Sequence record: PZ019086.1
DNA length: 64,000 nucleotides
Reading direction: 5' to 3' (one strand)
Source of the DNA: a phage
In this document: positions 1 to 64,000 of the stretch, in pieces
How positions within the stretch are numbered: the stretch's first letter is position 1
Layout of the letters: every line of letters begins with the position of its first letter
The notes under the pieces: model-generated
Databases searched by the model: none
What the model was told of the DNA's origin: nothing
Seen by the model: only the letters and a program-made list of their open reading frames with translations
Translations under genes and position numbers: made by a program

Positions 1-37
1 GATCCAATAGATGCTATTTCATTCAGAATTTTAAGAA

Positions 38-307
38 TCATTGTTCATCCTTCAGAGTTTGATTTACAGCTCTATTATAAATCAATTCATCATTAAGCTC
101 AGTTAAAGACCTATGATATGTAGTTCTAACTTTATTTCCTTGCATCCAGTGCTTGATATAAATGAAACCTTGCTCTACACATTTTTTAAAAATTCGTTCG
201 TCTTTTTGAGCTCGGAATTCTGGATTACATCTAAAGAATTGATTTACGTGACCGTAATCACGTGTAGTATTACCTTCATTTTCATAAATAGTGTGAACGA
301 CAAACAT
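38..307 (-). CDS. hypothetical early protein (30.x cluster position)
   Basis: 89-codon ORF on the early strand, tightly packed with neighbours; no motif recognised. Confidence 0.35.
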   Translation of the reverse strand: MFVVHTIYENEGNTTRDYGHVNQFFRCNPEFRAQKDERIFKKCVEQGFIYIKHWMQGNKVRTTYHRSLTELNDELIYNRAVNQTLKDEQ

Positions 308-1146
308 TAGAATGCTCCTTGGAAAATATTATCACCGCTAGTAGGTCTATTATACAAATACTCTATGCCACCAGGTTTAATATAGTTCCATGTCTGAAAC
401 GGATGTGTCTGATATGGATGATATAGATGATTATAAGGATTAAATCCAGGCGTTCTCCAGGTAGTGTTCCAAGGAAAAGAATCGTTTTTAACCATCTTCT
501 CAATTAAATCTTTTATAGCTTTTTCACTATCAAAACTTTCTTTATTTTCCTTTGGTGAAAAAAGCTTATTTTCTACATCATTCCATGTATAAACTCGCTG
601 CGCAGTTTTTGGAATATTGTCACGCTCTCCTCGAGCCATCCAATAAACCGGAACATTTAATATTTCACTCGCATGATCGCAGTGGTGAGCAAGATCGTCA
701 ATATAACAAATTACGTTATATTTCTCTTTTGCCTTTTTAAACAACTCTTCTTTTGAAGAATCATGACCACACATCATTACTTCTGAGAAGGCACCAGGAA
801 AAAGAGCATTCAAATTAAATTGACGATTCAACAGAGCGTCAATAGAATCACCCAATGCTGTAACAGCTACAAAATTATAATCTTCTTTTAATTTGTTAAT
901 TACACACAGGGCATCTTTATATGGAGACAAGTAACGAATAAAATCTGATCGATTGTATTTTTCAATTAGCTTGACACCGAGTTCTTCATCGCAATTAAAG
1001 AGTTTACCTGGAGAAATAAATTTCTCATCTTGGATCATTTTTAAAATATGTTCTAACGGAAGATTATATTTCTGAGCAAAATAAGGAAGGCCTGATTGCC
1101 AGCTTAAACATACTCCATCAATATCAGTTAAAATAGTAGGCTTCAT
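307..1146 (-). CDS. HAD-superfamily hydrolase-like protein with Pro/Tyr/Asn-rich C-terminal tail
   Basis: N-terminal D-I-D-G-V (DxDGx) motif, later T-A-L, K and Y-I-D-D segments consistent with HAD phosphatase motifs I-IV; start codon overlaps upstream ORF stop. Confidence 0.55.
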   Translation of the reverse strand: MKPTILTDIDGVCLSWQSGLPYFAQKYNLPLEHILKMIQDEKFISPGKLFNCDEELGVKLIEKYNRSDFIRYLSPYKDALCVINKLKEDYNFVAVTALGDSIDALLNRQFNLNALFPGAFSEVMMCGHDSSKEELFKKAKEKYNVICYIDDLAHHCDHASEILNVPVYWMARGERDNIPKTAQRVYTWNDVENKLFSPKENKESFDSEKAIKDLIEKMVKNDSFPWNTTWRTPGFNPYNHLYHPYQTHPFQTWNYIKPGGIEYLYNRPTSGDNIFQGAF

Positions 1147-1607
1147 AGAGAGTCTCTTAATAGATTTAACACATCAATAAATTCAGCTTCGGTTAGTATT
1201 GTATCATCTTTTGTTAGACCACTAGCCATGCTGTGCTTCAAAACTTTTCCTTTTGAGGCTTGTAATGCATCACGAAAGCCCCTGTTTTGGATCGCTGCTT
1301 CAAAATATGCATTTGTGTATAATTCTTTCCATGCTTCGGAATATCTTGAAAACGGAGTTCCAAGCCAGAACAACGTGCCACGGTCCTGAGCTCTAGCATA
1401 AGACCTTCCAGCTTGTTGGGCGGCAATCCCGGATAACCTAAATATACGTCTTTGCTGTTCAACATTTTTCACCTTACATCCTTGTAGGAATCCTTCGAGA
1501 CCTCCAAATTGAATGCCATCCATGACGAAAGGCCATTGGGCGAAATTACTTAATGCGCATGATGGCCATCTAAAATTGCTTCTTATCTCTAACTCAGACA
1601 TTTTCAA
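1143..1607 (-). CDS. NADAR (YbiA-like) domain protein
   Basis: S-N-F-A-x-W-P ... G ... E-G-F-L-Q and A-A-Q-Q-A-G-R segments resemble the E. coli YbiA/NADAR family as I recall it; 154 aa. Confidence 0.6.
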   Translation of the reverse strand: MKMSELEIRSNFRWPSCALSNFAQWPFVMDGIQFGGLEGFLQGCKVKNVEQQRRIFRLSGIAAQQAGRSYARAQDRGTLFWLGTPFSRYSEAWKELYTNAYFEAAIQNRGFRDALQASKGKVLKHSMASGLTKDDTILTEAEFIDVLNLLRDSL

Positions 1608-1800
1608 TACTTATAATTTCAACATCAGCCCAATGACCATAGCAAGGAAGACGAAATTCAACTGGCCAGTTAGGGTCCTTTTCTAATATAATAGACTGAA
1701 CTTGTGGCTCTTCATATTCATCGGTATACGGACCTTTATACGTTACTTTATATGTGACCTTAATATACTGAATTCCAAAAATCTTATTAATTATATTCAT
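1594..1800 (-). CDS. hypothetical early protein
   Basis: 68-codon ORF, overlapping stop/start with neighbours. Confidence 0.35.
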   Translation of the reverse strand: MNIINKIFGIQYIKVTYKVTYKGPYTDEYEEPQVQSIILEKDPNWPVEFRLPCYGHWADVEIISIENV

Positions 1801-1994
1801 ACTAATTCCTTTAATCCATAGATAGGAGATAATTCATCGCCCATGCGAAGGTCTTCATTTCCATCTACCCAGGAAACAATATAAGCTTCTTTTATTTGAA
1901 CGTCTCTCCATTTAAATGGAGGTAGAACCTTAGAAATTAATCCAGGTATACCGACTCCCTTTAATTCAACAGTTTGACCTAAAAAGAATTTCAT
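1797..1994 (-). CDS. hypothetical early protein
   Basis: 65-codon ORF, 4-nt overlap with downstream ORF. Confidence 0.35.
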   Translation of the reverse strand: MKFFLGQTVELKGVGIPGLISKVLPPFKWRDVQIKEAYIVSWVDGNEDLRMGDELSPIYGLKELV

Positions 1995-2281
1995 TAGAAC
2001 CTCATCTGAAAACCGTGCGATTTAACATTACCGCCGCCAATGTCAGAAATGTTAATTTCACGCGCAATTGAAGGGTCAATGTCAATTTCACGATTGAGTT
2101 TAGTGATAGCTAAAGTATCGCGCCCATTTACAGTACGGAACTCTAAAGGACATACTACATTAACGTAGTTTTTAATCGATTCGCTGGTAGGTTGCAAATG
2201 AGCAGGAAGGTCTTTAGGTGCCTTAGAGAAAACCACTTCACAGAAATTTTTGCGGGTATCAAAATAAGTAGTCATAAACAT
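1994..2281 (-). CDS. hypothetical early protein
   Basis: 95-codon ORF preceded by an intercistronic hairpin. Confidence 0.4.
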   Translation of the reverse strand: MFMTTYFDTRKNFCEVVFSKAPKDLPAHLQPTSESIKNYVNVVCPLEFRTVNGRDTLAITKLNREIDIDPSIAREINISDIGGGNVKSHGFQMRF

Positions 2282-2298
2282 AGTATTTTCCTCAGTAA

Positions 2299-2312
2299 GG
2301 GGCCGAAGCCCC
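2299..2312 (-). other. intercistronic UUCG-tetraloop hairpin
   Basis: plus GGGGC-CGAA-GCCCC, read on minus as GGGGC-UUCG-GCCCC, between two ORFs. Confidence 0.5.
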
Positions 2313-2322
2313 TCATTTTATT

Positions 2323-2688
2323 TTAAATATCAAATTCGTTAAGAACTACATCAAAGATTGCTTCAAGATGCTCAGGTTTAGCTCTGTTACTCAGAATATG
2401 ACGAATCCAAGTTTTAACCAGAAGCTTGCGATTAACGCCATTCCAACAAGGATGAGTCCCTAAATCGCGTTGACGAAAATCATCATCCAATGCGATTTTA
2501 AAAGAAGAACCTTCTTTCGTGATTGAAACCGTGATGCCATTTTCAAATCGCATATAAACGTAGTTAGGAGTCATATACTGTTCAATTTCGCATACTGATC
2601 CGTTTTGATGTTTCCAAAGGCAAATAGTATCAATAGAACCTGCAATACCATTAGAAACATATTTACGTTCAAAGTTGATGTAGTTCAT
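2323..2688 (-). CDS. hypothetical early protein
   Basis: 121-codon ORF with GGAGA Shine-Dalgarno and its own early promoter upstream. Confidence 0.45.
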   Translation of the reverse strand: MNYINFERKYVSNGIAGSIDTICLWKHQNGSVCEIEQYMTPNYVYMRFENGITVSITKEGSSFKIALDDDFRQRDLGTHPCWNGVNRKLLVKTWIRHILSNRAKPEHLEAIFDVVLNEFDI

Positions 2689-2756
2689 TTTTATTCTCCG
2701 AGATGTTTAATTGCGGTACAGGTATATAATATCATATCCTGTACCAAAGTAAACAA

Positions 2757-3089
2757 TTATTTTACTACTTTCCAGTGCTGCATGTCAAGTTTACCAACTT
2801 TTTTCATCTTCTCAATTAAGCGTTCGGCACGTTGGCGAGCTGTAACATAATACCATTCACCTAATTCATTTTGTTCAATTTTTCCAACGATTACTGTATT
2901 CAATTCATAAATCCAACCAGTAAAGAAATTATGAACTTGAATTGTAAAGGTGAAATCTGTTCCCATACCTTCTGTTGTTTCTACTTCAATAACATCACCT
3001 TCAACTGCCATTAAGAACCACATAGTTTCATCATATTTACCATTGAAGCATTTAGTTTTAACTGTGGCGTTCAGATTAATCGTTTTCAT
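2757..3089 (-). CDS. hypothetical early protein
   Basis: 110-codon ORF with AGGAG Shine-Dalgarno and promoter upstream. Confidence 0.45.
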   Translation of the reverse strand: MKTINLNATVKTKCFNGKYDETMWFLMAVEGDVIEVETTEGMGTDFTFTIQVHNFFTGWIYELNTVIVGKIEQNELGEWYYVTARQRAERLIEKMKKVGKLDMQHWKVVK

Positions 3090-3199
3090 TTTATTCTCCT
3101 TTGTTTGTGTAAGATAATACTATCACAAAGGAACTATACTGTAAACAACTTTATGCAATCTTTGGAAAATAAAAAAGGACTCCCGAAGGAGTCCTTAAC

Positions 3200-3376
3200 T
3201 TATGCTTTCTGCTTACCAAAACGAGAAGCATCATCTCGAAGAACCGCACGTGCTCGGCGCATGATCTTCTCAACAGTTTGATTGATACGAGAGTTCGACC
3301 CACGCTTGTAACCAGCGCGTTTAGAATCACCAACTTTCTTTTCAACTGCTTTCTTTGCTTTAGCTTGTTTTGCCAT
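3200..3376 (-). CDS. small Lys/Arg-rich protein
   Basis: track ORF trimmed to internal Met (MAKQAKAKK...); about 58 aa, strongly basic. Confidence 0.35.
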   Translation of the reverse strand: MAKQAKAKKAVEKKVGDSKRAGYKRGSNSRINQTVEKIMRRARAVLRDDASRFGKQKA

Positions 3377-3774
3377 TATAAATTCTCTTTTAAATGAAAA
3401 TGCAGGACTTATTGGCATTGCCTGCGCAAGCCCTCAAGGGGAACATAGGTTTTTGAATATTTAACGACCAGGATAACCATAAACCCGTCATCATACCTTA
3501 TAGCTCTTATCTGTTGCACACCGTTAGCTTAAAGGTTCCGGGTCCGATTTCTCGAGGATAAGATATATACTGATGGATATATAGGCCTTGAGGCGTACTC
3601 CCGATTAGCCATCACCTCGGGGTAGCATGCACTTGCCGCTATAAGAATAACATTCAAGAGGTACACCGTAAAACTGCCGGGGTCTTAAAACTATAATGAT
3701 TCGCAAATCATTAATCAGACAGTTCGACGGCTCCTCGATTTTAGCTCACACTAAGGCAGTGAATCTCCAATAAA

Positions 3775-4023
3775 TTACTTCAGTGTTACCACAAAGTGAC
3801 GAACTGCTTTTCGTGCAGCAGAAGCCAGAGGCTTAGCATATTTAAGTTCATCTTTTTCCTGAAGCTCAGCAGCTAATGCAGTTTGAGCAGGATTCAGATG
3901 TTTGAAATAACGCAGGATTTCAAGAGCTTCGGCTTCAACATCAATAGATGCGCCATAGTTTTCGTGACCATTATTCCATGCGTTTCGTTGCAGTTCAAGA
4001 GCGTGTTGTAATTGTTTAATCAT
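3775..4023 (-). CDS. rIII: rIII lysis-inhibition accessory protein
   Basis: 82 aa, sequence matches T4 rIII as I remember it (MIKQLQHALELQRNAWNNGHENY...). Confidence 0.85.
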   Translation of the reverse strand: MIKQLQHALELQRNAWNNGHENYGASIDVEAEALEILRYFKHLNPAQTALAAELQEKDELKYAKPLASAARKAVRHFVVTLK

Positions 4024-4162
4024 TTAAAAATTCTCGTTAGAGATTAAAACTCGGTAGTCACGTTCTTCTGAATTTCATCTTCTTTCGACAGATCTCTCAG
4101 TTGTAGACTACCACATAGAATTGTTCGGTTAACTTATTATTCCGACACCCAATTCATATTAT

Positions 4163-4170
4163 TATTTATA
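4163..4170 (-). promoter_or_regulatory. late promoter core TATAAATA (minus strand)
   Basis: exact TATAAATA on the minus strand about 140 nt upstream of rIII. Confidence 0.4.
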
Positions 4171-4506
4171 TCACTTATAAAGACACGGAATAGCTTTATA
4201 GTGACAGGTAACGAATTTTTGTTTAATTTCTTTTGGCTGCTTAAGACCCAGAGCTACAAAAGGATGCGGAACGTTTCGAATTTGACCAACTGGAAGAGAA
4301 GTCAAATCACCAACTTCGCAGAAACCTTCAGGAACATCAGGACCAACAGAGTGAACTACACACAGTTCAGGAACTTCACCTTGAACACGTTTACCGATAA
4401 TAAGTCCTGATTCTGTAACTTCTTCATCACCGGCTTGTGCAGGTTCAGAAACTAAAATAACATATTCACCGACAGCACGAATTGGTAGCTGTTGTACTTC
4501 AGACAT
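4171..4506 (-). CDS. 31: gp31 co-chaperonin (GroES-like) for capsid folding
   Basis: 111 aa, matches T4 gp31 ([29 protein letters not shown]...). Confidence 0.9.
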
Positions 4507-4562
4507 CGTTTTTCCTTTTTGTTAACAGATGAATTAATAATAACAAATAATTCTTAAAGCAT

Positions 4563-4871
4563 TTATTTACCAATAAATTGAAGCAAATGCTCAACTTTCA
4601 TACCATTAACGGAAATCAATTTGTCAATAGAAAAACCTCGCCATGCACCAAGCTCAACATCAAATACTGGAATCATATCAGTAGATTCTTTCCGAGTAGA
4701 TTCAGTCAATTTACCGGTTTGCATAGTTGGCATAAAGTCAGCATCACGAGTGCCTTTCATAGTACGAATAGTACCATCAGACTTTTCAAAAACCACGTTT
4801 GAAATACCCATGGACAATTTAGTTTTCAAAATTTCACGAATTGCTACTTTCTGTTCAGTTGTCAGTTTCAT
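4563..4871 (-). CDS. hypothetical protein (31.1 position)
   Basis: 102-codon ORF between cd and 31. Confidence 0.45.
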   Translation of the reverse strand: MKLTTEQKVAIREILKTKLSMGISNVVFEKSDGTIRTMKGTRDADFMPTMQTGKLTESTRKESTDMIPVFDVELGAWRGFSIDKLISVNGMKVEHLLQFIGK

Positions 4872-5108
4872 TTATTTACCTATTACAGTTTTAATATGAG
4901 TTGTTCCACGTTCTTTAAGAGTGGAAAGCAACTTTTGGCATTTTTCTAAATCAGATTTCCAACTATACGTTCTATCAATACAAACCCATTCTGACTTATA
5001 ATACTGCTTCCATTTAGAGAAAAAATACTTCTTATACTCTACAGCAAATGAAATGTTCTCGTTAGAATAAGAACTAATTGCTGTAAGCTGTACCAAACGA
5101 AATTTCAT
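4872..5108 (-). CDS. hypothetical protein (31.2 position)
   Basis: 78-codon ORF abutting cd. Confidence 0.4.
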   Translation of the reverse strand: MKFRLVQLTAISSYSNENISFAVEYKKYFFSKWKQYYKSEWVCIDRTYSWKSDLEKCQKLLSTLKERGTTHIKTVIGK

Positions 5109-5689
5109 TATTCACCACAGAATTCGTTGATATTTTCCCAGTTTAACTTATTCAAGTTTTTCTTAGGAACATTAAACACTTCAATACCCGCATTTCGCAG
5201 AATATCATCCCAGCCAGGTTTATTTTTATCGTATGTTTCGCAATAAACCAGCTTTTTAATACCAGATTGAGCTATCGCTTTTGCACAATCTGGGCAAGGA
5301 GAAAGTGTTACATACATAGTAGCACCTTCAATTGAAGAACCGTTTCGTGCAGCAAACAAAATCGCATTTAGTTCAGCATGAATTTCATTTTTAGACGACC
5401 ATTCAGAGTGAGCACTGCGGTGTTCTTTCGCCAAGACAAAACGATCAGTTGAACCAAACGATACACATTCGGGCTTATGACCTTGAATGATAGTATGTTT
5501 AGGTTTATTCAGCAACCAACCTTGCTCAGCAGCATAATCACAACAGTTCACACCCCCGGCAGGTGAACCATTATATCCGGTAGAAATAATACGTCCATTC
5601 TTTTCAATTACTGCTCCTACCTTCCAGGAGCAGCATTTTGATTCTTGTGATACTAAATATGCAATTTGAAGTACTGTACTCGCTTTCAT
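5108..5689 (-). CDS. cd: dCMP deaminase
   Basis: 193 aa; zinc-binding H-A-E-L-N-A-I and P-C-P-D-C-A-K-A-I deaminase motifs. Confidence 0.9.
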   Translation of the reverse strand: MKASTVLQIAYLVSQESKCCSWKVGAVIEKNGRIISTGYNGSPAGGVNCCDYAAEQGWLLNKPKHTIIQGHKPECVSFGSTDRFVLAKEHRSAHSEWSSKNEIHAELNAILFAARNGSSIEGATMYVTLSPCPDCAKAIAQSGIKKLVYCETYDKNKPGWDDILRNAGIEVFNVPKKNLNKLNWENINEFCGE

Positions 5690-6024
5690 TTCATAATCAC
5701 CAGATAAGCAGATTTAGCAGTTTCAACACGATAAATTTCGTGACGAAGTTTAGTTATACTTTTAATAACAGAACTAATTATATTCTGCCCATCTTTAAAG
5801 CGGTTTTTCTTATCAATAAAAATTGCACCAACCATCTTTTTGTGAAGCTCAACTGGATACTTCGTCACAATAATAGCATCATACACAGAAGGATGAATAC
5901 TATTCACTAGAGTATCATTCATTAAAGTTATTCTAATGAACTGTGCTGTTTCAGAATCAAGCGCTCTATGATCGCCAGTATCATTTTCAAGACAATTATC
6001 AATTATATCAGTTAAATTCATCAT
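5686..6024 (-). CDS. hypothetical early protein
   Basis: 112-codon ORF. Confidence 0.4.
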   Translation of the reverse strand: MMNLTDIIDNCLENDTGDHRALDSETAQFIRITLMNDTLVNSIHPSVYDAIIVTKYPVELHKKMVGAIFIDKKNRFKDGQNIISSVIKSITKLRHEIYRVETAKSAYLVIMK

Positions 6025-6257
6025 AGTACGCCATACACCCTTTGTGCTTCAACTAATCCATCAAAATCCAGTTTAAGATGTGTTATTTGATCACCATCAC
6101 CTGGATTCACAATTACTAATACTGAACGAGGAGTTTCGGTAATAACACGAACCGATGTTTCTGGAAATCGTTCAGAAACCTTATTTACCAATTCCTGAGC
6201 AAATAGTTTAACTTTTTCTTGGAATTCTTTAACAGTAATTGGTTTTTCGCTTAGCAT
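6021..6257 (-). CDS. hypothetical early protein
   Basis: 78-codon ORF. Confidence 0.4.
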   Translation of the reverse strand: MLSEKPITVKEFQEKVKLFAQELVNKVSERFPETSVRVITETPRSVLVIVNPGDGDQITHLKLDFDGLVEAQRVYGVL

Positions 6258-6793
6258 GTTGATCCCAGCTCCTTACTTTCAACGTTTTTAACTAATTTGA
6301 CAGAAACTAATTCGGCATCTTGGGTAATCATTACCGGGCCTTCTTCATACTCTTCAAGATATTCTAGAGCTTTCTTTTTAGCTTCTTCCTTCGTATCAGT
6401 TTGAGCATAGATATAAAACATACAACCAGTAATACCTACTACTTTCCACTTAATTTCTTTATCAGTTTTAATTTCAAATTTACTGATAGAGTCATCTTTT
6501 TGAACTTCTTCGAAAAAATAATATTCTGACATATAAGTAATTGAAAATAGCGGGCTATCTTTATAGCATTCACCCATTACATCAACAGCTTTATACCAGC
6601 AGTCATCAATTTCGCGTTTAATGCTAATAACATTTTTCGCAGGATCTATTTTTACTTTAAATGAATTTTCCCCAATAAACTGAGCAATTCGTTTATTAGC
6701 CCCGCAAGTTTCATTAAAAATATCTTTATATCCAGCTTTAAAGCGATAAACCTTATCTTCTTCAAACCATTCGCTCATTTTCAATTTCCTCAT
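6251..6793 (-). CDS. hypothetical early protein
   Basis: 180-codon ORF with own promoter upstream. Confidence 0.45.
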   Translation of the reverse strand: MRKLKMSEWFEEDKVYRFKAGYKDIFNETCGANKRIAQFIGENSFKVKIDPAKNVISIKREIDDCWYKAVDVMGECYKDSPLFSITYMSEYYFFEEVQKDDSISKFEIKTDKEIKWKVVGITGCMFYIYAQTDTKEEAKKKALEYLEEYEEGPVMITQDAELVSVKLVKNVESKELGSTC

Positions 6794-6809
6794 TTGTTTT
6801 GGTAGAGCT

Positions 6810-6839
6810 ATAATATCACAACTCTACCGTAAAGTAAAC
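6810..6839 (-). promoter_or_regulatory. early promoter (GTTTAC -35, TATTAT -10) with -10 inside an inverted repeat
   Basis: plus strand shows gtaaac at 6834-6839 and ataata 18 nt away; 7-bp inverted repeat GGTAGAG/CTCTACC at 6801-6828. Confidence 0.5.
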
Positions 6840-6841
6840 TA

Positions 6842-7117
6842 TTAAATTGCTTTGAATTCTGATGTCTGTGATTCAAAGCGAATATCGCCTTTGATGACTA
6901 GCTCAGCATCAAGACCGAATACGACAATGATATGTGCGGAACCTGGATACAGCGTAATGGCAATAGAATCAACCTGGTCTGGAAGCAAAGTGTTCAATAC
7001 ATGAGTCACTTGAGCATGAATTCGAAGCTCGGCTGCGTTATCAAGCTTTTCAAACATATTATTAGCGATAATTTGGCTAAACACTACTTCTACGATTTTA
7101 GAATAAGTCGGAAACAT
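6842..7117 (-). CDS. hypothetical early protein
   Basis: 91-codon ORF. Confidence 0.4.
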   Translation of the reverse strand: MFPTYSKIVEVVFSQIIANNMFEKLDNAAELRIHAQVTHVLNTLLPDQVDSIAITLYPGSAHIIVVFGLDAELVIKGDIRFESQTSEFKAI

Positions 7118-7119
7118 AT

Positions 7120-7312
7120 TTACCTCACATAATTTTCTTCAAGCCAATCAATAACATCCAACGCATTATCAAAAGTTGAACCATCTACTCTGTCTTCTGT
7201 TTCATAATCAAGAACATCTAAGCCTACTCTTCCATCAACAATAGGCCATAAACAAAATAGATATTTCTTTTCTTTTTCAATTTTATCACAAAGTTGATAA
7301 ATCTTTTCTATG

Positions 7313-7320
<8 letters not shown>
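7120..7320 (-). CDS. hypothetical early protein
   Basis: 66-codon ORF. Confidence 0.4.
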
Positions 7321-8713
<1,393 letters not shown>

Positions 8714-8717
<4 letters not shown>

Positions 8718-8944
8718 TTATTTTTCTCAACCAATGATTGAATATAATCATGCAGGTCTTTAGATGCTTTACCCCACTTATTTTGGTATTCATTTTTAAG
8801 ATTAGCACGTGATTGAGCTAATAAAACATCATTAGTTGGAGGTAAAGATTCTAACCGCTGAATCTGGCGTCCGTAAATCATTGCAGCCATCTCGGATTCA
8901 TAAATCAATCCTTTGAGATGTTCAAATTGATGCCATGAAATCAT
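8714..8944 (-). CDS. hypothetical early protein
   Basis: 76-codon ORF. Confidence 0.4.
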
Positions 8945-9240
8945 TTACATTTATCCTCTTTTAACTCTTGACGATAATAACATATCATAGTTTTCTGGTC
9001 ATGTACATATCGTTTTACATCATTAAGCCAAATACGAAATTCCTGGGAATCTTCAAATGGCATACCGACCCAAGCTTTACCATCAATAACTTTAACTTGC
9101 CAAGATAGTTTAGCTTCATCATATGACTTTATTTGCACAGGCCAATTAGGATGAACTGTTTCTTTCTTTACTTCTAGAGGCTTTGTCGAACAACCAACTA
9201 GAAGACCAATAGATAATATTACTGCTGATAGTTTAATCAT
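8941..9240 (-). CDS. outer-membrane spanin (o-spanin) lipoprotein
   Basis: signal peptide with lipobox L-V-G-C; 99 aa; immediately downstream of a type-II membrane coiled-coil protein. Confidence 0.6.
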   Translation of the reverse strand: MIKLSAVILSIGLLVGCSTKPLEVKKETVHPNWPVQIKSYDEAKLSWQVKVIDGKAWVGMPFEDSQEFRIWLNDVKRYVHDQKTMICYYRQELKEDKCK

Positions 9241-9590
9241 TTAGAAAGGTCCTGGATGTCTTCTGCGAACTTGTTGAAGGAGTTGTTGATTTGTTTTTCA
9301 ACCAATCCTGGCTTATGAGCCACCACATCCGCCTTCTTTGCGTCTTTGCGCAGTTTTTCATTTTCACGCTCAATAGCAGCAATTGCCTCACGATTTTTAT
9401 TATTCATCGCATCAATATAATTATACTGAATTCGCAAATTATTTAATGCTAAAGCGTTTTCATTGGCTGTTTTTGTAATTTCAGTAACCGATGTTTCTAA
9501 TCTTTCTACCTTATTTTTTAAAATAATAGATGTTCCGCCAAATGCTATTACAAGTAATAGCAATCCAGCTGTAAAATTACTTACATGCAT
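9237..9590 (-). CDS. inner-membrane spanin (i-spanin)
   Basis: N-terminal TM helix followed by charged coiled-coil-like segment; 117 aa; 4-nt overlap with lipoprotein ORF. Confidence 0.6.
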   Translation of the reverse strand: MHVSNFTAGLLLLVIAFGGTSIILKNKVERLETSVTEITKTANENALALNNLRIQYNYIDAMNNKNREAIAAIERENEKLRKDAKKADVVAHKPGLVEKQINNSFNKFAEDIQDLSK

Positions 9591-10087
9591 AAAGTTTTAA
9601 TAACCTCTACAATATCGTCTTGAGAAAGACCGTTAATTAAAATATGATGTTCAGCCGGAGATTTAGAAATTTTAAAGCATGCCTCAACATCTTCTGCCAT
9701 ATCCGATGCGCTACGATTTGGATTACTAATTCCAAGACGATGTTTTCCCGTTAAAGGATTAACGATGATATAGCATTTACAGTTGTTAATATGAACATTA
9801 GGTTGAGTCTGATTAATGAACACATCGCAATCATATTTCGCAAGCTGATTTTCTAAAAAGACTTTCATCTCCTCAACCGCATCAGGAAGCATATCGCGGG
9901 CTTGCTCAAGACGACGATTTCGATATTCTTTAATGGTCGTTTTCCGCTTGACTTGCTTAGCTAAATCTTTCTTAAGATCGGTGATATATCCAACTCGACG
10001 ATTTCCTTTAAATACAGAAATCCCATCTGTAGTATCACCGTATGCTTCAACGACCATCTCAGTAGTAATAAGCTGTAAATCCATCAT
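9581..10087 (-). CDS. alc: Alc-like host transcription elongation inhibitor
   Basis: 168 aa ORF at the T4 alc position between the spanins and rnlA. Confidence 0.65.
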   Translation of the reverse strand: MMDLQLITTEMVVEAYGDTTDGISVFKGNRRVGYITDLKKDLAKQVKRKTTIKEYRNRRLEQARDMLPDAVEEMKVFLENQLAKYDCDVFINQTQPNVHINNCKCYIIVNPLTGKHRLGISNPNRSASDMAEDVEACFKISKSPAEHHILINGLSQDDIVEVIKTLCM

Positions 10088-10115
10088 AAAGTCCTCATGT
10101 TATGTCAGTAAGACT

Positions 10116-10145
10116 ACTATAACACAACACGAGGGACTTGTAAAC
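10116..10145 (-). promoter_or_regulatory. early promoter upstream of alc
   Basis: GTTTAC -35 (plus gtaaac 10140-10145), 18-nt spacer, TATAGT -10. Confidence 0.45.
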
Positions 10146-10148
10146 AGC

Positions 10149-11736
<1,588 letters not shown>

Positions 11737-11764
11737 AATAAAATGGGCCCTTGCGGCCCACTCC

Positions 11765-12934
11765 TTAAAAATATTTTTTAAAACTCATCATAACTTTATC
11801 ATCAACATCATTATCAATCTGTGCTACAAGGTAAGATGACAGTTCTACTTCTTGTGGCGCGGATTGAACATTATCAGAATTAAGATATTCACGAATCCAA
11901 GGATACGGATGTTTAACCGGAGCATCAGTAATTGGGCATGGAAGACCGCACTGTTTCATACGAGATACAGTTAAGTAATCAATAAAGCTCCACATGCTAT
12001 TTGTATTTAATCCAGGAACATCGCCATCTTTAAATAAATGAACTGCCCAGTCTTTTTCTTGACGGTTAACTTCCATGAAAATATCAACTGCTTCTTGTTC
12101 ACACTCTTGGGCGATTTTAACCCATTCATCACCATCAGTGCCAAGTTGAAGTTGACGAATAATATATTGGGTGCCTTTAAGGTGAAGCTGCTCATCACGT
12201 GCAATAAACTTCATAATCTTGGCATTACCTTCCATGATTTCCATGTTCTTATGGAAGTTAAAGGTACATGCGAAAGATACATAAAAACGAATAGCTTCCA
12301 ATGCGTTGATTACATGCAAGCAGAGGTAAAGAGATTTCATTAGCGCTCGTTTAGTACATTCAACAACTTTGCCTAGCTCTTCTTTACGAAATCCTTCTGA
12401 TAAAATTCCTTCATAATCTTCAACCGCATTCTGGTATTCACGAGTCTTAACTAGAACATCATCGTAATAGCGACCAATGGACTCGGCACGTTTCATAATA
12501 GCTTTATCTAATACAATCTCATCAAACACCTTTGACGGATCAGTATAAAGATTTCGCATGATATGAGTATATGAACGACTGTGAATAGTTTCACTAAAAG
12601 TCCATGTAGCAACCCATGTATCAAGGCTTGGGTCTGAAATTAATGACATAAGTACAGCAGACGGTGCACGACCCTGAATGCTATCCAAAAGTGATTGATA
12701 CTTCAGGTTATTAGTAAAAATATCTTGCTGATATTGAGGAAGCTTGTTAAATTGTGCAGCATCCATCATTAAGTTTACTTCTTCAGGACGCCAGAAAAAT
12801 GACAACTGCTTTTCGGTTAAATCTTCAAAAACTTTATGACGTTGAATATCATAACGCGCAATACCAAGACCTGAACCGAAGAACATAGGTTCTTTTAAAA
12901 CATCAACTGGATTTGTATTAAAAACTGTAGACAT
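11765..12934 (-). CDS. nrdB: ribonucleotide reductase small subunit, uninterrupted
   Basis: 389 aa from MSTVFNTNPVD...; di-iron RNR R2 motifs; continuous ORF (no intron). Confidence 0.9.
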   Translation of the reverse strand: MSTVFNTNPVDVLKEPMFFGSGLGIARYDIQRHKVFEDLTEKQLSFFWRPEEVNLMMDAAQFNKLPQYQQDIFTNNLKYQSLLDSIQGRAPSAVLMSLISDPSLDTWVATWTFSETIHSRSYTHIMRNLYTDPSKVFDEIVLDKAIMKRAESIGRYYDDVLVKTREYQNAVEDYEGILSEGFRKEELGKVVECTKRALMKSLYLCLHVINALEAIRFYVSFACTFNFHKNMEIMEGNAKIMKFIARDEQLHLKGTQYIIRQLQLGTDGDEWVKIAQECEQEAVDIFMEVNRQEKDWAVHLFKDGDVPGLNTNSMWSFIDYLTVSRMKQCGLPCPITDAPVKHPYPWIREYLNSDNVQSAPQEVELSSYLVAQIDNDVDDKVMMSFKKYF

Positions 12935-13665
12935 CAATTTTTCCTCTTTAAAATTCTGCCGTGTTTCCAACCTGGCGGTATAATATCATCTTTACCTATA
13001 AGCGTGCATTCACTTCCATTATTAATCCATTTCTTACCGCGGATTCCTTTATAATCTCTTGGTTTTATTTTGTCAAACTTTGCATCAAGTTGATATGACC
13101 ATCTAAATCCATAAGCATATTGAAATTTACCCTCGGCACAATATTTGATATTTGACCCGTTTCCATTAACTGACCGGGACGCTGCTGCAATAGAGTGAAA
13201 AGTTTCTATGAAATCCCCATCTAATGAGAATTTATGTATTTCTACAGATGGGCACGCATATCTATTCACGTTAGATACATGTTGTTTAGTTTCGTTTTTA
13301 TGATGCTTACCTAGCATTCCTTTAGGATGAGGATTATTTTTCCAATATTTCTTAAAGAACTCAGAATTAGCTTTAGCAAATAATTTTCTGTGTAAGCTGT
13401 ACAATCTATTATTAATTCTATTGCCAGCTTTATCTGTTGCCATTAGCGTTAATGCAGAGGCAAGTCCAAAATGGCCTTCATTTATCTTACACAGTAATAG
13501 ATGTGCTATAAAATGTTCTCTAGCTGTTAATTCAACTAAATTTTCTTTATCATCAGAACCTCCCATGCATCTAGGGATTATATGATGTGTCTCTTTATAT
13601 TCTGATAAAGATTCCCGAGCCTGAGCTCGGGAAATTAGGTCGTTATAGATTTTTTGATAATTCAT
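12934..13665 (-). CDS. mobE: free-standing HNH homing endonuclease (MobE-like)
   Basis: H-H-I-I-P-R-C-M-G-G-S-D-D-K-E-N-L-V-E-L-T-A-R-E-H HNH motif, basic C-terminal DNA-binding region; between nrdA and nrdB as in T4. Confidence 0.7.
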   Translation of the reverse strand: MNYQKIYNDLISRAQARESLSEYKETHHIIPRCMGGSDDKENLVELTAREHFIAHLLLCKINEGHFGLASALTLMATDKAGNRINNRLYSLHRKLFAKANSEFFKKYWKNNPHPKGMLGKHHKNETKQHVSNVNRYACPSVEIHKFSLDGDFIETFHSIAAASRSVNGNGSNIKYCAEGKFQYAYGFRWSYQLDAKFDKIKPRDYKGIRGKKWINNGSECTLIGKDDIIPPGWKHGRILKRKN

Positions 13666-15929
13666 TATAATTTACACGCTGCGCAATCATCGGCTTTTGG
13701 AGCTTCTATTTCATAATCATCAGTACCAGAACCATCGCGGGTATTATGATAATAGAAATTTTTAATGCCATAATACCATCCGTATAGCATGTCATCAATC
13801 ATTATTGACATTGGAACCTTTCCTTTTGGAAAAATCTGTGGGTCATAATATGTATTCGCTGAAGCTGATTGACATACCCATTTCAGCATAATAGCTACTT
13901 GCGTAAGATAAGGTTTATTACCTTTCTTAGCTAATTTCCATGTATAATCATAGAGGTCTATGTTATGTTCAATATTGGGCACGACTTGATTAAAGGAACC
14001 CTCTTTTGATTCTTTAACAGAGACTGGTCCACGTGGAGGCTCGATACCGTTTGTACTGTTAGAAACTTGGGAAGATGACTCACATGGCATAAGTGCTGAT
14101 AATGTGCTATTACGGATGCCAAAGAGCTTAAGGTCTTCCCGCAGCGACGACCAGTCACAAACGTATTTTGGAGCTGCGATTTGGTCAATCTTTTTATTGT
14201 ACCAGTCGATAGGTAATTCGCCTCGAGACCAACGAGTGTCTGAATAATATTCGCAAGGTCCTTTTTCTTTGGCGAGCTTAATTGATGCTTTAATGAGTCC
14301 ATACTGCAATCTCTCAAATAGTTCATGTGTTAAATCGTTAGCATCTTCGTAAGAAGCAAAATTACTTGCTAGCCAAGCTGCATAGTTAGTAACACCTACG
14401 CCAAGGTTTCGACGTTTTTTAGCTTTTTCTGCTTCAGGAACTGGATATCCTTGGTAATCCAAAAGATTATCAAGAGCACGAACTTGGACTTCTGCCAATT
14501 CATTAATTTTATCTTGGTCTTGCCAATCAAAGTTATCTAACACAAATGCAGATAACGTACACAATCCAATTTCAGCATCAGGACTATTCACATCATTTGT
14601 TGGAATAGCAATTTCACAACACAAGTTACTCTGACGAATAGGTGCCTTTTCACGAATAAATGGCGTATAGTTATTCGTATTATCAATGAACTGTACATAA
14701 ATCCTTGCTGTTCCTGAGCGTTCAGTCATGAGCAATTCAAACAGTTCACGGGCTTTAATGCGCTTTTTACGAATATTAGGGTCTTTTTCTGCGGCTTCGT
14801 ATAATTCACGGAAACGGTCTTGGTCTTTAAAATAAGAATAATAAAGTTCGCCACCCATTTCATGTGGACTGAACAAAGTGATGTAATCATTCTTTCCGAA
14901 TCGTTCCATCATTAGGTCATTCAGTTGAACGCCATAATCCATATGACGGATACGGTTTTCTTCTACACCTTTGTTATTTTTCAAAACGAGAAGATTTTCA
15001 ACTTCCAAATGCCAAATAGGATAATAAGCAGTAGCAGCGCCGCCACGAATTCCACCCTGTGAACATGATTTAACAGCAGTTTGAAAATGTTTCCAAAAAG
15101 GAATAACACCAGTATGACGTACTTCACCTGTGCCAATCTTAGAACCTTCGGCACGAATCATACCAACGTTAATACCAATTCCAGCACGTTTGGAGATATA
15201 TTCAACAATTGAAGCGGAAGCCTTATTGATAGACTTTAATGAATCACCCGCCTCAATAACAACGCATGAACTAAACTGTCGAGTTGGAGTACGGCAACCA
15301 GCCATAATAGGAGTTGGCAATGAAATCTGTCGAGTAGATACTGCTTCATAAAAACGAATAACGTGTTTTAATCTATCAACAGGTTCATCTTGATGTAATG
15401 CCATTCCAATAGTCATAAATGCAAACTGCGGAGTTTCATAAATTTGACCAGTGGTTTTATCTTTAACTAGATATTTTTCTTTTAATTGCATCGCCCCGGA
15501 ATAAGTAAATTCCATATCCCGCTCATGCTTAATTTTTGATTCTAAAAATGTAATTTCTTCAGCAGAATATTTTGACAACAATTCAGGGTCATATTTACCT
15601 TCATTTACACAGTAAGAAATATGGTCAATAAATGAACGTGGTTCATATTGCCCGTAAACATGCTTACGAAGAGCAAACATTAAACACCGTGCAGCTACAT
15701 ATTGATAATCAGGCTCTTCAACTGAAATAGAATTCGCAGCAGCCTTAATGACAATAGTCTGAATGTCATCAGTTGTCATTCCATCACGGAGATATGATTT
15801 AATATTTTCATATAATTCATAAGGATCTACAGATGTTCCTTCAGCTGCCCAGGATAAAACTTTAATAATTTTTTGCGGGTCAAAGCTCTGAGAAACACCA
15901 CTACTTTTGATAACATTAATTAATTGCAT
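13665..15929 (-). CDS. nrdA: ribonucleotide reductase large subunit
   Basis: 754 aa; class Ia RNR alpha sequence. Confidence 0.95.
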   Translation of the reverse strand: MQLINVIKSSGVSQSFDPQKIIKVLSWAAEGTSVDPYELYENIKSYLRDGMTTDDIQTIVIKAAANSISVEEPDYQYVAARCLMFALRKHVYGQYEPRSFIDHISYCVNEGKYDPELLSKYSAEEITFLESKIKHERDMEFTYSGAMQLKEKYLVKDKTTGQIYETPQFAFMTIGMALHQDEPVDRLKHVIRFYEAVSTRQISLPTPIMAGCRTPTRQFSSCVVIEAGDSLKSINKASASIVEYISKRAGIGINVGMIRAEGSKIGTGEVRHTGVIPFWKHFQTAVKSCSQGGIRGGAATAYYPIWHLEVENLLVLKNNKGVEENRIRHMDYGVQLNDLMMERFGKNDYITLFSPHEMGGELYYSYFKDQDRFRELYEAAEKDPNIRKKRIKARELFELLMTERSGTARIYVQFIDNTNNYTPFIREKAPIRQSNLCCEIAIPTNDVNSPDAEIGLCTLSAFVLDNFDWQDQDKINELAEVQVRALDNLLDYQGYPVPEAEKAKKRRNLGVGVTNYAAWLASNFASYEDANDLTHELFERLQYGLIKASIKLAKEKGPCEYYSDTRWSRGELPIDWYNKKIDQIAAPKYVCDWSSLREDLKLFGIRNSTLSALMPCESSSQVSNSTNGIEPPRGPVSVKESKEGSFNQVVPNIEHNIDLYDYTWKLAKKGNKPYLTQVAIMLKWVCQSASANTYYDPQIFPKGKVPMSIMIDDMLYGWYYGIKNFYYHNTRDGSGTDDYEIEAPKADDCAACKL

Positions 15930-16246
15930 AAGTCCTCAACTTGAAAATCGTCTTTAAACAATCGGTTAACTATATGAGCTATTATATCACCATGACACGG
16001 CTTTGGTTTACATGTGCATCCTAGCCTCATTCCACGTAAAGGCTCTAAATGTGCTTTAGTTATTTCTCCGGATTTAATTCGACGTATAAAATCTTTTTTG
16101 AATAATTCAATGGCAGCCTCCCGGCTGCCAGCATCTTTACCGACGTAATTTCCCCAAAATGTACCACGGTGAATATTAACATCAAAGTCGGATTTATATT
16201 TATTCACTACCTGGCATAGACGGCCCGCGCGGTAATAATTCGTCAT
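15920..16246 (-). CDS. DUF4326-like protein
   Basis: C-terminal [13 protein letters not shown] signature I associate with DUF4326; 108 aa. Confidence 0.5.
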
Positions 16247-16475
16247 ATTGTTGTTCCGTTAAAACAGTAATATCATAATAACAATCAGAAGAAGTTTTAA
16301 CTGTGGAAATTTTATTATCAAAATACTCACGAGTCATTTTATGAGTATAATACTTTTTACCATAAATGATAATAGGTTGTTCTGGTCCTGGAACTTCTAA
16401 CTCGCTTGGATTAGGAAGTGTAAAAAGAACGACACCAGAAGTATCCTTAAATCGTAAAATCATATATCCTCTCAA
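16200..16475 (-). CDS. hypothetical early protein
   Basis: 91-codon ORF overlapping neighbour by 47 nt in another frame. Confidence 0.4.
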
Positions 16476-16486
16476 TTAAATTAAAA

Positions 16487-17347
16487 TTACACCGCCATCT
16501 TTCCTTTAATTGGCGGGTGAGATACATAGTTGTTAAGAACAAAATTATGCGGCTTTGCGAATTGACTCAACCAAAATACCTGCGATTCTGTGTCCCATTC
16601 ATCAAATTCATCTGGAAATTTTAATTGTAATTCGCATAAATCCATAGGTTCACGACGCAAAATTTCTTTACATTGTTCTACGTGATTCATATAGATATGA
16701 GTATTACCACCAGAAAATATCAAATCTCCAGGAATAAGATTACACATCTTAGCTACAATATGAACTAACGCAGCATATGATGCAATGTTGAATGGCAAGC
16801 CCAAGAACACGTCAACACTTCTTTGATACCACTGCAAATCCAAATAGCCATTACGCACATTAAACTGATAGAACATATGACAAGGCGGTAATGCCATATA
16901 TTTAAGTTCAGCTGGATTCCATGCAGAAACAATTTGTCGCCTATCATTTGGTAGTTTTTTAATACGATCAATAACTTCTACAATTTGGTCTACACCACCA
17001 AAATCACGCCACTGTTTTCCATAAATTGGACCAAGTTCACCACTATGATATCCTAAATCTTTTGCTTGATTTTCGTAATTTTCATCCCAGACTGTTTTGC
17101 CTTGAATTAATGAATCATGTTGAATTAATCGTAAATCATTTACATTTGTGCTTCCCGATAAAAACCATATTAGCTCAGCAATGCAAGCTTTCCAGGCGAG
17201 CTTCTTAGTCGTTACTGCAGGAAAACCTTTAGTTAAATCCCAGCGTAATTTAGTACCGAACAAAGCAATTGTTCCTATGCCTGTTCGGTCATCGGTTTCA
17301 TAGCCATTTTCAAAAATGTCTTTAATTAAATCTTGGTATTGTTTCAT
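16487..17347 (-). CDS. td: thymidylate synthase, uninterrupted
   Basis: 286 aa continuous ORF with full ThyA sequence (…ALPPCHMFYQF…); no intron. Confidence 0.95.
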   Translation of the reverse strand: MKQYQDLIKDIFENGYETDDRTGIGTIALFGTKLRWDLTKGFPAVTTKKLAWKACIAELIWFLSGSTNVNDLRLIQHDSLIQGKTVWDENYENQAKDLGYHSGELGPIYGKQWRDFGGVDQIVEVIDRIKKLPNDRRQIVSAWNPAELKYMALPPCHMFYQFNVRNGYLDLQWYQRSVDVFLGLPFNIASYAALVHIVAKMCNLIPGDLIFSGGNTHIYMNHVEQCKEILRREPMDLCELQLKFPDEFDEWDTESQVFWLSQFAKPHNFVLNNYVSHPPIKGKMAV

Positions 17348-17392
17348 TTAGTACCTTATATAAATTATAATACATTTTATGAAGCTAAATAA

Positions 17393-17752
17393 TCAATACG
17401 GTTTAGCATCAAATTTTCTTTCAATTTCAGGCGTGAAATATAATTCTTTACCACGTTTGGAAAAGCGACCAATAATATGATAATTATTCTCATCAAACGT
17501 GATATTGCCAATATCCATAGCTTTCAACCAAATATCAATATTTCTGTCAAGCTTTATATCAAAATTCCAATACGGAGAACTATTACCGAAAATACTGCAA
17601 GCGGATTCAGTGAAACAACTGCTATAAATCTTGTCTTTAGGAACTACTAATTGATAGACGCCTTTAATAAACTGAGGACCCTGCCATTTTGGCTGTTTCG
17701 CGTCTTTTTCTAATAGAATAGGATAATAATTAAAGTTCATATTTTCCGCCAT
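17393..17752 (-). CDS. hypothetical protein inserted between frd and td
   Basis: 119-codon ORF filling the frd-td interval. Confidence 0.45.
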   Translation of the reverse strand: MAENMNFNYYPILLEKDAKQPKWQGPQFIKGVYQLVVPKDKIYSSCFTESACSIFGNSSPYWNFDIKLDRNIDIWLKAMDIGNITFDENNYHIIGRFSKRGKELYFTPEIERKFDAKPY

Positions 17753-17760
17753 GCGTTATT

Positions 17761-18587
<827 letters not shown>

Positions 18588-18597
18588 ATTATTTTCC

Positions 18598-18840
18598 TTA
18601 AACAGACTTTTTCACAATTTTCCAATCAGCTTTAAACTGTTCAACATCAGAATGGTAAATCCAAAACCCTGCGCTTTCTCCATCCTCATAAAGAGGACAT
18701 CTATCGCATTCATCTTCCCATCCCATATCACGCAAAAGACGTTCAGCTTTTTCAACAAGTTCAGAATCTTTACCGATGATATTAAAATACCATTTACCTC
18801 TAACTTCTGAATCTTTAATGCTCTGGCGTTGTAATCTCAT
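18598..18840 (-). CDS. hypothetical early protein
   Basis: 80-codon ORF with GGAG Shine-Dalgarno and promoter upstream. Confidence 0.4.
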   Translation of the reverse strand: MRLQRQSIKDSEVRGKWYFNIIGKDSELVEKAERLLRDMGWEDECDRCPLYEDGESAGFWIYHSDVEQFKADWKIVKKSV

Positions 18841-18894
18841 TTTATTCTCCTTAGTTGATAGGGTAATAGTATCACACTACTACCCTTCTGTAAA

Positions 18895-19275
18895 CTACTT
18901 TTTGAAAGTTTTTCGCAAAAGTTCAATGATTTCATCTACATTGTTTTCGTCTACAATGCAGTGAATTTTTGTTACGCCAGAAACCTTGTCTTTAGCTTCA
19001 TCTTCTTCAGAAGTCGGTTCTTTATACTCACGAAAACAATGAAATTCGTCTTCACAAATTTCTAAAAGTCTATCTTTGAGGTAAAAATGCTTTCCATTAG
19101 CGCATTCAATGTGTTTTACCGCTTTAAATCCATTAGCAAAGAAAGCTTCTTTAACTTCAAACCATCCGCCATTTTCTTGAATAATTTTAACTATTGACGC
19201 GTTAGATCGTGGGCTATAATTAATAAATGTATCAATAAGTCTTGGAACAAGCTCATACTTTTTGCCAATATACAT
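18895..19275 (-). CDS. hypothetical early protein
   Basis: 126-codon ORF. Confidence 0.45.
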   Translation of the reverse strand: MYIGKKYELVPRLIDTFINYSPRSNASIVKIIQENGGWFEVKEAFFANGFKAVKHIECANGKHFYLKDRLLEICEDEFHCFREYKEPTSEEDEAKDKVSGVTKIHCIVDENNVDEIIELLRKTFKK

Positions 19276-19319
19276 TACGTTTTCCTCATTTTGATAGGGG
19301 CTTGATAGCCCCTTGATAA

Positions 19320-19547
19320 TTACTGCTCAATAAATCCTGTGTAAAATTCTACATCTTCATCATCCATACCGTCACAGTATTCATTAACCATAAACTGTTT
19401 AAGACGATTTAAAGGACCTTCAATAACAACTGAAACATTGCAATTAGGATCATTTAGTGCGCTTATGATATTAAGTTCAGGATAACGATTACGAATAATT
19501 TCTTCAAAATATTCAAAATCAATAACATCAATATCAACTTTAGCCAT
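19320..19547 (-). CDS. hypothetical early protein
   Basis: track ORF trimmed to [14 protein letters not shown]... because the longer version runs through a promoter and terminator. Confidence 0.4.
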
Positions 19548-19590
19548 ATTGTTTTCCTCTTTAATCATCAGCAGTATTGCCGATAGTTGT

Positions 19591-19620
19591 ATAGTACCAT
19601 AGTCCTTGTGGCATGTAAAC
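19591..19620 (-). promoter_or_regulatory. early promoter (member of a repeated ~60-bp promoter module)
   Basis: GTTTAC -35 (plus gtaaac 19615-19620), 18-nt spacer, TACTAT -10; AT-rich UP region. Confidence 0.5.
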
Positions 19621-19624
19621 CGTT

Positions 19625-19671
19625 TTGTGAAAAAATTTTTGAAATAAAAAAAGGGGACCTCTAGGGTCCCC
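19625..19671 (-). terminator. rho-independent terminator downstream of gene 32
   Basis: stem GGGGACC/GGTCCCC (19653-19671) followed on the minus strand by a U-rich tract. Confidence 0.6.
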
Positions 19672-19693
19672 AATTAATTAGTAATATAATCTA

Positions 19694-20602
19694 TTAAAGG
19701 TCATTCAAAAGGTCATCCAGGTCCGTGTCATCAGCACTAGATGAACTGCCAGAGCTTGAGCTCATAAAATCATCTTCAGTTTTTGTTTTGAAGTCATCAA
19801 CATTAAATGCATCCAAATCATCAGCAACTTTATCAGCTTTCTTAGCGGCAGTTGCTGCGGCACCACCCATAGCAGCAGTTCCCATAACTTGACTGAACTT
19901 AGTGCTCAGTTCTTCAAACGATTTGAATTTATCTTTAGAAGTCATTTCAGAAAGGTCAACCATTTGTTCGAACAATTCTTTCTGGAAAGATTCATCATCA
20001 ATGTTTGGAATCGCAGATTGATTCAGGAATTTAGATTCGTCGTAGTTACTAAAACCAGAAACTTGTTTAACTTTCAGTACAAAGTTAGCACCTTCCCACG
20101 GACAAGTTACATCAACCGGAGTTTCACCCATTTCAACATCAACTGCAATCATTGCATTGATTTTATCCCAGATTTTCTTACCGAAACGATATTTAAATAC
20201 TTTACCTTCATTTTCTGGAGCAGCTGGGTCTTTTACAACAAGAATGTTAGCCCAGTAAGAAGTTTTACGTTTAACAAGACCGTACTCTTTATTGTCAGTG
20301 TTGTACAAATCATTTTTACTGATGTACTGACATACTGGACAAGAATCGTAATCACCGTAGGTAGATGAGCATGTTTCGATATACCATTTACCATTTTTCT
20401 TGAAACCGTGATTTACAAGAAGTGCAAATGGTGCTTGTTCATCATTTTTAGACGGAAGAAAACGAATTACTGCTTGACCGTTACCCGCATTGTCGAGTTT
20501 CAGTTTCCACTCGCCTTTATCTTCAGAAGAAAAACCACCTTTATTTCCAGCCAGTTTAGCCATTTGTGCAGCGAGTTCAGCAGTAGATTTACGTTTAAAC
20601 AT
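19694..20602 (-). CDS. 32: single-stranded DNA-binding protein gp32
   Basis: 302 aa; matches T4 gp32 including acidic S-rich C-terminus. Confidence 0.95.
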
Positions 20603-20662
20603 TTTATTTCCTTTTTGATTTAATTAATTAACAGTTGGTGCTATGACACTTTACCTCATAGC
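20603..20662 (-). promoter_or_regulatory. gene 32 translational operator (AU-rich repeats with upstream structured element)
   Basis: leader reads ...caccaactgTTAATTAATTAAATcaaaaaggaaataaaATG on the minus strand, as in the T4 gp32 autoregulatory site. Confidence 0.55.
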
Positions 20663-21288
20663 TGGCATAATTCGCAATACTCTGGGTCTTCGAGAGGTAT
20701 CCAACCTGAGTTGAAATACTTTACCATCGATTTAGCAGTTGTATCAGTTATATTTATATTACCTTTAACTCTTCGCCATCCAGGAGTTTTACCGTACAGA
20801 TTAGAGGATAATAATAACACATAATTCTCGTAAGCAATATGAGATAATTTCCAAGACTCTATATTAGCTCGTGATGTTTTCCAAGGTCTGAAATCGTCAC
20901 GGTTCATATAATTAGCCAATCTCATATGCTCTCTAACTTCCGGGTCTTTGGCTGGATGAGTTTCACCACTCACACCAAATCCACCACCAGCATATACCAG
21001 ATTGAAATAATCTGGATTATCTCTGGCATTTACTTCAAGTTGGTATTTTCGTTCTGCTTCAATAACATCCAAGTCATCATCAATTTGAATTATTTTAACG
21101 CTCGGTTTTTGAAGCATTACCGCATTCAAAAATCTTTTTTGTTTACATGAACTCCAATATTCCTTTCCGGAAGAGTCATATATTATTCCGTTCTCAAATG
21201 AGCAATTTAATTTACTACCGATATAGTAGTATGGCGGAGTTTTATTTTTGACACGGTCTTCAAATGTAAACCAATATACTATATTCAT
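20656..21288 (-). CDS. GIY-YIG homing endonuclease (Seg-like, segG position)
   Basis: N-terminal I-V-Y-W-F-T-F ... Y-Y-Y-I-G-S-K motifs; 210 aa; inserted between 32 and 59. Confidence 0.55.
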   Translation of the reverse strand: MNIVYWFTFEDRVKNKTPPYYYIGSKLNCSFENGIIYDSSGKEYWSSCKQKRFLNAVMLQKPSVKIIQIDDDLDVIEAERKYQLEVNARDNPDYFNLVYAGGGFGVSGETHPAKDPEVREHMRLANYMNRDDFRPWKTSRANIESWKLSHIAYENYVLLLSSNLYGKTPGWRRVKGNINITDTTAKSMVKYFNSGWIPLEDPEYCELCQL

Positions 21289-21289
21289 A

Positions 21290-21943
21290 TTAATACTTGC
21301 AAGATTTCACAGTTTCAATGAAAACACTTTTAGCTTTCTGTGAATCAATATTTAAAATTTTTCTATAAGCCTTTAACTTTATAGAATAATTATTCCAGAC
21401 TAAATTATCAGTCTGTTCATCATGTTTATCAATTATATTTAAAAACGAATCAAGCAAGATAAACGTCTCAAACGAAATTATATTCGATTGAAGTAGTTTA
21501 AAAATATAACTTGATTGAACTTTTGGATTATATTCAAAAATTTCTTTAAAAGCAGAAACTTCAACTTTTTTACTAAAATAATAAATGTTGCGAATATCTT
21601 CTTCAAACTTAAATTTAATTTGCTTTAAGCGTCCGATATATTCACGATAAAACACAAGTGCATCAGCGTCAGAGATGTCACCAATCCAAGCATCCTGGTT
21701 AGCAACCAGATTGCTTATAAAGATTAAAGCAAGTTCCTTTAATTTATATTTTTCTGATAACTTCTGGAAAAAATACTTATCCCTTCGCTTTTGATAAGCG
21801 GCATCAGACACCCGCATGCACCAATTATACTTAATTACATCATACTTTCCATTCATATGTTGTTTTATCATTAAGTATAATTTATAAACTGATTTACCAT
21901 CAATGTATCTTTCACCACCAGCAGGCATGCGGAGTTTAATCAT
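21290..21943 (-). CDS. 59: gp59 helicase loader
   Basis: 217 aa; matches T4 gp59 (MIKLRMPAGGERYIDGKSVYKLYLMIKQHMNGKYD...). Confidence 0.9.
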   Translation of the reverse strand: MIKLRMPAGGERYIDGKSVYKLYLMIKQHMNGKYDVIKYNWCMRVSDAAYQKRRDKYFFQKLSEKYKLKELALIFISNLVANQDAWIGDISDADALVFYREYIGRLKQIKFKFEEDIRNIYYFSKKVEVSAFKEIFEYNPKVQSSYIFKLLQSNIISFETFILLDSFLNIIDKHDEQTDNLVWNNYSIKLKAYRKILNIDSQKAKSVFIETVKSCKY

Positions 21944-22278
21944 AGTAGAAAATCTAATGTATTAGTTTTTTCACAACGAACAACAGAAGGACGTAAAAGA
22001 TTTTCGTCAATAGCTTCTGACTGAATTTTTTCAATTATACCCGAAGGAATAAATTTAGCAAATTGAGTTTCAGGAATAGAATTTTCTTCCAAGAATGCTG
22101 TTGTAGCTTCAAGATAACTCATTCCAAACTCTTCTACCATTTTTTCAATAATAAATCCATTTTCTTGGCGGTCAAGAAGCTTTGCAATTTCATCCTTTTC
22201 TTTCTTAATTGAAAGTTCTTTTTCTGAAAGACCGGTCTCATCGACCGGACGAATATCATTTAGAGAAAACTGTGTCAT
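21940..22278 (-). CDS. 33: gp33 late transcription co-activator
   Basis: trimmed to MTQFSLNDIRPVDETGLSEKEL...; 112 aa. Confidence 0.85.
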   Translation of the reverse strand: MTQFSLNDIRPVDETGLSEKELSIKKEKDEIAKLLDRQENGFIIEKMVEEFGMSYLEATTAFLEENSIPETQFAKFIPSGIIEKIQSEAIDENLLRPSVVRCEKTNTLDFLL

Positions 22279-22525
22279 AAAGTTCAACTACCTCTTCAGT
22301 TTCAGCTTCAAACACATCACGATTATCTTTATGATACAAAGCTAACAGACGATTAAACATCTTGCCATCAACGCCAAGTTCATCTTTGGCACGAATTCGA
22401 ATATCTTTAATCAATTCATTATAACCAGAAATTTTCAGTTTATGATCAGATGCTTCTTTAATAAATTTAGCCAAGTCTTCGCCATGGATAGCTTCATCAA
22501 ATTCAACCATTTCTTTTTTAGCCAT
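22256..22525 (-). CDS. dsbA: DsbA double-stranded DNA-binding protein
   Basis: 89 aa at T4 dsbA position. Confidence 0.8.
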   Translation of the reverse strand: MAKKEMVEFDEAIHGEDLAKFIKEASDHKLKISGYNELIKDIRIRAKDELGVDGKMFNRLLALYHKDNRDVFEAETEEVVELYDTVFSK

Positions 22526-22533
22526 TATTCACC

Positions 22534-23451
22534 TCAAAATTCATTAATGCTATTAGTTAATTTAGAAAGACCCGCTTTTACAAAATATGAATAAATTTTG
22601 CCACGCGGTGGTAATTTATATGAATTATAGTAATTCACGATGTTTGAAGCAATATTATCAGGAATATAATCAAAATCAATTAGAACTAAATTTTCTTTAT
22701 AACGATTATATTCAGATTCTGTGAGAAGCACCTTAGCTTGCTCGCGGTCATTAGCAATAGCTTCAACAATAGAGGTTTTCATTGAAGGAGTTCGTTCACC
22801 TTCAACTCTGGTAAACCAAAAGTCAGACCGTACTTTAACTGAAGCAACGTTATCCTTTTTGTCACCTTTAAGGATTTTAGTCATACAGTCAATTTCAGCA
22901 GAACCGCTTTTAATTTTAACCCATTTCTTGTGCATCGGTGACCATTGCTTAACATTTGGGTATTTGTGAAGTTGAGTAAAGTCACCATCCGATGAAATGA
23001 TTAAAATCTTATGTCCTTCTAAAGAGAACTTTTTAACAAGAACAGCAATATGGTCATCTGCTTCATACTTATCAATATCCATAACAATGTATGGCATATA
23101 AGCTTTCAATTCATCTATAACTTTATGACTGGATTCAAAATAACCTTCCCAGTCCCAAGTAGATTCTTCTCGTGCTTTTCCACGGTTTTTCTTATAATAA
23201 TAAGCGAAATCACGACGCCAATATCCTGATTTTGCGTTATCAATACACAATACAATTTTAGTGTATCCAAGAGTTTTTGCTTTTTTGACATTAAACTTAA
23301 TTGAGTTCAATATCAAATGACGAACCATTGATAAATTAATTTTTTCTTTATCTGGGAAGTTTACCAGAGCAGTTGAAAGCGCAATTTGACTAAAGTCAAT
23401 TAAGCAGATTCCTTCTTTGTAATCTTCATCCAGCATCATTTCTAAATCCAT
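22534..23451 (-). CDS. rnh: RNase H (5'-3' flap exonuclease)
   Basis: trimmed to MDLEMMLDEDYKEGICLIDFSQIAL...; 305 aa; FEN-family acidic residues. Confidence 0.9.
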   Translation of the reverse strand: MDLEMMLDEDYKEGICLIDFSQIALSTALVNFPDKEKINLSMVRHLILNSIKFNVKKAKTLGYTKIVLCIDNAKSGYWRRDFAYYYKKNRGKAREESTWDWEGYFESSHKVIDELKAYMPYIVMDIDKYEADDHIAVLVKKFSLEGHKILIISSDGDFTQLHKYPNVKQWSPMHKKWVKIKSGSAEIDCMTKILKGDKKDNVASVKVRSDFWFTRVEGERTPSMKTSIVEAIANDREQAKVLLTESEYNRYKENLVLIDFDYIPDNIASNIVNYYNSYKLPPRGKIYSYFVKAGLSKLTNSINEF

Positions 23452-23513
23452 ATGAACCTCGTTCAATTAGTGAGATTTCTATTATATACCATCCGAATCT
23501 TAAAGTAAACAAG

Positions 23514-23521
23514 TATAAATA
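23514..23521 (+). promoter_or_regulatory. late promoter TATAAATA for gene 34
   Basis: exact TATAAATA 35 nt upstream of the gene 34 ATG. Confidence 0.7.
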
Positions 23522-23555
23522 CTTATTATTGAAAACACAATAGGAGCCCGGGAGA

Positions 23556-26500
23556 ATGGCCGAGATTAAAAGAAAGTTCAGAGCAGAAGATGGTCTGGAC
23601 GCAGGTGGCGATAAAATAATCAACGTAGCTTTAGCTGATCGTGCCGTAGGAACTGACGGTGTTAACGTTGATTACCTAATTCAAGAAAACACAGTTCAAC
23701 AATACGATCCAACTCGTGGATATTTAAAAGATTTTGTAATCATTTATGATAACCGCTTTTGGGCTGCTATAAATGATATTCCAAAACCGGCAGGAGCTTT
23801 TAATAGCGGACGCTGGAGAGCATTACGTACCGATGCTAACTGGATTACAGTCTCATCTGGTTCATATCAATTAAAATCTGGTGAAGCTATTTCGGTTAAC
23901 ACTGCAGCTGGTAATGATATTACATTTACTTTACCATCTACTCCAATTGACGGTGATACTATCGTTCTCCAAGATATTGGAGGAAAACCTGGAGTTAACC
24001 AAGTTTTAATTGTAGCTCCAGTGCAAAGTATTGTAAACTTCAGAGGCGAGCAAGTACGTTCAGTACTAATGACTCATCCAAAGTCACAGTTAGTTTTAAT
24101 TTTTAGTAATCGTCTGTGGCAAATGTATGTAGCTGATTATAGTAGAGAAGCTGTAGTTGTAACACCAGCGAATACTTATCAAGCGCAATCTAACGATTTT
24201 ATCGTACGTAGATTTACTTCTGCTGCACCGATAAATATTAAACTTCCGAGATTTGCTAATCACGGCGATATTATTAATTTCGTCGATTTGGATAAATTAA
24301 ATCCTCTTTATCATACAATTGTTACTACATACGATGAAACTACTTCAGTACAAGAAGATGGAACTCATTCTATTGAAGGCCGTACATCTATTGATGGCTT
24401 TTTAATGTATGATGATAATGAAAAATTGTGGAGATTGTTTGACGGGGATAATAAAGCACGTTTACGTATTATAACAACTAATTCAAATATTCGTCCAAAT
24501 GAAGAAGTTATGGTATTTGGTGCGAATAACGGAACAGCTCAGACAATTGAGCTTAAGCTTCCAACTAATATTTCTGTTGGTGATACTGTTAAAATTTCCA
24601 TGAATTACATGAGAAAAGGACAAACAGTTAAAATCAAAGCTGCCGGTGAAGATAAAATTGCTTCTTCAGTTCAATTGCTGCAATTCCCAAAACGTTCAGA
24701 GTATCCACCTGAAGCTGAATGGGTGACTGTCCAAGAATTAGTTTTTAACGGTGAAACTAATTATGTTCCAGTTTTACAACTTGCTTATATAGAAGATTCT
24801 GATGGAAAATACTGGGTTGTACAACAAAACGTTCCAACCGTAGAAAGAGTTGATTCTTTAAACGATTCTACTAGAGCAAGATTAGGCGTGATTGCTTTAG
24901 CTACACAAGCGCAAGCTAATGTCGATTTAGAAAATTCTCCACAAAAAGAATTAGCAATTACTCCAGAAACATTAGCTAACCGTACTGCTACAGAAACTCG
25001 TAGAGGTATCGCGAGAATAGCAACCACTGCTCAAGTAAATCAGAACACCACATTCTCTTTTGCTGATGATATTATCATTACACCTAAAAAGCTGAATGAA
25101 AGAACTGCTACAGAAACTCGTAGAGGTGTTGCTGAAATTGCTACGCAACAGGAAACTAATGCAGGTACTGATGATACTACAATCATCACTCCTAAAAAGC
25201 TTCAAGCTCGTCAGGGTTCTGAATCATTATCTGGTATTGTAACCTTTGTATCTACTGCAGGAGCTACTCCAGCCTCTAGTCGTGAATTAAATGGTACAAA
25301 CGTTTATAATAAAAACACTAATAATTTAGTCGTTTCGCCTAAAGCTTTGGATCAGTATAAAGCTACTCCAACACAACAGGGTGCAGTAATTTTAGCAGTT
25401 GAAAGTGAAGTAATTGCTGGACAGAGTCAAGAAGGATGGGCAAATGCGGTTGTAACGCCAGAAACGTTACATAAAAAGACATCAACTGATGGAAGAATTG
25501 GTTTAATTGAAATTGCTACACAAAGTGAAGTTAATACAGGAACTGATTATACTCGTGCAGTCACTCCTAAAACTTTAAATGACCGTAAAGCAACTGAAAG
25601 TTTAAGTGGTATAGCTGAAATTGCTACACAAGTTGAATTCGACGCAGGCGTCGACGATACTCGTATCTCTACACCATTAAAAATTAAAACTAGATTTAAT
25701 AGTACTGATCGTACTTCTGTTGTTGCTCTATCTGGATTAGTTGAATCAGGAACTCTCTGGGACCATTATACCCTTAATATTCTTGAAGCAAATGAGACAC
25801 AGCGTGGTACACTTCGTGTAGCTACACAAGTTGAAGCTGCTGCAGGAACATTGGATAATGTTTTAATAACTCCTAAAAAGCTTTTAGGTACTAAATCTAC
25901 TGAAGCACAGGAAGGTGTTATTAAAGTTGCAACTCAGTCTGAAACTGTGACTGGAACGTCAGCAAATACTGCTGTATCTCCAAAAAATTTAAAATGGATT
26001 GTGCAGAGTGAACCTACTTGGGCAGCTACTACTGCGATAAGAGGCTTTGTTAAAACTTCATCCGGTTCAATTACATTCGTTGGTAATGATACAGTTGGTT
26101 CAACACAGAACTTAGAGCTATACGAGAAAAATAGCTATGCAGTATCACCGTATGAATTAAACCGTGTATTAGCAAATTACTTGCCATTAAAAGCAAAAGC
26201 TGCTGACACGAATTTATTGGATGGCCTAGATTCATCTCAGTTCATTCGTAGGGACATTGCACAGACGGTTAATGGTTCACTAACCTTAACCAAACAAACG
26301 AATCTGAGTGCCCCTCTTGTATCATCTAGTACTGCTACGTTTGGTGGTTCAGTTTCGGCAAATAGTACATTAACTATTTCTAACTCTGGAACAGCAACTC
26401 GTCTGATTTTTGAGAAAGGACCTCAAACTGGAACTAACCCAGCGCAGACGATGACTATCAGAGTTTGGGGAAATCAGTTCGGTGGCGGTTCAGATACAAC

Positions 26501-27425
26501 ACGTTCTACTGTATTTGAGGTTGGCGATGAAACGTCTAATCACTTTTATTCTCAACGCAATAAAGCTGGGAATATAACGTTTAGTATCAATGGTACTGTA
26601 ATGCCAATAAATGTCAATGCTTCGGGTTCTTTGAATGCGAATGGCGTTGCAACATTCGGTAGTTCAGTTACAGCCAATGGTGAATTCATCAGCAAGTCTG
26701 CAAATGCTTTCAGAACAATAAATGGCGACTATGGATTCTTTATTCGTAATGATGCTGCTAACACCTATTTTATGCTTACTGCATCGGGTGATCAGACTGG
26801 CGGATTTAATGGATTACGTCCTTTAGCTATTAACAATGCATCTGGTCAAGTAACGATGGGTGAAGGCTTAATCGTTGCCAAAGGTGTTACTATAAACTCA
26901 GGTGGCTTAACTGTTAACTCGAGAATTCGTTCTCAGGGCATTAAAACATCTGACTTATATACCCGTGCGCCAACATCTGATACCGTAGGATTCTGGTCAA
27001 TTGACATTAATGATTCAGCTACTTATAACCAATTCCCGGGTTATTTTAAAATGGTTGAAAAAACTAATGAAGTGACTGGACTTCCATACTTAGAACGTGG
27101 AGAAGAGGTTAAATCTCCTGGTACATTAACTCAGTTTGGTAACACACTTGATTCGCTTTACCAAGATTGGATTACTTATCCAACGACTCCAGAAGCGCGC
27201 ACCACGCGCTGGACGCGTACATGGCAGAAAACCAAAAACTCTTGGTCAAGTTTTGTTCAGGTATTTGATGGGGGTAACCCTCCTCAGCCATCTGATATCG
27301 GTGCTTTACCATCTGATAATGCTATAATGGGGAATCTTACTATTCGTGATTTCTTACGAATTGGTAATGTTCGCATTATTCCTGACCCAGTGAATAAATC
27401 TGTTAAATTTGAATGGATTGAATAA
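23556..27425 (+). CDS. 34: gp34 proximal long tail fiber subunit
   Basis: 1289 aa; T4 gp34 length and N-terminus; internal tandem TATETRRG...ITPKKL repeats. Confidence 0.95.
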   Translation: MAEIKRKFRAEDGLDAGGDKIINVALADRAVGTDGVNVDYLIQENTVQQYDPTRGYLKDFVIIYDNRFWAAINDIPKPAGAFNSGRWRALRTDANWITVSSGSYQLKSGEAISVNTAAGNDITFTLPSTPIDGDTIVLQDIGGKPGVNQVLIVAPVQSIVNFRGEQVRSVLMTHPKSQLVLIFSNRLWQMYVADYSREAVVVTPANTYQAQSNDFIVRRFTSAAPINIKLPRFANHGDIINFVDLDKLNPLYHTIVTTYDETTSVQEDGTHSIEGRTSIDGFLMYDDNEKLWRLFDGDNKARLRIITTNSNIRPNEEVMVFGANNGTAQTIELKLPTNISVGDTVKISMNYMRKGQTVKIKAAGEDKIASSVQLLQFPKRSEYPPEAEWVTVQELVFNGETNYVPVLQLAYIEDSDGKYWVVQQNVPTVERVDSLNDSTRARLGVIALATQAQANVDLENSPQKELAITPETLANRTATETRRGIARIATTAQVNQNTTFSFADDIIITPKKLNERTATETRRGVAEIATQQETNAGTDDTTIITPKKLQARQGSESLSGIVTFVSTAGATPASSRELNGTNVYNKNTNNLVVSPKALDQYKATPTQQGAVILAVESEVIAGQSQEGWANAVVTPETLHKKTSTDGRIGLIEIATQSEVNTGTDYTRAVTPKTLNDRKATESLSGIAEIATQVEFDAGVDDTRISTPLKIKTRFNSTDRTSVVALSGLVESGTLWDHYTLNILEANETQRGTLRVATQVEAAAGTLDNVLITPKKLLGTKSTEAQEGVIKVATQSETVTGTSANTAVSPKNLKWIVQSEPTWAATTAIRGFVKTSSGSITFVGNDTVGSTQNLELYEKNSYAVSPYELNRVLANYLPLKAKAADTNLLDGLDSSQFIRRDIAQTVNGSLTLTKQTNLSAPLVSSSTATFGGSVSANSTLTISNSGTATRLIFEKGPQTGTNPAQTMTIRVWGNQFGGGSDTTRSTVFEVGDETSNHFYSQRNKAGNITFSINGTVMPINVNASGSLNANGVATFGSSVTANGEFISKSANAFRTINGDYGFFIRNDAANTYFMLTASGDQTGGFNGLRPLAINNASGQVTMGEGLIVAKGVTINSGGLTVNSRIRSQGIKTSDLYTRAPTSDTVGFWSIDINDSATYNQFPGYFKMVEKTNEVTGLPYLERGEEVKSPGTLTQFGNTLDSLYQDWITYPTTPEARTTRWTRTWQKTKNSWSSFVQVFDGGNPPQPSDIGALPSDNAIMGNLTIRDFLRIGNVRIIPDPVNKSVKFEWIE
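24978..25121 (+). repeat. direct repeat inside gene 34 (two perfect 24-bp copies 120 bp apart)
   Basis: actgctacagaaactcgtagaggt occurs at about 24978 and 25098, encoding repeated T-A-T-E-T-R-R-G. Confidence 0.6.
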
Positions 27426-27433
27426 GAGGTATT

Positions 27434-28549
27434 ATGGAAAAATTTATGGCAGAGTTTGGACAAGGATATGTCCAAACGCCATTTTTATCGGAAAGTAATT
27501 CAGTAAGATATAAAATAAGTATAGCGGGTTCTTGCCCGCTTTCTACGGCAGGACCATACGTTAAATTTCAGGATAATCCTGTTGGAAGTCAAACATTTAG
27601 CGCAGGTCTTCATCTAAGAGTTTTTGACCCTTCCACCGGAGCATTAGTTGATAGTAAGTCATATGCTTTTTCGACTTCAAATGATACTACATCAGCTGCT
27701 TTTGTTAGTTTCATGAATTCTTTGGCGAATAACAGACTTGTTGCTATATTAACTAGTGGAAAGGTTAATTTTCCTCCTGAAGTAGTATCTTGGCTAAGAG
27801 CCGCAGGAACGTCTGCTTTTCCATCTGATTCTATATTGTCAAGATTCGACGTATCATATGCTGCTTTTTACACTTCTTCTAAAAGAGCTATTGCATTAGA
27901 GCATGTTAAACTGAGCAACAGAAAAAGCACAGATGACTATCAAACTATTTTAGATGTGGTGTTTGACAGTTTAGAAGACGTCGGAGCTACGGGATTTCCT
28001 AAAAGAACATACGAAAGTGTTGATCAATTTATGTCGGCAGTTGGCGGAACTAATAACGAAATTGCGCGTCTACCAACTTCAGCTGCTATAAGTAAATTAT
28101 CTGACTATAATTTAATCCCTGGCGATGTTCTTTATCTTAAAGCACAGTTATATGCCGATGCCGATTTACTTGCGCTTGGAACTACAAATATATCTATCCG
28201 TTTTTATAATGCATCGAATGGATATATTTCCTCGACACAAGCTGAGTTTACCGGGCAAGCTGGGTCTTGGGAATTAAAAGAAGATTATGCGGTTGTTCCA
28301 GAAAACGCTGTCGGATTTACGATATATGCACAAAGAACAGCACAAGCTGGTCAAGGTGGCATGAGAAGTTTAAGCTTTTCTGAAGTGTCAAGAAATGGAG
28401 GTATTTCGAAACCCGCTGAATTTGGCGTCAATGGCATTCGTGTTAATTATATCTGTGAATCTGCTTCACCTCCGGATATAATGGTACTTCCTACGCAAGC
28501 ATCGTCTAAAACTGGTAAAGTGTTTGGGCAAGAATTTAGAGAAGTTTAA
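27434..28549 (+). CDS. 35: gp35 tail fiber hinge
   Basis: 371 aa following gene 34 with AGAGG Shine-Dalgarno. Confidence 0.9.
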   Translation: MEKFMAEFGQGYVQTPFLSESNSVRYKISIAGSCPLSTAGPYVKFQDNPVGSQTFSAGLHLRVFDPSTGALVDSKSYAFSTSNDTTSAAFVSFMNSLANNRLVAILTSGKVNFPPEVVSWLRAAGTSAFPSDSILSRFDVSYAAFYTSSKRAIALEHVKLSNRKSTDDYQTILDVVFDSLEDVGATGFPKRTYESVDQFMSAVGGTNNEIARLPTSAAISKLSDYNLIPGDVLYLKAQLYADADLLALGTTNISIRFYNASNGYISSTQAEFTGQAGSWELKEDYAVVPENAVGFTIYAQRTAQAGQGGMRSLSFSEVSRNGGISKPAEFGVNGIRVNYICESASPPDIMVLPTQASSKTGKVFGQEFREV

Positions 28550-28554
28550 ATTGA

Positions 28555-28572
28555 GGGAGCCTTCGGGTTCCC
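28555..28572 (+). terminator. UUCG-tetraloop hairpin between 35 and 36
   Basis: GGGAGCC-TTCG-GGTTCCC followed by TTTTTCTTT. Confidence 0.55.
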
Positions 28573-28580
28573 TTTTTCTT

Positions 28581-28588
28581 TATAAATA
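28581..28588 (+). promoter_or_regulatory. late promoter TATAAATA for gene 36
   Basis: exact TATAAATA 24 nt upstream of the gene 36 ATG. Confidence 0.7.
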
Positions 28589-28611
28589 CTATTAAAATAA
28601 AGGGGCATACA

Positions 28612-29274
28612 ATGGCTGATTTAAAAGTAGGTTCAACAACCGGAGGCTCTGTCATTTGGCATCAAGGAAATTTTCCATTGAATCCAGCCGGTGACGATGT
28701 ACTCTATAAATCATTTAAAATATATTCGGAATACAATAAACCACAAGCTGCTGATAACGATTTCGTTTCTAAAGCTAATGGTGGTACTTACGCCGCGACT
28801 GTTCGATTTAATGGAGGCGTACATGTTCCTACTATAGGTAGTAGTCAACAGTGTGGCGTTTATCCAGGCAACGGTGATGCAGCTACTTTTGCTATGGCAA
28901 ATATTGACATCGTTTCGTGGAATGGTATCGGTTTTAAATCATCGCAGGGTTCAGCAGACCGAACTGTTGTAATTAATGCACGTAATGGTGATATTAGTAC
29001 AAAAGGCGTCGTGACAGCAGTAGGTCAAATAAGAAGTAATGCAGTTTCTCCTGTAGCAGCTAATGACCTTACTAGAAAAGACTATGTTGATGGAGCAATA
29101 AATACTGTTACGGCAAATGCGAACTCTAGAGTGTTACGATCTGGTGACACTATGACGGGTAATTTAACCGCACCAAACTTTTTCTCGCAGAATCCTGCAT
29201 CTCAACCTTCACACGTTCCACGATTTGACCAAATCGTAATTAAGGATTCTGTTCAAGATTTCGGCTATTATTAA
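28612..29274 (+). CDS. 36: gp36 distal tail fiber connector
   Basis: 220 aa. Confidence 0.9.
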
Positions 29275-29282
29275 GAGGACTT

Positions 29283-32200
29283 ATGGCTACTTTAAAACAA
29301 ATACAATTTAAAAGAAGCAAAACCGCAGGTGCACGTCCTGCTGCTTCAGTATTAGCCGAAGGTGAATTGGCTATAAACTTAAAAGATAGAACAATTTTTA
29401 CTAAAGACGATTCAGGAAATATCATTGATCTGGGTTTTGCTAAAGGCGGGCAAGTTGATGGAAATGTAACTATTAATGGTCTTTTGAGGTTAAACGGTGA
29501 TTATGTACAAACTGGTGGAATGACTGTAAATGGACCTATTGGTTCTACTGATGGCATAGCTGCAAAAGTTTTCAGATCTACACAAGGTTCATTTTATACA
29601 AGAGCCTCAAATGATACTTCCAATGCCCATCTTTGGTTTGAAAATGCCGATGGCACTGAACGAGGCGTTATATATGCTCGTACTCAAACTACAACTAACG
29701 GTGAAATACGCCTTAGGGTTAGACAAGGAACAGGAAGCACTACTAATAGTGAATTCTATTTCCGTTCTATAAACGGCGGCGAATTTCAAGCTAACCGTAT
29801 TTTGGCATCAGATTCGTTAGTAACTAAACGCATTGCGGTTGATACTGTTATTCATGATGCCAAAGCCTTTGGACAATATGATTCTCAATCTTTGGTCAAC
29901 TATGTTTATCCTGGAACCGGTGAAACAAACGGTATAAACTATCTTCGTAAAGTTCGAGCTAAATCAGGTGGTACAATTTATCATGAAATTTGTACTGCCC
30001 AATTAGGGCTGGCTGATGAAGTTTCTTGGTGGACTGGTAATACACCATTATTTAGATTATATGGTATTCGTAATGACGGCCGAATGATCGTCCGCAATAG
30101 CGTAGCCATCGGGACTGTGACTGCAGGATACCCGGCAAGCGATTATGGAAGTACCGGGGTAATGGGAGATAAGTATCTTGTTCTCGGTGACATTGTAACT
30201 GGTCTGAAATATATTAAACAAGGTGTTTATGATTTAGTTGGTGGGGGTTATTCAGTTGCTTCTATTACTCCAGATAGTTTCCGTAGCACCCGTAAAGGTA
30301 TATTTGGACGTTCAGAAGACCAAGGCGCTACATGGATTATGCCTGGAACCAACGCCGCTCTTTTATCAGTTCAAACACAAGCTGATAATAACAATGCTGG
30401 AGACGGACAAACCCATATTGGGTACAATGCTGGCGGTAAAATGAACCACTATTTCCGTGGTACAGGACAGATGAATATCAATACCCAACGAGGTATGAAA
30501 GTTAACCCTGGTATTTTGAAATTGGTAACTGGCTCTAATAACGTACAGTTTTATGCTAATGGAACAGTATCTTCAATACAAAGAATTAAATTTGATAACG
30601 GATTAGTTCTTACTGGTGCTAGACCTGACGGTATTCAACTTGACGCTCCTACATCAGCAGATGGCACTAAAACTATACTGTGGGCTGGTGGTACTCGCGC
30701 AGGTCAGAATAAAAGTTATGTATCTATTAAAGCGTGGGGTAATTCATTTAACGCATCTGGTGACCGTAATCGTGAAACAGTTTTTGAAGTAGCTGACGGG
30801 CAGGGATATTATTTTTATGCACAACGCACTACTCCTGCATCAGGTCAAACAGTAGGTCCGGTTAACTTTAAATTTAACGGAACTGTCGAAACAGGCCATA
30901 TCATAGGCCTTGGAAATATAAGTGCCTCTGGTACAGGTTCTTTTGGTGGCAATGTTACCATGTCTAATGGTTTGTTTGTCCAAGGTGGTTCTTCTATTAC
31001 TGGCCAAGTTAAAATCGGCGAAACTGGCGACGCATTAAGAATTTGGAATGCCGAATATGGTGCTATTTTCCGCCGTTCAGAAAGTAGCCTTTATATTATC
31101 CCGACTCCTAAAGATGCCGGAGAATCGGGTGGTATAAGTAATCTTAGACCATTTAGAATAGAACTGGACACCGGCACAGTTAAAATGTCGCATGATGTTC
31201 ATTTAGGAGATTCTGGATCCGGTACAGGATTATTACAAGTAAGTAATAGTCTTAAAACTATTAAAATGATATGTCCAGTAACTATTAATGAACGTAATGC
31301 AGCGCTTACTCTAGATTCTCCTTCATCTTCTTCTGCTAATTATTTACAAGGTTCTAAAGCTGGAATTAGATCGTGGTATGTTGGTCTTGGTGGCGCTGGA
31401 AGTGATTTATCGCTTTATAGTCAATCTTATGGACACGGTCTTGTTATAAGCGATAATTTCGTGTCAATCAGTAAACCTCTTAAAGTCGGAAATGCCCAAC
31501 TAGGAACTGACGGTAATATTACTAGCGGTTCAGGAAACTTTGCTAACTTAAACACCACGCTAAATCGTAAAGTTAATTCTGGATTTATTACTTATGGAGC
31601 AACTGCTGGATGGTATAAGTTTGCAACAGTAACAATGCCACAATCCACTTCTACGGTCTTCTTTAAAATAGCCGGTGGTTCTGGATTTAATAGTGGATTA
31701 TTCACACAATGCAATATTGCTGAAATTGTTTTACGTACTAGTAATGAAAGACCTGCTGACTTAAATGCTGTATTATACACAAGAACAATTGCAGCTGCAT
31801 TTAAAAATATTGCAGTTAATAACGTCTCTGGAGATACATATGACATTTATGTTTATGCCGGAACATATTGCAATCAATTAACTTGTGAATGGTCATGTAC
31901 CGAAAATGCTACTGTTAGCGTTATTGGTATTAACTCATCGACCCAATCACCTGTGGATGCTCTTCCAGATACAGCAGTTGATGGGCAAGTTGCTAATGTT
32001 CTTAATAACTTGGTTGATCGTGGTAAAGTTAAGCGTTATGAAGCTGATTCTGAAATAGCTATCAATAGTCAAACTGGTATTCGTATTAGAAGCAATGGCG
32101 ATAAAACTGGTTCTGTTGCTACAATGCTACGAAATGATGGCGGTAGTTTTTATATTCTATTTACAGATAAAAATGCCACCGATGGCGCAGCAACCGTTAA

Positions 32201-33008
32201 TGGTGATTGGAATAGTAAACGTCCTTTTGCAATTAACTTAACAACTGGCGAAGTGCTAATGAATAACGGCATAGCTGTTCGCAGCGCAGCTTTATTCTAT
32301 AATAGTATAAATGTCAAAGATAATGGTTCTATTAACTTTGATAAGTCTGGTGCTAACCCAAGAAATATGAGAATATTTCATGCTGGCGATGCTTCTCGTG
32401 GTAACCGTATTGAAATTGCAGATGAAACTAACTATATTGCTTACTTTGAAAAAGCTCCAGGTGGAGCTAACCGCTTTGTAGTAAATAATGCTACTGTAGC
32501 TGGTGTTAACCAAATGAATTCATTTGGTATTAATATCAATAACGCACTTGGTGGAAATAGTATAGCATTTGGTGATAATGACACTGGAATTAAACAATCC
32601 GGCGACGGACTTCTTGATATTATTACTAACGCCGCACGCCGAATGAGATTCCAGACGGGTGACACTTATTCTGACATGAATATAAATGCTCCAAACGTTT
32701 ATATTCGTTCTGATATTCGTTTGAAATCTAATTTCAGACCTATTGAAAATGCTCTTGAAAAGGTTGAACAGCTTGATGGTTTAATCTATGATAAAGCTGA
32801 CTATATAGGTGGTGAAATTGTTCAGACTGAAGCGGGTATTGTGGCTCAAACACTACAAGACGTTTTACCAGAAGCAGTTCGTGAAGTTGAAGATATTAAG
32901 GGTAATAAAATACTCACTGTTTCTTCTCAATCCCAGATTGCTCTTCTAGTTGAAGCTGTGAAAACACTTTCTTCTCGTGTAAAAGAACTTGAATCTAAAC
33001 TTATGTAA
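29283..33008 (+). CDS. 37: gp37 distal long tail fiber with C-terminal intramolecular chaperone-like domain
   Basis: 1241 aa; N-terminus [13 protein letters not shown]... as in T4 gp37; C-terminal ...[10 protein letters not shown]... then ~90 aa resembling peptidase S74 chaperone module. Confidence 0.9.
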
Positions 33009-33010
33009 AA

Positions 33011-33026
33011 GAGGGCTTCGGCCCTC
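33011..33026 (+). terminator. UUCG-tetraloop hairpin after gene 37
   Basis: GAGGGC-TTCG-GCCCTC then T-rich. Confidence 0.5.
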
Positions 33027-33038
33027 TAAGGATTTTTA

Positions 33039-33824
33039 ATGGCAATTGTAGGTGTTCCTGGCTGGATTGGTGAATCTGCCGTGAATGAAACTGGACAACG
33101 TTGGATGGATGCTGCAATGAAAGCAGTTCGTGTTTCAGTTCCTGGTTGGATGAGCTCAATGGCCGGACAATCTAAAGAAGTATATTACAGCATTGGTGCT
33201 AGCAATTCTTATAATAAAGACACACTAATAAATTGGATAAAAGCCCAAGGAAGTACTCCTGTTGTTATTACAATTACAGGCAATATCGTTTCTTCATCGA
33301 CAGGTCAACCATGCTTAGATTTTCCTAGCTCATTAACTAATGCATACGTGACACTTAATATCAATTCAGGTGTGCATGTTTGGGGTCGCGGCGGGAATGG
33401 TGGAAATAACTCTGCCGGTGGAGCAGGAGGAACTGCAATAAATAACGGAATTGGAACTAGATTACGTATTAACAACAACGGTGTTATCGCAGGCGGTGGC
33501 GGCGGCGGAGGAGGCGGATACTACTCTCCTTTTTCACAAATGAGATTGACTTTTGGCGGAGGAGGCGGGCGTCCATTTGGCGCTGCTGGCGGCTCTGCTA
33601 ATATGGAACGAGGTGCTACCGCTGGTACTATTTCTGCACCCGGTAAAGGGTCTGTAAACGGTGTCTACAATGGCGGAAACGGTGGTGATGCTGGTGCCGC
33701 AGGAGGTAGATGTAATATTCGTGGTCAAGGATCAGAATATAACGGCGGTGCGGCTGGTAAAGCTGTTACTGGTAATGCTCCAACTTGGACTAAAGTTGGT
33801 ACAATATATGGTGCAAGAGTATAA
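33039..33824 (+). CDS. 38: gp38 T2-type receptor adhesin with glycine-rich motifs
   Basis: 261 aa; N-terminus MAIVGVPGWIGESAVNETGQRWM...; poly-Gly runs (GGGGGGGGGYY, FGGGGGRPF). Confidence 0.85.
   Translation: MAIVGVPGWIGESAVNETGQRWMDAAMKAVRVSVPGWMSSMAGQSKEVYYSIGASNSYNKDTLINWIKAQGSTPVVITITGNIVSSSTGQPCLDFPSSLTNAYVTLNINSGVHVWGRGGNGGNNSAGGAGGTAINNGIGTRLRINNNGVIAGGGGGGGGGYYSPFSQMRLTFGGGGGRPFGAAGGSANMERGATAGTISAPGKGSVNGVYNGGNGGDAGAAGGRCNIRGQGSEYNGGAAGKAVTGNAPTWTKVGTIYGARV
33484..33512 (+). repeat. (GGN)n codon run in gene 38
   Basis: ggcggtggcggcggcggaggaggcgga encoding nine consecutive Gly. Confidence 0.6.
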
Positions 33825-33855
33825 TTTTGAATAAATATCCTTAAAAGGAGGGTCT

Positions 33856-34512
33856 ATGGCAGCACCTAGAATATCATTTTCGCCCTCTGATATTCTGTTG
33901 GGTGTTCTAGATCGCTTGTTCAAAGATAACGCTACCGGGAAGGTTCTTGCTTCCCGGGTAGCTGTCGTAATTCTTTTGTTTATAATGGCGATTGTTTGGT
34001 ATAGGGGAGATAGTTTCTTTGAGTACTATAAGCAATCAAAGTATGAAACATACAGTGAAATTATTGAAAAGGAAAGAAATGCACGCTTTGAATCTGTCGC
34101 CCTGGAACAACTCCAGATAGTTCACATATCATCTGAGGCAGACTTTAGTGCGGTGTATTCTTTCCGCCCTAAAAACTTAAACTATTTTGTTGATATTATA
34201 GCATATGAAGGAAAATTACCTTCAACAATAAGTGAAAAATCACTTGGAGGATATCCTGTTGATAAAACTATGGATGAATATACAGTTCATTTAAATGGAC
34301 GTCATTATTATTCCAACTCAAAATTTGCTTTTTTACCGACTAAAAAGCCTACTCCCGAAATAAATTACATGTACAGTTGTCCATATTTCAATTTGGATAA
34401 TATCTATGCTGGAACAATAACCATGTACTGGTATAGAAATGATCATATAAGTAATGACCGCCTTGAATCAATATGTTCTCAGGCGGCCAGAATATTAGGA
34501 AGGGCTAAATAA
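33856..34512 (+). CDS. t: holin
   Basis: 218 aa; matches T4 T holin (single N-terminal TM, large periplasmic domain). Confidence 0.9.
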   Translation: MAAPRISFSPSDILLGVLDRLFKDNATGKVLASRVAVVILLFIMAIVWYRGDSFFEYYKQSKYETYSEIIEKERNARFESVALEQLQIVHISSEADFSAVYSFRPKNLNYFVDIIAYEGKLPSTISEKSLGGYPVDKTMDEYTVHLNGRHYYSNSKFAFLPTKKPTPEINYMYSCPYFNLDNIYAGTITMYWYRNDHISNDRLESICSQAARILGRAK

Positions 34513-34785
34513 TTATTTGTTTGTATACATTTCTAGATATCGATATACACCCTCAAAACCCTCGTTGAATTCGTCGATGAGGGTTTTCTTATCTTCTTGA
34601 GTTAATTCAGAAACAATTTTACGGAATGAATTCTGATTTAACTTTCTACCTTCATGCGTTACTCCAATCTCATTCAGAAATGCAATAAAATTAGCACGAT
34701 TCTCAACAATATCTTCTCTGGAAAATTTAATCAAAATAGACGCAACAGTAATAATTTCACGAACTGTATCAATGTTTTTATTCAT
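34513..34785 (-). CDS. asiA: anti-sigma70 factor AsiA
   Basis: 90 aa; matches T4 AsiA (MNKNIDTVREIITVASILIKFSRED...). Confidence 0.9.
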   Translation of the reverse strand: MNKNIDTVREIITVASILIKFSREDIVENRANFIAFLNEIGVTHEGRKLNQNSFRKIVSELTQEDKKTLIDEFNEGFEGVYRYLEMYTNK

Positions 34786-34800
34786 TAACTATACCACTCA

Positions 34801-34950
34801 ATTAGTTGACTTTATTATAATATCATCAGACACTTGATTTGTAAACTGGTCTGTGTTATTTTCTTCAAAAATTTTTTCTACGAATTCTTTGAACGACTCA
34901 CGTTCCTGAGCTACATTATGCTCGATTACCTTTTCAAGATTATGACTCAT
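34801..34950 (-). CDS. small acidic ORF (about 49 aa), not in track
   Basis: ATG overlaps arn stop (ATGA); MSHNLEKVIEHNVAQERESFKEF...; contains the asiA promoter. Confidence 0.3.
34817..34846 (-). promoter_or_regulatory. early promoter for asiA
   Basis: GTTTAC -35 (plus gtaaac 34841-34846), 18-nt spacer, TATTAT -10. Confidence 0.5.
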
Positions 34951-35225
34951 TCGAAATAATCTTCAATTTCGTAATCATGGACATAAAACATTATAGTTTT
35001 TAATACATCATCAATACTTTTTCCTGGAGCTGGAATTACGTAAAAATATCCTGCTTTTGAGAGGTCTTTATAAGTTCCAACCAAGAAATCATTATTCTCG
35101 AGATGCAATTCTTCAACTAATTCATTAACAATTGAATGGTATAAATTTGGTAGAAACTTATATAGCTTTTCTAGAATATCAATTTTGATTGTGTATTGAA
35201 CCACAGACTGAGAATCAATAATCAT
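34947..35225 (-). CDS. arn: Arn anti-restriction protein
   Basis: 92 aa; matches T4 Arn (MIIDSQSVVQYT...). Confidence 0.85.
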   Translation of the reverse strand: MIIDSQSVVQYTIKIDILEKLYKFLPNLYHSIVNELVEELHLENNDFLVGTYKDLSKAGYFYVIPAPGKSIDDVLKTIMFYVHDYEIEDYFE

Positions 35226-35308
35226 AGACCTTCCCCTTATGTTTCTGTTTGCGATTAGATTCTTTAAACGCTTTCTTTTTATCTTTATGGACAGAAGCTT
35301 TATTAAAA

Positions 35309-35527
35309 TTATGTTTTGCGACTAAATTGTTCATAGTGCTGAATTACCTCTCTTAAACATTTGCATGTGAATGAAAACTTTTTAGCTACACCACATTCAA
35401 ATATATGTTCTCTTAAATCACGTGTATCAGTATATCCCATCTCAACGATAAAATGCCGTATTAGATTTTTATCTTTATCATTGAGAGAATTAAAATAATC
35501 GGATTTTGAATTAATTTCCCTGGCCAA
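35309..35527 (-). CDS. hypothetical early protein
   Basis: 72-codon ORF, Cys-containing. Confidence 0.4.
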   Translation of the reverse strand: MAREINSKSDYFNSLNDKDKNLIRHFIVEMGYTDTRDLREHIFECGVAKKFSFTCKCLREVIQHYEQFSRKT

Positions 35528-35807
35528 ATTGAATCACCTTCAGTTGACGTTTTAGTTCTTTTATCATTTCTTCGTTCATCGCAATATAAAGATCGCGTAA
35601 AGCAGGCTTTAGCATTCCATTTATTGGGGAACTAAATGGACATACATAATCTTTTCCTACGAGCTTTTTAGTGAATTCCATATCGCAGAACTTAAATCCC
35701 GGTTCATTGGCATAAATTCCCCAATTAGTTGACATCATTTTATTGGCATATTCCAGTGCCTGGATTTGATTCATAATTCCATCAATTTGAAACTTTTTAA
35801 TATTCAT
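35511..35807 (-). CDS. hypothetical early protein
   Basis: 98-codon ORF. Confidence 0.4.
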   Translation of the reverse strand: MNIKKFQIDGIMNQIQALEYANKMMSTNWGIYANEPGFKFCDMEFTKKLVGKDYVCPFSSPINGMLKPALRDLYIAMNEEMIKELKRQLKVIQFGQGN

Positions 35808-36268
35808 TAGTAAAGGTCCTCAGAGTAAAGTTCTTTTTCACTACCACCGCGTTCAATACGTACTTGTCCAGCATAAGTTGCAATAATCATTGCTTCTTCA
35901 CGTGTCCAATAATTACTATATTGGTCAATAAACCCTTGATCATCATCACAAACTTGCTGAGTAACTAATTGAGGTTTAACTACATCTAAAACTTCTGCCA
36001 TATCTTTAGAATAATGACGAGCACCTGGAATAACAAGAGTTCGTCCATCTTTTAATTTAAAACGGTTGGCTGCGCAAACAATTCGTCGTTGATACTTTTG
36101 GTTTTCGTCCCAATACGCAGTTTGCCAACAGATTTCAGGAACTTCTTTCAGAATATCTTCTTCTGTGCATTTATAACCATGCGCTTTAAATTTTTCAACA
36201 AGACTTTCTGGAGTTTCACGAGATAAAGGAACATTCAGCATTTTTAAACGATTAATAAATGGGTTCAT
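35807..36268 (-). CDS. hypothetical early protein
   Basis: 153-codon ORF. Confidence 0.45.
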
Positions 36269-36594
36269 TTAAACCATCCTTTAATACGCTGCCACAAAGT
36301 TTTCTGTTGAGCTTTGTTAACACCAATTGAGCGAATAACTGGTTGAGATTCCTGGAATTCTTTATAATCAGCAAGGTAAATTTCGTAAGCTGAATCCGTA
36401 AAGGAACTTATCGCTGCCATGAAATTATTACGAATACCTACTGGAGCATCTTTACTTTCACGAATAATCATGTATTTGCCAGTCTTAATCTTTACGATGG
36501 TTCCAAGATAAGCTCCATGGTACCAGATATCCCACCCCTCTTGAGTGGGTTCTGCACAACGACGAAGTTCATTGATAATTTCTAACTTGTTCAT
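36265..36594 (-). CDS. hypothetical early protein
   Basis: 109-codon ORF. Confidence 0.45.
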
Positions 36595-36604
36595 TATTTA
36601 TTCC

Positions 36605-37240
36605 TCACAGTTCAGATGCTACGGTGATTACTGCTTCAATGTTTTCTGCCGAGCGTTTAATGTCAAGATACACATTACCGTTTTTAGCGATTTTACATGA
36701 CATTCCGATATCAGTAAATTTCTGAATATGGTGTTCCATCATTTTGTATCCAAAAATTCGCATATTTCCGTTGTTGTTAATTTCAAAATTGCGAATTCCG
36801 TGAGTGCGTTTTTCTAAAATAGCAAGATAGTTACTGCGGTAAGTTTCAACCTTTTTAAGAACAAATCCATTTTCATCTAAAAGTTTTAACATGAAGTCTT
36901 TATCTTCTTCCATATCGGAAGTAATCTCACGAGCTTTACGAGTTGCTCGTTTTTTCAGCAGTTCCGGAGCATTTTCCTGTGCGTATAAAGTTGCTGCATT
37001 TGAAATAATATCCTGAGCTTCACCTGTAATGATTAATCCATCACCGGATTTCTCCACTAGGCCTTTTTTAATCAATACCCCAATATTACTATTAACTACT
37101 GCATTACCTAAATCTGGATGCACCTCACGAACTTCTGCAGCTGTAATGAAATCTTTCTTAGCAATGGTAATTAAAATCGCAGCAGTTTTTTCATTCAGAA
37201 CATCGTTAGAAGCTTTGATGATATAAGTTACTTTAGACAT
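36605..37240 (-). CDS. motA: MotA middle-transcription activator
   Basis: 211 aa; matches T4 MotA. Confidence 0.9.
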   Translation of the reverse strand: MSKVTYIIKASNDVLNEKTAAILITIAKKDFITAAEVREVHPDLGNAVVNSNIGVLIKKGLVEKSGDGLIITGEAQDIISNAATLYAQENAPELLKKRATRKAREITSDMEEDKDFMLKLLDENGFVLKKVETYRSNYLAILEKRTHGIRNFEINNNGNMRIFGYKMMEHHIQKFTDIGMSCKIAKNGNVYLDIKRSAENIEAVITVASEL

Positions 37241-37281
37241 TTTCTAATCTCCGTAATTCTGTATCAGTAGTTGATAGTTGT

Positions 37282-37311
37282 ATAGTACCACAGTATGCTT
37301 TGGTTGTAAAC
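37282..37311 (-). promoter_or_regulatory. early promoter for motA (repeated promoter module)
   Basis: GTTTAC -35 (plus gtaaac 37306-37311), 18-nt spacer, TACTAT -10. Confidence 0.5.
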
Positions 37312-37343
37312 CGTTTTGTGAAAAAAATTTTGAAATAAAAAAG

Positions 37344-37364
37344 GGAGAGCCGAGGCTCTCCCTA
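37344..37364 (-). terminator. GC-rich hairpin terminator
   Basis: GGGAGAGCC/GGCTCTCCC stem followed on the minus strand by a U-rich tract. Confidence 0.55.
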
Positions 37365-37368
37365 AAAT

Positions 37369-37518
37369 TTACTGCATGACTGTGATAACTGTCATGATAA
37401 CACGTTGAATGCCGAACGCAAGAAGACCTCCTGCTACGGCTGGAACAACACCTAAACCCGCCAGTAAAATGCTACCAGATACTAATGCTGCGCTTGTAAT
37501 ACCAATGAATGGACTCAT
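37369..37518 (-). CDS. small hydrophobic ORF (about 49 aa), not in track
   Basis: MSPFIGITSAALVSGSILLAGLGVVPAVAGG...; ATG overlaps gene 52 stop. Confidence 0.4.
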   Translation of the reverse strand: MSPFIGITSAALVSGSILLAGLGVVPAVAGGLLAFGIQRVIMTVITVMQ

Positions 37519-38843
37519 TTGATTTCCTCTAAATCTTTAGTGTATTCTGTAACTACATCAGTAGTTTTCCAATATTCGTTTTCTTCTTTCTTAGCTTTAG
37601 CTTCTTCAGCAAGTTTCTTTGCTTCGTCGGAAGTCATATGAAAAATATTCATTCCGACTAGTTTATCAACATAAGAAGAATACATCTCAATTTTAGAAAG
37701 TTCTTCGGTCAGTTCTTTACGAGTTTTACCCTGCACAACAATTTCACCTGAAATTACTTTCTTAATGAAATGTGCCTTGGCAAAGGCTAAACGAAATGCT
37801 GATTCAGTTTCTTTGATTTTATTATCAATTCGTTTTTGGACATAAGTTTTACGAACTTCAACAAAGTCTTTGATTAAATCAACTACGTTATCGTAAACTT
37901 GTAGCTTTCCTTTCTCATTAATAACGGTGATATTCTGGGAACGACGCTCAATCAATCCAAAGTCTTTCATAATTTTTGCATGGCGTTCTTCTTCGTTATC
38001 GCTCAAAGAATATTCTTTACGGAATTTAACTTTGAAGCCAAAACCATGCTCACCGCAAGCATCATCCCATGTAATGAAGCCTTTATCTTCAAGCGGGTCT
38101 AAGATTTTACTCACGTAAGTTTCACGATCATACTTATATGGAATCTCAGTGATATTCATTTGAGTTCGTGAAGTAAACTTGTACGTTCCACGAATTTCAT
38201 ATTGACTGTCAATTTCAACGACTTCACCACGAAATTCTGGGAATTCTACCTTCGGTTTAGTTACTTTCTTTCCTTGAAGAGCTTGTAGTACAGCTTTCTT
38301 GACAGAAGAAACACTATGAGGAAGAATGTAAGTTGCATAACCAGTTGCAATACCGGAAACACCATTAAGAAGAACAGTAGGAATAATAGGCAAATAAAAA
38401 GCAGGCGGAATGTGTTCTTTATCTTGATGTACCGGAGCATATTCAGTATCTTTATATACACTATAGAAATTTTTACTTACACGGGCAAAAATATAACGAC
38501 TTGCCGCTGCTTTTTGAACGGTACGAGAACCAAAGTTTCCTTGACCATCTAACAAAGGAAAGTTATTATTCCAAGTGTTAGCCATCAAAGCACCTGCGTC
38601 TTGTGCAGAGATTTCACCATGATGATATCCAAGGTCTGCTACACCACCTGCGATAGAAGCGAGTTTGTGAAACTTATCTTTATTTCCTCGTGCCAAATCA
38701 AGAGCTCGAGCAATAACAAATCGTTGAACTGGCTTAAATCCATCAATCATATTTGGGATAGCACGATTTTCAACCGTGTACATAGCATAAGCCAATGCTT
38801 CATTATCAATGATACTTTTTAAATCGCGATTATTCAGTTGCAT
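37515..38843 (-). CDS. 52: DNA topoisomerase II medium subunit
   Basis: 442 aa; GyrA-like sequence with active-site Tyr region. Confidence 0.9.
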   Translation of the reverse strand: MQLNNRDLKSIIDNEALAYAMYTVENRAIPNMIDGFKPVQRFVIARALDLARGNKDKFHKLASIAGGVADLGYHHGEISAQDAGALMANTWNNNFPLLDGQGNFGSRTVQKAAASRYIFARVSKNFYSVYKDTEYAPVHQDKEHIPPAFYLPIIPTVLLNGVSGIATGYATYILPHSVSSVKKAVLQALQGKKVTKPKVEFPEFRGEVVEIDSQYEIRGTYKFTSRTQMNITEIPYKYDRETYVSKILDPLEDKGFITWDDACGEHGFGFKVKFRKEYSLSDNEEERHAKIMKDFGLIERRSQNITVINEKGKLQVYDNVVDLIKDFVEVRKTYVQKRIDNKIKETESAFRLAFAKAHFIKKVISGEIVVQGKTRKELTEELSKIEMYSSYVDKLVGMNIFHMTSDEAKKLAEEAKAKKEENEYWKTTDVVTEYTKDLEEIK

Positions 38844-38847
38844 AAAT

Positions 38848-38988
38848 TTACCATACTAGTGAATGTAGTGCCATAATAACATCAGAAATGAAAAGCACGA
38901 CTTGAATTAATCCGAACATTACTCCATAATATAGTGCTACCAATAAAGTAGCAAGGGCTAATGAATAGCCCAAGATTTTCTTAATCAT
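38848..38988 (-). CDS. small membrane peptide (about 46 aa), not in track
   Basis: MIKKILGYSLALATLLVALYYGVMFG...; start overlaps ac stop. Confidence 0.4.
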   Translation of the reverse strand: MIKKILGYSLALATLLVALYYGVMFGLIQVVLFISDVIMALHSLVW

Positions 38989-39139
38989 TAGTAGATAACA
39001 ACACAAATGTTAAATATGCACACATACCCTGGGCTAAAGCTTGCGAAAACACACTGCTAGCATCGATACAGATAGTTAAAACACATGCTACTATCCAACA
39101 AATAAATGAAATAACTCCTAATAATTTTGCGATATTCAT
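38981..39139 (-). CDS. ac: Ac-like small membrane protein (acridine sensitivity)
   Basis: about 52 aa hydrophobic ORF MNIAKLLGVISFICWIVACVLTIC... at the T4 ac position. Confidence 0.6.
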   Translation of the reverse strand: MNIAKLLGVISFICWIVACVLTICIDASSVFSQALAQGMCAYLTFVLLSTND

Positions 39140-39146
39140 ATTTTCC

Positions 39147-39227
39147 TCACTGGCGTCCGAAGACGCCTTTAGTTTTAAGATTGTTACGATAGAACTGCAT
39201 CACATGTTCGTTATGGAAATTACTCAT
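39147..39227 (-). CDS. stp: Stp peptide (26 aa)
   Basis: translates to [26 protein letters not shown], matching T4 Stp as I recall it; start overlaps ndd stop by 1 nt. Confidence 0.7.
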
Positions 39228-39682
39228 TAATATGCCTGCAAAACAAATTTAAAGTTATCAGCCAACATACGGTTCATTTCTTCAAGTGTTTGATACTCAG
39301 AATGATGATTACGAGTAAACGCCAAAGCTAACTGACCTTTTCCAAATCCTGTCGTCAAAGGTTTCATCTTAGAAGCAGGAAGATAAAATACTGCGTATGG
39401 AACATTGTTATTTGCAATAGTACGCGCAAGCTGAGACCGACGCTGACGAATATGACTTAGAACTGCACTGAATCCTTGCTTAGAACGCTGATTACCTACA
39501 TAAAATCGTGCAGATACACACGGACTATCAAATGGACCACCAAATTTGCTCACTAAAAAGTAAAATCCAGGATTAGACAAAATGTCTTTATGCGGAGTTC
39601 CAAAAACCCATTCACCGCCCTTGATTGTACCAATAACAGTTGCGCCTGCATTATTCAAATCAGTAACAGTCATATATTTCAT
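39227..39682 (-). CDS. ndd: Ndd nucleoid disruption protein
   Basis: 151 aa; matches T4 Ndd ([25 protein letters not shown]...). Confidence 0.85.
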
Positions 39683-39741
39683 GTTAATTTCCTCTAATTA
39701 TTTTCTACTCCAAGGCCGCATGAATACACACGGCCGATAAA

Positions 39742-39957
39742 TTAATCGTCGCAGTCGACGCTCAATTCCCAGAACTCTTCTACAGTATAAGTTTCAGTAT
39801 CATTTTCAATACAGAAACGTTCATTACTGTTGTTTGCTAAAGTAGCATTAACTGTCATTTTCTCACTAGTGCTCTTAAGAGGTGAAATACGAATTAACTG
39901 ATCACCATTATCCAAGCAAAAAATTTCGCCAACTTTTACATCTTTAAAAATTTTCAT
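39742..39957 (-). CDS. hypothetical early protein
   Basis: 71-codon ORF. Confidence 0.4.
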   Translation of the reverse strand: MKIFKDVKVGEIFCLDNGDQLIRISPLKSTSEKMTVNATLANNSNERFCIENDTETYTVEEFWELSVDCDD

Positions 39958-40072
39958 AATTCACCTCAGGGAGTATAAAATCCAAATGCAGTTGTCGACC
40001 ATCCCATCCAATATGGAAAATTTGCACCAACGTAAAACATGAGAATATAAAACCAACCACTCAGCAAATTTA

Positions 40073-40291
40073 TCATTTTACACCATTCCAAATTGTTTCA
40101 ACCACAGATTTTAAGCCATTTTGGTGAATATCCATTCCGACAACTGCCATCAAATAGATTCCAACTACAACTGAACCTAAGGCGAAAATCAGCATGAAAA
40201 TGAATAAAGCTGGAAAAATATTATCGAAAAACCATTCCATAAATGTAAAAGCACTGCGTTTACGCTTCATATTTTCCTCACATAAATCCAA
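40073..40291 (-). CDS. small membrane protein
   Basis: 72-codon ORF with two hydrophobic segments. Confidence 0.35.
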   Translation of the reverse strand: MDLCEENMKRKRSAFTFMEWFFDNIFPALFIFMLIFALGSVVVGIYLMAVVGMDIHQNGLKSVVETIWNGVK

Positions 40292-40391
40292 AGTAAGCGT
40301 TTAATACATCAATCATTAAAACGATTGGGAATATACTCAAAACTACTAGTATTATAACTACATTCCATATAGCTTTAACAATCTTTTTCAT
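40278..40391 (-). CDS. small membrane peptide (about 37 aa)
   Basis: track ORF trimmed to MKKIVKAIWNVVIILVVLSIFPIVLMIDVLNAYFGFM because the extension crosses a promoter. Confidence 0.35.
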   Translation of the reverse strand: MKKIVKAIWNVVIILVVLSIFPIVLMIDVLNAYFGFM

Positions 40392-40419
40392 TTTCTGTTC
40401 CTCCGTAGTTGATAGGGTA

Positions 40420-40449
40420 ATAATACCACAGAGGAACAGTCTTGTAAAC
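40420..40449 (-). promoter_or_regulatory. early promoter embedded in a 9-bp inverted repeat that also covers the downstream ribosome-binding site
   Basis: GTTTAC -35 (plus gtaaac 40444-40449), TATTAT -10; inverted repeat arms at plus 40395-40403 and 40431-40439. Confidence 0.5.
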
Positions 40450-40634
40450 AACTTTTTTAAAAATATTCGTAATAAATGTGAATACCAACTACTACTGCTG
40501 AAACTTGCACAACCCACCATGCACAAGCAATAAGTATAGAATTCAAAATTTTCATAATAACCTCATCACAAAAGTAAATGTTAAACAAATTAATGGAATA
40601 CTAATTAACCAAATAAAACACCACCACAATGAAC

Positions 40635-40898
40635 TCATAGTTCAATCTCAATGATTTCAAGATTATTTTCTTTAATAGCTTTCTTTAAATCATCGTAAAT
40701 AAGAACTTCCCAAGAATTGTTTAAATCGCCATTCAACAAACGCTCTTGTTGCAATTTATCAGTAAGATATGGTTGGTCTGATTCATATTTAGACAATCCC
40801 AATGAAATAAATGATGTTGCATCGTCAATTTCAGAATATTGTACATGAACAAATTCACCTGTGATTTTATGTTTAACATAAAAGAATTTAAATTTCAT
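40635..40898 (-). CDS. hypothetical early protein
   Basis: 87-codon ORF with promoter upstream. Confidence 0.4.
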   Translation of the reverse strand: MKFKFFYVKHKITGEFVHVQYSEIDDATSFISLGLSKYESDQPYLTDKLQQERLLNGDLNNSWEVLIYDDLKKAIKENNLEIIEIEL

Positions 40899-40917
40899 TT
40901 TTGTTCCTCTGTAGTTG

Positions 40918-40947
40918 ATAGTTGTATAGTACCACAGTCCTTGTGGT
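40918..40947 (-). promoter_or_regulatory. early promoter (repeated promoter module) with spacer hairpin
   Basis: GTTTAC -35 (plus gtaaac 40942-40947), spacer hairpin CCACA-gtcct-TGTGG, TACTAT -10. Confidence 0.5.
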
Positions 40948-40971
40948 ATGTAAACCGTTTTATGAAAATTT

Positions 40972-41529
40972 TTAAATGGAAAGATACCATCCGTTGTAGT
41001 TGCTTTTTCTTACAACTTTACGAAGGTCTTCTCTATCACCGATGAACTTCGGAGTGTACTGGATGACACCTGGATGAATTTCTTTAGTGTTGAATATAAT
41101 TATACAGTCAGCGACCTGATGATTCAGAATGGGCCCTAGATTTATTCCAGAACCGTATGGATACTCTCCGCTGCATCCGGTTGTTACCGAAATCCAGCGT
41201 GAGTCAGTTTGGTGTGTTTTGACTTCTACACGAAGCCCGCAATATCTTGGATGCGCCAATACATCCCATGCGTATGTATACGGGTCATTAACATCCTCTT
41301 GGCCTTTGTTAACATACCCGCTCAGCCAATCTGCTACAAAAAACTCTGCATACACAGCGATACGGCATCTTTCGATGACTTCTGCTTTATCCTGATTAGG
41401 ATTTTGTTTTAAAGAGTATCTTGCTGTATCAGCAATTTTGACCTTCATTTCACTAGTCAAATCATTGTTCGATAGGGTAAATGTTGGAATCTGAAATAGT
41501 CTCTGTAAACCCGGATTCGTTTTCTGCAT
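40972..41529 (-). CDS. denB: endonuclease IV
   Basis: 185 aa; matches T4 DenB. Confidence 0.85.
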   Translation of the reverse strand: MQKTNPGLQRLFQIPTFTLSNNDLTSEMKVKIADTARYSLKQNPNQDKAEVIERCRIAVYAEFFVADWLSGYVNKGQEDVNDPYTYAWDVLAHPRYCGLRVEVKTHQTDSRWISVTTGCSGEYPYGSGINLGPILNHQVADCIIIFNTKEIHPGVIQYTPKFIGDREDLRKVVRKSNYNGWYLSI

Positions 41530-41595
41530 TAAACTTTCCTTTTACGACGGAATCACTGATATTCATACAATAAATCATAGTTTCCCTTAAAACAA

Positions 41596-41611
41596 AAGGG
41601 CCGAAGCCCTT
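41596..41611 (-). other. intercistronic UUCG-tetraloop hairpin upstream of denB
   Basis: plus AAGGGC-CGAA-GCCCTT. Confidence 0.5.
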
Positions 41612-41615
41612 TATT

Positions 41616-41810
41616 TTATTTGAATTGTGCAATTCTTTTCTCTAAACAATCTGCGTAAGATTTCATTGAAATAAACTGCGAAAGTAACAGTTCTTGCTCA
41701 ACTGCATTAACCGTTGAAAACTTTTCACTTTCTAAAAATTTGCTCAGTGCATTAATTTTGAGCATTAATTGATCGTATTCTTCTTTTACTCGTGCTTGAT
41801 AACCTAACAT
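41616..41810 (-). CDS. hypothetical early protein
   Basis: 64-codon ORF flanked by tetraloop hairpins. Confidence 0.4.
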   Translation of the reverse strand: MLGYQARVKEEYDQLMLKINALSKFLESEKFSTVNAVEQELLLSQFISMKSYADCLEKRIAQFK

Positions 41811-41823
41811 AATTTTCCTCAGT

Positions 41824-41841
41824 TAAGGGCCGAAGCCCTTA
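41824..41841 (-). other. UUCG-tetraloop hairpin overlapping rIIB stop codon
   Basis: plus TAAGGGC-CGAA-GCCCTTA. Confidence 0.5.
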
Positions 41842-42777
41842 TTTAAATTGTTCAGTAACGTCTTCAACTACTTCGTATTGGCAGGTACGCATTTTAGCAT
41901 CGTTGTAATCAATCGGAATTGATACTACATCACGCGGATGCACTTTAACTTTTACAACTCGGCTGGTTGAACTGCCAAAGTGACGAATATAAGATTTAGA
42001 ACACACATGCAGACCACGAGAACAAGTTTGTGTATCATCGTCATTCACACGAGTACGTGGCATTTTAACTACTTTACCAGGACTGTTATCAAAGGTATTT
42101 GAATGACAGTCAAAGTAATTACTGCGAACTACTTTCCAAGCATAGAAGTAACCGTCTTCAGTAATTTCAATATCGTTTGCTACCAAGAAATCAAAGAGTC
42201 GAGATACCGCTTTTTGGCTCGGGTTTTCCAACAGATTTTCCAAGAACGGAAAATAAAATTCAAAGTTTTCACCTTTTTCCATCGAATCGAGAATACGATC
42301 AACTAAACCAGACCGCAATTCAATATTTTGATAGAACAAGCTTCCACCTTCAATTCGAACATCACCGGAAATATATTTTTCAACAGCGCGACGAACGTTA
42401 ATTTTTTGTGCCGCTTCTTCCAATTTATCTGCAACAAGCAGGTTAAGAATTTCCTGGAAGTTTGAATGAGTATTAGGAGTTGCGTTATAAGTTACGCCGT
42501 CAACAGTAATTGAAATGAATTTTTTAGATGCATTCCAAATAATGTCAGATTTAGCAACTGGAGCGATAGCTGTATCGCTATTAACTTTAACTGTAATGTC
42601 ACCGCTAATGGTAACTTTGGAGCGCTCAGCTTCTTCAGCATTTTTCAAAACACGACGGATTGTGTCCACCGATACACCTTGCCAATCAGCCAATTCCTGT
42701 TGGGTGTAATTACCACTTGAATACAGTTTGACAATTTCAGCTTGTTCGTTTTTGGTCAGGCATTTAATATTGTACAT
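41839..42777 (-). CDS. rIIB: rIIB
   Basis: 312 aa; matches T4 rIIB. Confidence 0.9.
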   Translation of the reverse strand: MYNIKCLTKNEQAEIVKLYSSGNYTQQELADWQGVSVDTIRRVLKNAEEAERSKVTISGDITVKVNSDTAIAPVAKSDIIWNASKKFISITVDGVTYNATPNTHSNFQEILNLLVADKLEEAAQKINVRRAVEKYISGDVRIEGGSLFYQNIELRSGLVDRILDSMEKGENFEFYFPFLENLLENPSQKAVSRLFDFLVANDIEITEDGYFYAWKVVRSNYFDCHSNTFDNSPGKVVKMPRTRVNDDDTQTCSRGLHVCSKSYIRHFGSSTSRVVKVKVHPRDVVSIPIDYNDAKMRTCQYEVVEDVTEQFK

Positions 42778-42788
42778 AATTTTCCTTA

Positions 42789-44966
42789 TTAGGCCGCAAG
42801 GGCCTTCATAGTTTTAGCGATTTGGGAAACTTCATCATCACTTAAAGAATTGCGATAACCGATGAAGTCGGAAACAATACGGAATTTCTTGGTAAACTCA
42901 GCAACCATTTTATCACTGTTTTTTAAAGCATTACGTGATAATTCATCAAAAAGATTAGTTACGGTCCAGATGTCATGACCGATGGTATCTTTTCCACCAT
43001 TGAAATATACACCCCGCAATGAACTAACCATATTACCAAGGCGAGTATATTCTTCGGAAACTTCATCTGTACTGAAATATTTCATCATAAAATTAAGTTC
43101 AGGATACTTAATAATTTTATCAATATATCGCTGAGCTGAACTTGAATAACCTACATACTTATCATAATCTACATCGTCAAAAGCATCTACATATAAATCA
43201 CGCAGAGTTTCAAAAATACATTGGCACTGACCAAGTTCTTTTACCTTTTTCTGTAAAAGTGGACGAATAACATAAAATTCATTAATGCCAATAAGATTAG
43301 CCATACGGGTCAAAATACTCGTAGATGGATTACAAAGCGATGTAGTACCATCCATAGAGAAAATATCAGAACGATGCATGTATGCTACATAACCAGTAAT
43401 TTCATCCGCTTCTGATGTGAGTGTAAGCAGTTCCTCTTTTTCCCAGCGTCCGTCTTTAATTTCAAACTTAAATGCAGTAGCAGCTTTAGGACGAGGAGCT
43501 GCGCTTTTTACCACCTTTGGAATATAACTTTTAACTAAAGCTTCGATTTCTGACAAATAATGAATGTTAACTTCATCACTTTCAAACATTGCCATAATAT
43601 CAGGGAGTAAATCAATCTGCGATTCTACTTCCGGATTAATAAACAGAAGACGCTCATTGTGATGAATATTTAAGGTGTTATTGAATTCACTATCATCTAA
43701 TGCACGTGCTAATCCACGGACAATATTAACACGATTTTTAATATTATCAATAACAATATTAATTTTTGTCGTATTAATACCAAACAGACGATAGCTTGAT
43801 GCAACGGCTGAAGTTTCATGGCTTTGCTTAATGCGTTTCAGTCGAGGGTCAAGATTTACTTCATACACAACCCCTGCATTGCATAGCTTACTATCTGGTT
43901 CAAACATGCTTTGCATCTTCTTATATGACAGATTTTTAGTCGTGAATTTGACTGAATTACTAATCATATAATCTCGAGCAGAATATCCCATCTTCATCAA
44001 TTCACGGTATGTATGACGAGGAGATGTAGATTCTTTAAATCGTTTTACATCTTCATTGAATGCCTTCTCACTAAGCTCTTTAACACGCTCAATAATATTT
44101 TTACGAGTACGATCATCTAGTGAAAGAGCCTCACGCGATGGAGCAATATCAAGTGAACCCATTGGAAACTTAATATAATTCACTTCATTGCGGATGCTTA
44201 ACCAGTTACGATCTCTAATAACACCTTCGATAGGATAAACAATACCGCCATAGATAGCATACAATCCACCACGATCTGGCCAGTATCTTTCTGGATTTAC
44301 GCCGTAATAGTCATCAAAATCCGGAAAATAATCAATTTCGCGGTCAAGACCATTAATGATAGCCAAATCTTTGAATGGTCGCATGATATAAGAAACTTCA
44401 TAAGCAAAGTTTCTAAAGTCTTTTTCTTCAACTGGAACTACAATTTCAATACCAGTTTTATCATCTGGACCCATTTCTTTTACGAATGTAGGTTTAATCT
44501 GCGGACCATCACCATCCATGTAAGCTACATAACCACGAATTTCGCCTTTATGATATGAAGTAATACTAAATGTATCAGTATAACTAAACGGAGATTTAGA
44601 ACCTAAACCAAATCCACCAATGAAATCGTTAGATTCAGCCTTAGATGAACTAAAGTATGAATTATACAACCCAGGAGAATTATCATCACCTTGAATATCA
44701 AAATCGCTCATACCCGGACCAAAATCTCGGCAAACAAATCGCGGATCTAATCGTCCTGGAACTTGAATAATAAATTTTTCAGGATTTCCATTGAGAGCAT
44801 GGGCATCAATCATGTTGGTAATCAATTCACGGACTACTGCGCGAATCTTGTTTGTATACAAATCAGATGACAGAATTTTGAATACTTTAGGAGATGCTGT
44901 GATGCTAAATGCTTTTGATTTAGAACCATTACCAAGAATTGTTTCTTTTTCAGTGGTGATAATCAT
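42789..44966 (-). CDS. rIIA: rIIA
   Basis: 725 aa; matches T4 rIIA with N-terminal ATPase-like region. Confidence 0.95.
42791..42805 (-). other. hairpin overlapping rIIA stop, upstream of rIIB
   Basis: plus AGGCC-GCAAG-GGCCT. Confidence 0.45.
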
Positions 44967-44976
44967 AATTTCCTCA

Positions 44977-45180
44977 TTAATTCATATTGCGTTTAATAAC
45001 TTCAGCAACTTCTAGTAGTTCATCTTTAGTTGCAGTGTCGGATTGAATTTTATCTCTAATATCCTTAAAGCGGTTTTTAAACTCTTCGGCTTCTCCCATA
45101 TCGAAAAAGCGTTGAATGATTCTATATTCTCGATGAACTGCTTTATCAAAAAGTTCTAAATTTACTTTATATGATTTCAT
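44977..45180 (-). CDS. hypothetical protein (rIIA.1 position)
   Basis: 67-codon ORF with promoter upstream. Confidence 0.5.
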
Positions 45181-45205
45181 TTCAATATCCTCATTTGCCC
45201 AATTA

Positions 45206-45235
45206 ATTATACCACATCCTTGTGGTAAAGTAAAC
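45206..45235 (-). promoter_or_regulatory. early promoter for the rIIA operon
   Basis: GTTTAC -35 (plus gtaaac 45230-45235), spacer hairpin CCACA-agga-TGTGG, TATAAT -10. Confidence 0.5.
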
Positions 45236-47055
45236 TATTGGCTCATCCATTCTTTACGAAGGTCAGCATTATCTCCCATGAGCATTTCAAAAAGCTCTTT
45301 CCAGTTCTCAGGAAGTTTAACAACATCATATACTGGGTTTTGAATCATCTCACGATATTCAGATTTTTCCAAAGAGCCAAGTCCCTTAATATAACGGATG
45401 CTATGTTTAGGTAGAGCATCTTTGGCACTCTCATATTCAGCGACTGTATAAAACCATTCTTGTTTTTTACCGACCTGAGCGATGATTACAGGAGTTTTGA
45501 CAAAGCGAATTCTTCCTTGTTCAAACAGTTCTGGCCAATTACTAAAAAATCCGAGCAGAGAAGGATAAATGCTTCCTAGACCATCATGGTCAGCATCGGT
45601 CATAATAGCAATATTATGATAATTCAAGTTTTCAGCCTTTTCACCAAGAACTAATCCAGTGATTGCGCAAATATCAAACAGTTCTTTGTTTTTAAGCATA
45701 TCAGCATATGACATACCCCAACTGTTGAGAACTTTACCACGTAATGGATAACCGCCATGAAGTTCTTTATCACGAACATCAATAAGATATCCGATAGCAG
45801 AATCACCCTCAGTCAAGAAAAGAGTAGTGTCAGCGTCTTTACCGCAAAGATTCGCTTTAATATGTTTATGAACCTTAGCTTTAGAAGCCTTTTTAGCTGC
45901 TTTAGTTTCTGCTGCCTTTTCTGCCGCCAATTTACGAGCCAAAGCAGCTTCAATAATTGGCATTAAAATTGCTTCATTATTTAAAATAGCACGTGAAATC
46001 TTTTTAGCATCAAGCTGAATATGACTACGAATTTCACCAAATGGAGAAGTCAAACGCTCTTTAGTCTGAGAATCAAATCGCATGTTTTTCATATCACGAA
46101 CAAACATAACGATAGTCAAACATTCTTTAACCCGTGCTTTAGTTACATCAATTTTGAACTTACGTTTGATTTGTGGAATAAGGTCTTCACAAATATCATC
46201 CATAACGCAGTCAATGTGATGGCCGCCATTCTTAGTATGAATGTTATTAACGTATGTTAATTGACGAAAACCATCCGGTGAACGACCAATCGCAATAGAA
46301 CAATTTTCTTGTTCTTGAACGATAGCATGCTCATCATATTGGCGTGCGTATTTCTTAAAATTGCCCTGAACCTTTTTACCATTAAAGGTAAATTGAATAT
46401 CAGGATAAACTACTGCAAGTGTCTGGAGACGATCTAGCGTAATGTCAAGATAAACTTGAGATAGCTCATTAGTTTCAAATGACATAAAATCAGGAATGAA
46501 AGTAACACGTGTTCCTTTCCATTTTCCAGGAATAGTTTCCCATGATTTATTTTCCATGCCATTTGAACAACGAACTACAATATTATTTTGACCGTCGCCA
46601 GTTTCACCGACAAACGTCACAGAAAAAATGTTAGTTAAACTAGAACCAACACCGTTCATACCACCAGTGACGCGTTCTTTGTCATCACCGAAGTTACCAC
46701 CTGCCTTTGGAATAGTCCAGGCAGCAACAGGACCAGGAATTTCTTCACCAGTAGGTGTTTTAACCATCGCTTGCGGAATACCACGACCGTTATCTTCAAC
46801 TGTTACTTGATTGTTTTTAATGGTAACATTAATTTTATTTGCGAATTTAAACTTAGTACGAATACCTTCATCTACTGAGTTATCGATAATTTCATCAATA
46901 AGCTTAACAAGACCAGGTACATACTGAACACTTTCCCATTTACCAAACAGAAAGCGCTCATGCATTTCATTAGCAGAAGAGCCAATATACATGCCGCTAC
47001 GCTTTTTGATATGTTCAATATCGCTCAGAATTTTAATTTCATTCTTAATCATCAC
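45235..47055 (-). CDS. 39: DNA topoisomerase II large (ATPase) subunit, single fused ORF
   Basis: 606 aa continuous; GyrB-like ATPase and TOPRIM regions in one ORF (T4 splits this into 39 and 60). Confidence 0.95.
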   Translation of the reverse strand: MMIKNEIKILSDIEHIKKRSGMYIGSSANEMHERFLFGKWESVQYVPGLVKLIDEIIDNSVDEGIRTKFKFANKINVTIKNNQVTVEDNGRGIPQAMVKTPTGEEIPGPVAAWTIPKAGGNFGDDKERVTGGMNGVGSSLTNIFSVTFVGETGDGQNNIVVRCSNGMENKSWETIPGKWKGTRVTFIPDFMSFETNELSQVYLDITLDRLQTLAVVYPDIQFTFNGKKVQGNFKKYARQYDEHAIVQEQENCSIAIGRSPDGFRQLTYVNNIHTKNGGHHIDCVMDDICEDLIPQIKRKFKIDVTKARVKECLTIVMFVRDMKNMRFDSQTKERLTSPFGEIRSHIQLDAKKISRAILNNEAILMPIIEAALARKLAAEKAAETKAAKKASKAKVHKHIKANLCGKDADTTLFLTEGDSAIGYLIDVRDKELHGGYPLRGKVLNSWGMSYADMLKNKELFDICAITGLVLGEKAENLNYHNIAIMTDADHDGLGSIYPSLLGFFSNWPELFEQGRIRFVKTPVIIAQVGKKQEWFYTVAEYESAKDALPKHSIRYIKGLGSLEKSEYREMIQNPVYDVVKLPENWKELFEMLMGDNADLRKEWMSQ

Positions 47056-47104
47056 TTATCCTCGTTTGGTTTCGGGAATATTATACTCCGGTAATCATAA
47101 AGCT

Positions 47105-47122
47105 AAAGGCCCGAAGGCCTTT
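47105..47122 (-). other. UUCG-tetraloop hairpin upstream of gene 39
   Basis: plus AAAGGCC-CGAA-GGCCTTT. Confidence 0.5.
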
Positions 47123-47391
47123 TATTTAAAACGGATAGTCGAATCCTTGAAGAATAGACCAGAACATACAGTTCCTTCTACTTTCTGCCCAGTAGGTCCA
47201 ATAGCACGAAATCCAGTATGTTGGAAATCATTTTCAGAGCAACCGAACCAATTGTATCCAGTGATTTCAATATTAGTAAACCCACTTGAAGACAAAACTT
47301 TGGTTGCATTATCAGCATCAGTACATCCTGCTAAAGACACTGCTAATACTAATGCCGCGATAGAACGATTAATATATTTCATAATTTTCAC
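47122..47391 (-). CDS. predicted lipoprotein
   Basis: signal peptide with lipobox L-A-G-C; 89 aa. Confidence 0.5.
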   Translation of the reverse strand: MKIMKYINRSIAALVLAVSLAGCTDADNATKVLSSSGFTNIEITGYNWFGCSENDFQHTGFRAIGPTGQKVEGTVCSGLFFKDSTIRFK

Positions 47392-47759
47392 TCAAATTTA
47401 ATGGCTTGAAGAAGACTAATAATTCTCAAGCGACTTCTTTCATCTTTAACCGTAAATGAAAGAGGGTCACCAGATTTCATAGTAATAGTACATTCAAAAT
47501 CAAAATCTTCGGAAACTTCTTTGAAGAAGTCAAATTCTTCATCATAAATTAAAACATTACTCTGACAACTATGAAGAATTTTTCCATCATTTCCAGATGC
47601 TGTACTAATCATCGTAACATTATTACCTTTCATATCTTCAACGATAAATTCGCTTGTAGATATTACGGCATTAATAGAACCATTCCTATAAATAGAAGAA
47701 AGTAGATATTTCTTTTCTTCACCTTCGCGAATGCGATATTTCTTACCAATTTTAAACAT
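47388..47759 (-). CDS. hypothetical early protein
   Basis: 123-codon ORF. Confidence 0.4.
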   Translation of the reverse strand: MFKIGKKYRIREGEEKKYLLSSIYRNGSINAVISTSEFIVEDMKGNNVTMISTASGNDGKILHSCQSNVLIYDEEFDFFKEVSEDFDFECTITMKSGDPLSFTVKDERSRLRIISLLQAIKFE

Positions 47760-47761
47760 AA

Positions 47762-47938
47762 TTACCCTTTAAGTAAGTCGTAAAAACCACCATTCACATG
47801 CTTAGGAGCGGAAACTAACCGAATAGCAATCCGATGACAATCAGGACATACATCAGTATCCCTTTCAGAAATTTTCTTGATTTTTTCGTATTCTTTTGCA
47901 CAGTCTTTAGATTGACATTTATAATCATAAAGCGGCAT
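47762..47938 (-). CDS. zinc-ribbon small protein (about 58 aa), not in track
   Basis: MPLYDYKCQSKDCAKEYEKIKKISERDTDVCPDCHRIAIRLVSAPKHVNGGFYDLLKG; C-x3-C ... C-P-D-C arrangement. Confidence 0.5.
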   Translation of the reverse strand: MPLYDYKCQSKDCAKEYEKIKKISERDTDVCPDCHRIAIRLVSAPKHVNGGFYDLLKG

Positions 47939-47940
47939 AA

Positions 47941-48360
47941 TTATTCCTTAAAGTGAGCTTTCAACATCTGATACAAAGACCACGCCTGTTCATTATTTTC
48001 AATAGTAACTTTCATGACAGGAAATTCTGTGAAATCTTCTATTTGTTCTTGCTCTTCCTGCTCTTGCTCTTCAGATGCCTGATATGGATTTTCAACTTCA
48101 TCAAAGAACTCAGCTTCGTTAGTAGAAAGCCAGATAAAGTTTTCATCAAGGATATCACCATGTTTTGCATATCCAATTGTGCCAGTAAATGACATAATTT
48201 TAGTAGGACGACCAAGATGGTCAGCATCTAAAATTTTAAAAGGATGCATACCTAAACGGCGTGCATAGATTCCGTTATCAGTATGGTCTTTAATAAAATT
48301 TTCTTGAGCTTGTTTATTTTTAAATTGATACCATTTATTAACTTCAAATTTAATAGCCAT
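47941..48360 (-). CDS. hypothetical acidic protein (goF position)
   Basis: 139 aa with [10 protein letters not shown] run. Confidence 0.4.
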
Positions 48361-48575
48361 TAATAAATTTCCTTCCAGTAAGTTGTACCGTCTTCAGTGA
48401 TTTCACGGAATACACCGTAAATTGGTTGTTTATCACCAACCTTTTCATACACATAAACCGAAGTCAAGTGAGTAAACTTAACGGTATGTTCCTTTTGAAC
48501 TACTACCAAATCTGGATCGAATAACACATCTTCAAATTCGTCATTAGTGCAGTTCTGAACAATTTTACGTTTCAT
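48360..48575 (-). CDS. hypothetical protein (cef position)
   Basis: 71-codon ORF, same length as T4 Cef. Confidence 0.4.
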
Positions 48576-48749
48576 TACAATTTCCTCATTAATTGAACAT
48601 TGGAGCGATGCGTTTCAGAAGAGTGGCAGCACCTTTGGCAAATTTTCCATTTTATTCTCCAAGTTATTTTCTGTATCAGTAGTTGATATTGATATAGTAC
48701 CATAATCAACTACTGATGTATATAGTTTTATGAAAAAAAAAATTAAACT

Positions 48750-49247
48750 TTATGCACAGCGAGCTTTGCTATAGTGTTTAATCCAACTTTCAGGAATGAC
48801 TTTGTATGTTCCTAAAAATACTGCGTTGTACAACTTAACGCCATCTTCTACCCACTGATCGGTAATGTATGCACACATAGCGCGAGTACGATGTTTTTGA
48901 ACAACCCCTTCTTCGTCTTCGGTAAATTCAAATTCATAAGGAGCGACGAACTTAATAGCTTGACCGAGTTTCCACTTAAAGTCTACACCTACATGCGAAG
49001 TATCAATCGTTTCAATTCCTTTAGCAGGAACAGCTTTCAAAAACGCAGACTCAAGAAATTTCGCACGAACATAGCCAAACTGGGGTTTAGACTTTCCATC
49101 TTTAGGAATGATACGCACTTTTACTTCAGAATCTTCATCTTTAACACCGTGTTTAAGCTGAATGCTTACAATTTCAACCAATTTTCCTGCTGCTTTAGAA
49201 CGGGATTTATCAGATACACGAGCAATTTCACCAATATTAATAATCAT
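48750..49247 (-). CDS. hypothetical protein (motB position), paralog of next ORF
   Basis: 165 aa; C-terminal I-T-D-Q-W-V-E-D-G-V-K-L-Y-N-A-V motif shared with 49324-49866. Confidence 0.45.
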   Translation of the reverse strand: MIINIGEIARVSDKSRSKAAGKLVEIVSIQLKHGVKDEDSEVKVRIIPKDGKSKPQFGYVRAKFLESAFLKAVPAKGIETIDTSHVGVDFKWKLGQAIKFVAPYEFEFTEDEEGVVQKHRTRAMCAYITDQWVEDGVKLYNAVFLGTYKVIPESWIKHYSKARCA

Positions 49248-49323
49248 AGTTATCTCTCACTTGTTAAAAAGATTTTATACTCCGCGGGACCATTATACTC
49301 TGGTCCCAAGAGTTTGTAAACTA

Positions 49324-49866
49324 TTAATTCAAAATAGCTACCACCGCACTACGAGGTACTACACTAAAATCACCTGCATGAACAACGTTCAGAAGTTCAA
49401 CACCATCTTCAATCCACTGGTCTGTTACCCAACCACAGACCGAAATAAATGGGGTCTTAATAGCTACTGCACGAGTTAGAAGGTCGGTAGGGTCTTGTTC
49501 TTCAACTTCTTGGAACAGGATGAACTCTGCTTCATAAACCAGGATTTTCTCTATTTTGTTATTGTCTAAACGACGACCGTGGACAATATAAGATTTAGTA
49601 AACCATTTACTTTTTTCAAAGTCTTCAACAGTAAATTCGCCTTCGCCAAAAACATCAGTCAAAATTTTATGGCCGGAAATCAAGGCATTAGTTTTAATTT
49701 CAGGTTCAACCAGTTTGTAGGTTTTGCCGATTTCAATAGCAGTAGTCATAGTAGGTTCCTTAATTTCCAGTGGTTTAACAGGGCATACATAAGTGCTTAC
49801 AACATCAAAATCAATCAGTTTAGCTACCGGATTTGGTGTGTATTCAGGATTATAATTAAATTTCAT
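49324..49866 (-). CDS. hypothetical protein, paralog of preceding ORF
   Basis: 180 aa; C-terminal V-T-D-Q-W-I-E-D-G-V-E-L-L-N-V-V motif. Confidence 0.45.
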   Translation of the reverse strand: MKFNYNPEYTPNPVAKLIDFDVVSTYVCPVKPLEIKEPTMTTAIEIGKTYKLVEPEIKTNALISGHKILTDVFGEGEFTVEDFEKSKWFTKSYIVHGRRLDNNKIEKILVYEAEFILFQEVEEQDPTDLLTRAVAIKTPFISVCGWVTDQWIEDGVELLNVVHAGDFSVVPRSAVVAILN

Positions 49867-49868
49867 AA

Positions 49869-50408
49869 TTATCTCATTTCAATAAAATCTACAAGTTCAG
49901 CATGGGATTTACGGAACATTACTTGGTGCCCGCCAATGATAACTTCATCTTCAGGAACTTCGTATACAGCGAGATAAAATCCTTTAGAAGATAATTCTTC
50001 CCGCTCTTCTCGTGTGAACCATCTCATCATATCATATTCACTAGCGAAAGCAAAATGATAAAGAGCTATAAACCATCCTGGAATATGATATTCTACTCCA
50101 ACATAATCTTTCTTGAACTTAGTATTAATTACTATATTAGCGTTTTTAACTAATAGTTTATCTTCATGTGGTACAGGAATTCTTTTATTATCATCGCTAT
50201 GATGCATAAAATTAGGTCTACTATAACCTACACGTAATAGCCACTCTTCGCTCCATGAATCTATTATACTCCTGTACGGCGTTATTTGAACACAAAGATT
50301 TCGACGTATTGTTATAGCATCTTCATAATTAAGAATACTAAAAGATGATTCAACACGATAAATTTTCATTTTATTATCCTCAGTAGCTATGGTGTTATAA
50401 TACCACAA
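49869..50408 (-). CDS. hypothetical early protein
   Basis: 179-codon ORF with promoter upstream (gtaaac 50421-50426). Confidence 0.4.
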   Translation of the reverse strand: MWYYNTIATEDNKMKIYRVESSFSILNYEDAITIRRNLCVQITPYRSIIDSWSEEWLLRVGYSRPNFMHHSDDNKRIPVPHEDKLLVKNANIVINTKFKKDYVGVEYHIPGWFIALYHFAFASEYDMMRWFTREEREELSSKGFYLAVYEVPEDEVIIGGHQVMFRKSHAELVDFIEMR

Positions 50409-50432
50409 CTAACCGAGGAAGTAAACAACTTT

Positions 50433-51116
50433 TTATCGTTTTGTTGGAAGAGACAGAGGATCGCACTCTTCCTCTGACGGAGCATCTTCAAGACCCATAG
50501 CATATCGCAAAGCATACTTCATCATCAGAATGTCTTTCGCACAGTCATGAATAGAATCATGTGCAACGAATCCATCTAAAGTTCCCTTTGGAAGAGGACA
50601 CGTGGTCATATCACGAACAAGAAGAAGTGCTTCAATTCTGGTACGAATATCACGCTGATTCCAGAATTTACATGGTTCTAACTTAAATGTATCAAGCTCA
50701 TTCTCAGAAACGCCGTTAAGACGTTGAATATCACGAATGAGATCGACTAAAATTGGAAAATCAAACGACATTCCACGGCACCAGCCTTGAGATTTCCAAG
50801 GATCGATGTTATGTGCATTGATGTAATCATTAAATTTTACAATACCATCGATAGTGCTTACATCTTCATCTGATGGTGCAATATTTTTTCGAGCTTCAGG
50901 AGACTGATTTTTCCACCATTCGATAGTGCTTTTAGTAAAAAGACGATGTCCTTTTTGGCTTTTTAAATCAAACTTGATTTTAATGCCGCGCGAAACTAAT
51001 TCATCAAATGTTTCAACTACTTCTGGATTAGGGTCAAAGGCAATAACAGCCAAATCAATAACAGCTGCCTTTTCACCGCTTCCCATTGTTTCAAAATCTA
51101 TAATAAAATCAAACAT
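50433..51116 (-). CDS. dexA: exonuclease A (DEDDh 3'-5' exonuclease)
   Basis: 227 aa; N-terminal D-F-E-T motif. Confidence 0.9.
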   Translation of the reverse strand: MFDFIIDFETMGSGEKAAVIDLAVIAFDPNPEVVETFDELVSRGIKIKFDLKSQKGHRLFTKSTIEWWKNQSPEARKNIAPSDEDVSTIDGIVKFNDYINAHNIDPWKSQGWCRGMSFDFPILVDLIRDIQRLNGVSENELDTFKLEPCKFWNQRDIRTRIEALLLVRDMTTCPLPKGTLDGFVAHDSIHDCAKDILMMKYALRYAMGLEDAPSEEECDPLSLPTKR

Positions 51117-51391
51117 TAAATTTTCCTCGCTAAATCGCGAATTTGACCTACAGTATAATCTTGGATATAAACTTTATTAATGGGCTCATCAATAAATTTT
51201 GCCATAGATTCAATATCTTTTTGTATCTCTTCAAGACTGTATACTATCTTTGAAGCTTTTTCGCGAATAGTAACATTATCAGGTCCTGGATTTTCCTCAA
51301 TGACAGCTTTAACATTTGCCATAAGAGATTTAAACTGGTGCAAACTTAATTCAATCATTAATAACCGCCTTATAAAGATGGCTAATTTCAC
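51116..51391 (-). CDS. hypothetical protein
   Basis: 91-codon ORF; weak similarity to next ORF. Confidence 0.4.
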   Translation of the reverse strand: MKLAIFIRRLLMIELSLHQFKSLMANVKAVIEENPGPDNVTIREKASKIVYSLEEIQKDIESMAKFIDEPINKVYIQDYTVGQIRDLARKI

Positions 51392-51605
51392 CTAAAACAT
51401 AATCACCGATTGTAACAGTTTTCACTTCACCGCAAAAGAATTCTAACGCAATCAAATCTCGTTCAATTTCTTCCAATTGAAGCATTAACTTTCCTGATTC
51501 AATTTTCACGTTTTTGCGATTTTTACGATTTTTACTATAAGCTATTTCATAAATTTCGCTCACTTTATCTTGAAGTAGATAAAACTGGTCTTTAGTTATT
51601 TCCAC
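51351..51605 (-). CDS. hypothetical protein
   Basis: 84-codon ORF overlapping previous by about 40 nt. Confidence 0.4.
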   Translation of the reverse strand: MEITKDQFYLLQDKVSEIYEIAYSKNRKNRKNVKIESGKLMLQLEEIERDLIALEFFCGEVKTVTIGDYVLGEISHLYKAVIND

Positions 51606-51626
51606 GAATAGCTTCCTCGAATTTAA

Positions 51627-52946
51627 TCATACGTAAAACACATCATAACGACCACGAGTGACACCAACATAAAGAAGCTGTTGAGCTAGTTCAGCGTCTG
51701 CATAATGAATACAAGGCGTATAGATAAAAGCACGATCTACAGACATGCCCTGAGCTTTATGGAATGTTGACGCAGGAAGTGCTTTTACTTTACTAAATTG
51801 TGATTTAGCATCCCAAAAATCACTCCATGGAGCCTTTCCGCCTTTATTCCAATTTTTGTAAGTTTCTGCAGTTTTACCTAAAAATAAGTTAAACTTATAC
51901 AGCTCTTCATCAGATGAAATTATTTTAATCTTTTCACGATAATATTCATCATCGCCGTAAGTTTCTACTGTTAAATCCCAATGACGAATTAGATATTCTC
52001 CAGGAACGCCACGAGCTTTAACAAATGTTGATGTATATTCTGCTTCTATAATACGAACTAATTGTCCGTTATTAAAAATAATTTCTGACACAGGCTTTCC
52101 ATCAATTTTATATGTTTTAATTAACGGTTCCTGCATTACAATAATTTCACCGACAATAAAATCTTTATCAGTTTCAAAAATCTTTTTACGAATAATGCTA
52201 TTTAACTTATCAACAGATTTATTCGTAAATGCCATTACGCGATTTTCAAACAAATCATCTAGTGATTTTACGATTGAAAAATAATTTACCATAAAATCGC
52301 GTAAAGCGGTATCACCAGTAAATCCACGTACTCCATGCCCGTCAACAACTTTATCATAAATCCACTTACCGTTGCGAACATCAGTAGCTACATCAATAAT
52401 AGGAGCATTACTGCGTTTAACTTCGGTGAGTTCACACTGATAAAAATCTTTGTGTGTAAAGAATGGACTGATATAAGCAGTGTTTTCTCCTGGGTCAACA
52501 GGTCTAATTTGCTTATTATCGCCGATTCCAATTATAGTACACCACGGCGGGATAGTTGAAAGCAGAATTTTAAATAGCTTTCTATCATACATTGACACTT
52601 CGTCACAGATTAATACCCTGCATTTAGCTAAATCTGGTACTTCTTTTTGTTCAAAAAGAACGTTTTCTTCATACGTTACTGGGTTAATTTTAAGAATACT
52701 GTGAATAGTACTCGCTTCTTTCCCTGACAGTTTTGAAAGAATCTTTTTAGCTGCATGAGTAGGAGCTGCTAAAATAATTCCAGTTTCGCCCGTAGATATT
52801 AAAGCTTCAATGATGAACTTAGTAAGAGTAGTCTTACCAGTACCAGCAGGTCCATTAATAGTTACATGATGTTTCTTTTCTTTGATAGCCCTCATAACGA
52901 TGTTAAAGGCATTTTTCTGGCCTTCTGTCAAATCATCAAATGTCAT
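51627..52946 (-). CDS. dda: Dda DNA helicase (SF1B)
   Basis: 439 aa; Walker A G-P-A-G-T-G-K-T-T; matches T4 Dda. Confidence 0.95.
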   Translation of the reverse strand: MTFDDLTEGQKNAFNIVMRAIKEKKHHVTINGPAGTGKTTLTKFIIEALISTGETGIILAAPTHAAKKILSKLSGKEASTIHSILKINPVTYEENVLFEQKEVPDLAKCRVLICDEVSMYDRKLFKILLSTIPPWCTIIGIGDNKQIRPVDPGENTAYISPFFTHKDFYQCELTEVKRSNAPIIDVATDVRNGKWIYDKVVDGHGVRGFTGDTALRDFMVNYFSIVKSLDDLFENRVMAFTNKSVDKLNSIIRKKIFETDKDFIVGEIIVMQEPLIKTYKIDGKPVSEIIFNNGQLVRIIEAEYTSTFVKARGVPGEYLIRHWDLTVETYGDDEYYREKIKIISSDEELYKFNLFLGKTAETYKNWNKGGKAPWSDFWDAKSQFSKVKALPASTFHKAQGMSVDRAFIYTPCIHYADAELAQQLLYVGVTRGRYDVFYV

Positions 52947-53254
52947 CGTAAATTCCCTGCAATTGGTATACTAACAATACGCCCAGTATCTAAAATTCGC
53001 CGATATAATCTTTGTGTGTCTACATCAGGCTTAACGTGTTTAACTTCTATTTTATTAAACCAAAACTTGCGTGGAGTCTCAACTAATCTAGGAATTCCCA
53101 TACCTAAAGCTAGTCGATACTGATCTTTAAGAGTTGTAAATACTTTATCAGCAATCTCCCTTTCAAAAAATACAGCAGGGCGATGTTCATCGAGCGGAAC
53201 AGGCACTGCAAATCCATCTTTGTCTCTATACACTATCGCATATACATAAAACAT
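52943..53254 (-). CDS. hypothetical early protein
   Basis: 103-codon ORF. Confidence 0.4.
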   Translation of the reverse strand: MFYVYAIVYRDKDGFAVPVPLDEHRPAVFFEREIADKVFTTLKDQYRLALGMGIPRLVETPRKFWFNKIEVKHVKPDVDTQRLYRRILDTGRIVSIPIAGNLR

Positions 53255-53255
53255 A

Positions 53256-54002
53256 TTATCCTCGGATAAGTTTAAAAATTGAACAATTTAGCGGGTATCC
53301 TCTTTTCAGTTTAAGTTTATCAATAAAAGACAAGTTTTGATACCGCTCTACACCTTGAATAATTTTATCACACATATCATATTGCATTTCTGCTTCTGAC
53401 AACTTTTTCACGGTTTTCCAATCCGAGCCTTTAAGAAGAACGTTCAATTTAACAACTTCAGCGCCTTCTGCTATACGAGAACCATCAATACGAGCTTTGA
53501 GTGCTATAATCGTTAGCTTAACGTCAGAGGTCTGTTTTGATTTAGAAAGCTGAGAAATGTGTTCAATTCGGTTTTCACGTTTTTTCTGTATAGCTTTAAT
53601 TTGATTATAAGTCTTTTTGATTTTAGCCCATTTCTTTTCATCTAAATTTAGTTTATGAACTTTTTTCGCAGATGAACGACCAATTCGTAAAGCAAATAAA
53701 TCACGCTTTTCAATCAACTCTTCTAAAGTATAATCAGAACGAAATGTATTATACTTTTTCTTTACTGCAATAACATTCCCTTTAATGTATCCAACGTTAT
53801 TATCAAAACGTTCTAATGATAATTTCTCTCCTTCAATACGATTATCAAAAGGTTCTCCCGAGTAAGCGCAAACTTTCTGATCTAAAATGTTCTTAATGTA
53901 ATTGAAGTCTAAGTTAAAATCTTTAGAACGTCTTTTAGCAGATGCCCGAGTGTTCTCTAGACGACGTGTAATTTTACGAATTTGATTTTTAGACAGTTTC
54001 AT
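53256..54002 (-). CDS. srd: Srd-like protein
   Basis: 248 aa at the T4 srd position, basic and helical-looking. Confidence 0.5.
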   Translation of the reverse strand: MKLSKNQIRKITRRLENTRASAKRRSKDFNLDFNYIKNILDQKVCAYSGEPFDNRIEGEKLSLERFDNNVGYIKGNVIAVKKKYNTFRSDYTLEELIEKRDLFALRIGRSSAKKVHKLNLDEKKWAKIKKTYNQIKAIQKKRENRIEHISQLSKSKQTSDVKLTIIALKARIDGSRIAEGAEVVKLNVLLKGSDWKTVKKLSEAEMQYDMCDKIIQGVERYQNLSFIDKLKLKRGYPLNCSIFKLIRG

Positions 54003-54031
54003 ATTTTTCTCACGGACGGGTTAACTACTTA

Positions 54032-54062
54032 TACTATAACATTTTTACTTCAGCTTGTAAAC
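54032..54062 (-). promoter_or_regulatory. early promoter upstream of srd-like gene
   Basis: GTTTAC -35 (plus gtaaac 54057-54062), 18-nt spacer, TATAGT -10. Confidence 0.45.
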
Positions 54063-54118
54063 AACTTTATGAAAAATGCTTTAAAACTTTCATGGTATAA
54101 TGAATCTAAGTCCTTCCA

Positions 54119-54721
54119 TTATAGATTAAATCCTTCAAAATCAAGAGTATAGATAGTGTATGTTGAATACTTTTTATACTCGTATCTATCCGCAATTCTA
54201 AATACACTTCCAGCTGGTATCATTACTTCTTGTTCATCTGAAACTAATTCCATATTACGATAACGATGGCTATCTGGAAACTTAAAACTTGGACTATATT
54301 CTTTACAACGTAGAGCTTTTATAGCATACTCCTGGAAATTAAATACCATAGGAGCTTTGAATTCAAAAATAACTTGTGTGTTGTATTCTAATCCAGAAGC
54401 AAAATGTATAGCTATATTTTTATCATATGAAGCTGATACTACTTTATCAAATGTAATAATATCAATTCCTTGATTTAACACCTGCTTAGTCTCAACTGGA
54501 ACACCTCTCCAAAGAGGTTTATCGTTTGGTTCCAAACGAGATTTGATTATTTCATTTAACCAAGAATGATCGTCTGGCTTATTAGTAATACAATGAATTA
54601 AAAGTTCAATTTCGGATAAATTAAATCCTTCAGAAAGTAATTCTTCACGAATAGAAGCACGCACAGATGCATCCATTGATTTGATTTTAAAATCTTTTAA
54701 TTGCATTGCTGAATATTTCAT
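54119..54721 (-). CDS. modA: ADP-ribosyltransferase ModA
   Basis: 200 aa; R ... S ... E-Q-E-V pattern consistent with R-S-ExE ADP-ribosyltransferases. Confidence 0.8.
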   Translation of the reverse strand: MKYSAMQLKDFKIKSMDASVRASIREELLSEGFNLSEIELLIHCITNKPDDHSWLNEIIKSRLEPNDKPLWRGVPVETKQVLNQGIDIITFDKVVSASYDKNIAIHFASGLEYNTQVIFEFKAPMVFNFQEYAIKALRCKEYSPSFKFPDSHRYRNMELVSDEQEVMIPAGSVFRIADRYEYKKYSTYTIYTLDFEGFNL

Positions 54722-55341
54722 TCAACTACCTCAATATCATACACTTTAAATGTTCCAAATGAATCGTGTAATTTTTCTTTTGAAATAGAAGTTATTTTAT
54801 ACTTTCCAATTGGAATCATCCATTCTTGTTCACGTACAATCATCATTAAGTTATCAGTACGTTCTGAATCTAATCCATCAGTATCTTCATATGTATACTT
54901 AAACTCAGTATTAGGAGAAGAAAGTATAATATCGCTGATATGGTCAGAATAATTAAAAGCTTTATCAGTTTTTAAGCGAAATATTATTTCAGTGGAATAT
55001 TCAACATAAGAAAAACCACATGCTGTGTGCAAACTAGTAGTAAATGAATCTACTCTGTTCGTTGAAAACACTTCTCCAACTTGTAAATCTTTAATGAGTT
55101 CTTTTGTCGATTTTGATATACCACGATATAGCTGATAAGGCGATTTAGTTAAATGCTTTTTAACGATTTTATTCAACTGCTGATGAAGAGCTTCATTCTT
55201 TTTGGCTTCCATACATTGCCAAAGAATTGACTGTTCAAAGTCCGTAAATTTTTCACAGACCTTTTTATACATATCATATTGAAAATCAACACTTTCAGCT
55301 TTTATAGATAGCTGTTCAACATCTGCAAGATTAATAATCAT
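54718..55341 (-). CDS. modB: ADP-ribosyltransferase ModB
   Basis: 207 aa; paralog of ModA with E-Q-E-W motif. Confidence 0.8.
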   Translation of the reverse strand: MIINLADVEQLSIKAESVDFQYDMYKKVCEKFTDFEQSILWQCMEAKKNEALHQQLNKIVKKHLTKSPYQLYRGISKSTKELIKDLQVGEVFSTNRVDSFTTSLHTACGFSYVEYSTEIIFRLKTDKAFNYSDHISDIILSSPNTEFKYTYEDTDGLDSERTDNLMMIVREQEWMIPIGKYKITSISKEKLHDSFGTFKVYDIEVVE

Positions 55342-55366
55342 GATAGCCTCCGTATACTTCAGAAGC

Positions 55367-55397
55367 TATCATATCATTGTTAGGAAGGAAAGTAAAC
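55367..55397 (-). promoter_or_regulatory. early promoter for modB-modA
   Basis: GTTTAC -35 (plus gtaaac 55392-55397), 18-nt spacer, TATGAT -10. Confidence 0.45.
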
Positions 55398-55408
55398 AAC
55401 TTTTTGAA

Positions 55409-55591
55409 TTATTTTGCCCAGGGAGCCCAGGGCGGAGGGTCAAGATGGTATGAAGCTAGTTCTTCTAGAAGAGCATCTGGGGCTTCAATTCCATAATTCT
55501 GTAATACTATACGGTACTCTTTCTTATAATCACTAGAATCATTCTGGATATTCGTAAAATGATTATCTTCTAACATCTCAAATAAATCCAT
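55409..55591 (-). CDS. hypothetical early protein
   Basis: 60-codon ORF. Confidence 0.35.
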   Translation of the reverse strand: MDLFEMLEDNHFTNIQNDSSDYKKEYRIVLQNYGIEAPDALLEELASYHLDPPPWAPWAK

Positions 55592-55599
55592 ATTAATTC

Positions 55600-56070
55600 C
55601 TAGCGATAAAAACCAAAATAACGATTAGCTTCAATAATCTTTCTTTCTTCTTCAGACATTCTCCAGCGTAGTCCAACATCAAAATGAGCCCAGACCATCT
55701 TAACAAATGCATTTATATCTTTAATATCTTCAATAATGAATGTTTTACTTTTAGAAGGTTGACTAGCTAATTTAACTTTATCATCTTCAAACAGGTCAAA
55801 AAGACCGTATTCATGAGCTCTTTTATAGCCTTTAATAGTTAAAGCTTCAGAAGAAGAAAACGGCGAATCAGTATTCTGCAAAATATCTTCAGTATGCTTT
55901 ATAATTAGAATAACATTTTCTGGATATTTTCTTTCTTTTATATCTTTAATTAAAATATCCGGATTTTCTGCTAAAGGAATAATTAATGAGCACTTTTTAT
56001 CAAGTGCATTTACTGATTTACCTTCTTTGGACATAAATTCTATTGAATAATGTTTTGCTACTTCAATCAT
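55600..56070 (-). CDS. hypothetical early protein
   Basis: 156-codon ORF. Confidence 0.45.
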
Positions 56071-56223
56071 GTGATTTCCTCTTGCCTACTAATGGGCCGT
56101 CAGGAATTTTGTTTTCCTGGATATATTTCTCATTTTCTTCCATCATTTTACTACCGACTTTAAGAAGCAAATCCAGTGCTTCATTTGCTTTAGCTTTAGC
56201 CTCTTCTAACGTCATATCTCTGT

Positions 56224-56427
56224 TCATGATTTATCCCCATAGATGTCTCTCATCAATTTAAGCGCTGAGCGTTCTAATTTCTTTTCTTTCTCAGCACTAA
56301 TCATTGATTTCATCCATTCTTCCGATTCGTTCTGCATTTCTTTATTTGCTTGTTCAACCCAACCATCGTCAATATACATTGAGTTTGGTCTATTGAACCA
56401 TTCAAGCATCTTCTTCAGAACTTTCAT
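56224..56427 (-). CDS. hypothetical early protein
   Basis: 67-codon ORF. Confidence 0.35.
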
Positions 56428-56899
56428 TTGTTTTACCTAAAACAATAGTAGGAGCATCGTCAAATTCATGAATTTTTAGCAATTTTGGATTTAAATTATT
56501 CCATACATAATAAATGAAGTATGATAAAGCATCTTCACTCGCAATTATAAATTTATTTCCTTTATCTATTTTCCAGTCATATACTGAATCGTACGAATAA
56601 AAAGATAAAGGGTTATCATTATATTGTTCTGCGCTAACATTGATGTATTCGGATTTAGTAAATGCTTCAATTGCTCTAAACGGACTATTTGGCACAGTTT
56701 CAATAATTCCGATCTTTTTAAGTTTTATTTCAGCATCTTCTGGAACTGGCATTGAAACGAAATTTTCTACGAGATACATAGGATTACGATAACCCTTATC
56801 AATAATTACAGCTACAGTAATTGGAACATCTTTAGCAAATGACATGCTATTACTGCTAATATACATTTCAAACAAAATCGCTTCCATAATTTTCCTCAA
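56402..56899 (-). CDS. hypothetical early protein
   Basis: 165-codon ORF. Confidence 0.4.
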
Positions 56900-57234
56900 T
56901 CACAAGATGTAGATGAACAACTAGAATCACAAGAACTTCCACACGAATCGCCTGCCCATACATGAACAGGAACATTAGTGTCATATGAATCAGAACTAGA
57001 CTGTGTATTCTGCGTATTAGATGATGTAGGTGTTGACCAGCGCCAAGGATTTTTATAATATTCCTGGGCTTCTTCATAAGTCATAGTAACTGCTTCTACT
57101 GTTCCATCTCCCATATAAACATATTCAACTACAGTTAAAGGAAGGTAGTCATTTGAAATAGGAACTACACCTTCTCCGGGAGTTGTAGAGAAAAAATCTG
57201 TAAAGAAACTTTTAAACCAATTAAAGATAAACAT
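56896..57234 (-). CDS. hypothetical protein with Cys/Ser-rich C-terminal tail
   Basis: 112 aa ending [18 protein letters not shown]. Confidence 0.4.
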
Positions 57235-57446
57235 TACAAAAAGCCTCTTTGAAATTCGACTCTTTGAAATCCACCCCAGTCAGTGTATCGCATTTCAGCA
57301 TTGAACTCGACTGAACCATCTGCATGCATCATGAATGAATGCGTGACGACATCACAATCCCAGCTTTTCATACCCCATTTATCAGCGATAGCTTTATCAA
57401 GAACCTTCTGGAGGTCTTCATTTGGTTTAATCCAACGATTTAACAT
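57234..57446 (-). CDS. hypothetical early protein
   Basis: 70-codon ORF with promoter upstream (gtaaac 57497-57502, TATAAT -10). Confidence 0.4.
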   Translation of the reverse strand: MLNRWIKPNEDLQKVLDKAIADKWGMKSWDCDVVTHSFMMHADGSVEFNAEMRYTDWGGFQRVEFQRGFL

Positions 57447-57543
57447 AGTGTTCTCCTCTATAAGATATTTTTATTATACCACACTCATTTTGACATGTAA
57501 ACCATAAAATGAAAAAAGGAATCCCGGAGGATTCCTTAAATTA

Positions 57544-57789
57544 TTAACCACCAGTTACTTTCCACAAATCTTCATTTGCAGTAATCCATTCAGTACGTTG
57601 ATTTTCTTCATATACAGTAGTATATGCTGCTTTTTCTGAAGGGAATATCTGATAATGAGCGCCAGAAATTTTGTGAACGTCAGAATAAAGAGGGAAAGCT
57701 ACAGAAATTTCTTTTCCTTCAATTTTCTTATTTCCATCTAATTTCTGCTCAAATGTTTTAATATTAACATAACCGCGAGTACTAGCCAT
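57544..57789 (-). CDS. soc: small outer capsid protein Soc
   Basis: 81 codons; matches T4 Soc (MASTRGYVNIKTFEQKLDGNKKIEG...). Confidence 0.9.
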   Translation of the reverse strand: MASTRGYVNIKTFEQKLDGNKKIEGKEISVAFPLYSDVHKISGAHYQIFPSEKAAYTTVYEENQRTEWITANEDLWKVTGG

Positions 57790-57819
57790 GTAATTCTCCT
57801 TTTATTTAAATTACATGAC

Positions 57820-57827
57820 TATTTATA
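57820..57827 (-). promoter_or_regulatory. late promoter TATAAATA for soc
   Basis: exact TATAAATA on the minus strand 31 nt upstream of the soc ATG. Confidence 0.65.
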
Positions 57828-57861
57828 ATAAATTCTCACAGCTTTTAAGCTGTCGTTTATA

Positions 57862-58380
57862 TTAATAACCTCGGTCTTGACGTTCAAAATTATGCTTGTT
57901 CTTCAGATAATAAAGTTTAAAGATTTCTTCAGCAGTAAGACCGAGACCTTGGAACATGTTCAGAACGAAATGAAGAATATCAATCATTTCGAATTTAATT
58001 TCCAATTGGTCTTGTGGTGACAAATCAGTAATTAGAGTTTCACGACGTTCACCATGCTGTGACTTCCAAGGTTTCCATACAGCAGATGCATCTTTTTCAC
58101 CATTGCTCATACCGCCAAGAGAAGTCAGAAGTTCACGGAATTCATCATCAATGTAATCTTTCTGATTACGCAGCCAATCAACAACTTCACCTGCAGTAGC
58201 CAAATCATCAGGATGACGGTTATATTCAGGTTTATCTTTAGCTAAACGAACCTGCAGAGATTTCTGCATATCAAGCATAACCTGCAGCGGGTCTTTTTCA
58301 TCACCGAGAATATCCCAGTATTCATTTTGAGCTTTATCAGCGCCTTCGATCAGTTGTGAACATTCATTAAAGTAAGCCAT
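57862..58380 (-). CDS. 56: dCTPase / dUTPase
   Basis: trimmed to MAYFNECSQLIEGADKAQNEYWD...; 172 aa; MazG-like fold. Confidence 0.9.
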   Translation of the reverse strand: MAYFNECSQLIEGADKAQNEYWDILGDEKDPLQVMLDMQKSLQVRLAKDKPEYNRHPDDLATAGEVVDWLRNQKDYIDDEFRELLTSLGGMSNGEKDASAVWKPWKSQHGERRETLITDLSPQDQLEIKFEMIDILHFVLNMFQGLGLTAEEIFKLYYLKNKHNFERQDRGY

Positions 58381-58414
58381 TATTTTTCCTTTCAATTCAT
58401 GGGTTAGTAGATTA

Positions 58415-58440
58415 ATTATACAATAAATATATAAAGCAAT
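58415..58440 (-). promoter_or_regulatory. middle promoter for gene 56 (MotA box plus -10)
   Basis: minus strand ATTGCTTTA, 11 nt, TATAAT. Confidence 0.55.
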
Positions 58441-58453
58441 AAGGAGGATATAT

Positions 58454-58654
58454 ATGGTACAAAAATTAATGGCACTTGTAGATGCCATAAAAGGTAATAA
58501 AAGACGTATAGCTTTTACTATTTCTGCTATGGTAGGAATTTTACTTTGGAATTTTGTTTTATCGCCAGTTGCTATTGCTCATGGTGTTAGTATTCCAGTA
58601 ATTACTCTCGATACATTCGTAGATTTAGCATTTGCTTTAGTTGGGTTAATTTAA
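58454..58654 (+). CDS. small predicted membrane protein on the opposite strand
   Basis: 66 codons; AAGGAGG 6 nt upstream of ATG; two hydrophobic segments; sits in the 56-61 intergenic interval. Confidence 0.35.
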   Translation: MVQKLMALVDAIKGNKRRIAFTISAMVGILLWNFVLSPVAIAHGVSIPVITLDTFVDLAFALVGLI

Positions 58655-59679
58655 ATCTTAGCATATTTAGATAGCCGCATTTTGGCCATCAACCCTTGGG
58701 CAATATTATTTTTCATATATTCCATAATTTGTTCAGGGGTTGCACCTTCCTTTCTAATCATATCATTAACATCTTTTGATTTCCAGGGAGATTTGTCCCA
58801 AAACATAACCCTTTCTCCTGCATCAACCAATTTAGTCATTCGTTTAATAGTATCAGGGTGACGAGGTTCATTATCTAAAACCCATACACGTCTATCTTTA
58901 AATGGAACAATTTCTAGGTCTAATTGACCACCCGTAATAGCTATACCATTTTCAATAAAAAGTGAATCTATAGGTCCTTCTAGAACATATACATCACCAT
59001 CTTTGACTCGTTCAACTCCATAAATTTTTGTTGCCTCAGGATAAGCTTTGATTGTGATATATTTTTGAGGAGCATCTTTCTTTAATGCACGCCCTTGAAA
59101 AGACTCAGCTTTTCCATTAGCATTATAAATTGGAATAACAAGACGAGGCTCAGGTATTTCCTTTTTATATGTTCCTGGTGCTATACTATTAACTAATTTA
59201 GGCCATTCAGTTGTAAACCAAAGATATTTCCATTTATCCTTTGGAATACAACGGGCTTTTACATATTTTATAATTGGATGGTCTTCCGCCAGTTTATCTA
59301 ATCTAATGCATGACGGAAGAGATTTAATTATTTTCTTCTCAGGTTGTTTAGGAAGTTCTTTAGGTTTTTCTACTGGACGACTTTTACCTTTTTCTTTTCT
59401 TATTTCAAAGATATACTCACGATATAAATCAGGTTCAAACTCCTTTAAATATATTCCGATTGGTGCATGATAGTTGCAGTTATAACAATGAATATTTCCT
59501 TCATTATTATCACCATAATACCATCCACGGGCTTTATTTTGGTCGGTTTTTGAATCTCCACAAACAGGGCATCTAAACCGTAATTTAAAAGTTGAACTAT
59601 TATTTACTTGTGTGAATTTAGGTAAATGAGCCAATGCACGGTATGCAAACTCATTATCAATCCAAGGTATTGATGACAT
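58651..59679 (-). CDS. 61: DNA primase
   Basis: 342 aa; N-terminal zinc ribbon C-P-V-C ... C-Y-N-C and TOPRIM (V-L-E-G-P-I-D-S) region. Confidence 0.9.
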   Translation of the reverse strand: MSSIPWIDNEFAYRALAHLPKFTQVNNSSTFKLRFRCPVCGDSKTDQNKARGWYYGDNNEGNIHCYNCNYHAPIGIYLKEFEPDLYREYIFEIRKEKGKSRPVEKPKELPKQPEKKIIKSLPSCIRLDKLAEDHPIIKYVKARCIPKDKWKYLWFTTEWPKLVNSIAPGTYKKEIPEPRLVIPIYNANGKAESFQGRALKKDAPQKYITIKAYPEATKIYGVERVKDGDVYVLEGPIDSLFIENGIAITGGQLDLEIVPFKDRRVWVLDNEPRHPDTIKRMTKLVDAGERVMFWDKSPWKSKDVNDMIRKEGATPEQIMEYMKNNIAQGLMAKMRLSKYAKI

Positions 59680-59681
59680 TT

Positions 59682-59846
59682 TTACTCTTCTTTTTCTTTA
59701 GATTCCTCTTTTTTCTTTTTAGGAATCTGTTCAGGACCTTTATTTACTACAGCACCTGACGTTGTTCCAGTAGAGATATTTTCAGGATTACCGCCTGAAT
59801 CTCCAGCTACCATATCTTCTTTAATAAATTCTTTATATGTTTTCAT
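59682..59846 (-). CDS. small charged ORF (about 55 aa), not in track
   Basis: MKTYKEFIKEDMVAGDSGGNPENISTGTT...KKKKEESKEKEE between 61 and the 208-aa ORF. Confidence 0.35.
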   Translation of the reverse strand: MKTYKEFIKEDMVAGDSGGNPENISTGTTSGAVVNKGPEQIPKKKKEESKEKEE

Positions 59847-59847
59847 A

Positions 59848-60474
59848 TTAACCTCTATTCATAAAAGCATTAAAAATTTGGTCATCAATAGAAACATCTA
59901 CTTTAGACTGTTTTTCTGATGGTAATTCATATCCACATATTACAATTTTGTGATCAATATCAAAATACACAGAAGCAATATGATTAATGGTGTTTTCAGT
60001 AAAGTCTAAATCAACATCAATATCTTTTTGACCACAGCCCAAAGGATAAATAATGCGAGTAATTCGATTATCTTTAACAAAGATTCCACCGACATACTCT
60101 GTGCTGCGTTTAAAGTCTACGCGCCGACGAAATGAAAAATATTCAGGCTCTTTATGAGCTCTGCTCATAGGACATAACGAGTAACTAGAATAAGAGATGT
60201 CAAATCCTACGCCTTCAATATGAGCCAAATTATCATGATTAAACCAATTATAATCGTACGCCAAGTCCATTAGATTATAATATGTAAAAGGCACCGGATT
60301 AACGTCATTAGTCACAAGCATGTAATTAGCAACTGCTATAATTTCATTGTTTTTAACGAATACAAACCGTGATTGATGCGAATGACCTGGACCCGCGTTT
60401 TCACGATTAATGATATAACACTGGGCACCTTTATATTTGTATGTATCTTTGCACTTGTGCATTTGATAGAGCAT
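59848..60474 (-). CDS. hypothetical early protein
   Basis: 208-codon ORF. Confidence 0.45.
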   Translation of the reverse strand: MLYQMHKCKDTYKYKGAQCYIINRENAGPGHSHQSRFVFVKNNEIIAVANYMLVTNDVNPVPFTYYNLMDLAYDYNWFNHDNLAHIEGVGFDISYSSYSLCPMSRAHKEPEYFSFRRRVDFKRSTEYVGGIFVKDNRITRIIYPLGCGQKDIDVDLDFTENTINHIASVYFDIDHKIVICGYELPSEKQSKVDVSIDDQIFNAFMNRG

Positions 60475-60767
60475 TATTCACCTACCACTTCAGCGATGAT
60501 ATTTTTATTATTAAAGTTTTTATCGCAATACAGAACATAATTATACTGCATTACACCACCAGACTTAAGCTGTTTTTGCACTTCAGCTTTCATTTCAGGA
60601 CGATCACGCTCAACGATATTCATAATATCTGCTTCAATTTGAGTTTCAACTTCAGTCTGATCTGCAGTCATAGACCACTCACACAAATCTTTGTCATAAC
60701 CCGCCATAGCAGGCTGAGCAGCGCAAGAAGATAAAGCAAAAATTGCAGCAAAGATAAATTTTTTCAT
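60474..60767 (-). CDS. sp: Spackle-like periplasmic protein
   Basis: 97 aa with 22-residue signal peptide ending A-M-A; at the 61.3 position. Confidence 0.6.
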   Translation of the reverse strand: MKKFIFAAIFALSSCAAQPAMAGYDKDLCEWSMTADQTEVETQIEADIMNIVERDRPEMKAEVQKQLKSGGVMQYNYVLYCDKNFNNKNIIAEVVGE

Positions 60768-60794
60768 GATAATCTCCTCAGTAGTTTATGTTTA

Positions 60795-60825
60795 TATAGT
60801 ATCTCAATTTCCAACAAAAGTAAAC
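60795..60825 (-). promoter_or_regulatory. early promoter upstream of sp
   Basis: GTTTAC -35 (plus gtaaac 60820-60825) with TACTAT/TATATA -10 region. Confidence 0.45.
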
Positions 60826-61079
60826 TATTTTATTTCCTCAAGTTCGTTAATCAATAAAAGTTCTCTGACGCTAAAAACAAAGAAAAATGTGTTCCCATCA
60901 ACCAGAGCATGACCGCTAATAGAACACCCTCTGCGGAATTTAGAAACTTCACAATCTAGAACTGTAAAGGGTTTTAATCCTATGACTTTAGCTGTGCGTC
61001 TATTCAGTTCACAACCACTTGCGAATTTTTCCAAATCTTCTTCTGATTTAAACTGATATTCTCTATTAACTAGCATCAT
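60825..61079 (-). CDS. hypothetical early protein
   Basis: 84-codon ORF. Confidence 0.4.
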   Translation of the reverse strand: MMLVNREYQFKSEEDLEKFASGCELNRRTAKVIGLKPFTVLDCEVSKFRRGCSISGHALVDGNTFFFVFSVRELLLINELEEIK

Positions 61080-61097
61080 TTTCTTTTCTCCGCGATT

Positions 61098-61140
61098 AGC
61101 TGATAGAATTACTATAACACAACTCTATCAGCTTGTAAAC
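61098..61140 (-). promoter_or_regulatory. early promoter with -10 inside a perfect 10-bp inverted repeat
   Basis: GTTTAC -35 (plus gtaaac 61135-61140), TATAGT -10; arms AGCTGATAGA (61098-61107) and TCTATCAGCT (61124-61133). Confidence 0.5.
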
Positions 61141-61142
61141 TA

Positions 61143-61427
61143 CTATTTTACTAGCATCAATAACTGTTTCTCTAACTTAATAATTTTACGAAAGTATCTT
61201 TTGCATTGACGAATCTGCCGCTTCGTAGGGCGCACAGCAAACTTAATAAATTCCACTCGACCAAATGGAGGACTTTCTTCTGGTGGAATATCTAACACCA
61301 ATTCCCACGTATCTGCAACAAGTGCTTTGAATTGAGTATTTTTCCTGACATTATACGGAGTAGGTTTAAATAAAGCAATATGCATATTATCCTCGGCAAT
61401 CCACTTCACATACTTTCTTGTCATCAA
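61143..61427 (-). CDS. hypothetical early protein
   Basis: 94-codon track ORF; an internal Met (MHIALFKPT...) would give about 80 aa abutting the next gene. Confidence 0.4.
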   Translation of the reverse strand: MMTRKYVKWIAEDNMHIALFKPTPYNVRKNTQFKALVADTWELVLDIPPEESPPFGRVEFIKFAVRPTKRQIRQCKRYFRKIIKLEKQLLMLVK

Positions 61428-61569
61428 TGAAAGCTTTAACTAGCGCTTTATTAACTTCAGCATATTGAGTAGTAGCCCATTGAACGTCATCTTTCATCAT
61501 TGTGATTTCTTTAGTAAACATGCTTTCGTTCTTAAACCACCCCATAAAAACTACCTTTACCAATTCCAT
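61387..61569 (-). CDS. dmd: Dmd-like antitoxin
   Basis: 60 aa, the size of T4 Dmd, adjacent to gene 41 at the 61.5 position. Confidence 0.55.
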   Translation of the reverse strand: MELVKVVFMGWFKNESMFTKEITMMKDDVQWATTQYAEVNKALVKAFIDDKKVCEVDCRG

Positions 61570-61591
61570 AACAATCTCCTAATTTAACCAA

Positions 61592-61628
61592 CAAGACTAC
61601 TATACCATAGTCTTGTCAGCTTGTAAAC
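61592..61628 (-). promoter_or_regulatory. early promoter with -10 inside an 8-bp inverted repeat
   Basis: GTTTAC -35 (plus gtaaac 61623-61628), TATAGT -10; arms CAAGACTA/TAGTCTTG at 61592-61615. Confidence 0.5.
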
Positions 61629-63055
61629 TAAAATTTTAATTCGTTTGCTAAAGCATCTAACTGGGCTCGAGTAGATTCATTTCTTTGATAGCGATTCTGT
61701 TCAGCTTGTATCTGTTGTGAACCTGCTACTTCGTTCACTTCGGTTGGAGTAGAATCTTGCTCAATTTCTACCCATTTTTGATTTCCTTTTTGAACACCCA
61801 TCAAAAACTTATTCCATTTATTCTTATCACCATATCGTGATTTGATTTGCTTAATGAGTTGTTGTTCAGCAGCTGCTAACTCCTCGGTTTCAATGACCGC
61901 AAGCATAAAATCGGCTGTTGCTGGAAGCCCGGCAGATTCCGCAATATCGCTCATGTTAACATCAGAAGAATCCCAAGCTTGTTTACCAACCTGTGCTGCA
62001 GTCCAAAGAACAGTTTCAGTTTCAACAGCCAGAGCACGCAATTCTTCTGCGATGGCTTTAACAGTTGTGTAACTATTTTCTGAATAAACTCTGATGCGGC
62101 AAGATTTACAAATACCCAGATAGTCAACAATAATGATTGTTGGAACAAAATTCTTCTTGAGCTTTAATTCATTTAAAAGCGACCGAAATGTATTAGCGTC
62201 TGCTCCACCAGTGGGATACTGTTTAACGATTAAACGGCCGAGAGTAGATTTCTCACGCCATTTTTCCATTTTTCCTTTATACTCAGCGTAAGAAATATGC
62301 CCATCATCAATGTCATCAAGAGAAACATCGAGCATATTAGCGTCAATACGCTTAGCACAGACTTCTTCTGCCATTTCCATTGAAATGTAAAGAACATTAT
62401 GACCGAGCTGCAAATAATCTGCTGCCAATGAACACAGACCTAATGACTTGCCAACGTTAACACCAGCCATTAAAACGTTCAGTGTTCCAGTTTCAGCTCC
62501 GCCTTTAGTAATTTTATTTAGAATTTTGAGTTTAAATGGAACCTTACGAGCTTTATTCATATAAGATAGCCAACGTGCTTCGTAGTCATCCATCCAATCA
62601 TGACCAACGTAACTATCAAATGAAATTGATAATGCTTGGCGCATGATGTCAGGAATAGCACCTACATCTGGCATTTTCTTATTGCGTTTTTCCGGAGGAA
62701 GCTCAGCATTGGTTTGAATTTCAATTATTTTAGATGTGGCGTTAAACATCGCCCTTTGCTGAACATATTTTTCTGTTTCTTTTACTAACCAGCTGTGGTC
62801 TTCTGGAGAATCGGTTAGTTTCGAAATAAGTGTTTTTACACCAGAATATTCTGTTTCAGTAAATGAACTATTTTCTAACGCAACATTTAACGCATTAATA
62901 GATGGAACGCTATGGTACTCATTAACATGAGATTTAATTAATTTGAATGTATTTTTAGCTGGACCACTTTCAAAATATTCTGAATCCATATATGGCCAAA
63001 CTTTTGAAAAATAAGCTTGATCAAATATGAGATGAGAAAGAATAATTTCTACCAC
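61628..63055 (-). CDS. 41: replicative DNA helicase gp41 (DnaB-like)
   Basis: 475 aa; Walker A G-V-N-V-G-K-S; matches T4 gp41. Confidence 0.95.
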   Translation of the reverse strand: MVEIILSHLIFDQAYFSKVWPYMDSEYFESGPAKNTFKLIKSHVNEYHSVPSINALNVALENSSFTETEYSGVKTLISKLTDSPEDHSWLVKETEKYVQQRAMFNATSKIIEIQTNAELPPEKRNKKMPDVGAIPDIMRQALSISFDSYVGHDWMDDYEARWLSYMNKARKVPFKLKILNKITKGGAETGTLNVLMAGVNVGKSLGLCSLAADYLQLGHNVLYISMEMAEEVCAKRIDANMLDVSLDDIDDGHISYAEYKGKMEKWREKSTLGRLIVKQYPTGGADANTFRSLLNELKLKKNFVPTIIIVDYLGICKSCRIRVYSENSYTTVKAIAEELRALAVETETVLWTAAQVGKQAWDSSDVNMSDIAESAGLPATADFMLAVIETEELAAAEQQLIKQIKSRYGDKNKWNKFLMGVQKGNQKWVEIEQDSTPTEVNEVAGSQQIQAEQNRYQRNESTRAQLDALANELKF

Positions 63056-63064
63056 ACTTACTCC

Positions 63065-63427
63065 TTAAAAGAATTTAAATTTTTTCTTTGACCTTTTATT
63101 AAATGCATCTTGTAGTTGCATTGTAATACATTTTTCTACATGAGGAGCTAACTCAGCTTTTCTTTCTTGGTCAAGAACAGCAAAGTCCATTACGACTTTT
63201 CCATCAACCCAATCTAATTTTGTCACATACACAATGTGTGTAGAACCATCTTCTAGTTTAATGACAATCTCCTGGATAACATTTTCCATGGCAGATTTAA
63301 TTATCTTAAGAGATTCATTAAAAAGATGCTCTTTTCTTTCTTCTTCCCCCTCCGAAGAGGGGGATTCATCGATAATTTCTAGATCTAAATCCAAATCATC
63401 TTTATTCATTAAATTCTTCCATATCAC
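63065..63427 (-). CDS. 40: gp40-like head assembly protein
   Basis: 120 aa acidic protein between 41 and uvsX as in T4. Confidence 0.55.
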   Translation of the reverse strand: MIWKNLMNKDDLDLDLEIIDESPSSEGEEERKEHLFNESLKIIKSAMENVIQEIVIKLEDGSTHIVYVTKLDWVDGKVVMDFAVLDQERKAELAPHVEKCITMQLQDAFNKRSKKKFKFF

Positions 63428-64000
63428 TTAACTGATCTAGGTCAGTTTCTAAATCAGCTGCTGATTTACTTTTACTTTCTGGGGATTTAAATTTTTCAAC
63501 CTTTGAGTTAATCAATTCATCAACTTCAGCTTCAACAATTTCATTACTATCAATAGCACCTAACTGATAAGCGCGTTTAATAGCATCTCGGAATGGTTGA
63601 TGCTTAAATAAAGGACCCCAGAATGTAGTGCAATTGGTATCTTTTGCACGCCAAGATTTTTCTTCGCGAATCATCTCGCCGGTTTCTTCGTCAAGAAATT
63701 CACGAGCATACCAGCCATTTTTAGGTTTTACCACAAATCCTAATTCAAGAGCCATATCTAACAATCCAGAATAAGGATCGATGCCACCGTCAAATTTAAC
63801 ATCAATAAAGAATTTACTTTTTTCTTTAACTGTACGAGATTTTTCTACATTTAGAACAAATTGATACCCCTGAAGATCAGAACCATCTTTAATCTGGCGC
63901 TTACCGATAATGAATACGGTATCAGCCGAATACATTACGCCTGTACCACCTGTCATCACGGTTTTACTAAACATTTCAATTGTTTCAATTGTGTGGTTAA
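63402..64000 (-). CDS. uvsX: UvsX recombinase, 3' portion (5' end beyond window)
   Basis: RecA-like C-terminal region ending in acidic tail ...D-L-D-Q-L-S-D-M-E-E-F-N-E; the track start is an internal Met. Confidence 0.8.
   Translation of the reverse strand, partial: NHTIETIEMFSKTVMTGGTGVMYSADTVFIIGKRQIKDGSDLQGYQFVLNVEKSRTVKEKSKFFIDVKFDGGIDPYSGLLDMALELGFVVKPKNGWYAREFLDEETGEMIREEKSWRAKDTNCTTFWGPLFKHQPFRDAIKRAYQLGAIDSNEIVEAEVDELINSKVEKFKSPESKSKSAADLETDLDQLSDMEEFNE

Follow-up and report, generated by a model that had tools for sequence, protein, structure and literature searches.

The open reading frame at positions 1143 to 1607 of the window, which is the whole 64,000-nucleotide stretch of phage DNA analysed here (record PZ019086.1), is with a probability of about 0.93 the gene adfN (T4 gene 30.3), encoding an orphan antitoxin-like NADAR enzyme that acts against DarTG1. 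Both gene and function are already known in the literature under this name, through biochemistry in 2024, genetics and naming in 2025 and a genome-wide screen in 2025. The prediction made from the DNA is consequently correct but not new, as the function had been shown experimentally for T4 gp30.3 in 2024-2025; reading from sequence alone recovered a real counter-defence gene whose biology was already established. For annotation, the outcome is that 1143-1601 on the minus strand is to be called adfN, a full-length and presumably active allele.

In the mechanism that we propose for this phage, infection of a host with the DarTG1 toxin-antitoxin system would release the DarT1 toxin, which would ADP-ribosylate guanine in the phage single-stranded DNA and thereby block replication. 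AdfN, produced from the 30.7-to-30 block, in which the genes are tightly packed, would then cut the N-glycosidic bond that joins ADP-ribose to guanine by means of Glu36, Lys43 and the phage-type His123, and replication would proceed on the restored DNA. The enzyme would neither bind the toxin nor act on thymine-ADP-ribose, so that DarTG2 would not be countered.

Genome setting and gene model

The genome in the window is of Tequatrovirus (T4-like) type. Its identity to other genomes of this genus is 97%, and bases 1-3000 share 95-98% identity with hundreds of T-even phage records. The minus-strand gene order in the window is 30.6, 30.5, 30.4, 30.3, 30.2, 30.1 and the start of DNA ligase, identical to the order in T4. 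The original prediction had reported an ORF at 1143-1607, and this reading frame is indeed present on the minus strand, with a length of 154 aa counted from a TTG at 1607. The start of adfN is probably the ATG at 1601, two codons inside the TTG ORF, giving a gene at 1143..1601 on the minus strand with a predicted 152-aa product, a DNA ADP-ribosylglycohydrolase of the NADAR family. This start was preferred because the annotations of T4 and of phage W143 begin there, and because with the 152-aa numbering the catalytic residues fall at E36 and K43, as published.

Comparison with T4 gp30.3 showed 146 of 152 identical residues (96%) in a full-length, gap-free alignment, and the two genes occupy the same place, flanked by 30.4 and 30.2 and upstream of DNA ligase. 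The six substitutions that set the window allele apart from T4 (G55R, L59I, V82T, P89E, K107R and I125M) are not catalytic and leave E36, K43 and H123 untouched, and M125 is the family-consensus residue in an alignment of 56 homologs. The gene adfN was found in 1,511 phage records. A scan of positions 1-4500 for promoters and terminators gave 19 candidates in comparison to 14.7 +/- 3.5 in shuffled sequences, and thus neither enrichment nor firm transcription-unit boundaries.

The overlapping ORF 30.3' (1238-1465) was also considered as an independent gene and rejected, its product being 82% identical to that of T4 in comparison to 96% for the main frame. Measured as run length at any position, this alternative frame is open for about 76 codons in Gaprivervirus P896 and 78 codons in Acinetobacter Lazarusvirus, and the longest open runs in five other lineages are 38-58 codons. 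Taken together, the identity to T4 and the open-run lengths across the seven lineages gave no sign of independent selection on the 30.3' frame.

Assignment to the NADAR superfamily

The window AdfN matched the Pfam family PF08010 (Phage_30_3) with 230.1 bits (cut-off 36; E = 9e-69) over profile positions 1-138 of 138, while the Pfam NADAR model PF08719 gave no match to it with E-values up to 10 allowed. Both PF08010 and PF08719 are recorded for one homolog, P0156. Membership of the NADAR superfamily therefore rests on hhalign and on the fold, since PF08719 is without a match and PF08010 is a sister Pfam family. A plain phmmer search of AdfN against the PDB had as its weak top match E. coli YbiA (E = 0.38), in which LSNFAQWP of AdfN was aligned with FSNFAAWP. 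When a profile was built from the family alignment of 56 homologs (35-86% identity), YbiA was the sole PDB match (E = 0.0016), and hhalign of the family alignment against YbiA gave a probability of 94% (E = 1.3e-7).

An AlphaFold (AF2) model calculated from the 56-sequence alignment reached a pLDDT of 94.1 and a pTM of 0.89, in comparison to a single-sequence run on the 152-aa protein that gave an unusable model (pLDDT 36.7). The predicted NADAR/YbiA fold of the window product therefore stands up on both the profile comparison and the alignment-based model. The original prediction had called this product a NADAR or YbiA-like protein and had proposed HHpred or a structure prediction with attention to the catalytic residues as a check; the PF08010 score, the hhalign match, the confidence of the model and the conservation of the catalytic residues all agree with that call. 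It had also pointed out a shared S-N-F-A-x-W-P segment, which is borne out by residues S18-N19-F20-A21-Q22-W23-P24 (codons at 1530..1550, minus strand) aligning to FSNFAAWP of YbiA.

Catalytic residues and the C-terminal helix

Across the 56 homologs the residues L17-S18-N19-F20, E36-G37-F38, Q40 and H123 are invariant. The conserved Glu and Lys of the E-x-x-x-Q-x-x-K segment are both present in the window AdfN, where the catalytic Glu36 (codon GAA, 1494..1496, minus strand) stands opposite YbiA E48 in the hhalign alignment and Lys43 (codon AAG, 1473..1475, minus strand), kept in at least 90% of the homologs, stands opposite YbiA K55. That alignment ends at AdfN K122 and YbiA V124, and with the register carried one residue further His123 (codon CAC, 1233..1235, minus strand) falls opposite YbiA E125. 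The residue at this last-strand position separates the clades, being His in phage NADARs, Glu in the YbiA clade and Asp in DarT1-linked NADARs (Schuller et al. 2023). In T4 AdfN the E36A substitution abolished activity in vitro and impaired it in vivo, and K43A was likewise impaired, although E36A and K43A still gave partial rescue in vivo (PMC11825919).

The C-terminal helix (about residues 138-152; codons at 1143..1189, minus strand) spans residues 138-151 in the model and is intact in the window allele, which is colinear with T4 gp30.3 up to the stop codon; the three catalytic residues and this helix are thus common to both proteins. RB69 carries the same gene at the same locus as a natural loss-of-function allele, in which a T inserted at nucleotide 411 shifts the frame and the last 15 residues are lost, and this phage is DarTG1-sensitive (PMC11825919), whereas the window allele is full length. 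Loss of these 15 residues, as in the RB69 allele, reduces AdfN activity (PMC11825919). An apparent RB69-like truncation in phage Ozark, suggested by a tblastn coverage of 1-144, was traced to an ambiguous base in its sequence record.

Other members of the superfamily differ from the window protein in several respects. The DarG1 NADARs (G. lovleyi 8bat; E. coli C7) are encoded beside a DarT gene and have Asp at the last-strand catalytic position, whereas the window AdfN has His and is an orphan, there being no ART family matches in the neighbouring genes 30.4 and 30.2 and no adjacent DarT1 gene. The orphan status of the phage NADAR has also been described in the literature (PMC11825919). YbiA (2b3w) and the Phytophthora NADAR (8bau) share about 20% identity with AdfN and carry Glu where AdfN has His123; YbiA is furthermore chromosomal, belongs to a LexA-controlled operon and has been linked to riboflavin-intermediate N-glycosidase activity (PMC11125620; Schuller et al. 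2023).

Published function of the T4 protein and expectations for the window allele

According to the survey PMC9503650 and Schuller et al. 2023, phage NADARs were catalogued between 2012 and 2022, and the structural and mechanistic basis of NADAR activity was provided by Schuller et al. 2023. The NADARs that have been assayed are inactive on thymidine-ADPr, their substrate being guanine-linked ADP-ribose on DNA (Schuller et al. 2023; PMC11125620), and T4 gp30.3 itself hydrolysed guanosine-ADPr and not thymidine-ADPr in vitro (Toxins 2024, PMC11125620). DarTG1 resistance of T2 and T4 was subsequently mapped to gene 30.3, which was renamed adfN (anti-DarT factor NADAR) and whose product is both necessary and sufficient against DarTG1 (Johannesman et al., Nat Commun 2025, PMC11825919). 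In that work delta-adfN T4 and T2 formed no plaques on DarTG1 cells, RB69 was rescued by ectopic adfN-T4, and purified AdfN-T4 but not E36A removed ADP-ribose from DarT1-modified DNA (PMC11825919). No AdfN-DarT1 interaction was seen in a two-hybrid assay, and DarTG2, which modifies thymine where DarTG1 modifies guanine, was not countered (PMC11825919).

An independent T4 transposon screen confirmed this role and showed gene 30.3 to be non-essential on plain K-12, with insertions that carried no fitness cost in the absence of DarTG1 (bioRxiv 10.1101/2025.11.20.689424). Under DarTG1 the mean reads for its 28 sites fell from 261 to 0.7 (log2FC -7.25, adjusted p 0), and only two T4 genes, 30.3 and 30.4, were significant (bioRxiv 10.1101/2025.11.20.689424). 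The original prediction had put the NADAR protein forward as a candidate counter-defence against DarTG-type systems, and for the 96%-identical T4 protein this role has been shown against DarTG1 only and not against DarTG2.

From the 96% identity to T4 gp30.3 we infer that the window allele would hydrolyse guanine-ADP-ribose on DNA and would be needed by this phage for growth on DarTG1 hosts. The AdfN of this phage is predicted to be active, and the phage to resist DarTG1, because the protein is full length, its C-terminal helix is kept and none of the six residues that differ from T4 is catalytic.

Alternatively, AdfN might mainly process soluble molecules derived from ADP-ribose or NAD, as immune signals or in salvage, or riboflavin intermediates in the manner of YbiA, with a secondary role on DNA. 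In a survey that preceded the experiments, a preference of phage NADARs for low-molecular-weight ADPr derivatives was proposed (PMC9503650). In addition, the Aeromonas phage CC2 homolog lies near NAD-salvage genes for ribose-phosphate pyrophosphokinase and nicotinamide phosphoribosyltransferase, and the weak NCBIfam match of AdfN is to a riboflavin-intermediate N-glycosidase model. We nevertheless regard this alternative as very unlikely, given that for the T4 ortholog both activity on DNA and a DarTG1-specific phenotype were shown directly, that the gene is non-essential when DarTG1 is absent and that adfN in the window is not placed beside NAD-salvage genes. Other substrates may exist within the phage NADAR family at large, as homologs in other lineages lie among NAD-salvage or tRNA genes, and for the window protein guanine-linked ADP-ribose on DNA is retained as the expected substrate.

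The published rescue experiments also indicate that AdfN does not work in every setting. AdfN-T4 gave uninfected E. coli no protection against DarT1, where it is no replacement for DarG1, and it barely rescued phages T5 and Bas25 (PMC11825919, PMC11125620). Something of T-even infection is therefore needed, and the authors suggested a further T-even protein (PMC11825919). The two genes that flank adfN bear on this suggestion.

The downstream gene 30.2

Gene 30.2 (307..1146, minus strand) lies directly downstream of adfN and encodes a 279-aa protein that is 97% identical to T4 30.2. The original prediction had described this neighbour as a HAD-type hydrolase with a DxDGx motif, and a DIDG is found at residues 8-11. 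All four HAD motifs were conserved across 41 homologs, where the residues of motif I (D8, D10 and G11) and motif III (K132) are invariant and those of motif II (T96) and motif IV (D150-D151) are kept in at least 90%. The window protein had no Pfam match at E up to 10, no NCBIfam match and no named PHROGs match; among its homologs, 12 of the 41 weakly match PF00702 and 8 of the 41 match PF06941 (NT5C), with a best E-value of 1.2e-4. The family profile found a single PDB match, the 5'(3')-deoxyribonucleotidase 2jao, which was weak (E = 0.08) and lay on the DxDG motif. HAD membership thus rests on the motifs and on weak homolog matches, because Pfam, NCBIfam and PHROGs give no functional name, and gene 30.2 plausibly encodes a candidate HAD phosphatase of NT5C-like type.

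The two genes are joined by a 4-nt ATGA in which the adfN stop codon TGA (1143-1145) overlaps the 30.2 start codon ATG (1144-1146), adfN being upstream on the minus strand. The original prediction had noticed this overlap and had its direction reversed, with the start of 30.3 on the stop of the HAD gene. Such an arrangement could be read as a two-enzyme module in which the 30.2 phosphatase processes the released ADP-ribose or phosphoribosyl remnant and is itself the missing T-even factor that AdfN needs. This reading would also fit with the 30.3-30.2-ligase order being kept in Acinetobacter Lazarusvirus and with the presence of both genes in about 1,450-1,500 phage records (1,453 for 30.2) with nearly the same host spread.

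The overlap, however, is not specific to this pair, since start/stop overlaps of 1-8 nt are the rule throughout the 30.6-to-30 block, and the co-occurrence says little, since both genes are near-universal in T4-like phages. Synteny is also broken in both directions. NADAR genes were found in the tRNA region of Salmonella S16 and of a Klebsiella JD18-like phage, between replication genes in a Vibrio phage and adjoining a helicase in an Ochrobactrum phage, and neither annotation nor tblastn placed a 30.2 homolog within about 4 kb of the NADAR gene in these four groups or in the Aeromonas phage. Conversely, in Klebsiella, Shewanella and two metagenomic phages the 30.2 homologs adjoin DNA ligase and have no PF08010 gene in their neighbourhood. 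Insertions in 30.2 (71 sites) were neutral under DarTG1 (log2FC -0.12, adjusted p 1.0; bioRxiv 10.1101/2025.11.20.689424).

On the T4 transposon data and the broken synteny, 30.2 was rejected as a partner of AdfN and a two-enzyme module is considered extremely unlikely; the functional link between NADAR gene and HAD neighbour implied by the original prediction did not survive this comparison. In the search for the T-even-specific factor that AdfN needs, the adjacent HAD-like 30.2 can be set aside.

The upstream gene 30.4

Gene 30.4 (1594..1800, minus strand; 68 aa) lies directly upstream of adfN, with an 8-nt overlap between its stop and the start of adfN (ATGTCTGA); because of this overlap, translation of adfN is probably coupled to that of 30.4. 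Gene 30.4 was the sole other gene depleted under DarTG1 in the T4 screen (log2FC -1.79, adjusted p 0.014), a signal that is not discussed in the main text of the screen paper (bioRxiv 10.1101/2025.11.20.689424). The simplest reading of this depletion is polarity, or lost translational coupling, onto adfN that would lower adfN expression. Alternatively, gp30.4 could be a real T-even-specific helper of AdfN, which we consider very unlikely; if true, the success of AdfN-T4 in RB69 infection, and not in uninfected cells or with T5 and Bas25, would be accounted for. Homologs of 30.4 occur in 711 phage records, mostly of enterobacterial T-even-type phages (Escherichia, Shigella, Yersinia and Salmonella), in comparison to 1,511 for adfN, and several from Escherichia phages show about 52% identity. 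None was found adjoining a NADAR gene in distant phages.

Other ADP-ribose genes in the window

The ModA, ModB and DUF4326-like proteins that had been named alongside the NADAR gene in the original prediction are all encoded in the window, modA at 54119-54721, modB at 54718-55341 and the DUF4326 protein at 15920-16246, the last being the ortholog of T4 nrdA.1 (96% identity). ModA and ModB are protein-modifying ADP-ribosyltransferases. In the annotation of the T4 record the proteins that they modify are RNA polymerase alpha, S1 and EF-Tu.

From these genes it had been suggested that the phage both writes and erases ADP-ribose marks, and AdfN might accordingly be thought to erase what the phage's own transferases (Alt, ModA and ModB) have written. 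Beyond the presence of ModA and ModB in the window, this idea draws on the position of alt in T4, where it has the same orientation as 30.3 and lies four genes downstream, and on a description of T4-like NADARs as early genes that are co-expressed with transferases (PMC9503650). Against it, the substrate shown for NADARs is guanine-ADP-ribose on DNA, with thymidine-ADPr left untouched, the targets given for ModA and ModB in the T4 record are proteins, and no AdfN activity on protein-linked ADP-ribose was found in the literature examined. Insertions in 30.3 are moreover free of cost without DarTG1, and insertions in alt and in 61.2 were neutral under DarTG1 (bioRxiv 10.1101/2025.11.20.689424). 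We found nothing that ties ModA, ModB or the DUF4326 protein to AdfN.

We therefore give a cycle of writing and erasing next to no credence, because ModA and ModB are annotated as acting on proteins and AdfN acts on guanine-ADP-ribose in DNA, and because the DarTG1-significant genes of T4 are restricted to the two described above, with alt and 61.2 neutral. The original suggestion is true in a loose sense, the marks that AdfN is shown to remove being host-made guanine-ADP-ribose on DNA and no result linking it to phage-made ones; the phrase 'writes and erases ADP-ribose' describes two unrelated activities and no cycle. The window additionally carries, at 59848..60474 on the minus strand, adfA, an ortholog of T4 gene 61.2 with a product 96.7% identical to gp61.2, and T-even phages have AdfA as their other published anti-DarT factor (PMC11825919).

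Anti-DarT genes and the upstream gene 30.4

In addition to adfN, the ortholog of T4 gene 30.3 that encodes a NADAR-family anti-DarT1 enzyme, the window was found to carry an ortholog of T4 61.2 (AdfA; 59848-60474, minus strand; 96.7% identity), an anti-DarT factor that binds the toxin, and this phage therefore possesses both published anti-DarT1 genes. Another gene, tk.4 (adfM), was reported in 2025 as an anti-DarTG2 macrodomain gene. The original prediction of a DUF4326-like protein at 15920-16246 (minus strand) was borne out, as this gene is the ortholog of T4 nrdA.1 (96% identity). The DUF4326 domain has been proposed to be rhodanese-phosphatase-like and to target ribose-linked phosphates of ADP-ribose breakdown products (PMC9503650).

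Public T4 transposon data (bioRxiv 10.1101/2025.11.20.689424) showed significant depletion under the DarTG1 toxin-antitoxin defence for adfN (30.3) and 30.4 and for no other gene, and nrdA.1 was accordingly not significant in this screen. Gene 30.4 (1594-1800, minus strand) lies immediately upstream of adfN, overlaps its start by 8 nt and encodes a 68-aa product for which the family search returned no match. Its depletion under DarTG1 (log2FC -1.79, adjusted p 0.014) can be interpreted either as a polar effect or as the signature of a genuine helper; the gene is unmentioned in the main text of the screen paper. Homologues of 30.4 occurred in 711 phage records, the majority from enterobacterial T-even-type phages, and in the Gaprivervirus Escherichia phage P896 (locus L018, 774-1208) the adfN homolog is preceded by two tandem 30.4 paralogs, which are 41% and 29% identical to the 30.4 product of the window.

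Gene neighbourhoods of 30.2 and NADAR homologs

The HAD-like gene 30.2 (307-1146, minus strand), immediately downstream of adfN, was compared with other phage loci (L004, L010-L015) and adjoined the DNA ligase gene, or was separated from it by 1-2 small ORFs, in each lineage examined (phages of Escherichia, Klebsiella, Acinetobacter and Shewanella, and metagenomic phages). Residues 1-195 form the conserved core of the 30.2 homologs, followed by an aromatic- and Pro-rich C-terminal tail that is variable or missing and in several homologs contains a recurring G-I-E-Y-L-x-x-Q-P-T motif. A role linked to ligase or in nick processing would be a candidate function for 30.2.

Aeromonas phage CC2 (locus L005, 4001-8447) encodes a NADAR homolog (39% identity) near ribose-phosphate pyrophosphokinase and nicotinamide phosphoribosyltransferase genes. 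This neighbourhood makes a role in NAD metabolism possible, and in some lineages members of this phage NADAR clade may serve NAD metabolism instead of, or besides, anti-DarT defence.

Internal frame, reported construct length and candidate regulatory elements

The T4-annotated internal out-of-frame ORF 30.3' (75 aa; 1238-1465, minus strand) is intact in the window, with its product sharing 82% identity with T4 in comparison to 96% for the main frame. The alternative frame was also open in Gaprivervirus P896 and in Acinetobacter Lazarusvirus (78 codons), while the longest open runs in the remaining five lineages checked were 38-58 codons; neither the identity to T4 nor this open-frame comparison showed separate selection on 30.3'.

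The methods of a 2024 Toxins paper (PMC11125620) describe the T4 gp30.3 construct as 'residues 1-208'. The length of T4 gp30.3 is 152 aa, and that of gp61.2 (AdfA) is 208 aa (627 nt with stop; T4 record coordinates). The stated range may reflect a typographical error or another construct length.

Promoter and terminator scanning of positions 1-4500 revealed no overall enrichment in comparison to shuffled sequences. Individual elements included a GC-rich hairpin between 30.7 and 30.6 (AGGGGCCGAAGCCCCT; 2298-2313, plus strand), a terminator-like hairpin with a T-run between 30.9 and 30.8 (3175-3196, minus strand) and a near-consensus promoter-like site, TTGACA-18-TAAAAT (2788-2759, minus strand).

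Follow-up and report, generated by a model that had tools for sequence, protein, structure and literature searches.

The early promoter at 6801-6839 of the window (the whole stretch of 64,000 nucleotides of phage DNA analysed here, from sequence record PZ019086.1) has its -10 hexamer enclosed by the arms of a perfect inverted repeat. This arrangement raises the question of what is selected at such a site: whether the pairing is a by-product of the promoter sequence, a structure of the DNA or a structure of an RNA that runs through the promoter, and what it would do there.

Early promoters of the window and their hairpins

The window is a segment of a Tequatrovirus (T4-like) genome, and its minus strand carries the early genes. 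A 7-kb segment (rnlA-pseT-cd-alc) is 97% identical to many Tequatrovirus phages. By comparison with T4 (NC_000866), the window spans approximately gene 30 to gene 41 of the T4 map, crossing the record's coordinate origin at rIIA/rIIB. A pattern scan for GTTTAC-N17-19-TAnnnT returned 22 sites in the window, all 22 on the minus strand. Most of these promoters have an A/T-rich upstream flank, and most are followed by a Shine-Dalgarno sequence (SD) and an ATG, with the SD and ATG start 16-44 nt past the -10. The promoters at 40955, 37311 and 19620 are near-identical copies, so the sites are not all independent. No Rfam family reached its gathering score anywhere in the window.

The promoters were grouped by the position of the associated stem-loop (Table 1). 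In class A the two arms bracket the -10. Class B promoters have an arm in the -35/-10 spacer that pairs with the SD region of the downstream gene. Class C promoters lack an embedded hairpin; here a terminator of textbook form, with GC stem, UUCG-type loop and U-run, precedes the -35 by 13-36 nt. Class D is a 5-bp hairpin located wholly within the spacer.

Table 1 Promoter elements, promoter-associated hairpins and canonical terminators in the window
Feature	Positions	Strand	Sequence or arms (5'/3')	Remarks
-35, cd.3 site	6834-6839	-	GTTTAC	Early promoter 3' of cd.3; equivalent of T4 Pe133295
-10, cd.3 site	6810-6815	-	TATTAT	Early promoter of the cd.3 site
Class A hairpin, cd.3 site	6801-6828	-	GGTAGAG/CTCTACC	5' arm 6828-6822; 3' arm 6807-6801
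Class A hairpin	2715-2745	-	GGTACAGG/CCTGTACC	Gene 30.7 promoter; -35 at 2749-2754, -10 at 2726-2731
Class A hairpin	18860-18886	-	AGGGTAGTAGT/ACTATTACCCT	frd.1 promoter; one G.U pair
Class A hairpin	49286-49307	-	GGGACCA/TGGTCCC	motB promoter
Class A hairpin	61098-61133	-	AGCTGATAGA/TCTATCAGCT	Promoter of an 84-aa ORF; entire cassette missing in T4
Class A hairpin	61591-61616	-	ACAAGACTA/TAGTCTTGT	dmd promoter, directly 3' of the gene 41 stop codon
Class B hairpin	40395-40439	-	CTGTTCCTCTGTGGT (spacer arm)/ACTACGGAGGAACAG	15 bp; ACTACGGAGGAACAG contains the SD of the gene in the ndd.4 position
Class B hairpin	3097-3132	-	TCCTTTGT/ACAAAGGA	30.8 promoter; SD overlapped by the 3' arm
Class B hairpin	10089-10139	-		alc promoter; long imperfect stem, SD GAGGA in the 3' arm
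Mixed class A+B hairpin	50377-50419	-	TCCTC/GAGGA (outer helix)	motB.2 promoter; outer helix covers the SD
Class D hairpin	45212-45225	-	CCACA-aggaTGTGG	rIIA.1 promoter
Class D hairpin	40932-40946	-	CCACA-aggac-TGTGG	Promoter after denB
Spacer hairpin	11306-11320	-	CCACA-tggag-TGTGG	rnlA promoter with TGCTT (MotA-box-like)
Canonical terminator	3175-3196	-	GC stem, UUCG loop, U-run	Upstream of promoter 3146
Canonical terminator	19653-19671	-		Upstream of promoter 19620, itself without embedded hairpin
Canonical terminator	37342-37363	-		Upstream of promoter 37311 (motA), without embedded hairpin
Canonical terminator	57516-57537	-		Upstream of promoter 57502, without embedded hairpin

Read on the minus strand, the cd.3 site is GTTTAC-tttac-GGTAGAG-ttgtga-TATTAT-ag-CTCTACC; the T4 ortholog of this promoter is L005 9332. 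As RNA, the 6801-6828 hairpin folds into a 12-bp stem with a 4-nt loop (dG -16.3 kcal/mol, z -7.3), and the six class A hairpins of the window range from -15.4 to -18.9 kcal/mol with z between -4.3 and -7.3. Class A RNA stems are 11-15 bp long with loops of 3-8 nt and are extended by G.U pairs between a TGTG stretch and the -10. The stem at the 2754 promoter contains one bulge, and the 3' arm of the frd.1 promoter hairpin includes the -10 (TACTAT, 18866-18871). An earlier note on this DNA had placed the -10 in the loop of the repeats, a description that fits the perfect Watson-Crick arms only; in the RNA, the G.U pairs continue the stem into the -10. With both strands read, the coordinates of its four inverted repeats are exact (2715-2745, 6801-6828, 61098-61133 and, with the perfect dmd-promoter arms CAAGACTA/TAGTCTTG, 61592-61615), and its list lacked the cases at 49286-49307 and 18860-18886.

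The class B 5' arm lies in the spacer and, with the start site inferred from the -10, upstream of any position at which transcription could begin. Eight of 56 promoters have perfect complementarity over 7 nt or more between the spacer and the SD region (0.30 expected from shuffles), and anti-SD 4-mers occur in 29% of the spacers compared with 8% of background 18-mers. At the ortholog of the alc promoter in JS98 the arms are TCTCCTCAT/ATGAGGAGA.

The motif CCACA-N4-5-TGTGG occurs three times in the window against 0.07 expected. These hairpins, reported in the earlier note for the spacers of early promoters, are real; the position 45212-45225 was right, and the other two were displaced by 8-16 nt. 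The hairpin at 11306-11320 was wrongly grouped with the early promoters: TGCTT replaces GTTTAC upstream of rnlA, which makes this a probable middle promoter.

Hairpins at the boundary between early genes

Judged from the -10, transcription would start about 7 nt past this hexamer, inside or just beyond the 3' arm, so the hairpin could form only in RNA reading through from upstream and not in the promoter's own transcript. RNAs begun 7 nt past the -10 were predicted by folding to have unstructured 5' ends and a free SD.

The interpretation that we favour, and consider probable from the sequence comparisons, is an RNA structure at the boundary between cistrons that acts on read-through by attenuation, by protection of the upstream 3' end or as a barrier to processing; which of these RNA-level effects dominates is a matter of inference. 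The element would be a composite of the PeSL (promoter-early stem-loop) type, in which a strong sigma-70 early promoter doubles as the code for an RNA stem-loop, its arms occupying positions that RNA polymerase constrains little, namely the -35/-10 spacer and a few bases past the -10. The hairpin would form in read-through from the upstream gene, which ends with its stop codon 0-5 nt short of the -35. It would thereby mark the boundary of two cistrons on polycistronic early RNA and substitute for the GC-rich, U-tailed terminator used in longer intergenic gaps. In class B the 3' arm is the downstream SD itself; read-through RNA would be masked from translation, and expression of the gene would depend on its own promoter. 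The earlier note had listed several roles without choosing among them. A signal in read-through transcripts is the one that fits best, given that wobble pairs are tolerated in the sense strand only (see below) and that RNA begun at the promoter itself would lack the 5' arm.

The genomic context of the hairpins differs from that of hairpin-less promoters in two respects, counted in overlapping but non-identical sets of genomes. In 23 of 25 class A promoters from three genera, no more than 10 nt separate the upstream stop codon from the -35; the same holds for 7/8 of class D and 6/10 of class B, compared with 6/22 of the hairpin-less promoters (class A vs hairpin-less, Fisher P=5e-6). A canonical terminator within 110 nt upstream was found at none of 19 class A and none of 6 class D promoters, at 2 of 9 in class B and at 10 of 19 hairpin-less promoters (class A vs hairpin-less, Fisher P=2e-4). 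Three of the remaining hairpin-less promoters belong to rnh; they lie where this gene and gene 34 diverge and have no co-directional upstream gene. Some promoters that abut the upstream gene are likewise without a hairpin (e.g. 60825). Together, the two counts indicate that a co-directional early junction has one of two elements, a gap terminator or a promoter-embedded hairpin. A terminator requires a gap, hence the exclusion may partly be an artefact of space. Both this mutual exclusion and the SD-masking variant had been missed in the earlier account of the architecture.

The authors of the PeSL papers suggested roles for such stem-loops as terminators or attenuators and as recombination junctions (PMC2839356). 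If terminators, the hairpins would stop RNA polymerase arriving from the upstream gene and leave the downstream gene to transcription from its own promoter only, which we consider unlikely for the hairpins described here. The mutual exclusion of embedded hairpin and canonical upstream terminator is what would be expected of functional equivalents, and the hairpins lie approximately 10 nt 3' of the upstream stop codon, as would suit a terminator. Moreover, one cloned stem-loop of an RB49 PeSL lowered lacZ expression as strongly as the terminator rrnB T1 (PMC2839356). However, this published test concerned a single RB49 stem-loop with G/C tracts, which is of a different type. No class A hairpin has a U-run, the bases 3' of the embedded hairpins being A-rich and without a U-tract (AAAACAAA, ATCAACTA and GCAATTAA). 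A terminator scan of positions 1-20000 flagged none of the three class A hairpins in this range, whereas it did flag the canonical terminators 3175-3196 and 19653-19671. The features of an intrinsic terminator, a GC-rich stem and a U-run, are absent in class A and present at these two sites as well as at 37342-37363 and 57516-57537; the same phages use textbook terminators with UUCG loops and U-tails elsewhere. The absence of both a U-tract and a scan flag makes efficient intrinsic termination by class A hairpins unlikely. Furthermore, delayed-early expression in T4 depends on the extension of early transcripts (PMC2988021), which speaks against a general stop at these junctions.

Translational masking offers no explanation for class A, since these hairpins leave the SD free. 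RNase III substrates were also considered and rejected, as the stems comprise only 11-15 bp.

Conservation of pairing in the sense strand

The earlier note had suggested that selection acts on structure and not on sequence, and had named covariation of the arms at homologous promoters as a check. In comparisons drawn from GenBank phage records, the arms indeed change while the helix is kept at the cd.3, frd.1 and motB-type promoters; this covariation, along with the enrichment over shuffled sequences given below, bears the suggestion out. At the cd.3 site the arms are GGTAGAG/CTCTACC in Tequatrovirus (T4 and the window), GGTGGAG/CTCTACC with one G.U pair in Mosigvirus, GGTAGGAC/GTCCTACC in Dhakavirus and, with an unchanged dyad axis, AGGGTTAT/ATAACCCT in Gelderlandvirus (STP4-a). 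At Dhakavirus 04086 the class A 5' arm is gone and the spacer hairpin CACC-aaggac-GGTG is present instead, a switch of class. In an alignment of the cd.3 site, 86.5% of the cells are paired, compared with 32-61% when the partners are slid. Changes on both sides occur at three pairs, and the covariation score was matched by 3 of 500 shuffles; with only 8 rows in the alignment, this count supports selection on pairing and is no proof by itself. A scan of IMG/VR with the gene 3' of the 6839 promoter yielded four near-identical loci only, too few for covariation.

At the 30.7 promoter the arms are conserved in Mosigvirus and Dhakavirus and the loop and flanks are variable; in L004 the change to CTTGTACC results in a G.U pair. 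The frd.1 site has unrelated arms in three genera (AGGGTAGTA, GATAGGGCTA and AAGGCTATGGTA), each with a matching partner, those of Mosigvirus and JS98 being wholly different from the arms of the window with complementarity kept. Compensated variants of the motB type include AGGAGCA/TGCTCCT, GGGAGCA/TGCTCCT and AGAGCCAT/ATGGCTCT.

The imperfections of the helices reveal which strand is under selection. Among 60 unique helices from 107 promoters, the internal mismatches comprise 19 G.T/T.G, 2 A.C/C.A and 18 others, compared with a ratio of 94:73:362 (G.T:A.C:other) in the cross-paired control (binomial P=8e-4 for the G.T bias). Single-arm transitions between close relatives gave a wobble pair in 6/6 cases and an A.C in 0/6. 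An A.C on the sense strand corresponds to a G.U on the opposite strand; the strong preponderance of G.T over A.C therefore identifies the selected structure as that of a single strand in the sense of the early genes, which we take to be RNA. In line with this polarity, the predicted fold of each of the six window hairpins is more stable in sense than in antisense (mean -17.2 vs -12.0 kcal/mol). Over 80 promoters the global folding energy was lower in sense, a difference not significantly distinct from that of coding-sequence controls.

A function at the level of DNA, with a cruciform or hairpin serving as recombination hot spot, as the target of a dimeric protein or as a device for inverting the -10, is very unlikely in view of these data. 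Double-stranded DNA or a cruciform would penalise G.T and A.C equally, in contrast to the 19 and 2 cases observed, and arms that are different at every site are unreadable by one protein. The protein-binding site contemplated in the earlier note is disfavoured for the same two reasons, i.e. site-specific arms and tolerance of G.T but not of A.C. Moreover, arms of 7-10 bp are too short for easy extrusion of a cruciform. One observation in favour of a DNA-level function is the clustering of breakpoints between the window and T4 at promoter cassettes: 6 of 34 fall inside such cassettes against 1.13 expected (P=8e-4). The PeSL papers, too, propose recombination at the elements and speculate on a specific DNA-binding protein. 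For recombination, however, the conserved promoter sequence suffices and the arms are unnecessary. As an evolutionary side effect within the favoured reading, the repeated cassette of approximately 70-100 bp probably doubles as a junction at which gene cassettes recombine. An example is the insertion 60832-61162, a whole unit of promoter, hairpin and ORF delimited by breakpoints at these two positions. Past the 6839 promoter, the SD and the ATG of cd.2 are parted by a 175-aa gene, inserted precisely between them, and in T4, T2 and RB51 homology stops at the start codon 3' of this promoter.

The T4 record carries a note according to which a 14-bp loop, 133300-133313, was once reported as its inverted complement. 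This segment is exactly the loop separating GGTAGAG from CTCTACC. An inversion of the -10 at this site could be taken to favour a DNA-level switch, but among 657 records a query with the inverted loop matched in full only one, the old T4 entry X03007.1. The idea of a natural -10 switch by inversion is thus unsupported and was rejected; the version in X03007.1 resembles an artefact of early sequencing or a variant of laboratory origin.

Excess of inverted repeats over chance

To measure enrichment, the longest stretch of the spacer with a perfect complement in the 20 nt beginning inside the -10 was determined for each promoter, with a threshold of at least 7 bp. Five of the 22 window promoters reach this threshold, against 0.33 expected when the spacer of one promoter is cross-paired with the downstream region of another (P=2e-5) and 0.41 expected from dinucleotide shuffles, of which none in 1000 attained the observed count. 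For 66 promoters from three genera the figures are 15 observed and 1.19 expected by dinucleotide shuffling, again reached in 0/1000. The excess replicates separately in T4, in two Mosigvirus genomes and in Dhakavirus JS98. Cross-pairing is the stricter control, as it preserves the promoter consensus and the position-specific composition. The comparison with dinucleotide-shuffled controls proposed in the earlier note hence shows enrichment in the window and in related genera alike.

A mere by-product of the promoter consensus or of chance in AT-rich DNA has a negligible probability and is excluded by the controls: the stems do consist partly of consensus bases (TGTG upstream of the -10 pairs with UAUA of the -10 via G.U) and the copies at 40955, 37311 and 19620 reduce the number of independent sites, but the effect is lost upon cross-pairing, which retains consensus and composition, the shuffles never reached the observed counts, and the arms covary between genera.

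Relation to known elements

Judged by its sequence features, the element is a PeSL cassette, already known in T4-type phages, which the earlier note had not recognised. PeSLs were described in RB49 and phi1 by Arbiol et al. (2010; PMC2839356), with the stem-loop located mostly in the -35/-10 interval or overlapping the -10. Comeau et al. (2014; PMC4122927) reported PeSLs in the PST/T4 pair with TTTACW-N17-TAYWAT promoters, a pattern that the window promoters fit. The window cassettes share further traits with PeSLs. Their early promoter is of the sigma-70 type, is preceded by AT-rich DNA and lies in the intergenic space between the upstream stop codon and the downstream SD and ATG; a stable stem-loop is found in it or adjacent to it; and indels and swapped small ORFs are associated with the cassettes. 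PeSLs comprise five positional subclasses, including overlap with the -10; the window has classes A to D. The description of PeSLs further includes mini-circles that arise when cassettes recombine with one another. All sequence-level features of PeSLs, the indel association included, were found here, and the finding is hence already known in kind. RB49 stems, in contrast, are formed by G-tracts and C-tracts, whereas in the window each site has arms of its own, of mixed composition. According to the 2014 figure legend, the PST/T4 stems lie immediately upstream of the promoter and have the consensus AGNA...TCNT (PMC4122927). From this wording, these stems appear to be the canonical AAGGA...TCCTT terminators of class C and not embedded hairpins, so that, as far as the legend goes, identifying class A as such in Tequatrovirus, Mosigvirus, Dhakavirus and Gelderlandvirus amounts to a small extension. 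In their text, the PeSL papers contain neither the sense-strand wobble bias nor the exclusion between embedded hairpin and terminator nor the SD-pairing class.

In the T4 genes e, soc, 49 and I-TevI, a hairpin is known to mask the SD, and a promoter located within it relieves the masking (PMC3014915). Pairing of the SD in RNA initiated upstream, as in gene e, was found in class B only; class A hairpins differ in leaving the SD uncovered. As in these T4 genes, the class B 5' arm would lie upstream of the start site predicted from the -10 and the 3' arm covers the SD, and long transcripts would be masked while transcripts of the proximal promoter would be translatable; this geometry is present at 40395-40439, 3097-3132, 10089-10139 and 50377-50419. 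In the known cases expression is delayed by means of late promoters, whereas the internal promoter of class B is early, and its effect would be to tell the origin of a transcript and not to set its timing.

REP elements in E. coli operons are intercistronic stem-loops that shield mRNA 3' ends. Class A resembles them as a stem-loop without U-tract located just 3' of a stop codon in polycistronic RNA, which could block 3' exonucleases after cleavage downstream. REP elements, however, form a conserved sequence family, while class A arms are site-specific and the element is superimposed on a promoter. A literature search for a T4 3'-end or Term-seq data set covering the hairpin sites, and likewise for RNA half-life data, returned none.

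Implications for T4-like phages

The additions to the PeSL concept are incremental and consist of selection on the sense-strand RNA, the replacement of the terminator by an embedded hairpin where room is lacking, and a sizeable subset predicted to mask the downstream ribosome-binding site in read-through RNA. The architecture also helps to explain why promoter cassettes are found at the edges of swapped genes in T4-like phages, and it yields predictions for the mapping of T4 transcript ends as well as for the annotation and engineering of these phages. A more general rule, according to which each co-directional early junction carries an RNA structure specific to read-through (classes A, B and D plus terminators), is put forward tentatively and may well be too broad. 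If it held, the promoter of origin would set both the fate and the translation of early-gene RNA, and class B early promoters would represent an undescribed use of gene e-type masking that distinguishes own from inherited transcripts and does not serve delay. Independently of such a rule, the architecture lets a very compact phage genome place two signals in the same 40 bp, a promoter read as DNA and a hairpin read as RNA.

Hairpins, terminators and repeats at early promoters

In the RefSeq record of T4, a 14-bp stretch (NC_000866, 133300-133313; positions 9301-9314 of the T4 comparison sequence L005) carries the annotation 'inverted complement of previously reported sequence; corrects the early promoter Pe133295'. 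Its counterpart in our phage lies at window 6808-6821, and the annotated T4 stretch coincides exactly with the loop separating the hairpin arms GGTAGAG and CTCTACC. The inverted loop was found in 1 of 657 records, the old entry X03007.1. As none of the other records has it, the inverted version probably reflects either an artefact of early sequencing or a variant that arose in the laboratory, in both cases at a hairpin.

The class D hairpins, which lie wholly within the promoter spacer, differ in sequence between promoters and also occur outside the early ones. This follows from two cases: the rnlA promoter (window 11291-11330), where the MotA-box-like TGCTT replaces GTTTAC while the CCACA-N5-TGTGG spacer hairpin is still present, and the alc promoter of Mosigvirus, whose spacer hairpin reads ACACC...GGTGT. 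The canonical terminators that precede early promoters form a family of their own: they combine an AAGGAnnCC or GGGAG stem with a tetraloop (UUCG or UCGG) and a U-run. Terminators of this design are also found in Mosigvirus and Dhakavirus.

The minus-strand promoters 40955, 37311 and 19620 (named by window position) share a near-identical stretch of ~60-70 bp (ttttcacaaaacgGTTTACa...TACTATacaactatcaactac) and therefore are not independent examples. They are dispersed direct repeats of a length sufficient for homologous recombination.

Coordinates of inserted genes and canonical terminators
Feature	Window position	Description
175-aa gene	6251-6785	starts MSEWFEED...
330-bp insertion relative to T4	60832-61162	a single complete cassette made up of promoter 61140, a hairpin and an 84-aa ORF
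84-aa ORF of the inserted cassette	61079-60825	
Canonical terminators upstream of early promoters	3175-3196, 19653-19671, 37342-37363, 57516-57537	

Gene content relative to T4

At window 12267-12270 and 16795-16800 the phage lacks T4-specific segments of ~600 bp and ~1 kb, which map inside the regions annotated as the nrdB and td introns (I-TevIII, I-TevI); a search of the whole window detected no Rfam families, group I introns included. Across window 31124-33831, which holds the distal tail-fibre and adhesin genes 37 and 38, there was no nucleotide match to T4; this is the expected host-range replacement.

As an insertion, the 175-aa gene sits precisely in the gap separating the Shine-Dalgarno sequence of cd.2 from its ATG; the gene occurs in ime09, PST and RB5 but not in T4, T2 or RB51. 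Each end of the 330-bp insertion is located just upstream of one of two successive promoters, and this insertion is a textbook case of gene gain or loss by whole cassette.

Follow-up and report, generated by a model that had tools for sequence, protein, structure and literature searches.

The gene 37-gene 38 locus of this phage encodes a long-tail-fibre tip of an ordinary and well-studied kind, that of the T-even coliphages (Tequatrovirus, T2/K3/S16 type). We analysed it within a 64,000-nucleotide stretch of phage DNA (sequence record PZ019086.1; the window) and consider it very probable that it encodes the standard tip of this type, with a self-cleaving gp37 capped by a gp38 with T6-type loops, Tsx as the predicted receptor and a mosaic structure created by recombination. 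None of the tests run gave evidence contradicting the T2-type architecture. Cleavage of gp37, the position of gp38 on the virion and the identity of the receptor we infer from experiments on the close homologues T2, S16, Bas39 and T6. What is new is only the particular shuffle, in which already known gene segments of a textbook system stand in a new combination of alleles; neither the exact gp37 nor the exact gp38 sequence has an identical entry in the databases searched. An earlier note on this DNA had presented the locus as a notable T2-type cassette in a T4-like backbone, a framing that we do not retain, since the T2-type tip is the common state in the genus and T4 belongs to the minority (PMC6851490), and since a database search found a gp38 homologue in 765 phage records.

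Organization of the tail fibre region

All features described here lie on the plus strand. Gene 34 (23556..27425, 1289 aa), encoding the proximal long-tail-fibre subunit, carries the Pfam domains Gp34_trimer and Gp34_2nd and has 92.6-97.6% amino acid identity to gp34 in FriedrichMiescher, RB18, NR1, T6, T4 and T2. The product of gene 35 (27434..28549, 371 aa), the hinge connector, is 96-98% identical to gp35 of T4, T2 and T6, and gene 36 (28612..29274, 220 aa) encodes the distal hinge or short distal subunit (Phage_T4_gp36, E=4e-38), with 99.1% amino acid identity to NR1 and 69-92% to the other references. As had been claimed, these three proteins have T4 lengths (1289, 372 and 221 aa in T4), within one residue. 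The sequence TATAAATA at 28581..28588, 5' of gene 36, matches the T4 late-promoter consensus and is kept in six of six references; by analogy with T4 biology it would function as a late promoter.

Gene 37 (29283-33008) encodes 1241 aa and gene 38 (33039..33824) 261 aa, coordinates and lengths that agree exactly with those given earlier. The order in which gene 37, ending in a Peptidase_S74 domain, is followed by gene 38 and then by the holin gene t is also that of T2, T6, RB18, NR1 and Bas39. Gene t (33856..34512, 218 aa; Phage_holin_T, E=8e-118) is, judging from its 96.8-98.6% amino acid identity across all references, the conserved right flank of the variable region. Alignment of gp37 and gp38 with T2, T6 and other T-even homologues agrees with the T2-type assignment.

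The C-terminal domain of gp37 and its predicted removal

The gp37 sequence ends in an intramolecular chaperone (Peptidase_S74 / ICA) domain of 99 residues and 10.9 kDa (aa 1143-1241; 32709..33008, stop codon included), recognized both by Pfam and by alignment with S16 gp37 (6F45_A). The Peptidase_S74 model (PF13884) matches aa 1143-1200, at the extreme C-terminus, over its whole length (1-58/58) with E=1.2e-13 and 51.6 bits, the Pfam cut-off being 22 bits, and the region coding for the domain has 99.2% nucleotide identity with vB_EcoM_SA20RB. In the 6F45_A match (E=3.2e-10) SDIRLK of the window pairs with SDRRIK of S16. A weak phmmer match to the MyRF ICA structure 7DC3 (E=0.014) falls on the motif GIVAQ..LPEAV; no direct phmmer match was obtained from gp37 to the endosialidase chaperone structure, and what links the domain to that family is the Pfam model together with the alignments to S16 and MyRF.

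The segment S1143-D-I-R-L-K1148 (32709..32726) contains the predicted Ser/Lys(+5) autocleavage dyad, with the serine at the first position of the domain and the lysine five residues on. SDIRLK is invariant in T2, K3, RB18, NR1 and FriedrichMiescher and reads SDSRLK in T6; T2 and K3 share both the motif and a near-identical gp37 C-terminus. The S74-like end of about 100 residues with an S-D-I-R-L-K segment, proposed from the letters of the window, is thus confirmed as a full-length Pfam domain of 99 aa with the motif at aa 1143-1148. An i/i+5 Ser/Lys dyad has been established by mutagenesis in endoNF (S911/K916) and MyRF (S587/K592) (PMC8326128). For S16, a passage of PMC7917993 citing Dunne 2018 places the cleavage of gp37 at DLNVS^SDRRIKK, with 113 residues released and the docking surface for gp38 exposed, and the paper by Trojet et al. 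(PMC3157838), which has the T2 processing paper Drexler 1986 among its references, states that gp37 of T2 and T6 is cleaved.

For the window we predict from the motif a cut between R1142 and S1143, which would leave a mature distal fibre subunit of aa 1-1142 and 121.6 kDa (29283..32708; PHROG 1699, long tail fiber distal subunit; Pfam gp37_trimer) whose terminus, ...NAPNVYIR, is the predicted docking tip for gp38. In the mechanism that we propose, the gp37 chains would fold as a trimeric beta-helical fibre aided by their own C-terminal 99-residue chaperone, and after correct folding of the trimer the Ser1143/Lys1148 dyad would cut each chain at Arg1142/Ser1143, so that the chaperone could depart and its loss expose the ...NVYIR tip. 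One gp38 monomer would dock there by its N-terminal three-helix domain, with W9, W22 and W37 entering three symmetry-related pockets. Both the cleavage of gp37 and the capping of the tip by gp38 were reportedly demonstrated in T2 in 1986.

The gp38 adhesin

Gene 38 encodes a monomeric tail-fibre tip adhesin of the T2/S16 type (PHROG 2056). Pfam GP38 (PF05268) covers aa 47-261 with E=4.2e-71 and 239.7 bits and Gp38_N (PF21721) covers aa 1-42 with E=7.2e-18 and 64.8 bits, the cut-off for both being 25 bits; aa 8-259 match the structure of S16 gp38 (6F45_D) with E=8.9e-49, and a further structure, 9v85, described in its record as GFP fused to 'Receptor-recognizing protein gp38', is matched with E=7.6e-32. 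Glycine makes up 60 of the 261 residues (23%), with runs of nine at aa 152-160 and of five at aa 173-177, and together with the domain and structure matches this bears out the description of gp38 as a glycine-rich member of the T2-type adhesin family. The shorter run, a (GGN)5 tract at 33555..33569 (Gly173-Gly177), lies in a GGGGGRP motif that is 100% conserved in five of five adhesin references.

The N-terminal attachment domain (aa 1-45; 33039..33173) is 96-100% identical to those of T2 (96%) and RB18, and its W9, W22 and W37 align with the tryptophans of S16 gp38, where three tryptophans plug the protein into gp37 (PMC6851490). The C-terminal part would form a polyglycine-II sandwich made from the glycine-rich motifs, with the hypervariable loops between these motifs touching the receptor. 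In homologues, gp38 is located at the fibre tip of the virion and determines host range (PMC12032242, PMC3157838, PMC6851490).

Receptor specificity

Between aa 113 and 235 (33375..33743) gp38 alternates conserved glycine-rich motifs with hypervariable segments (HVS), and per-segment identities place this specificity region with the T6/Tsx type. Overall amino acid identity of gp38 reaches 98.1% with vB_Eco_NR1 and 96.9% with FriedrichMiescher (Bas39). The identities of HVS2, HVS3 and HVS4 are 92%, 76% and 92% with T6 and 0%, 35% and 25% with T2; with RB18, HVS2 and HVS4 are 50% and 25% identical. Bas39 has been found experimentally to depend on Tsx as its primary receptor (BASEL supplement), nearly all Tsx-binding gp38 proteins have one common set of HVS (PMC3157838), and gp38 proteins that are close relatives share a receptor, adhesin phylogeny being a good receptor predictor (PMC12032242). 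Since the loops are of the T6/FriedrichMiescher type, we predict that the primary receptor is probably the E. coli nucleoside channel Tsx.

This assignment is softer than that of the architecture, given the loop differences from Bas39. Of the alternatives weighed, the one that survives best accepts the architecture and supposes that loop substitutions have redirected the phage to a receptor other than Tsx, or to Tsx and another (OmpA, OmpF, FadL, OmpC or LPS). Four of the eight residues at which gp38 differs from Tsx-dependent Bas39 fall in variable loops (R169K in HVS2, R191Q and V209I in HVS3, R224K in HVS4), HVS2 has S166 where T6 has P166, and the N-terminal two-fifths of the protein is T2/RB18-like rather than T6-like; moreover, two to three HVS changes can widen a T6-type adhesin to OmpA or Yersinia, and phage PST, a few HVS2/3 residues apart from T6, gained the use of OmpA (Trojet et al., PMC3157838). 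However, three of the four loop substitutions are conservative (R/K, V/I), R191Q being the exception, gp38 agrees with T6 at R169 and R224, and the resemblance of the loops to T6 and the predictive value of adhesin phylogeny both speak for Tsx. We regard a different or additional receptor as unlikely, though a prospect of some weight, and retain Tsx.

Relation to known fibre tips

The closest full-length match to gp37 is that of phage K3 (1243 versus 1241 aa, 82.8% amino acid identity), whose genes 37 and 38 (GenBank X04747) were reportedly studied by Riede, Drexler, Henning and co-workers in the 1980s. K3 shares with the window the T4-like proximal part of gp37, SDIRLK and the type of C-terminal domain, and its gene 37/38 spacer, hairpin included, is identical; K3 differs in gp37 residues 401-650 and 1101-1241, where the window has segments of other lineages (T2-, NR1- and SA20RB-like), and its receptor is OmpA (PMC3157838), whereas gp38 here is of the Tsx type. 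T2, the prototype of gp37 C-terminal processing and of the gp38 adhesin, has the same gene order, the S74 domain with SDIRLK and the nearly identical gp38 N-terminus, but its gp37 is 1341 aa long and 60% identical overall, its gp38, at 66.8% identity, has HVS2, HVS3 and HVS4 that are unrelated, and it binds FadL/OmpF (PMC3157838). The nearest relatives of the adhesin are NR1, FriedrichMiescher (Bas39) and T6, of which the latter two use Tsx. Their gp37 proteins are more distant: those of NR1 and Bas39 are only 75.8-79.3% identical, the first ~400 residues being unrelated in places (8-30% per bin), and that of T6 has 994 aa and 33% identity.

The structure of the S16 (gp37)3-gp38 complex (PDB 6F45) was reportedly solved by Dunne et al. 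in 2018. Both proteins of the window align over essentially the whole crystallised parts, with the cleavage motif, the three docking tryptophans, the long polyglycine helix and GGGGGRP conserved. S16 nevertheless belongs to another lineage at genus level and is much less similar in sequence than the coliphage references are; it releases 113 residues as against the 99 predicted here, and its receptor, by the title of a paper cited in PMC7917993, is Salmonella OmpC. The ICA domains of endoNF and MyRF have in common with gp37 the Ser/Lys(+5) dyad at the domain start, the motif GxxAQ..LPEAV and a C-terminal helix for which a trimeric coiled coil is predicted. Where those proteins carry a sialidase or a transcription factor as the upstream passenger, gp37 carries a T-even fibre shaft, and its predicted cleavage would give another protein a place to dock.

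Mosaic structure and hairpins

Comparison with the references shows gp37 to be a patchwork of T4/K3-, T2-, NR1-, K3- and SA20RB-like segments, its N-terminal ~400 residues being T4-like (70-100% amino acid identity per 50-aa bin; 86% at the nucleotide level). The interior of gene 36 is already mosaic, nucleotide identity falling from about 28756, and identity breakpoints lie at about 28756, 29356, 30556, 30756, 30956, 32556, 32956 and 33756. The locus very probably evolves by homologous recombination at conserved islands. One is the junction between genes 36 and 37, another spans the 3' end of gene 37, the spacer and the 5' end of gene 38, and the third is the 3' end of gene 38; this phage therefore carries a new patchwork of already known segments.

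Two CUUCGG-tetraloop hairpins had been taken to bound the cassette. Both are present, at most 1-2 nt from where they had been placed, but they bracket genes 36 and 37 rather than 37 and 38, and the breakpoints are elsewhere. The first (28553..28574, between genes 35 and 36; -15.1 kcal/mol, z=-3.47) is followed by a T-run, is terminator-like and was also picked up by a terminator scan; kept in T4, T2, T6, RB18, NR1 and FriedrichMiescher, it is a feature of the backbone and not a cassette boundary. The second, AGAGGGCUUCGGCCCUCU (33010..33027, in the gene 37/38 spacer; -13.4 kcal/mol, z=-2.98), stands directly 5' of the gene 38 Shine-Dalgarno sequence AAGGA (33028-33032) and has the same sequence in T2, RB18, NR1 and FriedrichMiescher and in K3, whose annotation lists it as a stem-loop that could be a terminator; its function as a terminator is doubtful because no T-run directly follows the stem. 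That the two hairpins mark the recombination or transcription limits of a mobile host-range cassette we consider quite improbable. Both are real and stable, and the second lies within a 96-100% conserved island (32956-33155) with divergent sequence on either side, so that homologous exchange can happen there; yet the first stands 5' of gene 36, is followed by the putative late promoter and is kept in T4 despite its other tip type, the second falls within the cassette that it was taken to bound, and the identity breakpoints are in coding sequence, not at the hairpins.

The (GGN)9 tract

The (GGN)9 run that the earlier note had singled out as a possible slippage hotspot does exist, at 33492..33518 rather than 33484-33512, and encodes Gly152-Gly160, the long polyglycine-II helix motif; its equivalent in S16 gp38 is 151-GGGGGGGG-158, helix 3 (PMC6851490). 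We found no sign of slippage, and it is highly improbable that the tract is a contingency locus in which replication slippage alters the glycine number or the frame and so switches host range. TRF reports an array of period 3 with 8.7 copies (33492-33517), but with a score of only 31 and 82% matches; the codons are mixed (GGC GGT GGC GGC GGC GGA GGA GGC GGA), leaving (GGC)3 as the longest perfect repeat, and slippage by whole units in a period-3 tract would not shift the frame. The length of nine glycines is the same in four phages (the window, NR1, FriedrichMiescher and T6) despite synonymous third-position changes, which indicates that a structural polyglycine-II helix (PMC6851490) is here under purifying selection.

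Comparison with the T4-type tip

The reading of the locus as a T2-type tip instead of one with a T4-type gp38 chaperone, put forward earlier, is upheld by the domain models, the homology to the S16 complex, SDIRLK and the lack of alignable similarity to T4 gp38. A T4-type arrangement, with the receptor-binding tip on gp37 and the 261-aa protein merely an assembly chaperone outside the virion, has next to no probability: the first ~400 residues of gp37 do resemble T4, and homologous genes in several database records, those of RB18, T6 and teqhal among them, are labelled 'distal long tail fiber assembly catalyst', an annotation transferred from T4, but only three residues, none identical, are paired when gp38 is aligned globally with the 183-aa gp38 of T4, the last ~240 residues of gp37 (bins 1001-1241) have 0-8% identity per 50-aa bin with T4 gp37, which by alignment is without an S74 domain, the adhesin family and a solved adhesin structure are matched at E=1e-49 to 1e-71, and the T4 RefSeq record itself says that the unrelated 'gp38' of the T2 subfamily is an adhesin.

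Genes and domains of the fibre locus

The fibre region consists of six co-oriented open reading frames (ORFs), all on the plus strand: gene 34 (23556-27425, 1289 aa), gene 35 (27434-28549, 371 aa), gene 36 (28612-29274, 220 aa), gene 37 for the distal subunit (29283-33008, 1241 aa), gene 38 (33039-33824, 261 aa) and the holin gene t (33856-34512, 218 aa). The coordinates and lengths of the gp37 and gp38 ORFs in the earlier note are exact, and its statement that the remaining fibre proteins have T4 lengths is nearly so, gp35 and gp36 each being one residue short of T4. Pfam assigned Gp34 domains, Phage_T4_gp36 and Phage_holin_T in the region, as expected. A Peptidase_S74 match ('chaperone of endosialidase') on gp37 residues 1143-1200 covers the entire 58-position model with E=1.2e-13 and 51.6 bits (cut-off 22 bits), and the 261-aa protein matches GP38 (E=4.2e-71) and Gp38_N (E=7.2e-18). 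The PHROGs labels, 'long tail fiber protein distal subunit' and 'tail fiber protein; host specificity', agree with Pfam. The observation is thus confirmed, and its core interpretation as a T2-type tip, in which an S74-bearing gp37 is joined by a gp38 adhesin, is supported by the Pfam assignments, the structures of the S16 complex and the conserved motif discussed below.

The T4 arrangement, in which the S74 domain is wholly absent, can be excluded, since just 3 residues pair when gp38 is aligned globally with T4 gp38, and gp37 has 0-8% identity to T4 gp37 over the final ~240 residues.

Predicted maturation and docking of the tip

By sequence, gp37 and gp38 are each homologues of the corresponding subunits in the crystallised S16 (gp37)3-gp38 complex (6F45). 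Residues 8-259 of gp38 match chain 6F45_D (E=8.9e-49), and a further structural match of gp38 is 9v85, whose annotation describes GFP fused to 'Receptor-recognizing protein gp38'. For the C-terminus of gp37 the match is 6F45_A (E=3.2e-10), with SDIRLKSN paired with S16 SDRRIKKD. The SDIRLK segment, which had been picked out as the probable site of an autocleavage dyad, does lie where expected (residues 1143-1148, nt 32709-32726), with 99 residues beyond the predicted cut; it is invariant in T2, K3, RB18, NR1 (vB_Eco_NR1) and the BASEL phage FriedrichMiescher (Bas39), and reads SDSRLK in T6. With the isolated 109-aa C-terminus, phmmer reached none of the endosialidase or T5 chaperone structures, only S16 gp37 and, weakly, the intramolecular chaperone structure of MyRF on the motif GIVAQ..LPEAV, so that the link to the chaperone family rests on Pfam.

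In S16 the final 113 residues are an intramolecular chaperone; once the trimer has formed, autocleavage at DLNVS^SDRRIKK uncovers the surface on which gp38 docks (PMC7917993). Mutagenesis has demonstrated a dyad of Ser and Lys(+5) in endoNF (S911/K916) and MyRF (S587/K592), with the cut directly N-terminal to Ser (PMC8326128), and S1143/K1148 have the same spacing. The cut equivalent to that of S16 is predicted at NVYIR^SDIRLKS, between R1142 and S1143, which would give a mature gp37 of 121.6 kDa and free a piece of 10.9 kDa. The reference list of Trojet et al. includes 1986 work on the processing of T2 gp37 (PMC3157838). Three tryptophans plug gp38 into gp37 (PMC6851490), and in the alignment with S16 gp38 all three (W9, W22 and W37) are conserved. 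The protein is glycine-rich, as had been noted (23% Gly, with Gly9 at residues 152-160 and Gly5 at 173-177), and the Gly9 run is the counterpart of the long polyglycine helix of S16 (151-GGGGGGGG-158). We infer the cleavage of gp37, the location of gp38 on the virion and the receptor from these and other homologues.

Distribution and annotation of the T2-type tip

The earlier note had presented a T2 cassette in a T4-like backbone as noteworthy, but the arrangement is the norm of the genus, with a gp38 homologue in 765 phage records. It is a textbook system, whose mechanism dates from the 1980s and whose structural basis dates from 2018. The less common tip type is that of T4 (Dunne and Leiman, PMC6851490). 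The sole novelty is the combination of alleles, and the importance for basic biology is little. The annotation does gain a correction, as gp38 is an adhesin and not an 'assembly catalyst': T2-type gene 38 is still called 'distal long tail fiber assembly catalyst' or 'tail assembly protein' in many public records, among them those of RB18, T6, teqhal, teqsoen and SA20RB (vB_EcoM_SA20RB), a label that carries the T4 function over to an unrelated protein.

Mosaic structure of the fibre genes

Hundreds of Tequatrovirus genomes match the flanks (18.5 kb and 24.5 kb) at 95-97% identity, which marks the backbone as an ordinary T-even one. Over the gene 37-38 stretch no record exceeds 88% coverage, the best being RB18 (88% coverage, 86% identity) and FriedrichMiescher (80% coverage, 92% identity), and the exact gp37 and gp38 sequences were not found in a collection of 15 billion proteins; together these results point to a new mosaic.

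The best full-length match of gp37 is K3 (82.8%), and identity per 50-aa bin against the reference phages resolves a series of segments. Residues 1-50 are conserved in all references, 51-400 are T4-like (K3-like from about residue 100), 401-500 are T2-like (94-96%), 501-600 are NR1-like (94-96%), and 651-1100 resemble K3, FriedrichMiescher, NR1 and RB18 (84-100%). Residues 1101-1241 are 76-93% identical to these same four phages, which are near-identical to one another there; at the nucleotide level this segment is 99.2% identical to SA20RB and 95-98% to REP4, slur07 and others. Two allele classes of docking tip and chaperone therefore circulate. The classes are ~76-82% identical in amino acids (32556-32955, gp37 residues ~1101-1225), one comprising T2, K3, RB18, NR1 and Bas39 and the other SA20RB, REP4, slur07 and the present phage. 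The gp37 sequence preceding the cleavage site differs between them, one version being DIYANSVQVFRFQNGDLYSYK. Beside this region, the stretch 32956-33155 and the N-terminal domain of gp38 are 96-100% conserved.

In nucleotide comparisons the sequence is variable between ~28756, within gene 36, and ~33755, close to where gene 38 stops, except for two conserved islands: one at the 36/37 junction (29156-29355), and one that joins the 3' end of gene 37 to the 5' end of gene 38 across the spacer (32956-33155). The islands are the natural places for homologous exchange, as proposed by Tetart and Trojet (PMC3157838), and the segment map offers a further case of modules being exchanged at such islands in the fibre locus. 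Gene 36 is itself mosaic, 28756-28955 being 98% identical to NR1 and 52-81% to T6, T2, T4, RB18 and FriedrichMiescher, so that variability in the fibre locus already begins within gene 36, ahead of gene 37.

Receptor prediction

The closest relatives of gp38 are those of NR1 (98.1% identity, 5 differences) and Bas39 (96.9%, 8 differences), followed by RB18 (84.7%), T2 (66.8%) and T6 (64.8%). Identities to RB18, T2 and T6 are, respectively, 100%, 96% and 67% over residues 1-45 and 97%, 64% and 31% over residues 46-112; in the hypervariable segments (HVS) they are 50%, 0% and 92% for HVS2, 62%, 35% and 76% for HVS3, and 25%, 25% and 92% for HVS4. The N-terminal part is therefore nearest RB18 (the attachment domain also T2), and the specificity loops resemble those of T6, the classical phage for Tsx. 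Experiment has identified Tsx as the primary receptor of Bas39 (BASEL supplementary table), one HVS set is common to nearly all Tsx-binding gp38 proteins (Trojet et al., PMC3157838), and the receptor can be predicted from gp38 phylogeny (Lutz et al. 2025, PMC12032242). On these grounds Tsx is quite probably the receptor here as well.

A few HVS changes can widen specificity, for example in phage PST (PMC3157838), and the variable loops carry substitutions at S166 relative to T6 and at R169, R191, V209 and R224 relative to Bas39 and/or NR1. There is a slim chance that these carry receptor use beyond Tsx, by a shift or a broadening, for instance to OmpA or to a host other than E. coli, as in PST. 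The new shaft, a T4/K3-like proximal gp37 with the less common SA20RB-type allele of tip and chaperone, might contribute to such a shift, which if true would be a natural case of host range extended through point changes on a reshuffled fibre. The prediction of Tsx would be useful, together with the corrected annotation, the predicted cleavage site R1142^S1143 and the expected mature mass of 121.6 kDa, if the phage were considered for host-range engineering or therapy.

Hairpins, promoters and the glycine tract

Both hairpins described earlier as bounding the 37-38 cassette are real and stable, each with a CUUCGG tetraloop, but neither their positions nor their conservation fit that role. The first (28553-28574, -15.1 kcal/mol, z=-3.5) follows gene 35 and is accompanied by a T-run and then by the late-promoter consensus TATAAATA at 28581-28588. 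Since the entire gene 35/36 spacer is conserved in T4, T2, T6, RB18, NR1 and Bas39, T4 included, this hairpin marks a boundary between transcription units of the backbone, independent of tip type. The second (33010-33027, -13.4 kcal/mol, z=-3.0) lies in the gene 37/38 spacer and is identical in K3, whose record of 1987 lists a stem-loop here, a potential terminator that overlaps a putative ribosome-binding site of gene 38. It adjoins an AAGGA Shine-Dalgarno sequence (33028-33032), and because no T-run directly follows the stem, a role in RNA stability or translational coupling seems more likely than termination. No Rfam family (gathering threshold) and no tRNA gene was found in the 64,000-nt window, so that the hairpins match no structured RNA family and the T-even tRNA cluster lies beyond this stretch.

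In the gene 38/t spacer (33825-33855), the late-promoter consensus of T4 is replaced by AATAAATA, a non-consensus form found also in T2, T6, RB18, NR1 and Bas39. As this spacer lacks a consensus late promoter, gene t in T2-type phages may owe more of its expression to transcripts that start at the late promoter of gene 36 and read through.

The (GGN)9 run in gene 38, placed at 33484-33512 in the earlier note, is at 33492-33518. It had been proposed as a slippage hotspot, a view we reject: its TRF score is only 31 (82% matches), its codons are mixed, the longest perfect repeat being (GGC)3, and the Gly9 length is equal here and in NR1, Bas39 and T6. This constancy despite differing third positions argues for selection on a structural polyglycine-II helix rather than for a slippage-prone tract. 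Glycine-rich motifs have also been proposed as recombination points (PMC12032242; PMC3157838). The switch from RB18-like to T6-like sequence at about residues 106-165 of gp38 spans the first of these motifs, which, for the few genomes concerned, is weakly suggestive of recombination there.

Other genes in the window

nrdB (11765-12970, minus strand) and a 286-aa ORF at the position of the thymidylate synthase gene td (16487-17347, minus strand), identified as td from its position and the annotation of matching genomes, are both uninterrupted, and an Rfam gathering scan of the 64 kb found no group I intron; the T4 td and nrdB introns thus appear to be absent. The T4 topoisomerase gene is split into 39 and 60, with a 50-nt translational bypass. 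A 606-aa ORF at 45235-47055 (minus strand) has HATPase_c, DNA_gyraseB and TOPRIM_C domains and appears to encode an unsplit topoisomerase II large subunit, the T4-type split apparently being lacking. Between nrdA (13665-15929) and nrdB, a 243-aa ORF (12934-13665, minus strand) matches NUMOD1 and, weakly, HNH. It has the look of a free-standing homing endonuclease gene and occupies the place of mobE in T4.

Follow-up and report, generated by a model that had tools for sequence, protein, structure and literature searches.

A stable hairpin pairs the spacer of an early promoter with the ndd.4 Shine-Dalgarno sequence and may insulate its translation in T4-type phages

The window analyzed here (PZ019086.1), a stretch of 64,000 nucleotides, is from a Tequatrovirus with a T4-type genome, and a 501-base query placed around the hairpin described below matched 499 phage records at 90-99% identity. 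On the minus strand the genes are ordered as in T4 (rIIB, denB.1, denB, ndd.6, ndd.5, ndd.4 ... ndd, stp, ac, 52.1, 52), and the coordinates of the features discussed are collected in Table 1. The initial annotation had reported a short membrane ORF of 37 codons with a start at about 40391 beside an inverted repeat; this ORF was identified as ndd.4, with its start at 40391 and a hydrophobic product. The analysis gave no support to the suggestion of the initial annotation that the peptide is potentially toxic. Homologues of ndd.4 occur in about 597 phage records and were sampled in four genera, the match in Marfavirus being marginal.

In the T4 reference, ndd.4 is annotated with 42 codons, beginning at an ATG (T4 166762-166764; L001 3263-3265) that lies within the 3' arm of the hairpin and overlaps the Shine-Dalgarno (SD) sequence (ATGGAGGAACAGAAAATG). 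The triplet opposite this upstream ATG is ACG in the window (40404-40406) and also in most relatives, so the true start of ndd.4 is almost certainly the downstream ATG (37 aa), located 8 nt past the GGAGG. Other differences from T4 were observed on both sides of the gene. Downstream, positions 40073-40270 (minus strand) hold a single 65-aa ORF (phrog_2401, 'periplasmic protein') where T4 has ndd.3 (26 aa) and ndd.2a (40 aa); T4 is one G short near the start of this ORF (ATGAACGTAAAC vs ATGAAGCGTAAAC), which gives the T4 ndd.3/ndd.2a pair the look of one gene split by a frameshift. Upstream, between denB and ndd.6, an 87-aa ORF (40635-40898, minus strand; phrog_2390) is missing in T4, which retains a remnant of 8 codons (MKIAEIEL*) with identical final codons. 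The 87-aa ORF is flanked by related promoter-leader cassettes at 40955 and 40449, an arrangement that fits cassette-mediated gain or loss, and a cassette of this kind, roughly 50 nt long, is also present at 37311 (motA) and 19620 (frd.3). Further upstream, between denB.1 and denB, a perfect GC-rich palindrome (AAAGGGCTTCGGCCCTTT, 41595-41612) carries T-runs on both strands. It has the appearance of an intrinsic terminator acting in both directions and, as such, would restrict read-through from rIIB.

Table 1 Features of the ndd.4 locus, stems of related genera and stems at other early promoters. Positions are those of the window.
Feature	Position	Strand	Remarks
ndd.5, upstream cistron	40457..40555	-	stop codon 40459-40457
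A-tract 5' of -35	40458-40453	-	overlaps ndd.5 stop codon
-35 GTTTAC of ndd.4 early promoter	40444..40449	-	sigma-70 register TTTACA 40448-40443
Extended -10 TGgTATTAT	40420..40428	-	TATTAT 40425-40420; spacer from -35 = 18 nt
Hairpin 5' arm CUGUUCCUCUGUGGU	40425..40439	-	promoter spacer, into TGn and first T of -10; includes anti-SD CCUC(U)
Hairpin loop, 15 nt	40410..40424	-	most of -10 and predicted start A40413
Hairpin 3' arm ACUACGGAGGAACAG	40395..40409	-	contains GGAGG SD (40404-40400)
ndd.4 CDS	40278..40391	-	ATG 40391-40389, stop at 40278; 37 aa, one hydrophobic helix, phrog_3098 (function unknown)
Pndd.3-equivalent middle promoter	40344..40356	-	-10 TATAAT 40356-40351; T4 start 166702 aligns to window 40344
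Upstream early promoter GTTTAC-N18-TACTAT	40926..40955	-	drives 87-aa ORF, ndd.6, ndd.5
Gaprivervirus ndd.4 stem			5' arm CAUCUCC(A/G)GUGGUUG; 3' arm CAACUACUGGAGAUG; about -27 kcal/mol
Dhakavirus ndd.4 stem			5' arm CAUCUCCAUUA(G); 3' arm (C)UAAUGGAGAUG; -19 to -23 kcal/mol
Kanagawavirus ndd.4 stem			5' arm = -35 itself, GUGUUUAC.UCCAUU; 3' arm AAUGGA.GUGAAUAU, reaching AU of AUG; -17.7 kcal/mol
alc stem	10081-10145	-	promoter GTTTAC-N18-TATAGT; ORF 9581-10087; -24.4 kcal/mol
modB stem AUGAUAGCUUCUG / CGGAGGCUAUCAU	55341-55397	-	promoter GTTTAC-N18-TATGAT; ORF 54718-55341
motB.2 stem UCCUCGGU.UAGUUGUGGU / ACCAUAGCUACUGAGGA	50369-50426	-	-23.7 kcal/mol
30.8 stem	3089-3146	-	-12.1 kcal/mol
mrh.2 region	57446-57502	-	opening cost from T4 locus only
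dmd	61575-61650	-	early-promoter spacer or -35 region pairs SD; SD partly covered only
Non-SD stems	2688-2754, 6793-6839, 18840-18895, 49247-49321, 48660-48760, 61095-61160	-	

The ndd.4 promoter is a textbook T4 early promoter, GTTTAC-N18-TGgTATTAT, which agrees with sigma-70 at 10 of 12 positions, carries a TGn in addition and was the top match in a 4.2-kb scan (38800-43000). Across the window, sites of the form GTTTAC-N17-19-TAnnnT number about 19 on the minus strand, where the early genes lie, and 0 on the plus strand; this restriction to one strand serves as an internal control that the sites are real, and the architecture of the ndd.4 promoter recurs at at least 15 minus-strand sites. 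Judged from consensus spacing, transcription is predicted to start at A40413, 7 nt past the -10 and within the hairpin loop. The late promoter motif TATAAATA was not found in 40520-40300. The promoter at 40955, whose own leader lacks an SD hairpin, would be the nearest source of read-through RNA carrying both arms, and a terminator scan between it and ndd.4 revealed no terminator-like site. A further promoter lies inside ndd.4: Pndd.3 is a mapped T4 middle promoter with its start at T4 166702 (Hinton 2010, Table 1, PMC2988021), and its position means that middle transcripts for the downstream genes would begin past the ndd.4 start codon.

The inverted repeat reported by the initial annotation is formed by CTGTTCCTC (40395-40403, plus strand) and GAGGAACAG (40431-40439), which are indeed exact reverse complements, and the two-arm pattern matches just once in the window against 0.01 expected. 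It had been taken for a 9-bp stem; the pairing is real, but the full helix is 15 bp long. In minus-strand RNA, 40439-40425 pairs with 40409-40395, two of the pairs being G·U, around a 15-nt loop. A perfect 9-bp inverted repeat alone is not rare (49 seeds with loops of 3-40 nt in the window vs about 18 in mononucleotide shuffles), and it is the full helix that stands out. Its free energy of -23.2 kcal/mol compares with -8.8 ± 2.5 kcal/mol for shuffled sequences (z = -5.8), none of the 200 shuffles being as stable, and it ranks about ninth among 25,576 60-nt windows from both strands, in the company of terminators; only 0.07% of 60-nt windows attain -23 kcal/mol. Each pair of the stem forms with a probability of 0.90-1.00 in a 401-nt context. 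An intrinsic terminator could be excluded as no U-tract follows the stem, where the next sequence is GAAAAUGAAAAAG / AAAAUGAAAAAG, and the stem is absent from the list produced by the terminator scan. Rfam covariance models gave no match at E<=1 across 38500-43000.

Both placements proposed at the outset for the arms were borne out over the longer helix. The GGAGG of ndd.4 is inside the 3' arm, and the 5' arm is situated between GTTTAC (40449-40444) and TATTAT (40425-40420) of the gene's own promoter. With the predicted start in the loop, a transcript from this promoter would carry the 3' arm only and be unstructured (dG 0). The calculated probability that the SD is unpaired is at most 0.002 in read-through RNA (401-nt context), as opposed to 0.54-0.88 in RNA beginning at 40413.

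Relatives were sampled by tblastn against a phage collection, from which 21 ndd.4 loci were taken, and a coding-anchored pattern scan of viral contigs returned just five loci, all near-identical. The stem is retained in 11 of 11 distinct Tequatrovirus sequences, including T4, T2 and T6, at -20.5 to -24 kcal/mol. All internal substitutions within this genus are of the C/U type opposite G and hence wobble-compatible, two of them in the 5' arm and one in the 3' arm. The terminal pair is the sole pair ever lost. In Gaprivervirus, Dhakavirus and Kanagawavirus, the promoter's own spacer or -35 likewise pairs with its own SD, with sequences and registers that differ between them, and the 3' arm includes the SD in all four genera despite the changed arm sequence and register. 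When 5' and 3' regions were combined in a cross-duplex matrix, each 5' region bound the 3' region of its own genus best (Tequatrovirus, -23 to -25 vs -6 to -12 for the others). The Marfavirus homologue has a hairpin that runs from spacer to leader and does not cover the SD.

Plain MAFFT alignment brought the promoters into line while the helix registers differed, leaving no single consensus structure that could be scored, and an SD-anchored alignment was used instead. In this alignment, which is fitted to the structure and holds 13 sequences in only four clades, 88.7% of cells pair, compared with 69% in shuffles (0 of 500 reach the observed value) and 38-60% in slid controls, and both sides have changed at 10 of the 15 pairs. 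Of 10 representatives, 8 have a sense strand that, owing to its G·U pairs, folds more stably than the antisense strand; this points to selection on the mRNA and not on a DNA palindrome or cruciform. A DNA cruciform is thus unlikely, as is a protein-binding palindrome, since the arm sequences vary while their complementarity persists.

This comparative evidence supports the model put forward in the initial annotation, and the hairpin is probably an insulator of translation embedded in an early promoter, by which the ndd.4 SD would be hidden in read-through RNA and free in RNA from the gene's own promoter. RNA started upstream, at the promoter at 40955 or as rIIB/denB transcripts, would carry both arms; the 15-bp stem would then bury the ndd.4 SD and keep 30S subunits off. 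Polymerase at ndd.4's own promoter would instead start in the loop, producing RNA with the 3' arm alone and an open translation start. Synthesis of Ndd.4 would in this way be tied to the firing of its own immediate-early promoter and not to the summed read-through from upstream, and in later RNAs the ndd.4 cistron would be either silent or missing. T4 early promoters are shut off within minutes. The free GGAG SDs of early mRNAs are moreover targets of RegB, and structure protects such sites (PMC3014915). Early shut-off and RegB targeting, together with the position of Pndd.3 inside ndd.4, lead us to expect Ndd.4 in an early pulse that is brief and limited in dose. Because the internal promoter is of the early sigma-70 type and not late, a pulse or insulation from upstream promoters would be expected in place of a delay. 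The upstream promoter at 40955 is also early, so much of the read-through RNA would be made simultaneously with the gene's own transcript, and dose insulation could be as important as timing.

The initial annotation had drawn an analogy with T4 lysozyme (e). Promoter-in-hairpin logic is experimentally established for T4 e and I-TevI, with soc and 49 listed as further cases (PMC3014915). In T4 e, soc, 49, I-TevI/II/III and segB, and in Aeh1 mobE, a stable stem holds the SD and/or AUG in its 3' arm; in the e-type cases transcripts that start inside the hairpin lack the 5' arm, and longer ones begun upstream are silent in translation (PMC3014915, PMC2988022). The logic of the analogy holds. As in the type represented by e, soc, 49 and I-TevI, the ndd.4 SD is paired in a stable local stem of the long RNA; the promoter, here an early one, has its -10 in the loop and its predicted +1 between the arms. 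The promoter class does not carry over: those genes use late (gp55, TATAAATA) promoters, whereas ndd.4 uses an early sigma-70 promoter, and its 5' arm, unlike that of the e type, lies inside the promoter spacer itself. No description of an SD hairpin at an early promoter was found in the searchable literature, a scope outside which older T4 promoter papers fall. The T4 cases described in that literature are all late, and ndd.4 would thus follow a known logic and be new in using an early promoter for it.

To place ndd.4 among other T4 genes, the opening cost, i.e., the free energy required to free positions -13 to +3 in a -85 to +12 context, was calculated for 109 curated T4 gene starts. Opening energy was adopted because mean pairing probability over the start separated no genes, known controls included. 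The median cost was 3.8 kcal/mol. The highest values belonged to alc (17.2 kcal/mol), modB (16.6 kcal/mol; own transcript, 1.8) and, third of the 109, ndd.4 (16.3 kcal/mol; own transcript, 1.1), each with an early promoter directly upstream. The cost for ndd.4 exceeds that of I-TevI (13.9 kcal/mol) and soc (8.9 kcal/mol), the two experimentally established T4 cases among the 109; these late-promoter genes, included as controls, occupy the same upper tail as ndd.4. The remainder of this tail was made up of 39.1 (13.3 kcal/mol), motB.2 (12.6), cd.5 (10.7), 30.8 (10.5), ndd.5 and mrh.2 (both 9.7) and ac (9.1), an early promoter being situated directly upstream of motB.2, 30.8 and mrh.2. With a threshold of 8 kcal/mol, which was picked post hoc, 6 of 17 early-promoter-proximal genes and 6 of 92 others lie above it (Fisher p = 0.003). 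For all six early-promoter genes, the transcript from the gene's own promoter has an opening cost of only 0.1-2.9 kcal/mol. The costs of 9-13 kcal/mol at 39.1, cd.5, ndd.5 and ac occur where no early promoter is recognizable directly upstream, and coupling stems or other promoter classes are possible explanations there.

A design like that of ndd.4 is present at alc, modB, motB.2, 30.8 and mrh.2. At alc, the spacer and -10 (AAGUCC.UCGUGUUGUGUUAU) pair with ACAUAACAUGAGGACUU and bury the SD; this stem is kept with different arms in JS98 (Dhakavirus), a Karamvirus and a Klebsiella phage, and is absent in a Mosigvirus. The modB stem buries both SD and AUG, with a 5' arm extending from the -10 to near the predicted +1. 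Outside Tequatrovirus, modB orthologues are confounded by modA/modB paralogy (<45% identity). At motB.2, 30.8 and mrh.2 (the last in T4), the SD of the driven gene is paired by the spacer or -35 region of its early promoter. In the window, the promoter at 57502 in the mrh.2 region drives a different 70-aa ORF and the fold is weak (-4.2 kcal/mol). Over 15 promoters, spacer and leader taken from the same promoter paired better than swapped combinations (permutation p about 0.002). We tentatively suggest that alc, modB, ndd.4, motB.2, 30.8 and mrh.2 might form an unrecognized class of immediate-early genes of the T4 group, in which an anti-SD in the sigma-70 promoter of the gene itself, within its spacer or -35, would tie translation to that promoter.

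Stems that do not cover the SD were observed as well, at the early promoters of 30.7, the cd.2 region, frd.1, motB, cef and 61.4 (-16 to -24 kcal/mol). Here the 5' arm is in the spacer, the 3' arm just past the -10, and the -10 in the loop. These may be the T4 counterpart of the PeSL (promoter-early stem-loop) stems of RB49, and their presence at several early promoters means that such stems may have another, more general role.

PeSL stems of RB49 and phi1 overlap early promoters, in RB49 often between -35 and -10 or over the -10, and have been taken for terminators or attenuators and for sites of recombination, with translation or SD sequestration never mentioned (PMC2839356). The ndd.4 hairpin could accordingly be read as the stem-loop of a PeSL cassette that attenuates or terminates upstream transcription and provides homology for recombination, its effect on the SD being incidental. 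One stem-loop studied by Arbiol et al. cut the expression of a lacZ transcriptional fusion as much as a good terminator does (PMC2839356), and Comeau et al. (2014) name the ndd.4/.5 locus (Fig. 6A) and assign PeSLs to the T4-PST exchange there (PMC4122927). The resemblance extends to organization. The ndd.4 unit is a compact intergenic cassette with an AT-rich tract, strong sigma-70-like -35 and -10 elements, a stem-loop, and SD and ATG; it lies in a hyperplastic region with related copies at 40955, 37311 and 19620, adjoins an indel relative to T4 (the 87-aa ORF), and has a leader (CTATCAACTAC..GAGGAACA) in common with the 40955 cassette. Many neighboring early promoters, too, have stems at the -10 that lack the SD. 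However, the 3' arm at ndd.4 is the SD and, unlike in PeSLs, no U-tract comes after it (GAAAAUGAAAAAG), the terminator scan being silent at this site. The SD is always in the 3' arm across four genera, which a pure terminator would not need, and the stems of T4 and PST are drawn upstream of the promoter, not spanning it (PMC4122927). We regard a PeSL stem with an incidental effect on the SD as an unlikely explanation, though one to be weighed.

Alternatively, the stem could be an RNase shield that conceals the GGAG in the ndd.4 SD from RegB (or RNase E) and spares the long RNA for ndd.3 to ndd, with silencing of ndd.4 as a side effect. As at RegB-sensitive early SDs, the GGAG of ndd.4 is followed by an A-rich tract; the site GGAGGAACAGAAAA nearly matches, with a single additional base, and 30.8, which has the same hairpin design, offers a perfect match (GGAGAATAAAA). 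To the consensus of strong RegB sites, GG*AGRAYARAA, ndd.4 (GGAGGAACAGAA) fits only with a one-base insertion, and only its own transcript would leave the site unstructured. A middle promoter inside ndd.4 serves the downstream genes, which leaves less need of protection for the long RNA, and the SDs of Gaprivervirus and Dhakavirus (GGAGAUGAUU) are a poor fit to the A-rich RegB consensus although the stem is still kept there. Protection from RegB as the main purpose appears rather improbable on these grounds; it is compatible with translational insulation and does not compete with it exclusively.

Translational coupling, in which ndd.4 would be silent on polycistronic RNA unless ribosomes on an upstream small ORF melted the stem, draws on the relatives. 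In Kanagawavirus CIP9/MY742 (locus positions about 585-690; L009, L014), an unannotated ndd.6-like ORF spans the -35 and the 5' arm and ends at a TGA directly before the -10. Ribosomes on this ORF would melt the stem, and coupling by the hairpin is plausible in that genus. The upstream stop codon in Gaprivervirus and Dhakavirus is just 9 nt before the stem. Against this, 17 nt separate the ndd.5 stop from the hairpin base downstream of it in both the window and T4, so a terminating ribosome, from whose reach the stem is removed, should not open its 15 bp (-23 kcal/mol), and coupling is very unlikely as the general explanation. Chance, or a side effect of two motifs that are conserved (TGTGGTA of early promoters and the CAACTAC leader), would find room in the 49 perfect 9-bp seeds of the window and in the inner five pairs (GUGGU/ACUAC), which unite motifs recurring at several promoters, but is highly improbable given that the outer ten pairs, anti-SD and SD included, are peculiar to the ndd.4 promoter, that same-promoter pairing beats swaps over the 15 promoters, that the cross-genus matrix is strongest on its diagonal, and that double-sided changes occur at 10 of 15 pairs.

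Translational insulation by the promoter-spanning hairpin, the reading we favor, concerns temporal gene control, for which T4 serves as the reference system. Promoter-containing hairpins known so far all delay late genes; a version at an early promoter would act differently, and would explain how a brief, fixed dose can be delivered at the onset of infection despite very strong upstream promoters. It is an old and loosely explained observation that production of numerous early proteins halts abruptly. The design seen at ndd.4, which is also found at the host-takeover genes alc and modB, bears on this halt. If the proposed class is real, it would constitute a general translational insulator in promoter-dense early regions, where each cistron's own promoter would determine its output, which would be restricted to the first minutes, and the stems of the class would also hide GGAG sites from RegB in long RNAs. 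Overall, the early-promoter stem-loops of T4-type phages, hitherto seen as terminators and recombination sites, would gain a second, translational reading.

Follow-up and report, generated by a model that had tools for sequence, protein, structure and literature searches.

The closest described counterparts of the locus analysed here are the regions between gene 56 and gene 61 of the T-even phages T4, T2 and T6. The T4 reference places dam (16846-17625) between the two genes and annotates oriA at the gene 56 promoter. Classical work describes a phage-induced DNA methylase in T2 and T4 infections and is not known to do so for T6. T2 carries dam in the same interval, and the complete T6 genome (AP018814, 168,697 bp) contains nothing homologous to Dam: the best match, over 47 residues, has E 0.059. 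Sporadic deletions and acquisitions are a well-described source of variation among T-even-type phages (PMC2993671).

The window, by which we mean the whole stretch of phage DNA that was analysed, is a T4-like (Tequatrovirus) segment. It covers 64 kb of its phage genome, and the other ~104 kb could still contain a dam gene, so T6 serves as the whole-genome precedent for a dam-less layout. The region around the gap between genes 56 and 61 matches many T-even phages of Escherichia and Shigella at 95-97% identity, and the phage collection contains no exact counterpart of the window (best match 96.9% over 12 kb). A tblastn search of the 64 kb with T4 Dam returned no homologue (best E 2.2), and the DPPY motif is absent from every frame. 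The original prediction, made from the DNA alone, had seen no methyltransferase in the window and had stated that T4 carries dam and an origin between 56 and 61. Both statements are correct, and the comparison with T4 and T2 that it proposed finds dam between these genes in both phages. We consider it highly probable that the interval is a dam-less, T6-type allele of a polymorphic T-even locus, composed of the gene 56 middle promoter and a conserved small plus-strand gene shared with T4 and T2. The T4-like phage of the window simply lacks the optional dam cassette, as do T6 and most sequenced relatives.

Layout of the 56-61 interval and distribution of dam

The gap between genes 56 and 61 measures about 270 bp, and its plus strand carries a 66-codon ORF with an AAGGAGG Shine-Dalgarno sequence 6 nt from the ATG (Table 1). 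The ORF is antisense to its surroundings, as every neighbouring gene in the ORF list is on the minus strand. Its ribosome-binding site abuts the minus-strand MotA box of the gene 56 promoter with no base in between. The translation has a GRAVY of 1.28 and contains two hydrophobic segments, at approximately residues 19-42 and 45-66. The original prediction had described this arrangement accurately, including the two hydrophobic segments and the abutting signals. The ORF is convergent with gene 61, and the two stops overlap by 4 nt, the TAA of the ORF meeting the stop of gene 61 inside the palindrome TTTAAA.

Table 1. Coordinates of genes and predicted signals around the 56-61 interval of the window
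Feature	Position	Strand	Basis or remark
soc	57544-57789	minus	ORF list
Gene 56 (dCTPase/dUTPase)	57862-58380	minus	ORF list and tblastn with T4 gp56, 75% identity
Gap between gene 56 and gene 61	58381-58650		
-10 hexamer TATAAT of the predicted gene 56 middle promoter	58420 to 58415	minus	aligns with the -10 annotated in X01416
Late-promoter-like box AATAAATA, A(-13) variant of TATAAATA	58422-58429	plus	predicted transcript start ~58435
MotA box ATTGCTTTA of the predicted gene 56 middle promoter	58440 to 58432	minus	matches the mot-box ATTGCTT annotated in X01416
Point matching the dam-cassette site of T4 and T2	58440..58441 (approximate)		flank comparison of window, T4, T2, PYps55T, T6 and Sso113
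Shine-Dalgarno AAGGAGG of the small ORF	58441-58447	plus	6 bases ahead of the ATG, read from the sequence
Small ORF, 66 aa, phrog_2024 / RB32ORF030w family, predicted small membrane protein	58454-58654	plus	
Terminator-like hairpin ATGGCA...TGCCAT and T-run	58488 to 58459	minus	terminator scan
Gene 61 (DNA primase)	58651-59679	minus	ORF list and comparison with T4 gp61, 99% identity

On the far side of gene 56, soc adjoins at a distance of 72 nt (57790-57861). This junction lacks segF, which T4 and VR7 have, and also the soc.1/soc.2 ORFs that are present in T2, T6 and Shigella phage vB_SsoM_113 (Sso113). The gp56 of the window is only 75% identical to that of T4, whereas its gp61 is 99% identical, which indicates that the 56-61 interval holds a sharp mosaic boundary.

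Flank comparison reveals that the alleles of this locus differ by the presence or absence of a dam cassette of 0.9-1.5 kb (0.9 kb in T4, 1.5 kb in T2). In both phages the cassette sits between the MotA box of gene 56 and the late-promoter box and ribosome-binding site of the small ORF. T2 and Yersinia phage PYps55T carry dam, an extra ORF of 181-186 aa and the small ORF. The dam-less layout occurs in T6, in Sso113, in several IMG/VR contigs and in the inspected Mosigvirus and Gaprivervirus loci. T6 (AP018814 15638-17453) and the RB32-type Sso113 share the gene order of the window, with gene 56, a promoter region of 71-73 nt, the plus-strand ORF and gene 61, and no dam. Their upstream sequence is almost equal to that of the window, including AATAAATA within the promoter spacer, but in the window the distance from the Shine-Dalgarno sequence to the ATG is two bases longer.

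A Dam at least 90% identical to that of T4 occurs in 182 phage records. Matches below 80% identity are, among those listed, mostly from Klebsiella, Enterobacter, Cronobacter, Erwinia and RB49/RB43-type phages. The small ORF is found at the Tequatrovirus level, at least 80% identity, in 503 records. Among Tequatrovirus records the dam-less layout is thus commoner than the dam-carrying one (roughly 500 vs 182).

The additional ORF of the T2-type cassette lies immediately upstream of dam in T2 (PV648364 66002-66547) and in PYps55T (segment 1841-2401, minus strand). Pfam gives this ORF, which T4 does not have, a weak match to the DpnII (GATC) restriction endonuclease that stays below threshold (E 0.005-0.01) and covers profile positions 152-235 of 278. 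This similarity suggests that the T2-type dam cassette is what remains of a GATC restriction-modification module. In Yersinia phage vB_YenM_P8 the small ORF and gene 61 are separated by an inserted homing endonuclease gene (segment 2780-3547, minus strand). The contents of the 56-61 interval therefore vary from nothing to dam, dam with a nuclease-like ORF, or a homing endonuclease, which marks it as a repeated insertion site.

The small plus-strand gene and its predicted product

The small ORF matches phrog_2024 over its full length (E 8.8e-30), with residues 2-66 on profile positions 1-65 of 65. This is a hypothetical family that includes the names RB32ORF030w, under which the protein is annotated in Sso113, and VR7ORF033w. 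The proteins that bear these names equal the window ORF in size and position, with no material difference. A tblastn search with the small ORF found 693 phage records; besides the 503 at the Tequatrovirus level, 190 match at about 45-55% identity, and 686 of the 693 matches cover at least 80% of the query. Homologues that are 45-52% identical occupy an unchanged position in Mosigvirus (ZQ3), in Gaprivervirus (VR7) and in vB_YenM_P8, and none of these three phages has dam at its 56-61 locus.

The comparison covered 19 loci in three genera, namely the window together with eight phages from GenBank and ten contigs from IMG/VR. In all of them the ORF keeps its plus-strand position beyond the gene 56 promoter, in convergent orientation to gene 61, and a Shine-Dalgarno sequence with a GGAG core is retained in 19 of 19. 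Residues invariant across genera are M1, L5, L8, AIKG, WNF, P38, A42, G44, P48, V56-D57, A61 and L65. Pairwise Nei-Gojobori dN/dS ratios are 0.15-0.45, and between genera the synonymous sites are saturated while the frame and the length (65-66 codons) are retained. An ORF with an ATG start and at least 66 codons appears by chance in 81 of 5000 shuffles of the segment. Because length alone recurs at this rate (1.6%), the coding claim rests on conservation. We conclude from the pattern of substitutions that the small ORF is a real protein gene under purifying selection, and that it belongs to a conserved, hypothetical family that was already known.

The family appears to be confined to these phages: among 1.84 billion representative proteins, a search with its profile HMM gave only seven matches. 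Six of these are short proteins or fragments (44-72 aa), and a marginal match to a protein of 1255 aa (E 4.9e-4) was disregarded. The search returned no remote homologue that would give a functional lead. Pfam yielded only a sub-threshold match to DUF6124 (E 0.09) and NCBIfam none. Literature searches on the ORF and on RB32ORF030w retrieved no transcript, ribosome-profiling or mass-spectrometry record in any phage.

T4 encodes the same gene. Listing the ORFs of the T4 locus identified a plus-strand ORF (NC_000866 17738-17938) in the 309 bp that separate dam from gene 61 (17626-17934), whose 66-aa product is 91% identical to that of the window. The two phages have in common the ribosome-binding site, the 4-nt stop overlap with gene 61 and an upstream ATAAATA box. 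In T4 the 780-bp dam gene and a further ~110 bp stand between the ORF and the gene 56 promoter, whereas the ORF of the window adjoins the promoter. The T4 reference records NC_000866 and AF158101 leave the ORF unannotated, and the exact T4 protein sequence is found in the protein collection from raw assemblies only, where it has no NCBI name. This omission from the T4 annotation counts against our preferred reading of the interval. So does the T6 sequence, in which ATT stands where the other phages have the ATG start (AP018814 16228-16230) and the record begins the CDS at the internal Met6.

Product names in the T6 record AP018814 are systematically unreliable: gp56 is called a 'ferredoxin', Soc a 'terminase small subunit' and a 91-aa ORF a 'DNA methylase'. 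For this reason the name that it gives the small ORF, 'putative head morphogenesis protein', carries no weight. VR7 has an unannotated second copy of the ORF after the first (segment 2702-2898, plus strand; …FLWNLLVVPIAATQGVHLPQV…), whose diverged C-terminal part runs into gene 61. It may be a decaying tandem duplicate.

The product is probably a membrane-bound protein, a prediction on which the structural model, the hydropathy and the distribution of charges agree. An AlphaFold2 model built from an 11-sequence alignment has a mean pLDDT of 76 and contains helices at residues 2-12, 16-42 and 52-63; a Foldseek comparison of this model with the PDB gave no match. Residues 1-18 include five basic and one acidic residue, and residues 43-66 two Asp and no basic residue. 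The amphipathic N-terminal helix and a KGNKRR cluster would hold the N-terminus in the cytoplasm, followed by a long transmembrane helix (approximately residues 16-42) and a short acidic C-terminal helix that would lie at the periplasmic face. The model and the charges fit an N-in orientation with the C-terminal helix on the periplasmic side, and a protein of this kind, made late, would act at the envelope.

A cleavable Sec-type signal peptide, with a basic n-region, a hydrophobic h-region, small residues at -3 and -1 and a helix breaker near -5, is one possible reading of this sequence. The KGNKRR cluster is followed by about 20 hydrophobic residues and then by P38, A40 and A42 before H43, and P38 and A42 are the invariant members of this group. 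The Pro38/Ala40/Ala42 pattern resembles a site for signal peptidase (I). The n-region would, however, comprise 18 residues, and the h-region is long enough for an uncleaved membrane anchor.

Promoters and predicted expression

The gene 56 promoter reads ATTGCTTTA-N11-TATAAT and can be aligned to the mot-box and -10 by which X01416 marks P(M)16.53 of T4, the gene 56/oriA promoter. The ATTGCTT core lies 13 nt from the -10, compared with 14 in T4. With a TGCTT core approximately 12-14 bp upstream of a sigma-70 -10, this minus-strand element is predicted to be a MotA-dependent middle promoter.

Early and middle transcripts of T4 are all counterclockwise, and late transcripts may have either polarity (PMC2988020). 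The small ORF is read clockwise, so late transcription is its expected mode. T4 late promoters have the consensus TATAAATA, from which the commonest deviation is A at -13 (9 of 50 sites), and G or C at this position is rarer than A among the listed promoters (PMC2988020). Nolan et al. describe the -13 position as poorly conserved in relatives (PMC1524935). Late genes that depend on gp55 have a TATAAATA-type box at about -13 to -6 and no -35 element. The box of the small ORF is of this type and falls within the spacer of the opposing middle promoter.

In each of the 19 loci NATAAATA precedes the start codon of the small ORF by 24-32 nt, and it does so in three different upstream architectures. 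The window, T6, Sso113 and the Mosigvirus loci have the box as AATAAATA, dam-carrying phages such as T4 have it as GATAAATA, and Gaprivervirus, VR7 included, as CATAAATA. The G or C at -13 in the T4 and VR7 forms counts against reading the box as a late promoter. WATAAATA, which covers the late consensus and its commonest variant, occurs at 13 sites on both strands of the window, compared with 22.4 expected, and 98 of 100 shuffles contain at least 13. One of the other sites is the known position of the soc late promoter. The scarcity of the motif is consistent with an avoidance of spurious late promoters. Judged by the polarity and the conserved box, the small ORF is probably expressed late.

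The organization of the small ORF resembles that of T4 late genes embedded in early regions, such as soc in the same window (TATAAATA promoter at 57820-57827). In both, a late box some 25-35 nt ahead of the ATG is followed by a short leader with a strong Shine-Dalgarno sequence, and the product is small. They differ in that soc has a perfect TATAAATA at a mapped promoter and is counterclockwise, whereas the small ORF has a predicted box of the A(-13) variant and is clockwise. In the mechanism that we propose, RNA polymerase with gp55 would start at the AATAAATA box (58422-58429) late in infection, and the short leader of the transcript would carry the strong Shine-Dalgarno sequence. The terminator scan detected no plus-strand site after the small ORF, so the transcript probably continues antisense into gene 61.

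The same scan identified a minus-strand hairpin downstream of gene 61, in which ATGGCA...TGCCAT is followed by TTAATTTTTGT. It lies inside codons 2-12 of the small ORF; every one of the 11 Tequatrovirus loci retains it, and those of Mosigvirus and Gaprivervirus lack it. The hairpin may be a weak terminator between gene 61 and the next unit, and it could account for part of the sequence conservation at the Tequatrovirus level. No Rfam family was found in 58200-58800.

Alternative readings and biological meaning

The original prediction went on to propose that this phage had replaced its dam locus with a gene for a small membrane protein. T4 does have dam at the matching place where the window has none, and an exchange of cassettes would produce this difference. 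The exchange is ruled out by the T4 and T2 loci, which hold both genes: the same 66-aa ORF accompanies dam in the same place against gene 61 in T4, T2, PYps55T and two IMG/VR genomes, so ORF and dam coexist. As the ORF is also present in other genera with no dam at the 56-61 locus, it is a resident of the interval and not an incoming gene. We give the exchange next to no probability. The suggested swap did not take place, and dam-less intervals are widespread. A related question is whether the allele of the window arose by deletion from a dam-carrying ancestor, rather than dam having been inserted later in the T2/T4 lineage. In the window, T6 and Sso113, the late box lies inside the gene 56 promoter spacer, the MotA box touches the ribosome-binding site and 73 nt separate the start codons; in Mosigvirus and Gaprivervirus the late box follows the MotA box and 82-90 nt separate them. 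The tighter spacing of the window type could be a secondary compaction after an imprecise loss. Deletion is nevertheless doubtful, although we regard it as possible, since other genera have the dam-less layout and the DpnII-like remnant beside the T2-type dam looks like part of an acquired restriction-modification module. The T4 allele cannot be converted into that of the window by a single deletion. We considered a simple deletion across the 7-bp ATTAATT repeats on either side of the T4 dam cassette and rejected it, as its predicted product mismatches the window junction. The flanks identify the window and T4 alleles as old and diverged.

The plus-strand ORF could also be untranslated, with the interval conserved for its DNA or RNA signals, whether a gene 61 terminator, the oriA/gene 56 promoter or a late RNA antisense to the primase mRNA. 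The terminator-like hairpin within the ORF and the omission of the ORF from the T4 reference annotation are compatible with this. So is the predicted extension of its transcript through gene 61 in the antisense direction, where the scan saw no terminator on the plus strand; certain sites of T4 are known to be transcribed from both strands, at different times (PMC2988020). We consider it quite unlikely, given that frame, length and Shine-Dalgarno sequence are kept at 45-52% amino-acid identity with synonymous sites largely randomised and dN/dS at 0.15-0.45. The protein is conserved outside Tequatrovirus and the hairpin is not, and no Rfam family matches. If the ORF is translated, its product might be a holin or a pinholin-type lysis protein, being small, hydrophobic and probably late, with one or two membrane segments where a holin has at least one; one UniRef entry indeed names a homologue 'Holin'. 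That name carries no weight, because the protein ends in LVGLI (C-terminus ...FALVGLI) with no charged, hydrophilic tail, and because its neighbours are genes 56 and 61, with no adjoining lysozyme, spanin or t gene. Pfam and NCBIfam contain no holin match either, and a lysis protein of this type is very unlikely.

With the interval read as a dam-less allele that retains a conserved small gene, a function for the product can be proposed only tentatively. We speculate that this unannotated late gene of the T4 group encodes a signal-anchored or secreted envelope peptide of 66 aa (mature form approximately 24 aa) with a late role, and that its transcript might damp the primase mRNA, a combination that we would call rather improbable as it stands. 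Its role might then lie, for example, in the timing or the inhibition of lysis or in the control of superinfection.

The 56-61 interval illustrates the dense packing of signals in T-even phages. About 110 bp (58380-58490) hold a predicted middle promoter that doubles as an origin, a putative late promoter on the opposite strand within its spacer and a terminator-like hairpin within a coding region. With no Dam of its own, this phage is predicted to depend on the host for GATC methylation of its DNA. More broadly, a small gene under purifying selection in approximately 700 phage genomes from three genera will be missed by screens and proteomics built on the T4 annotation.
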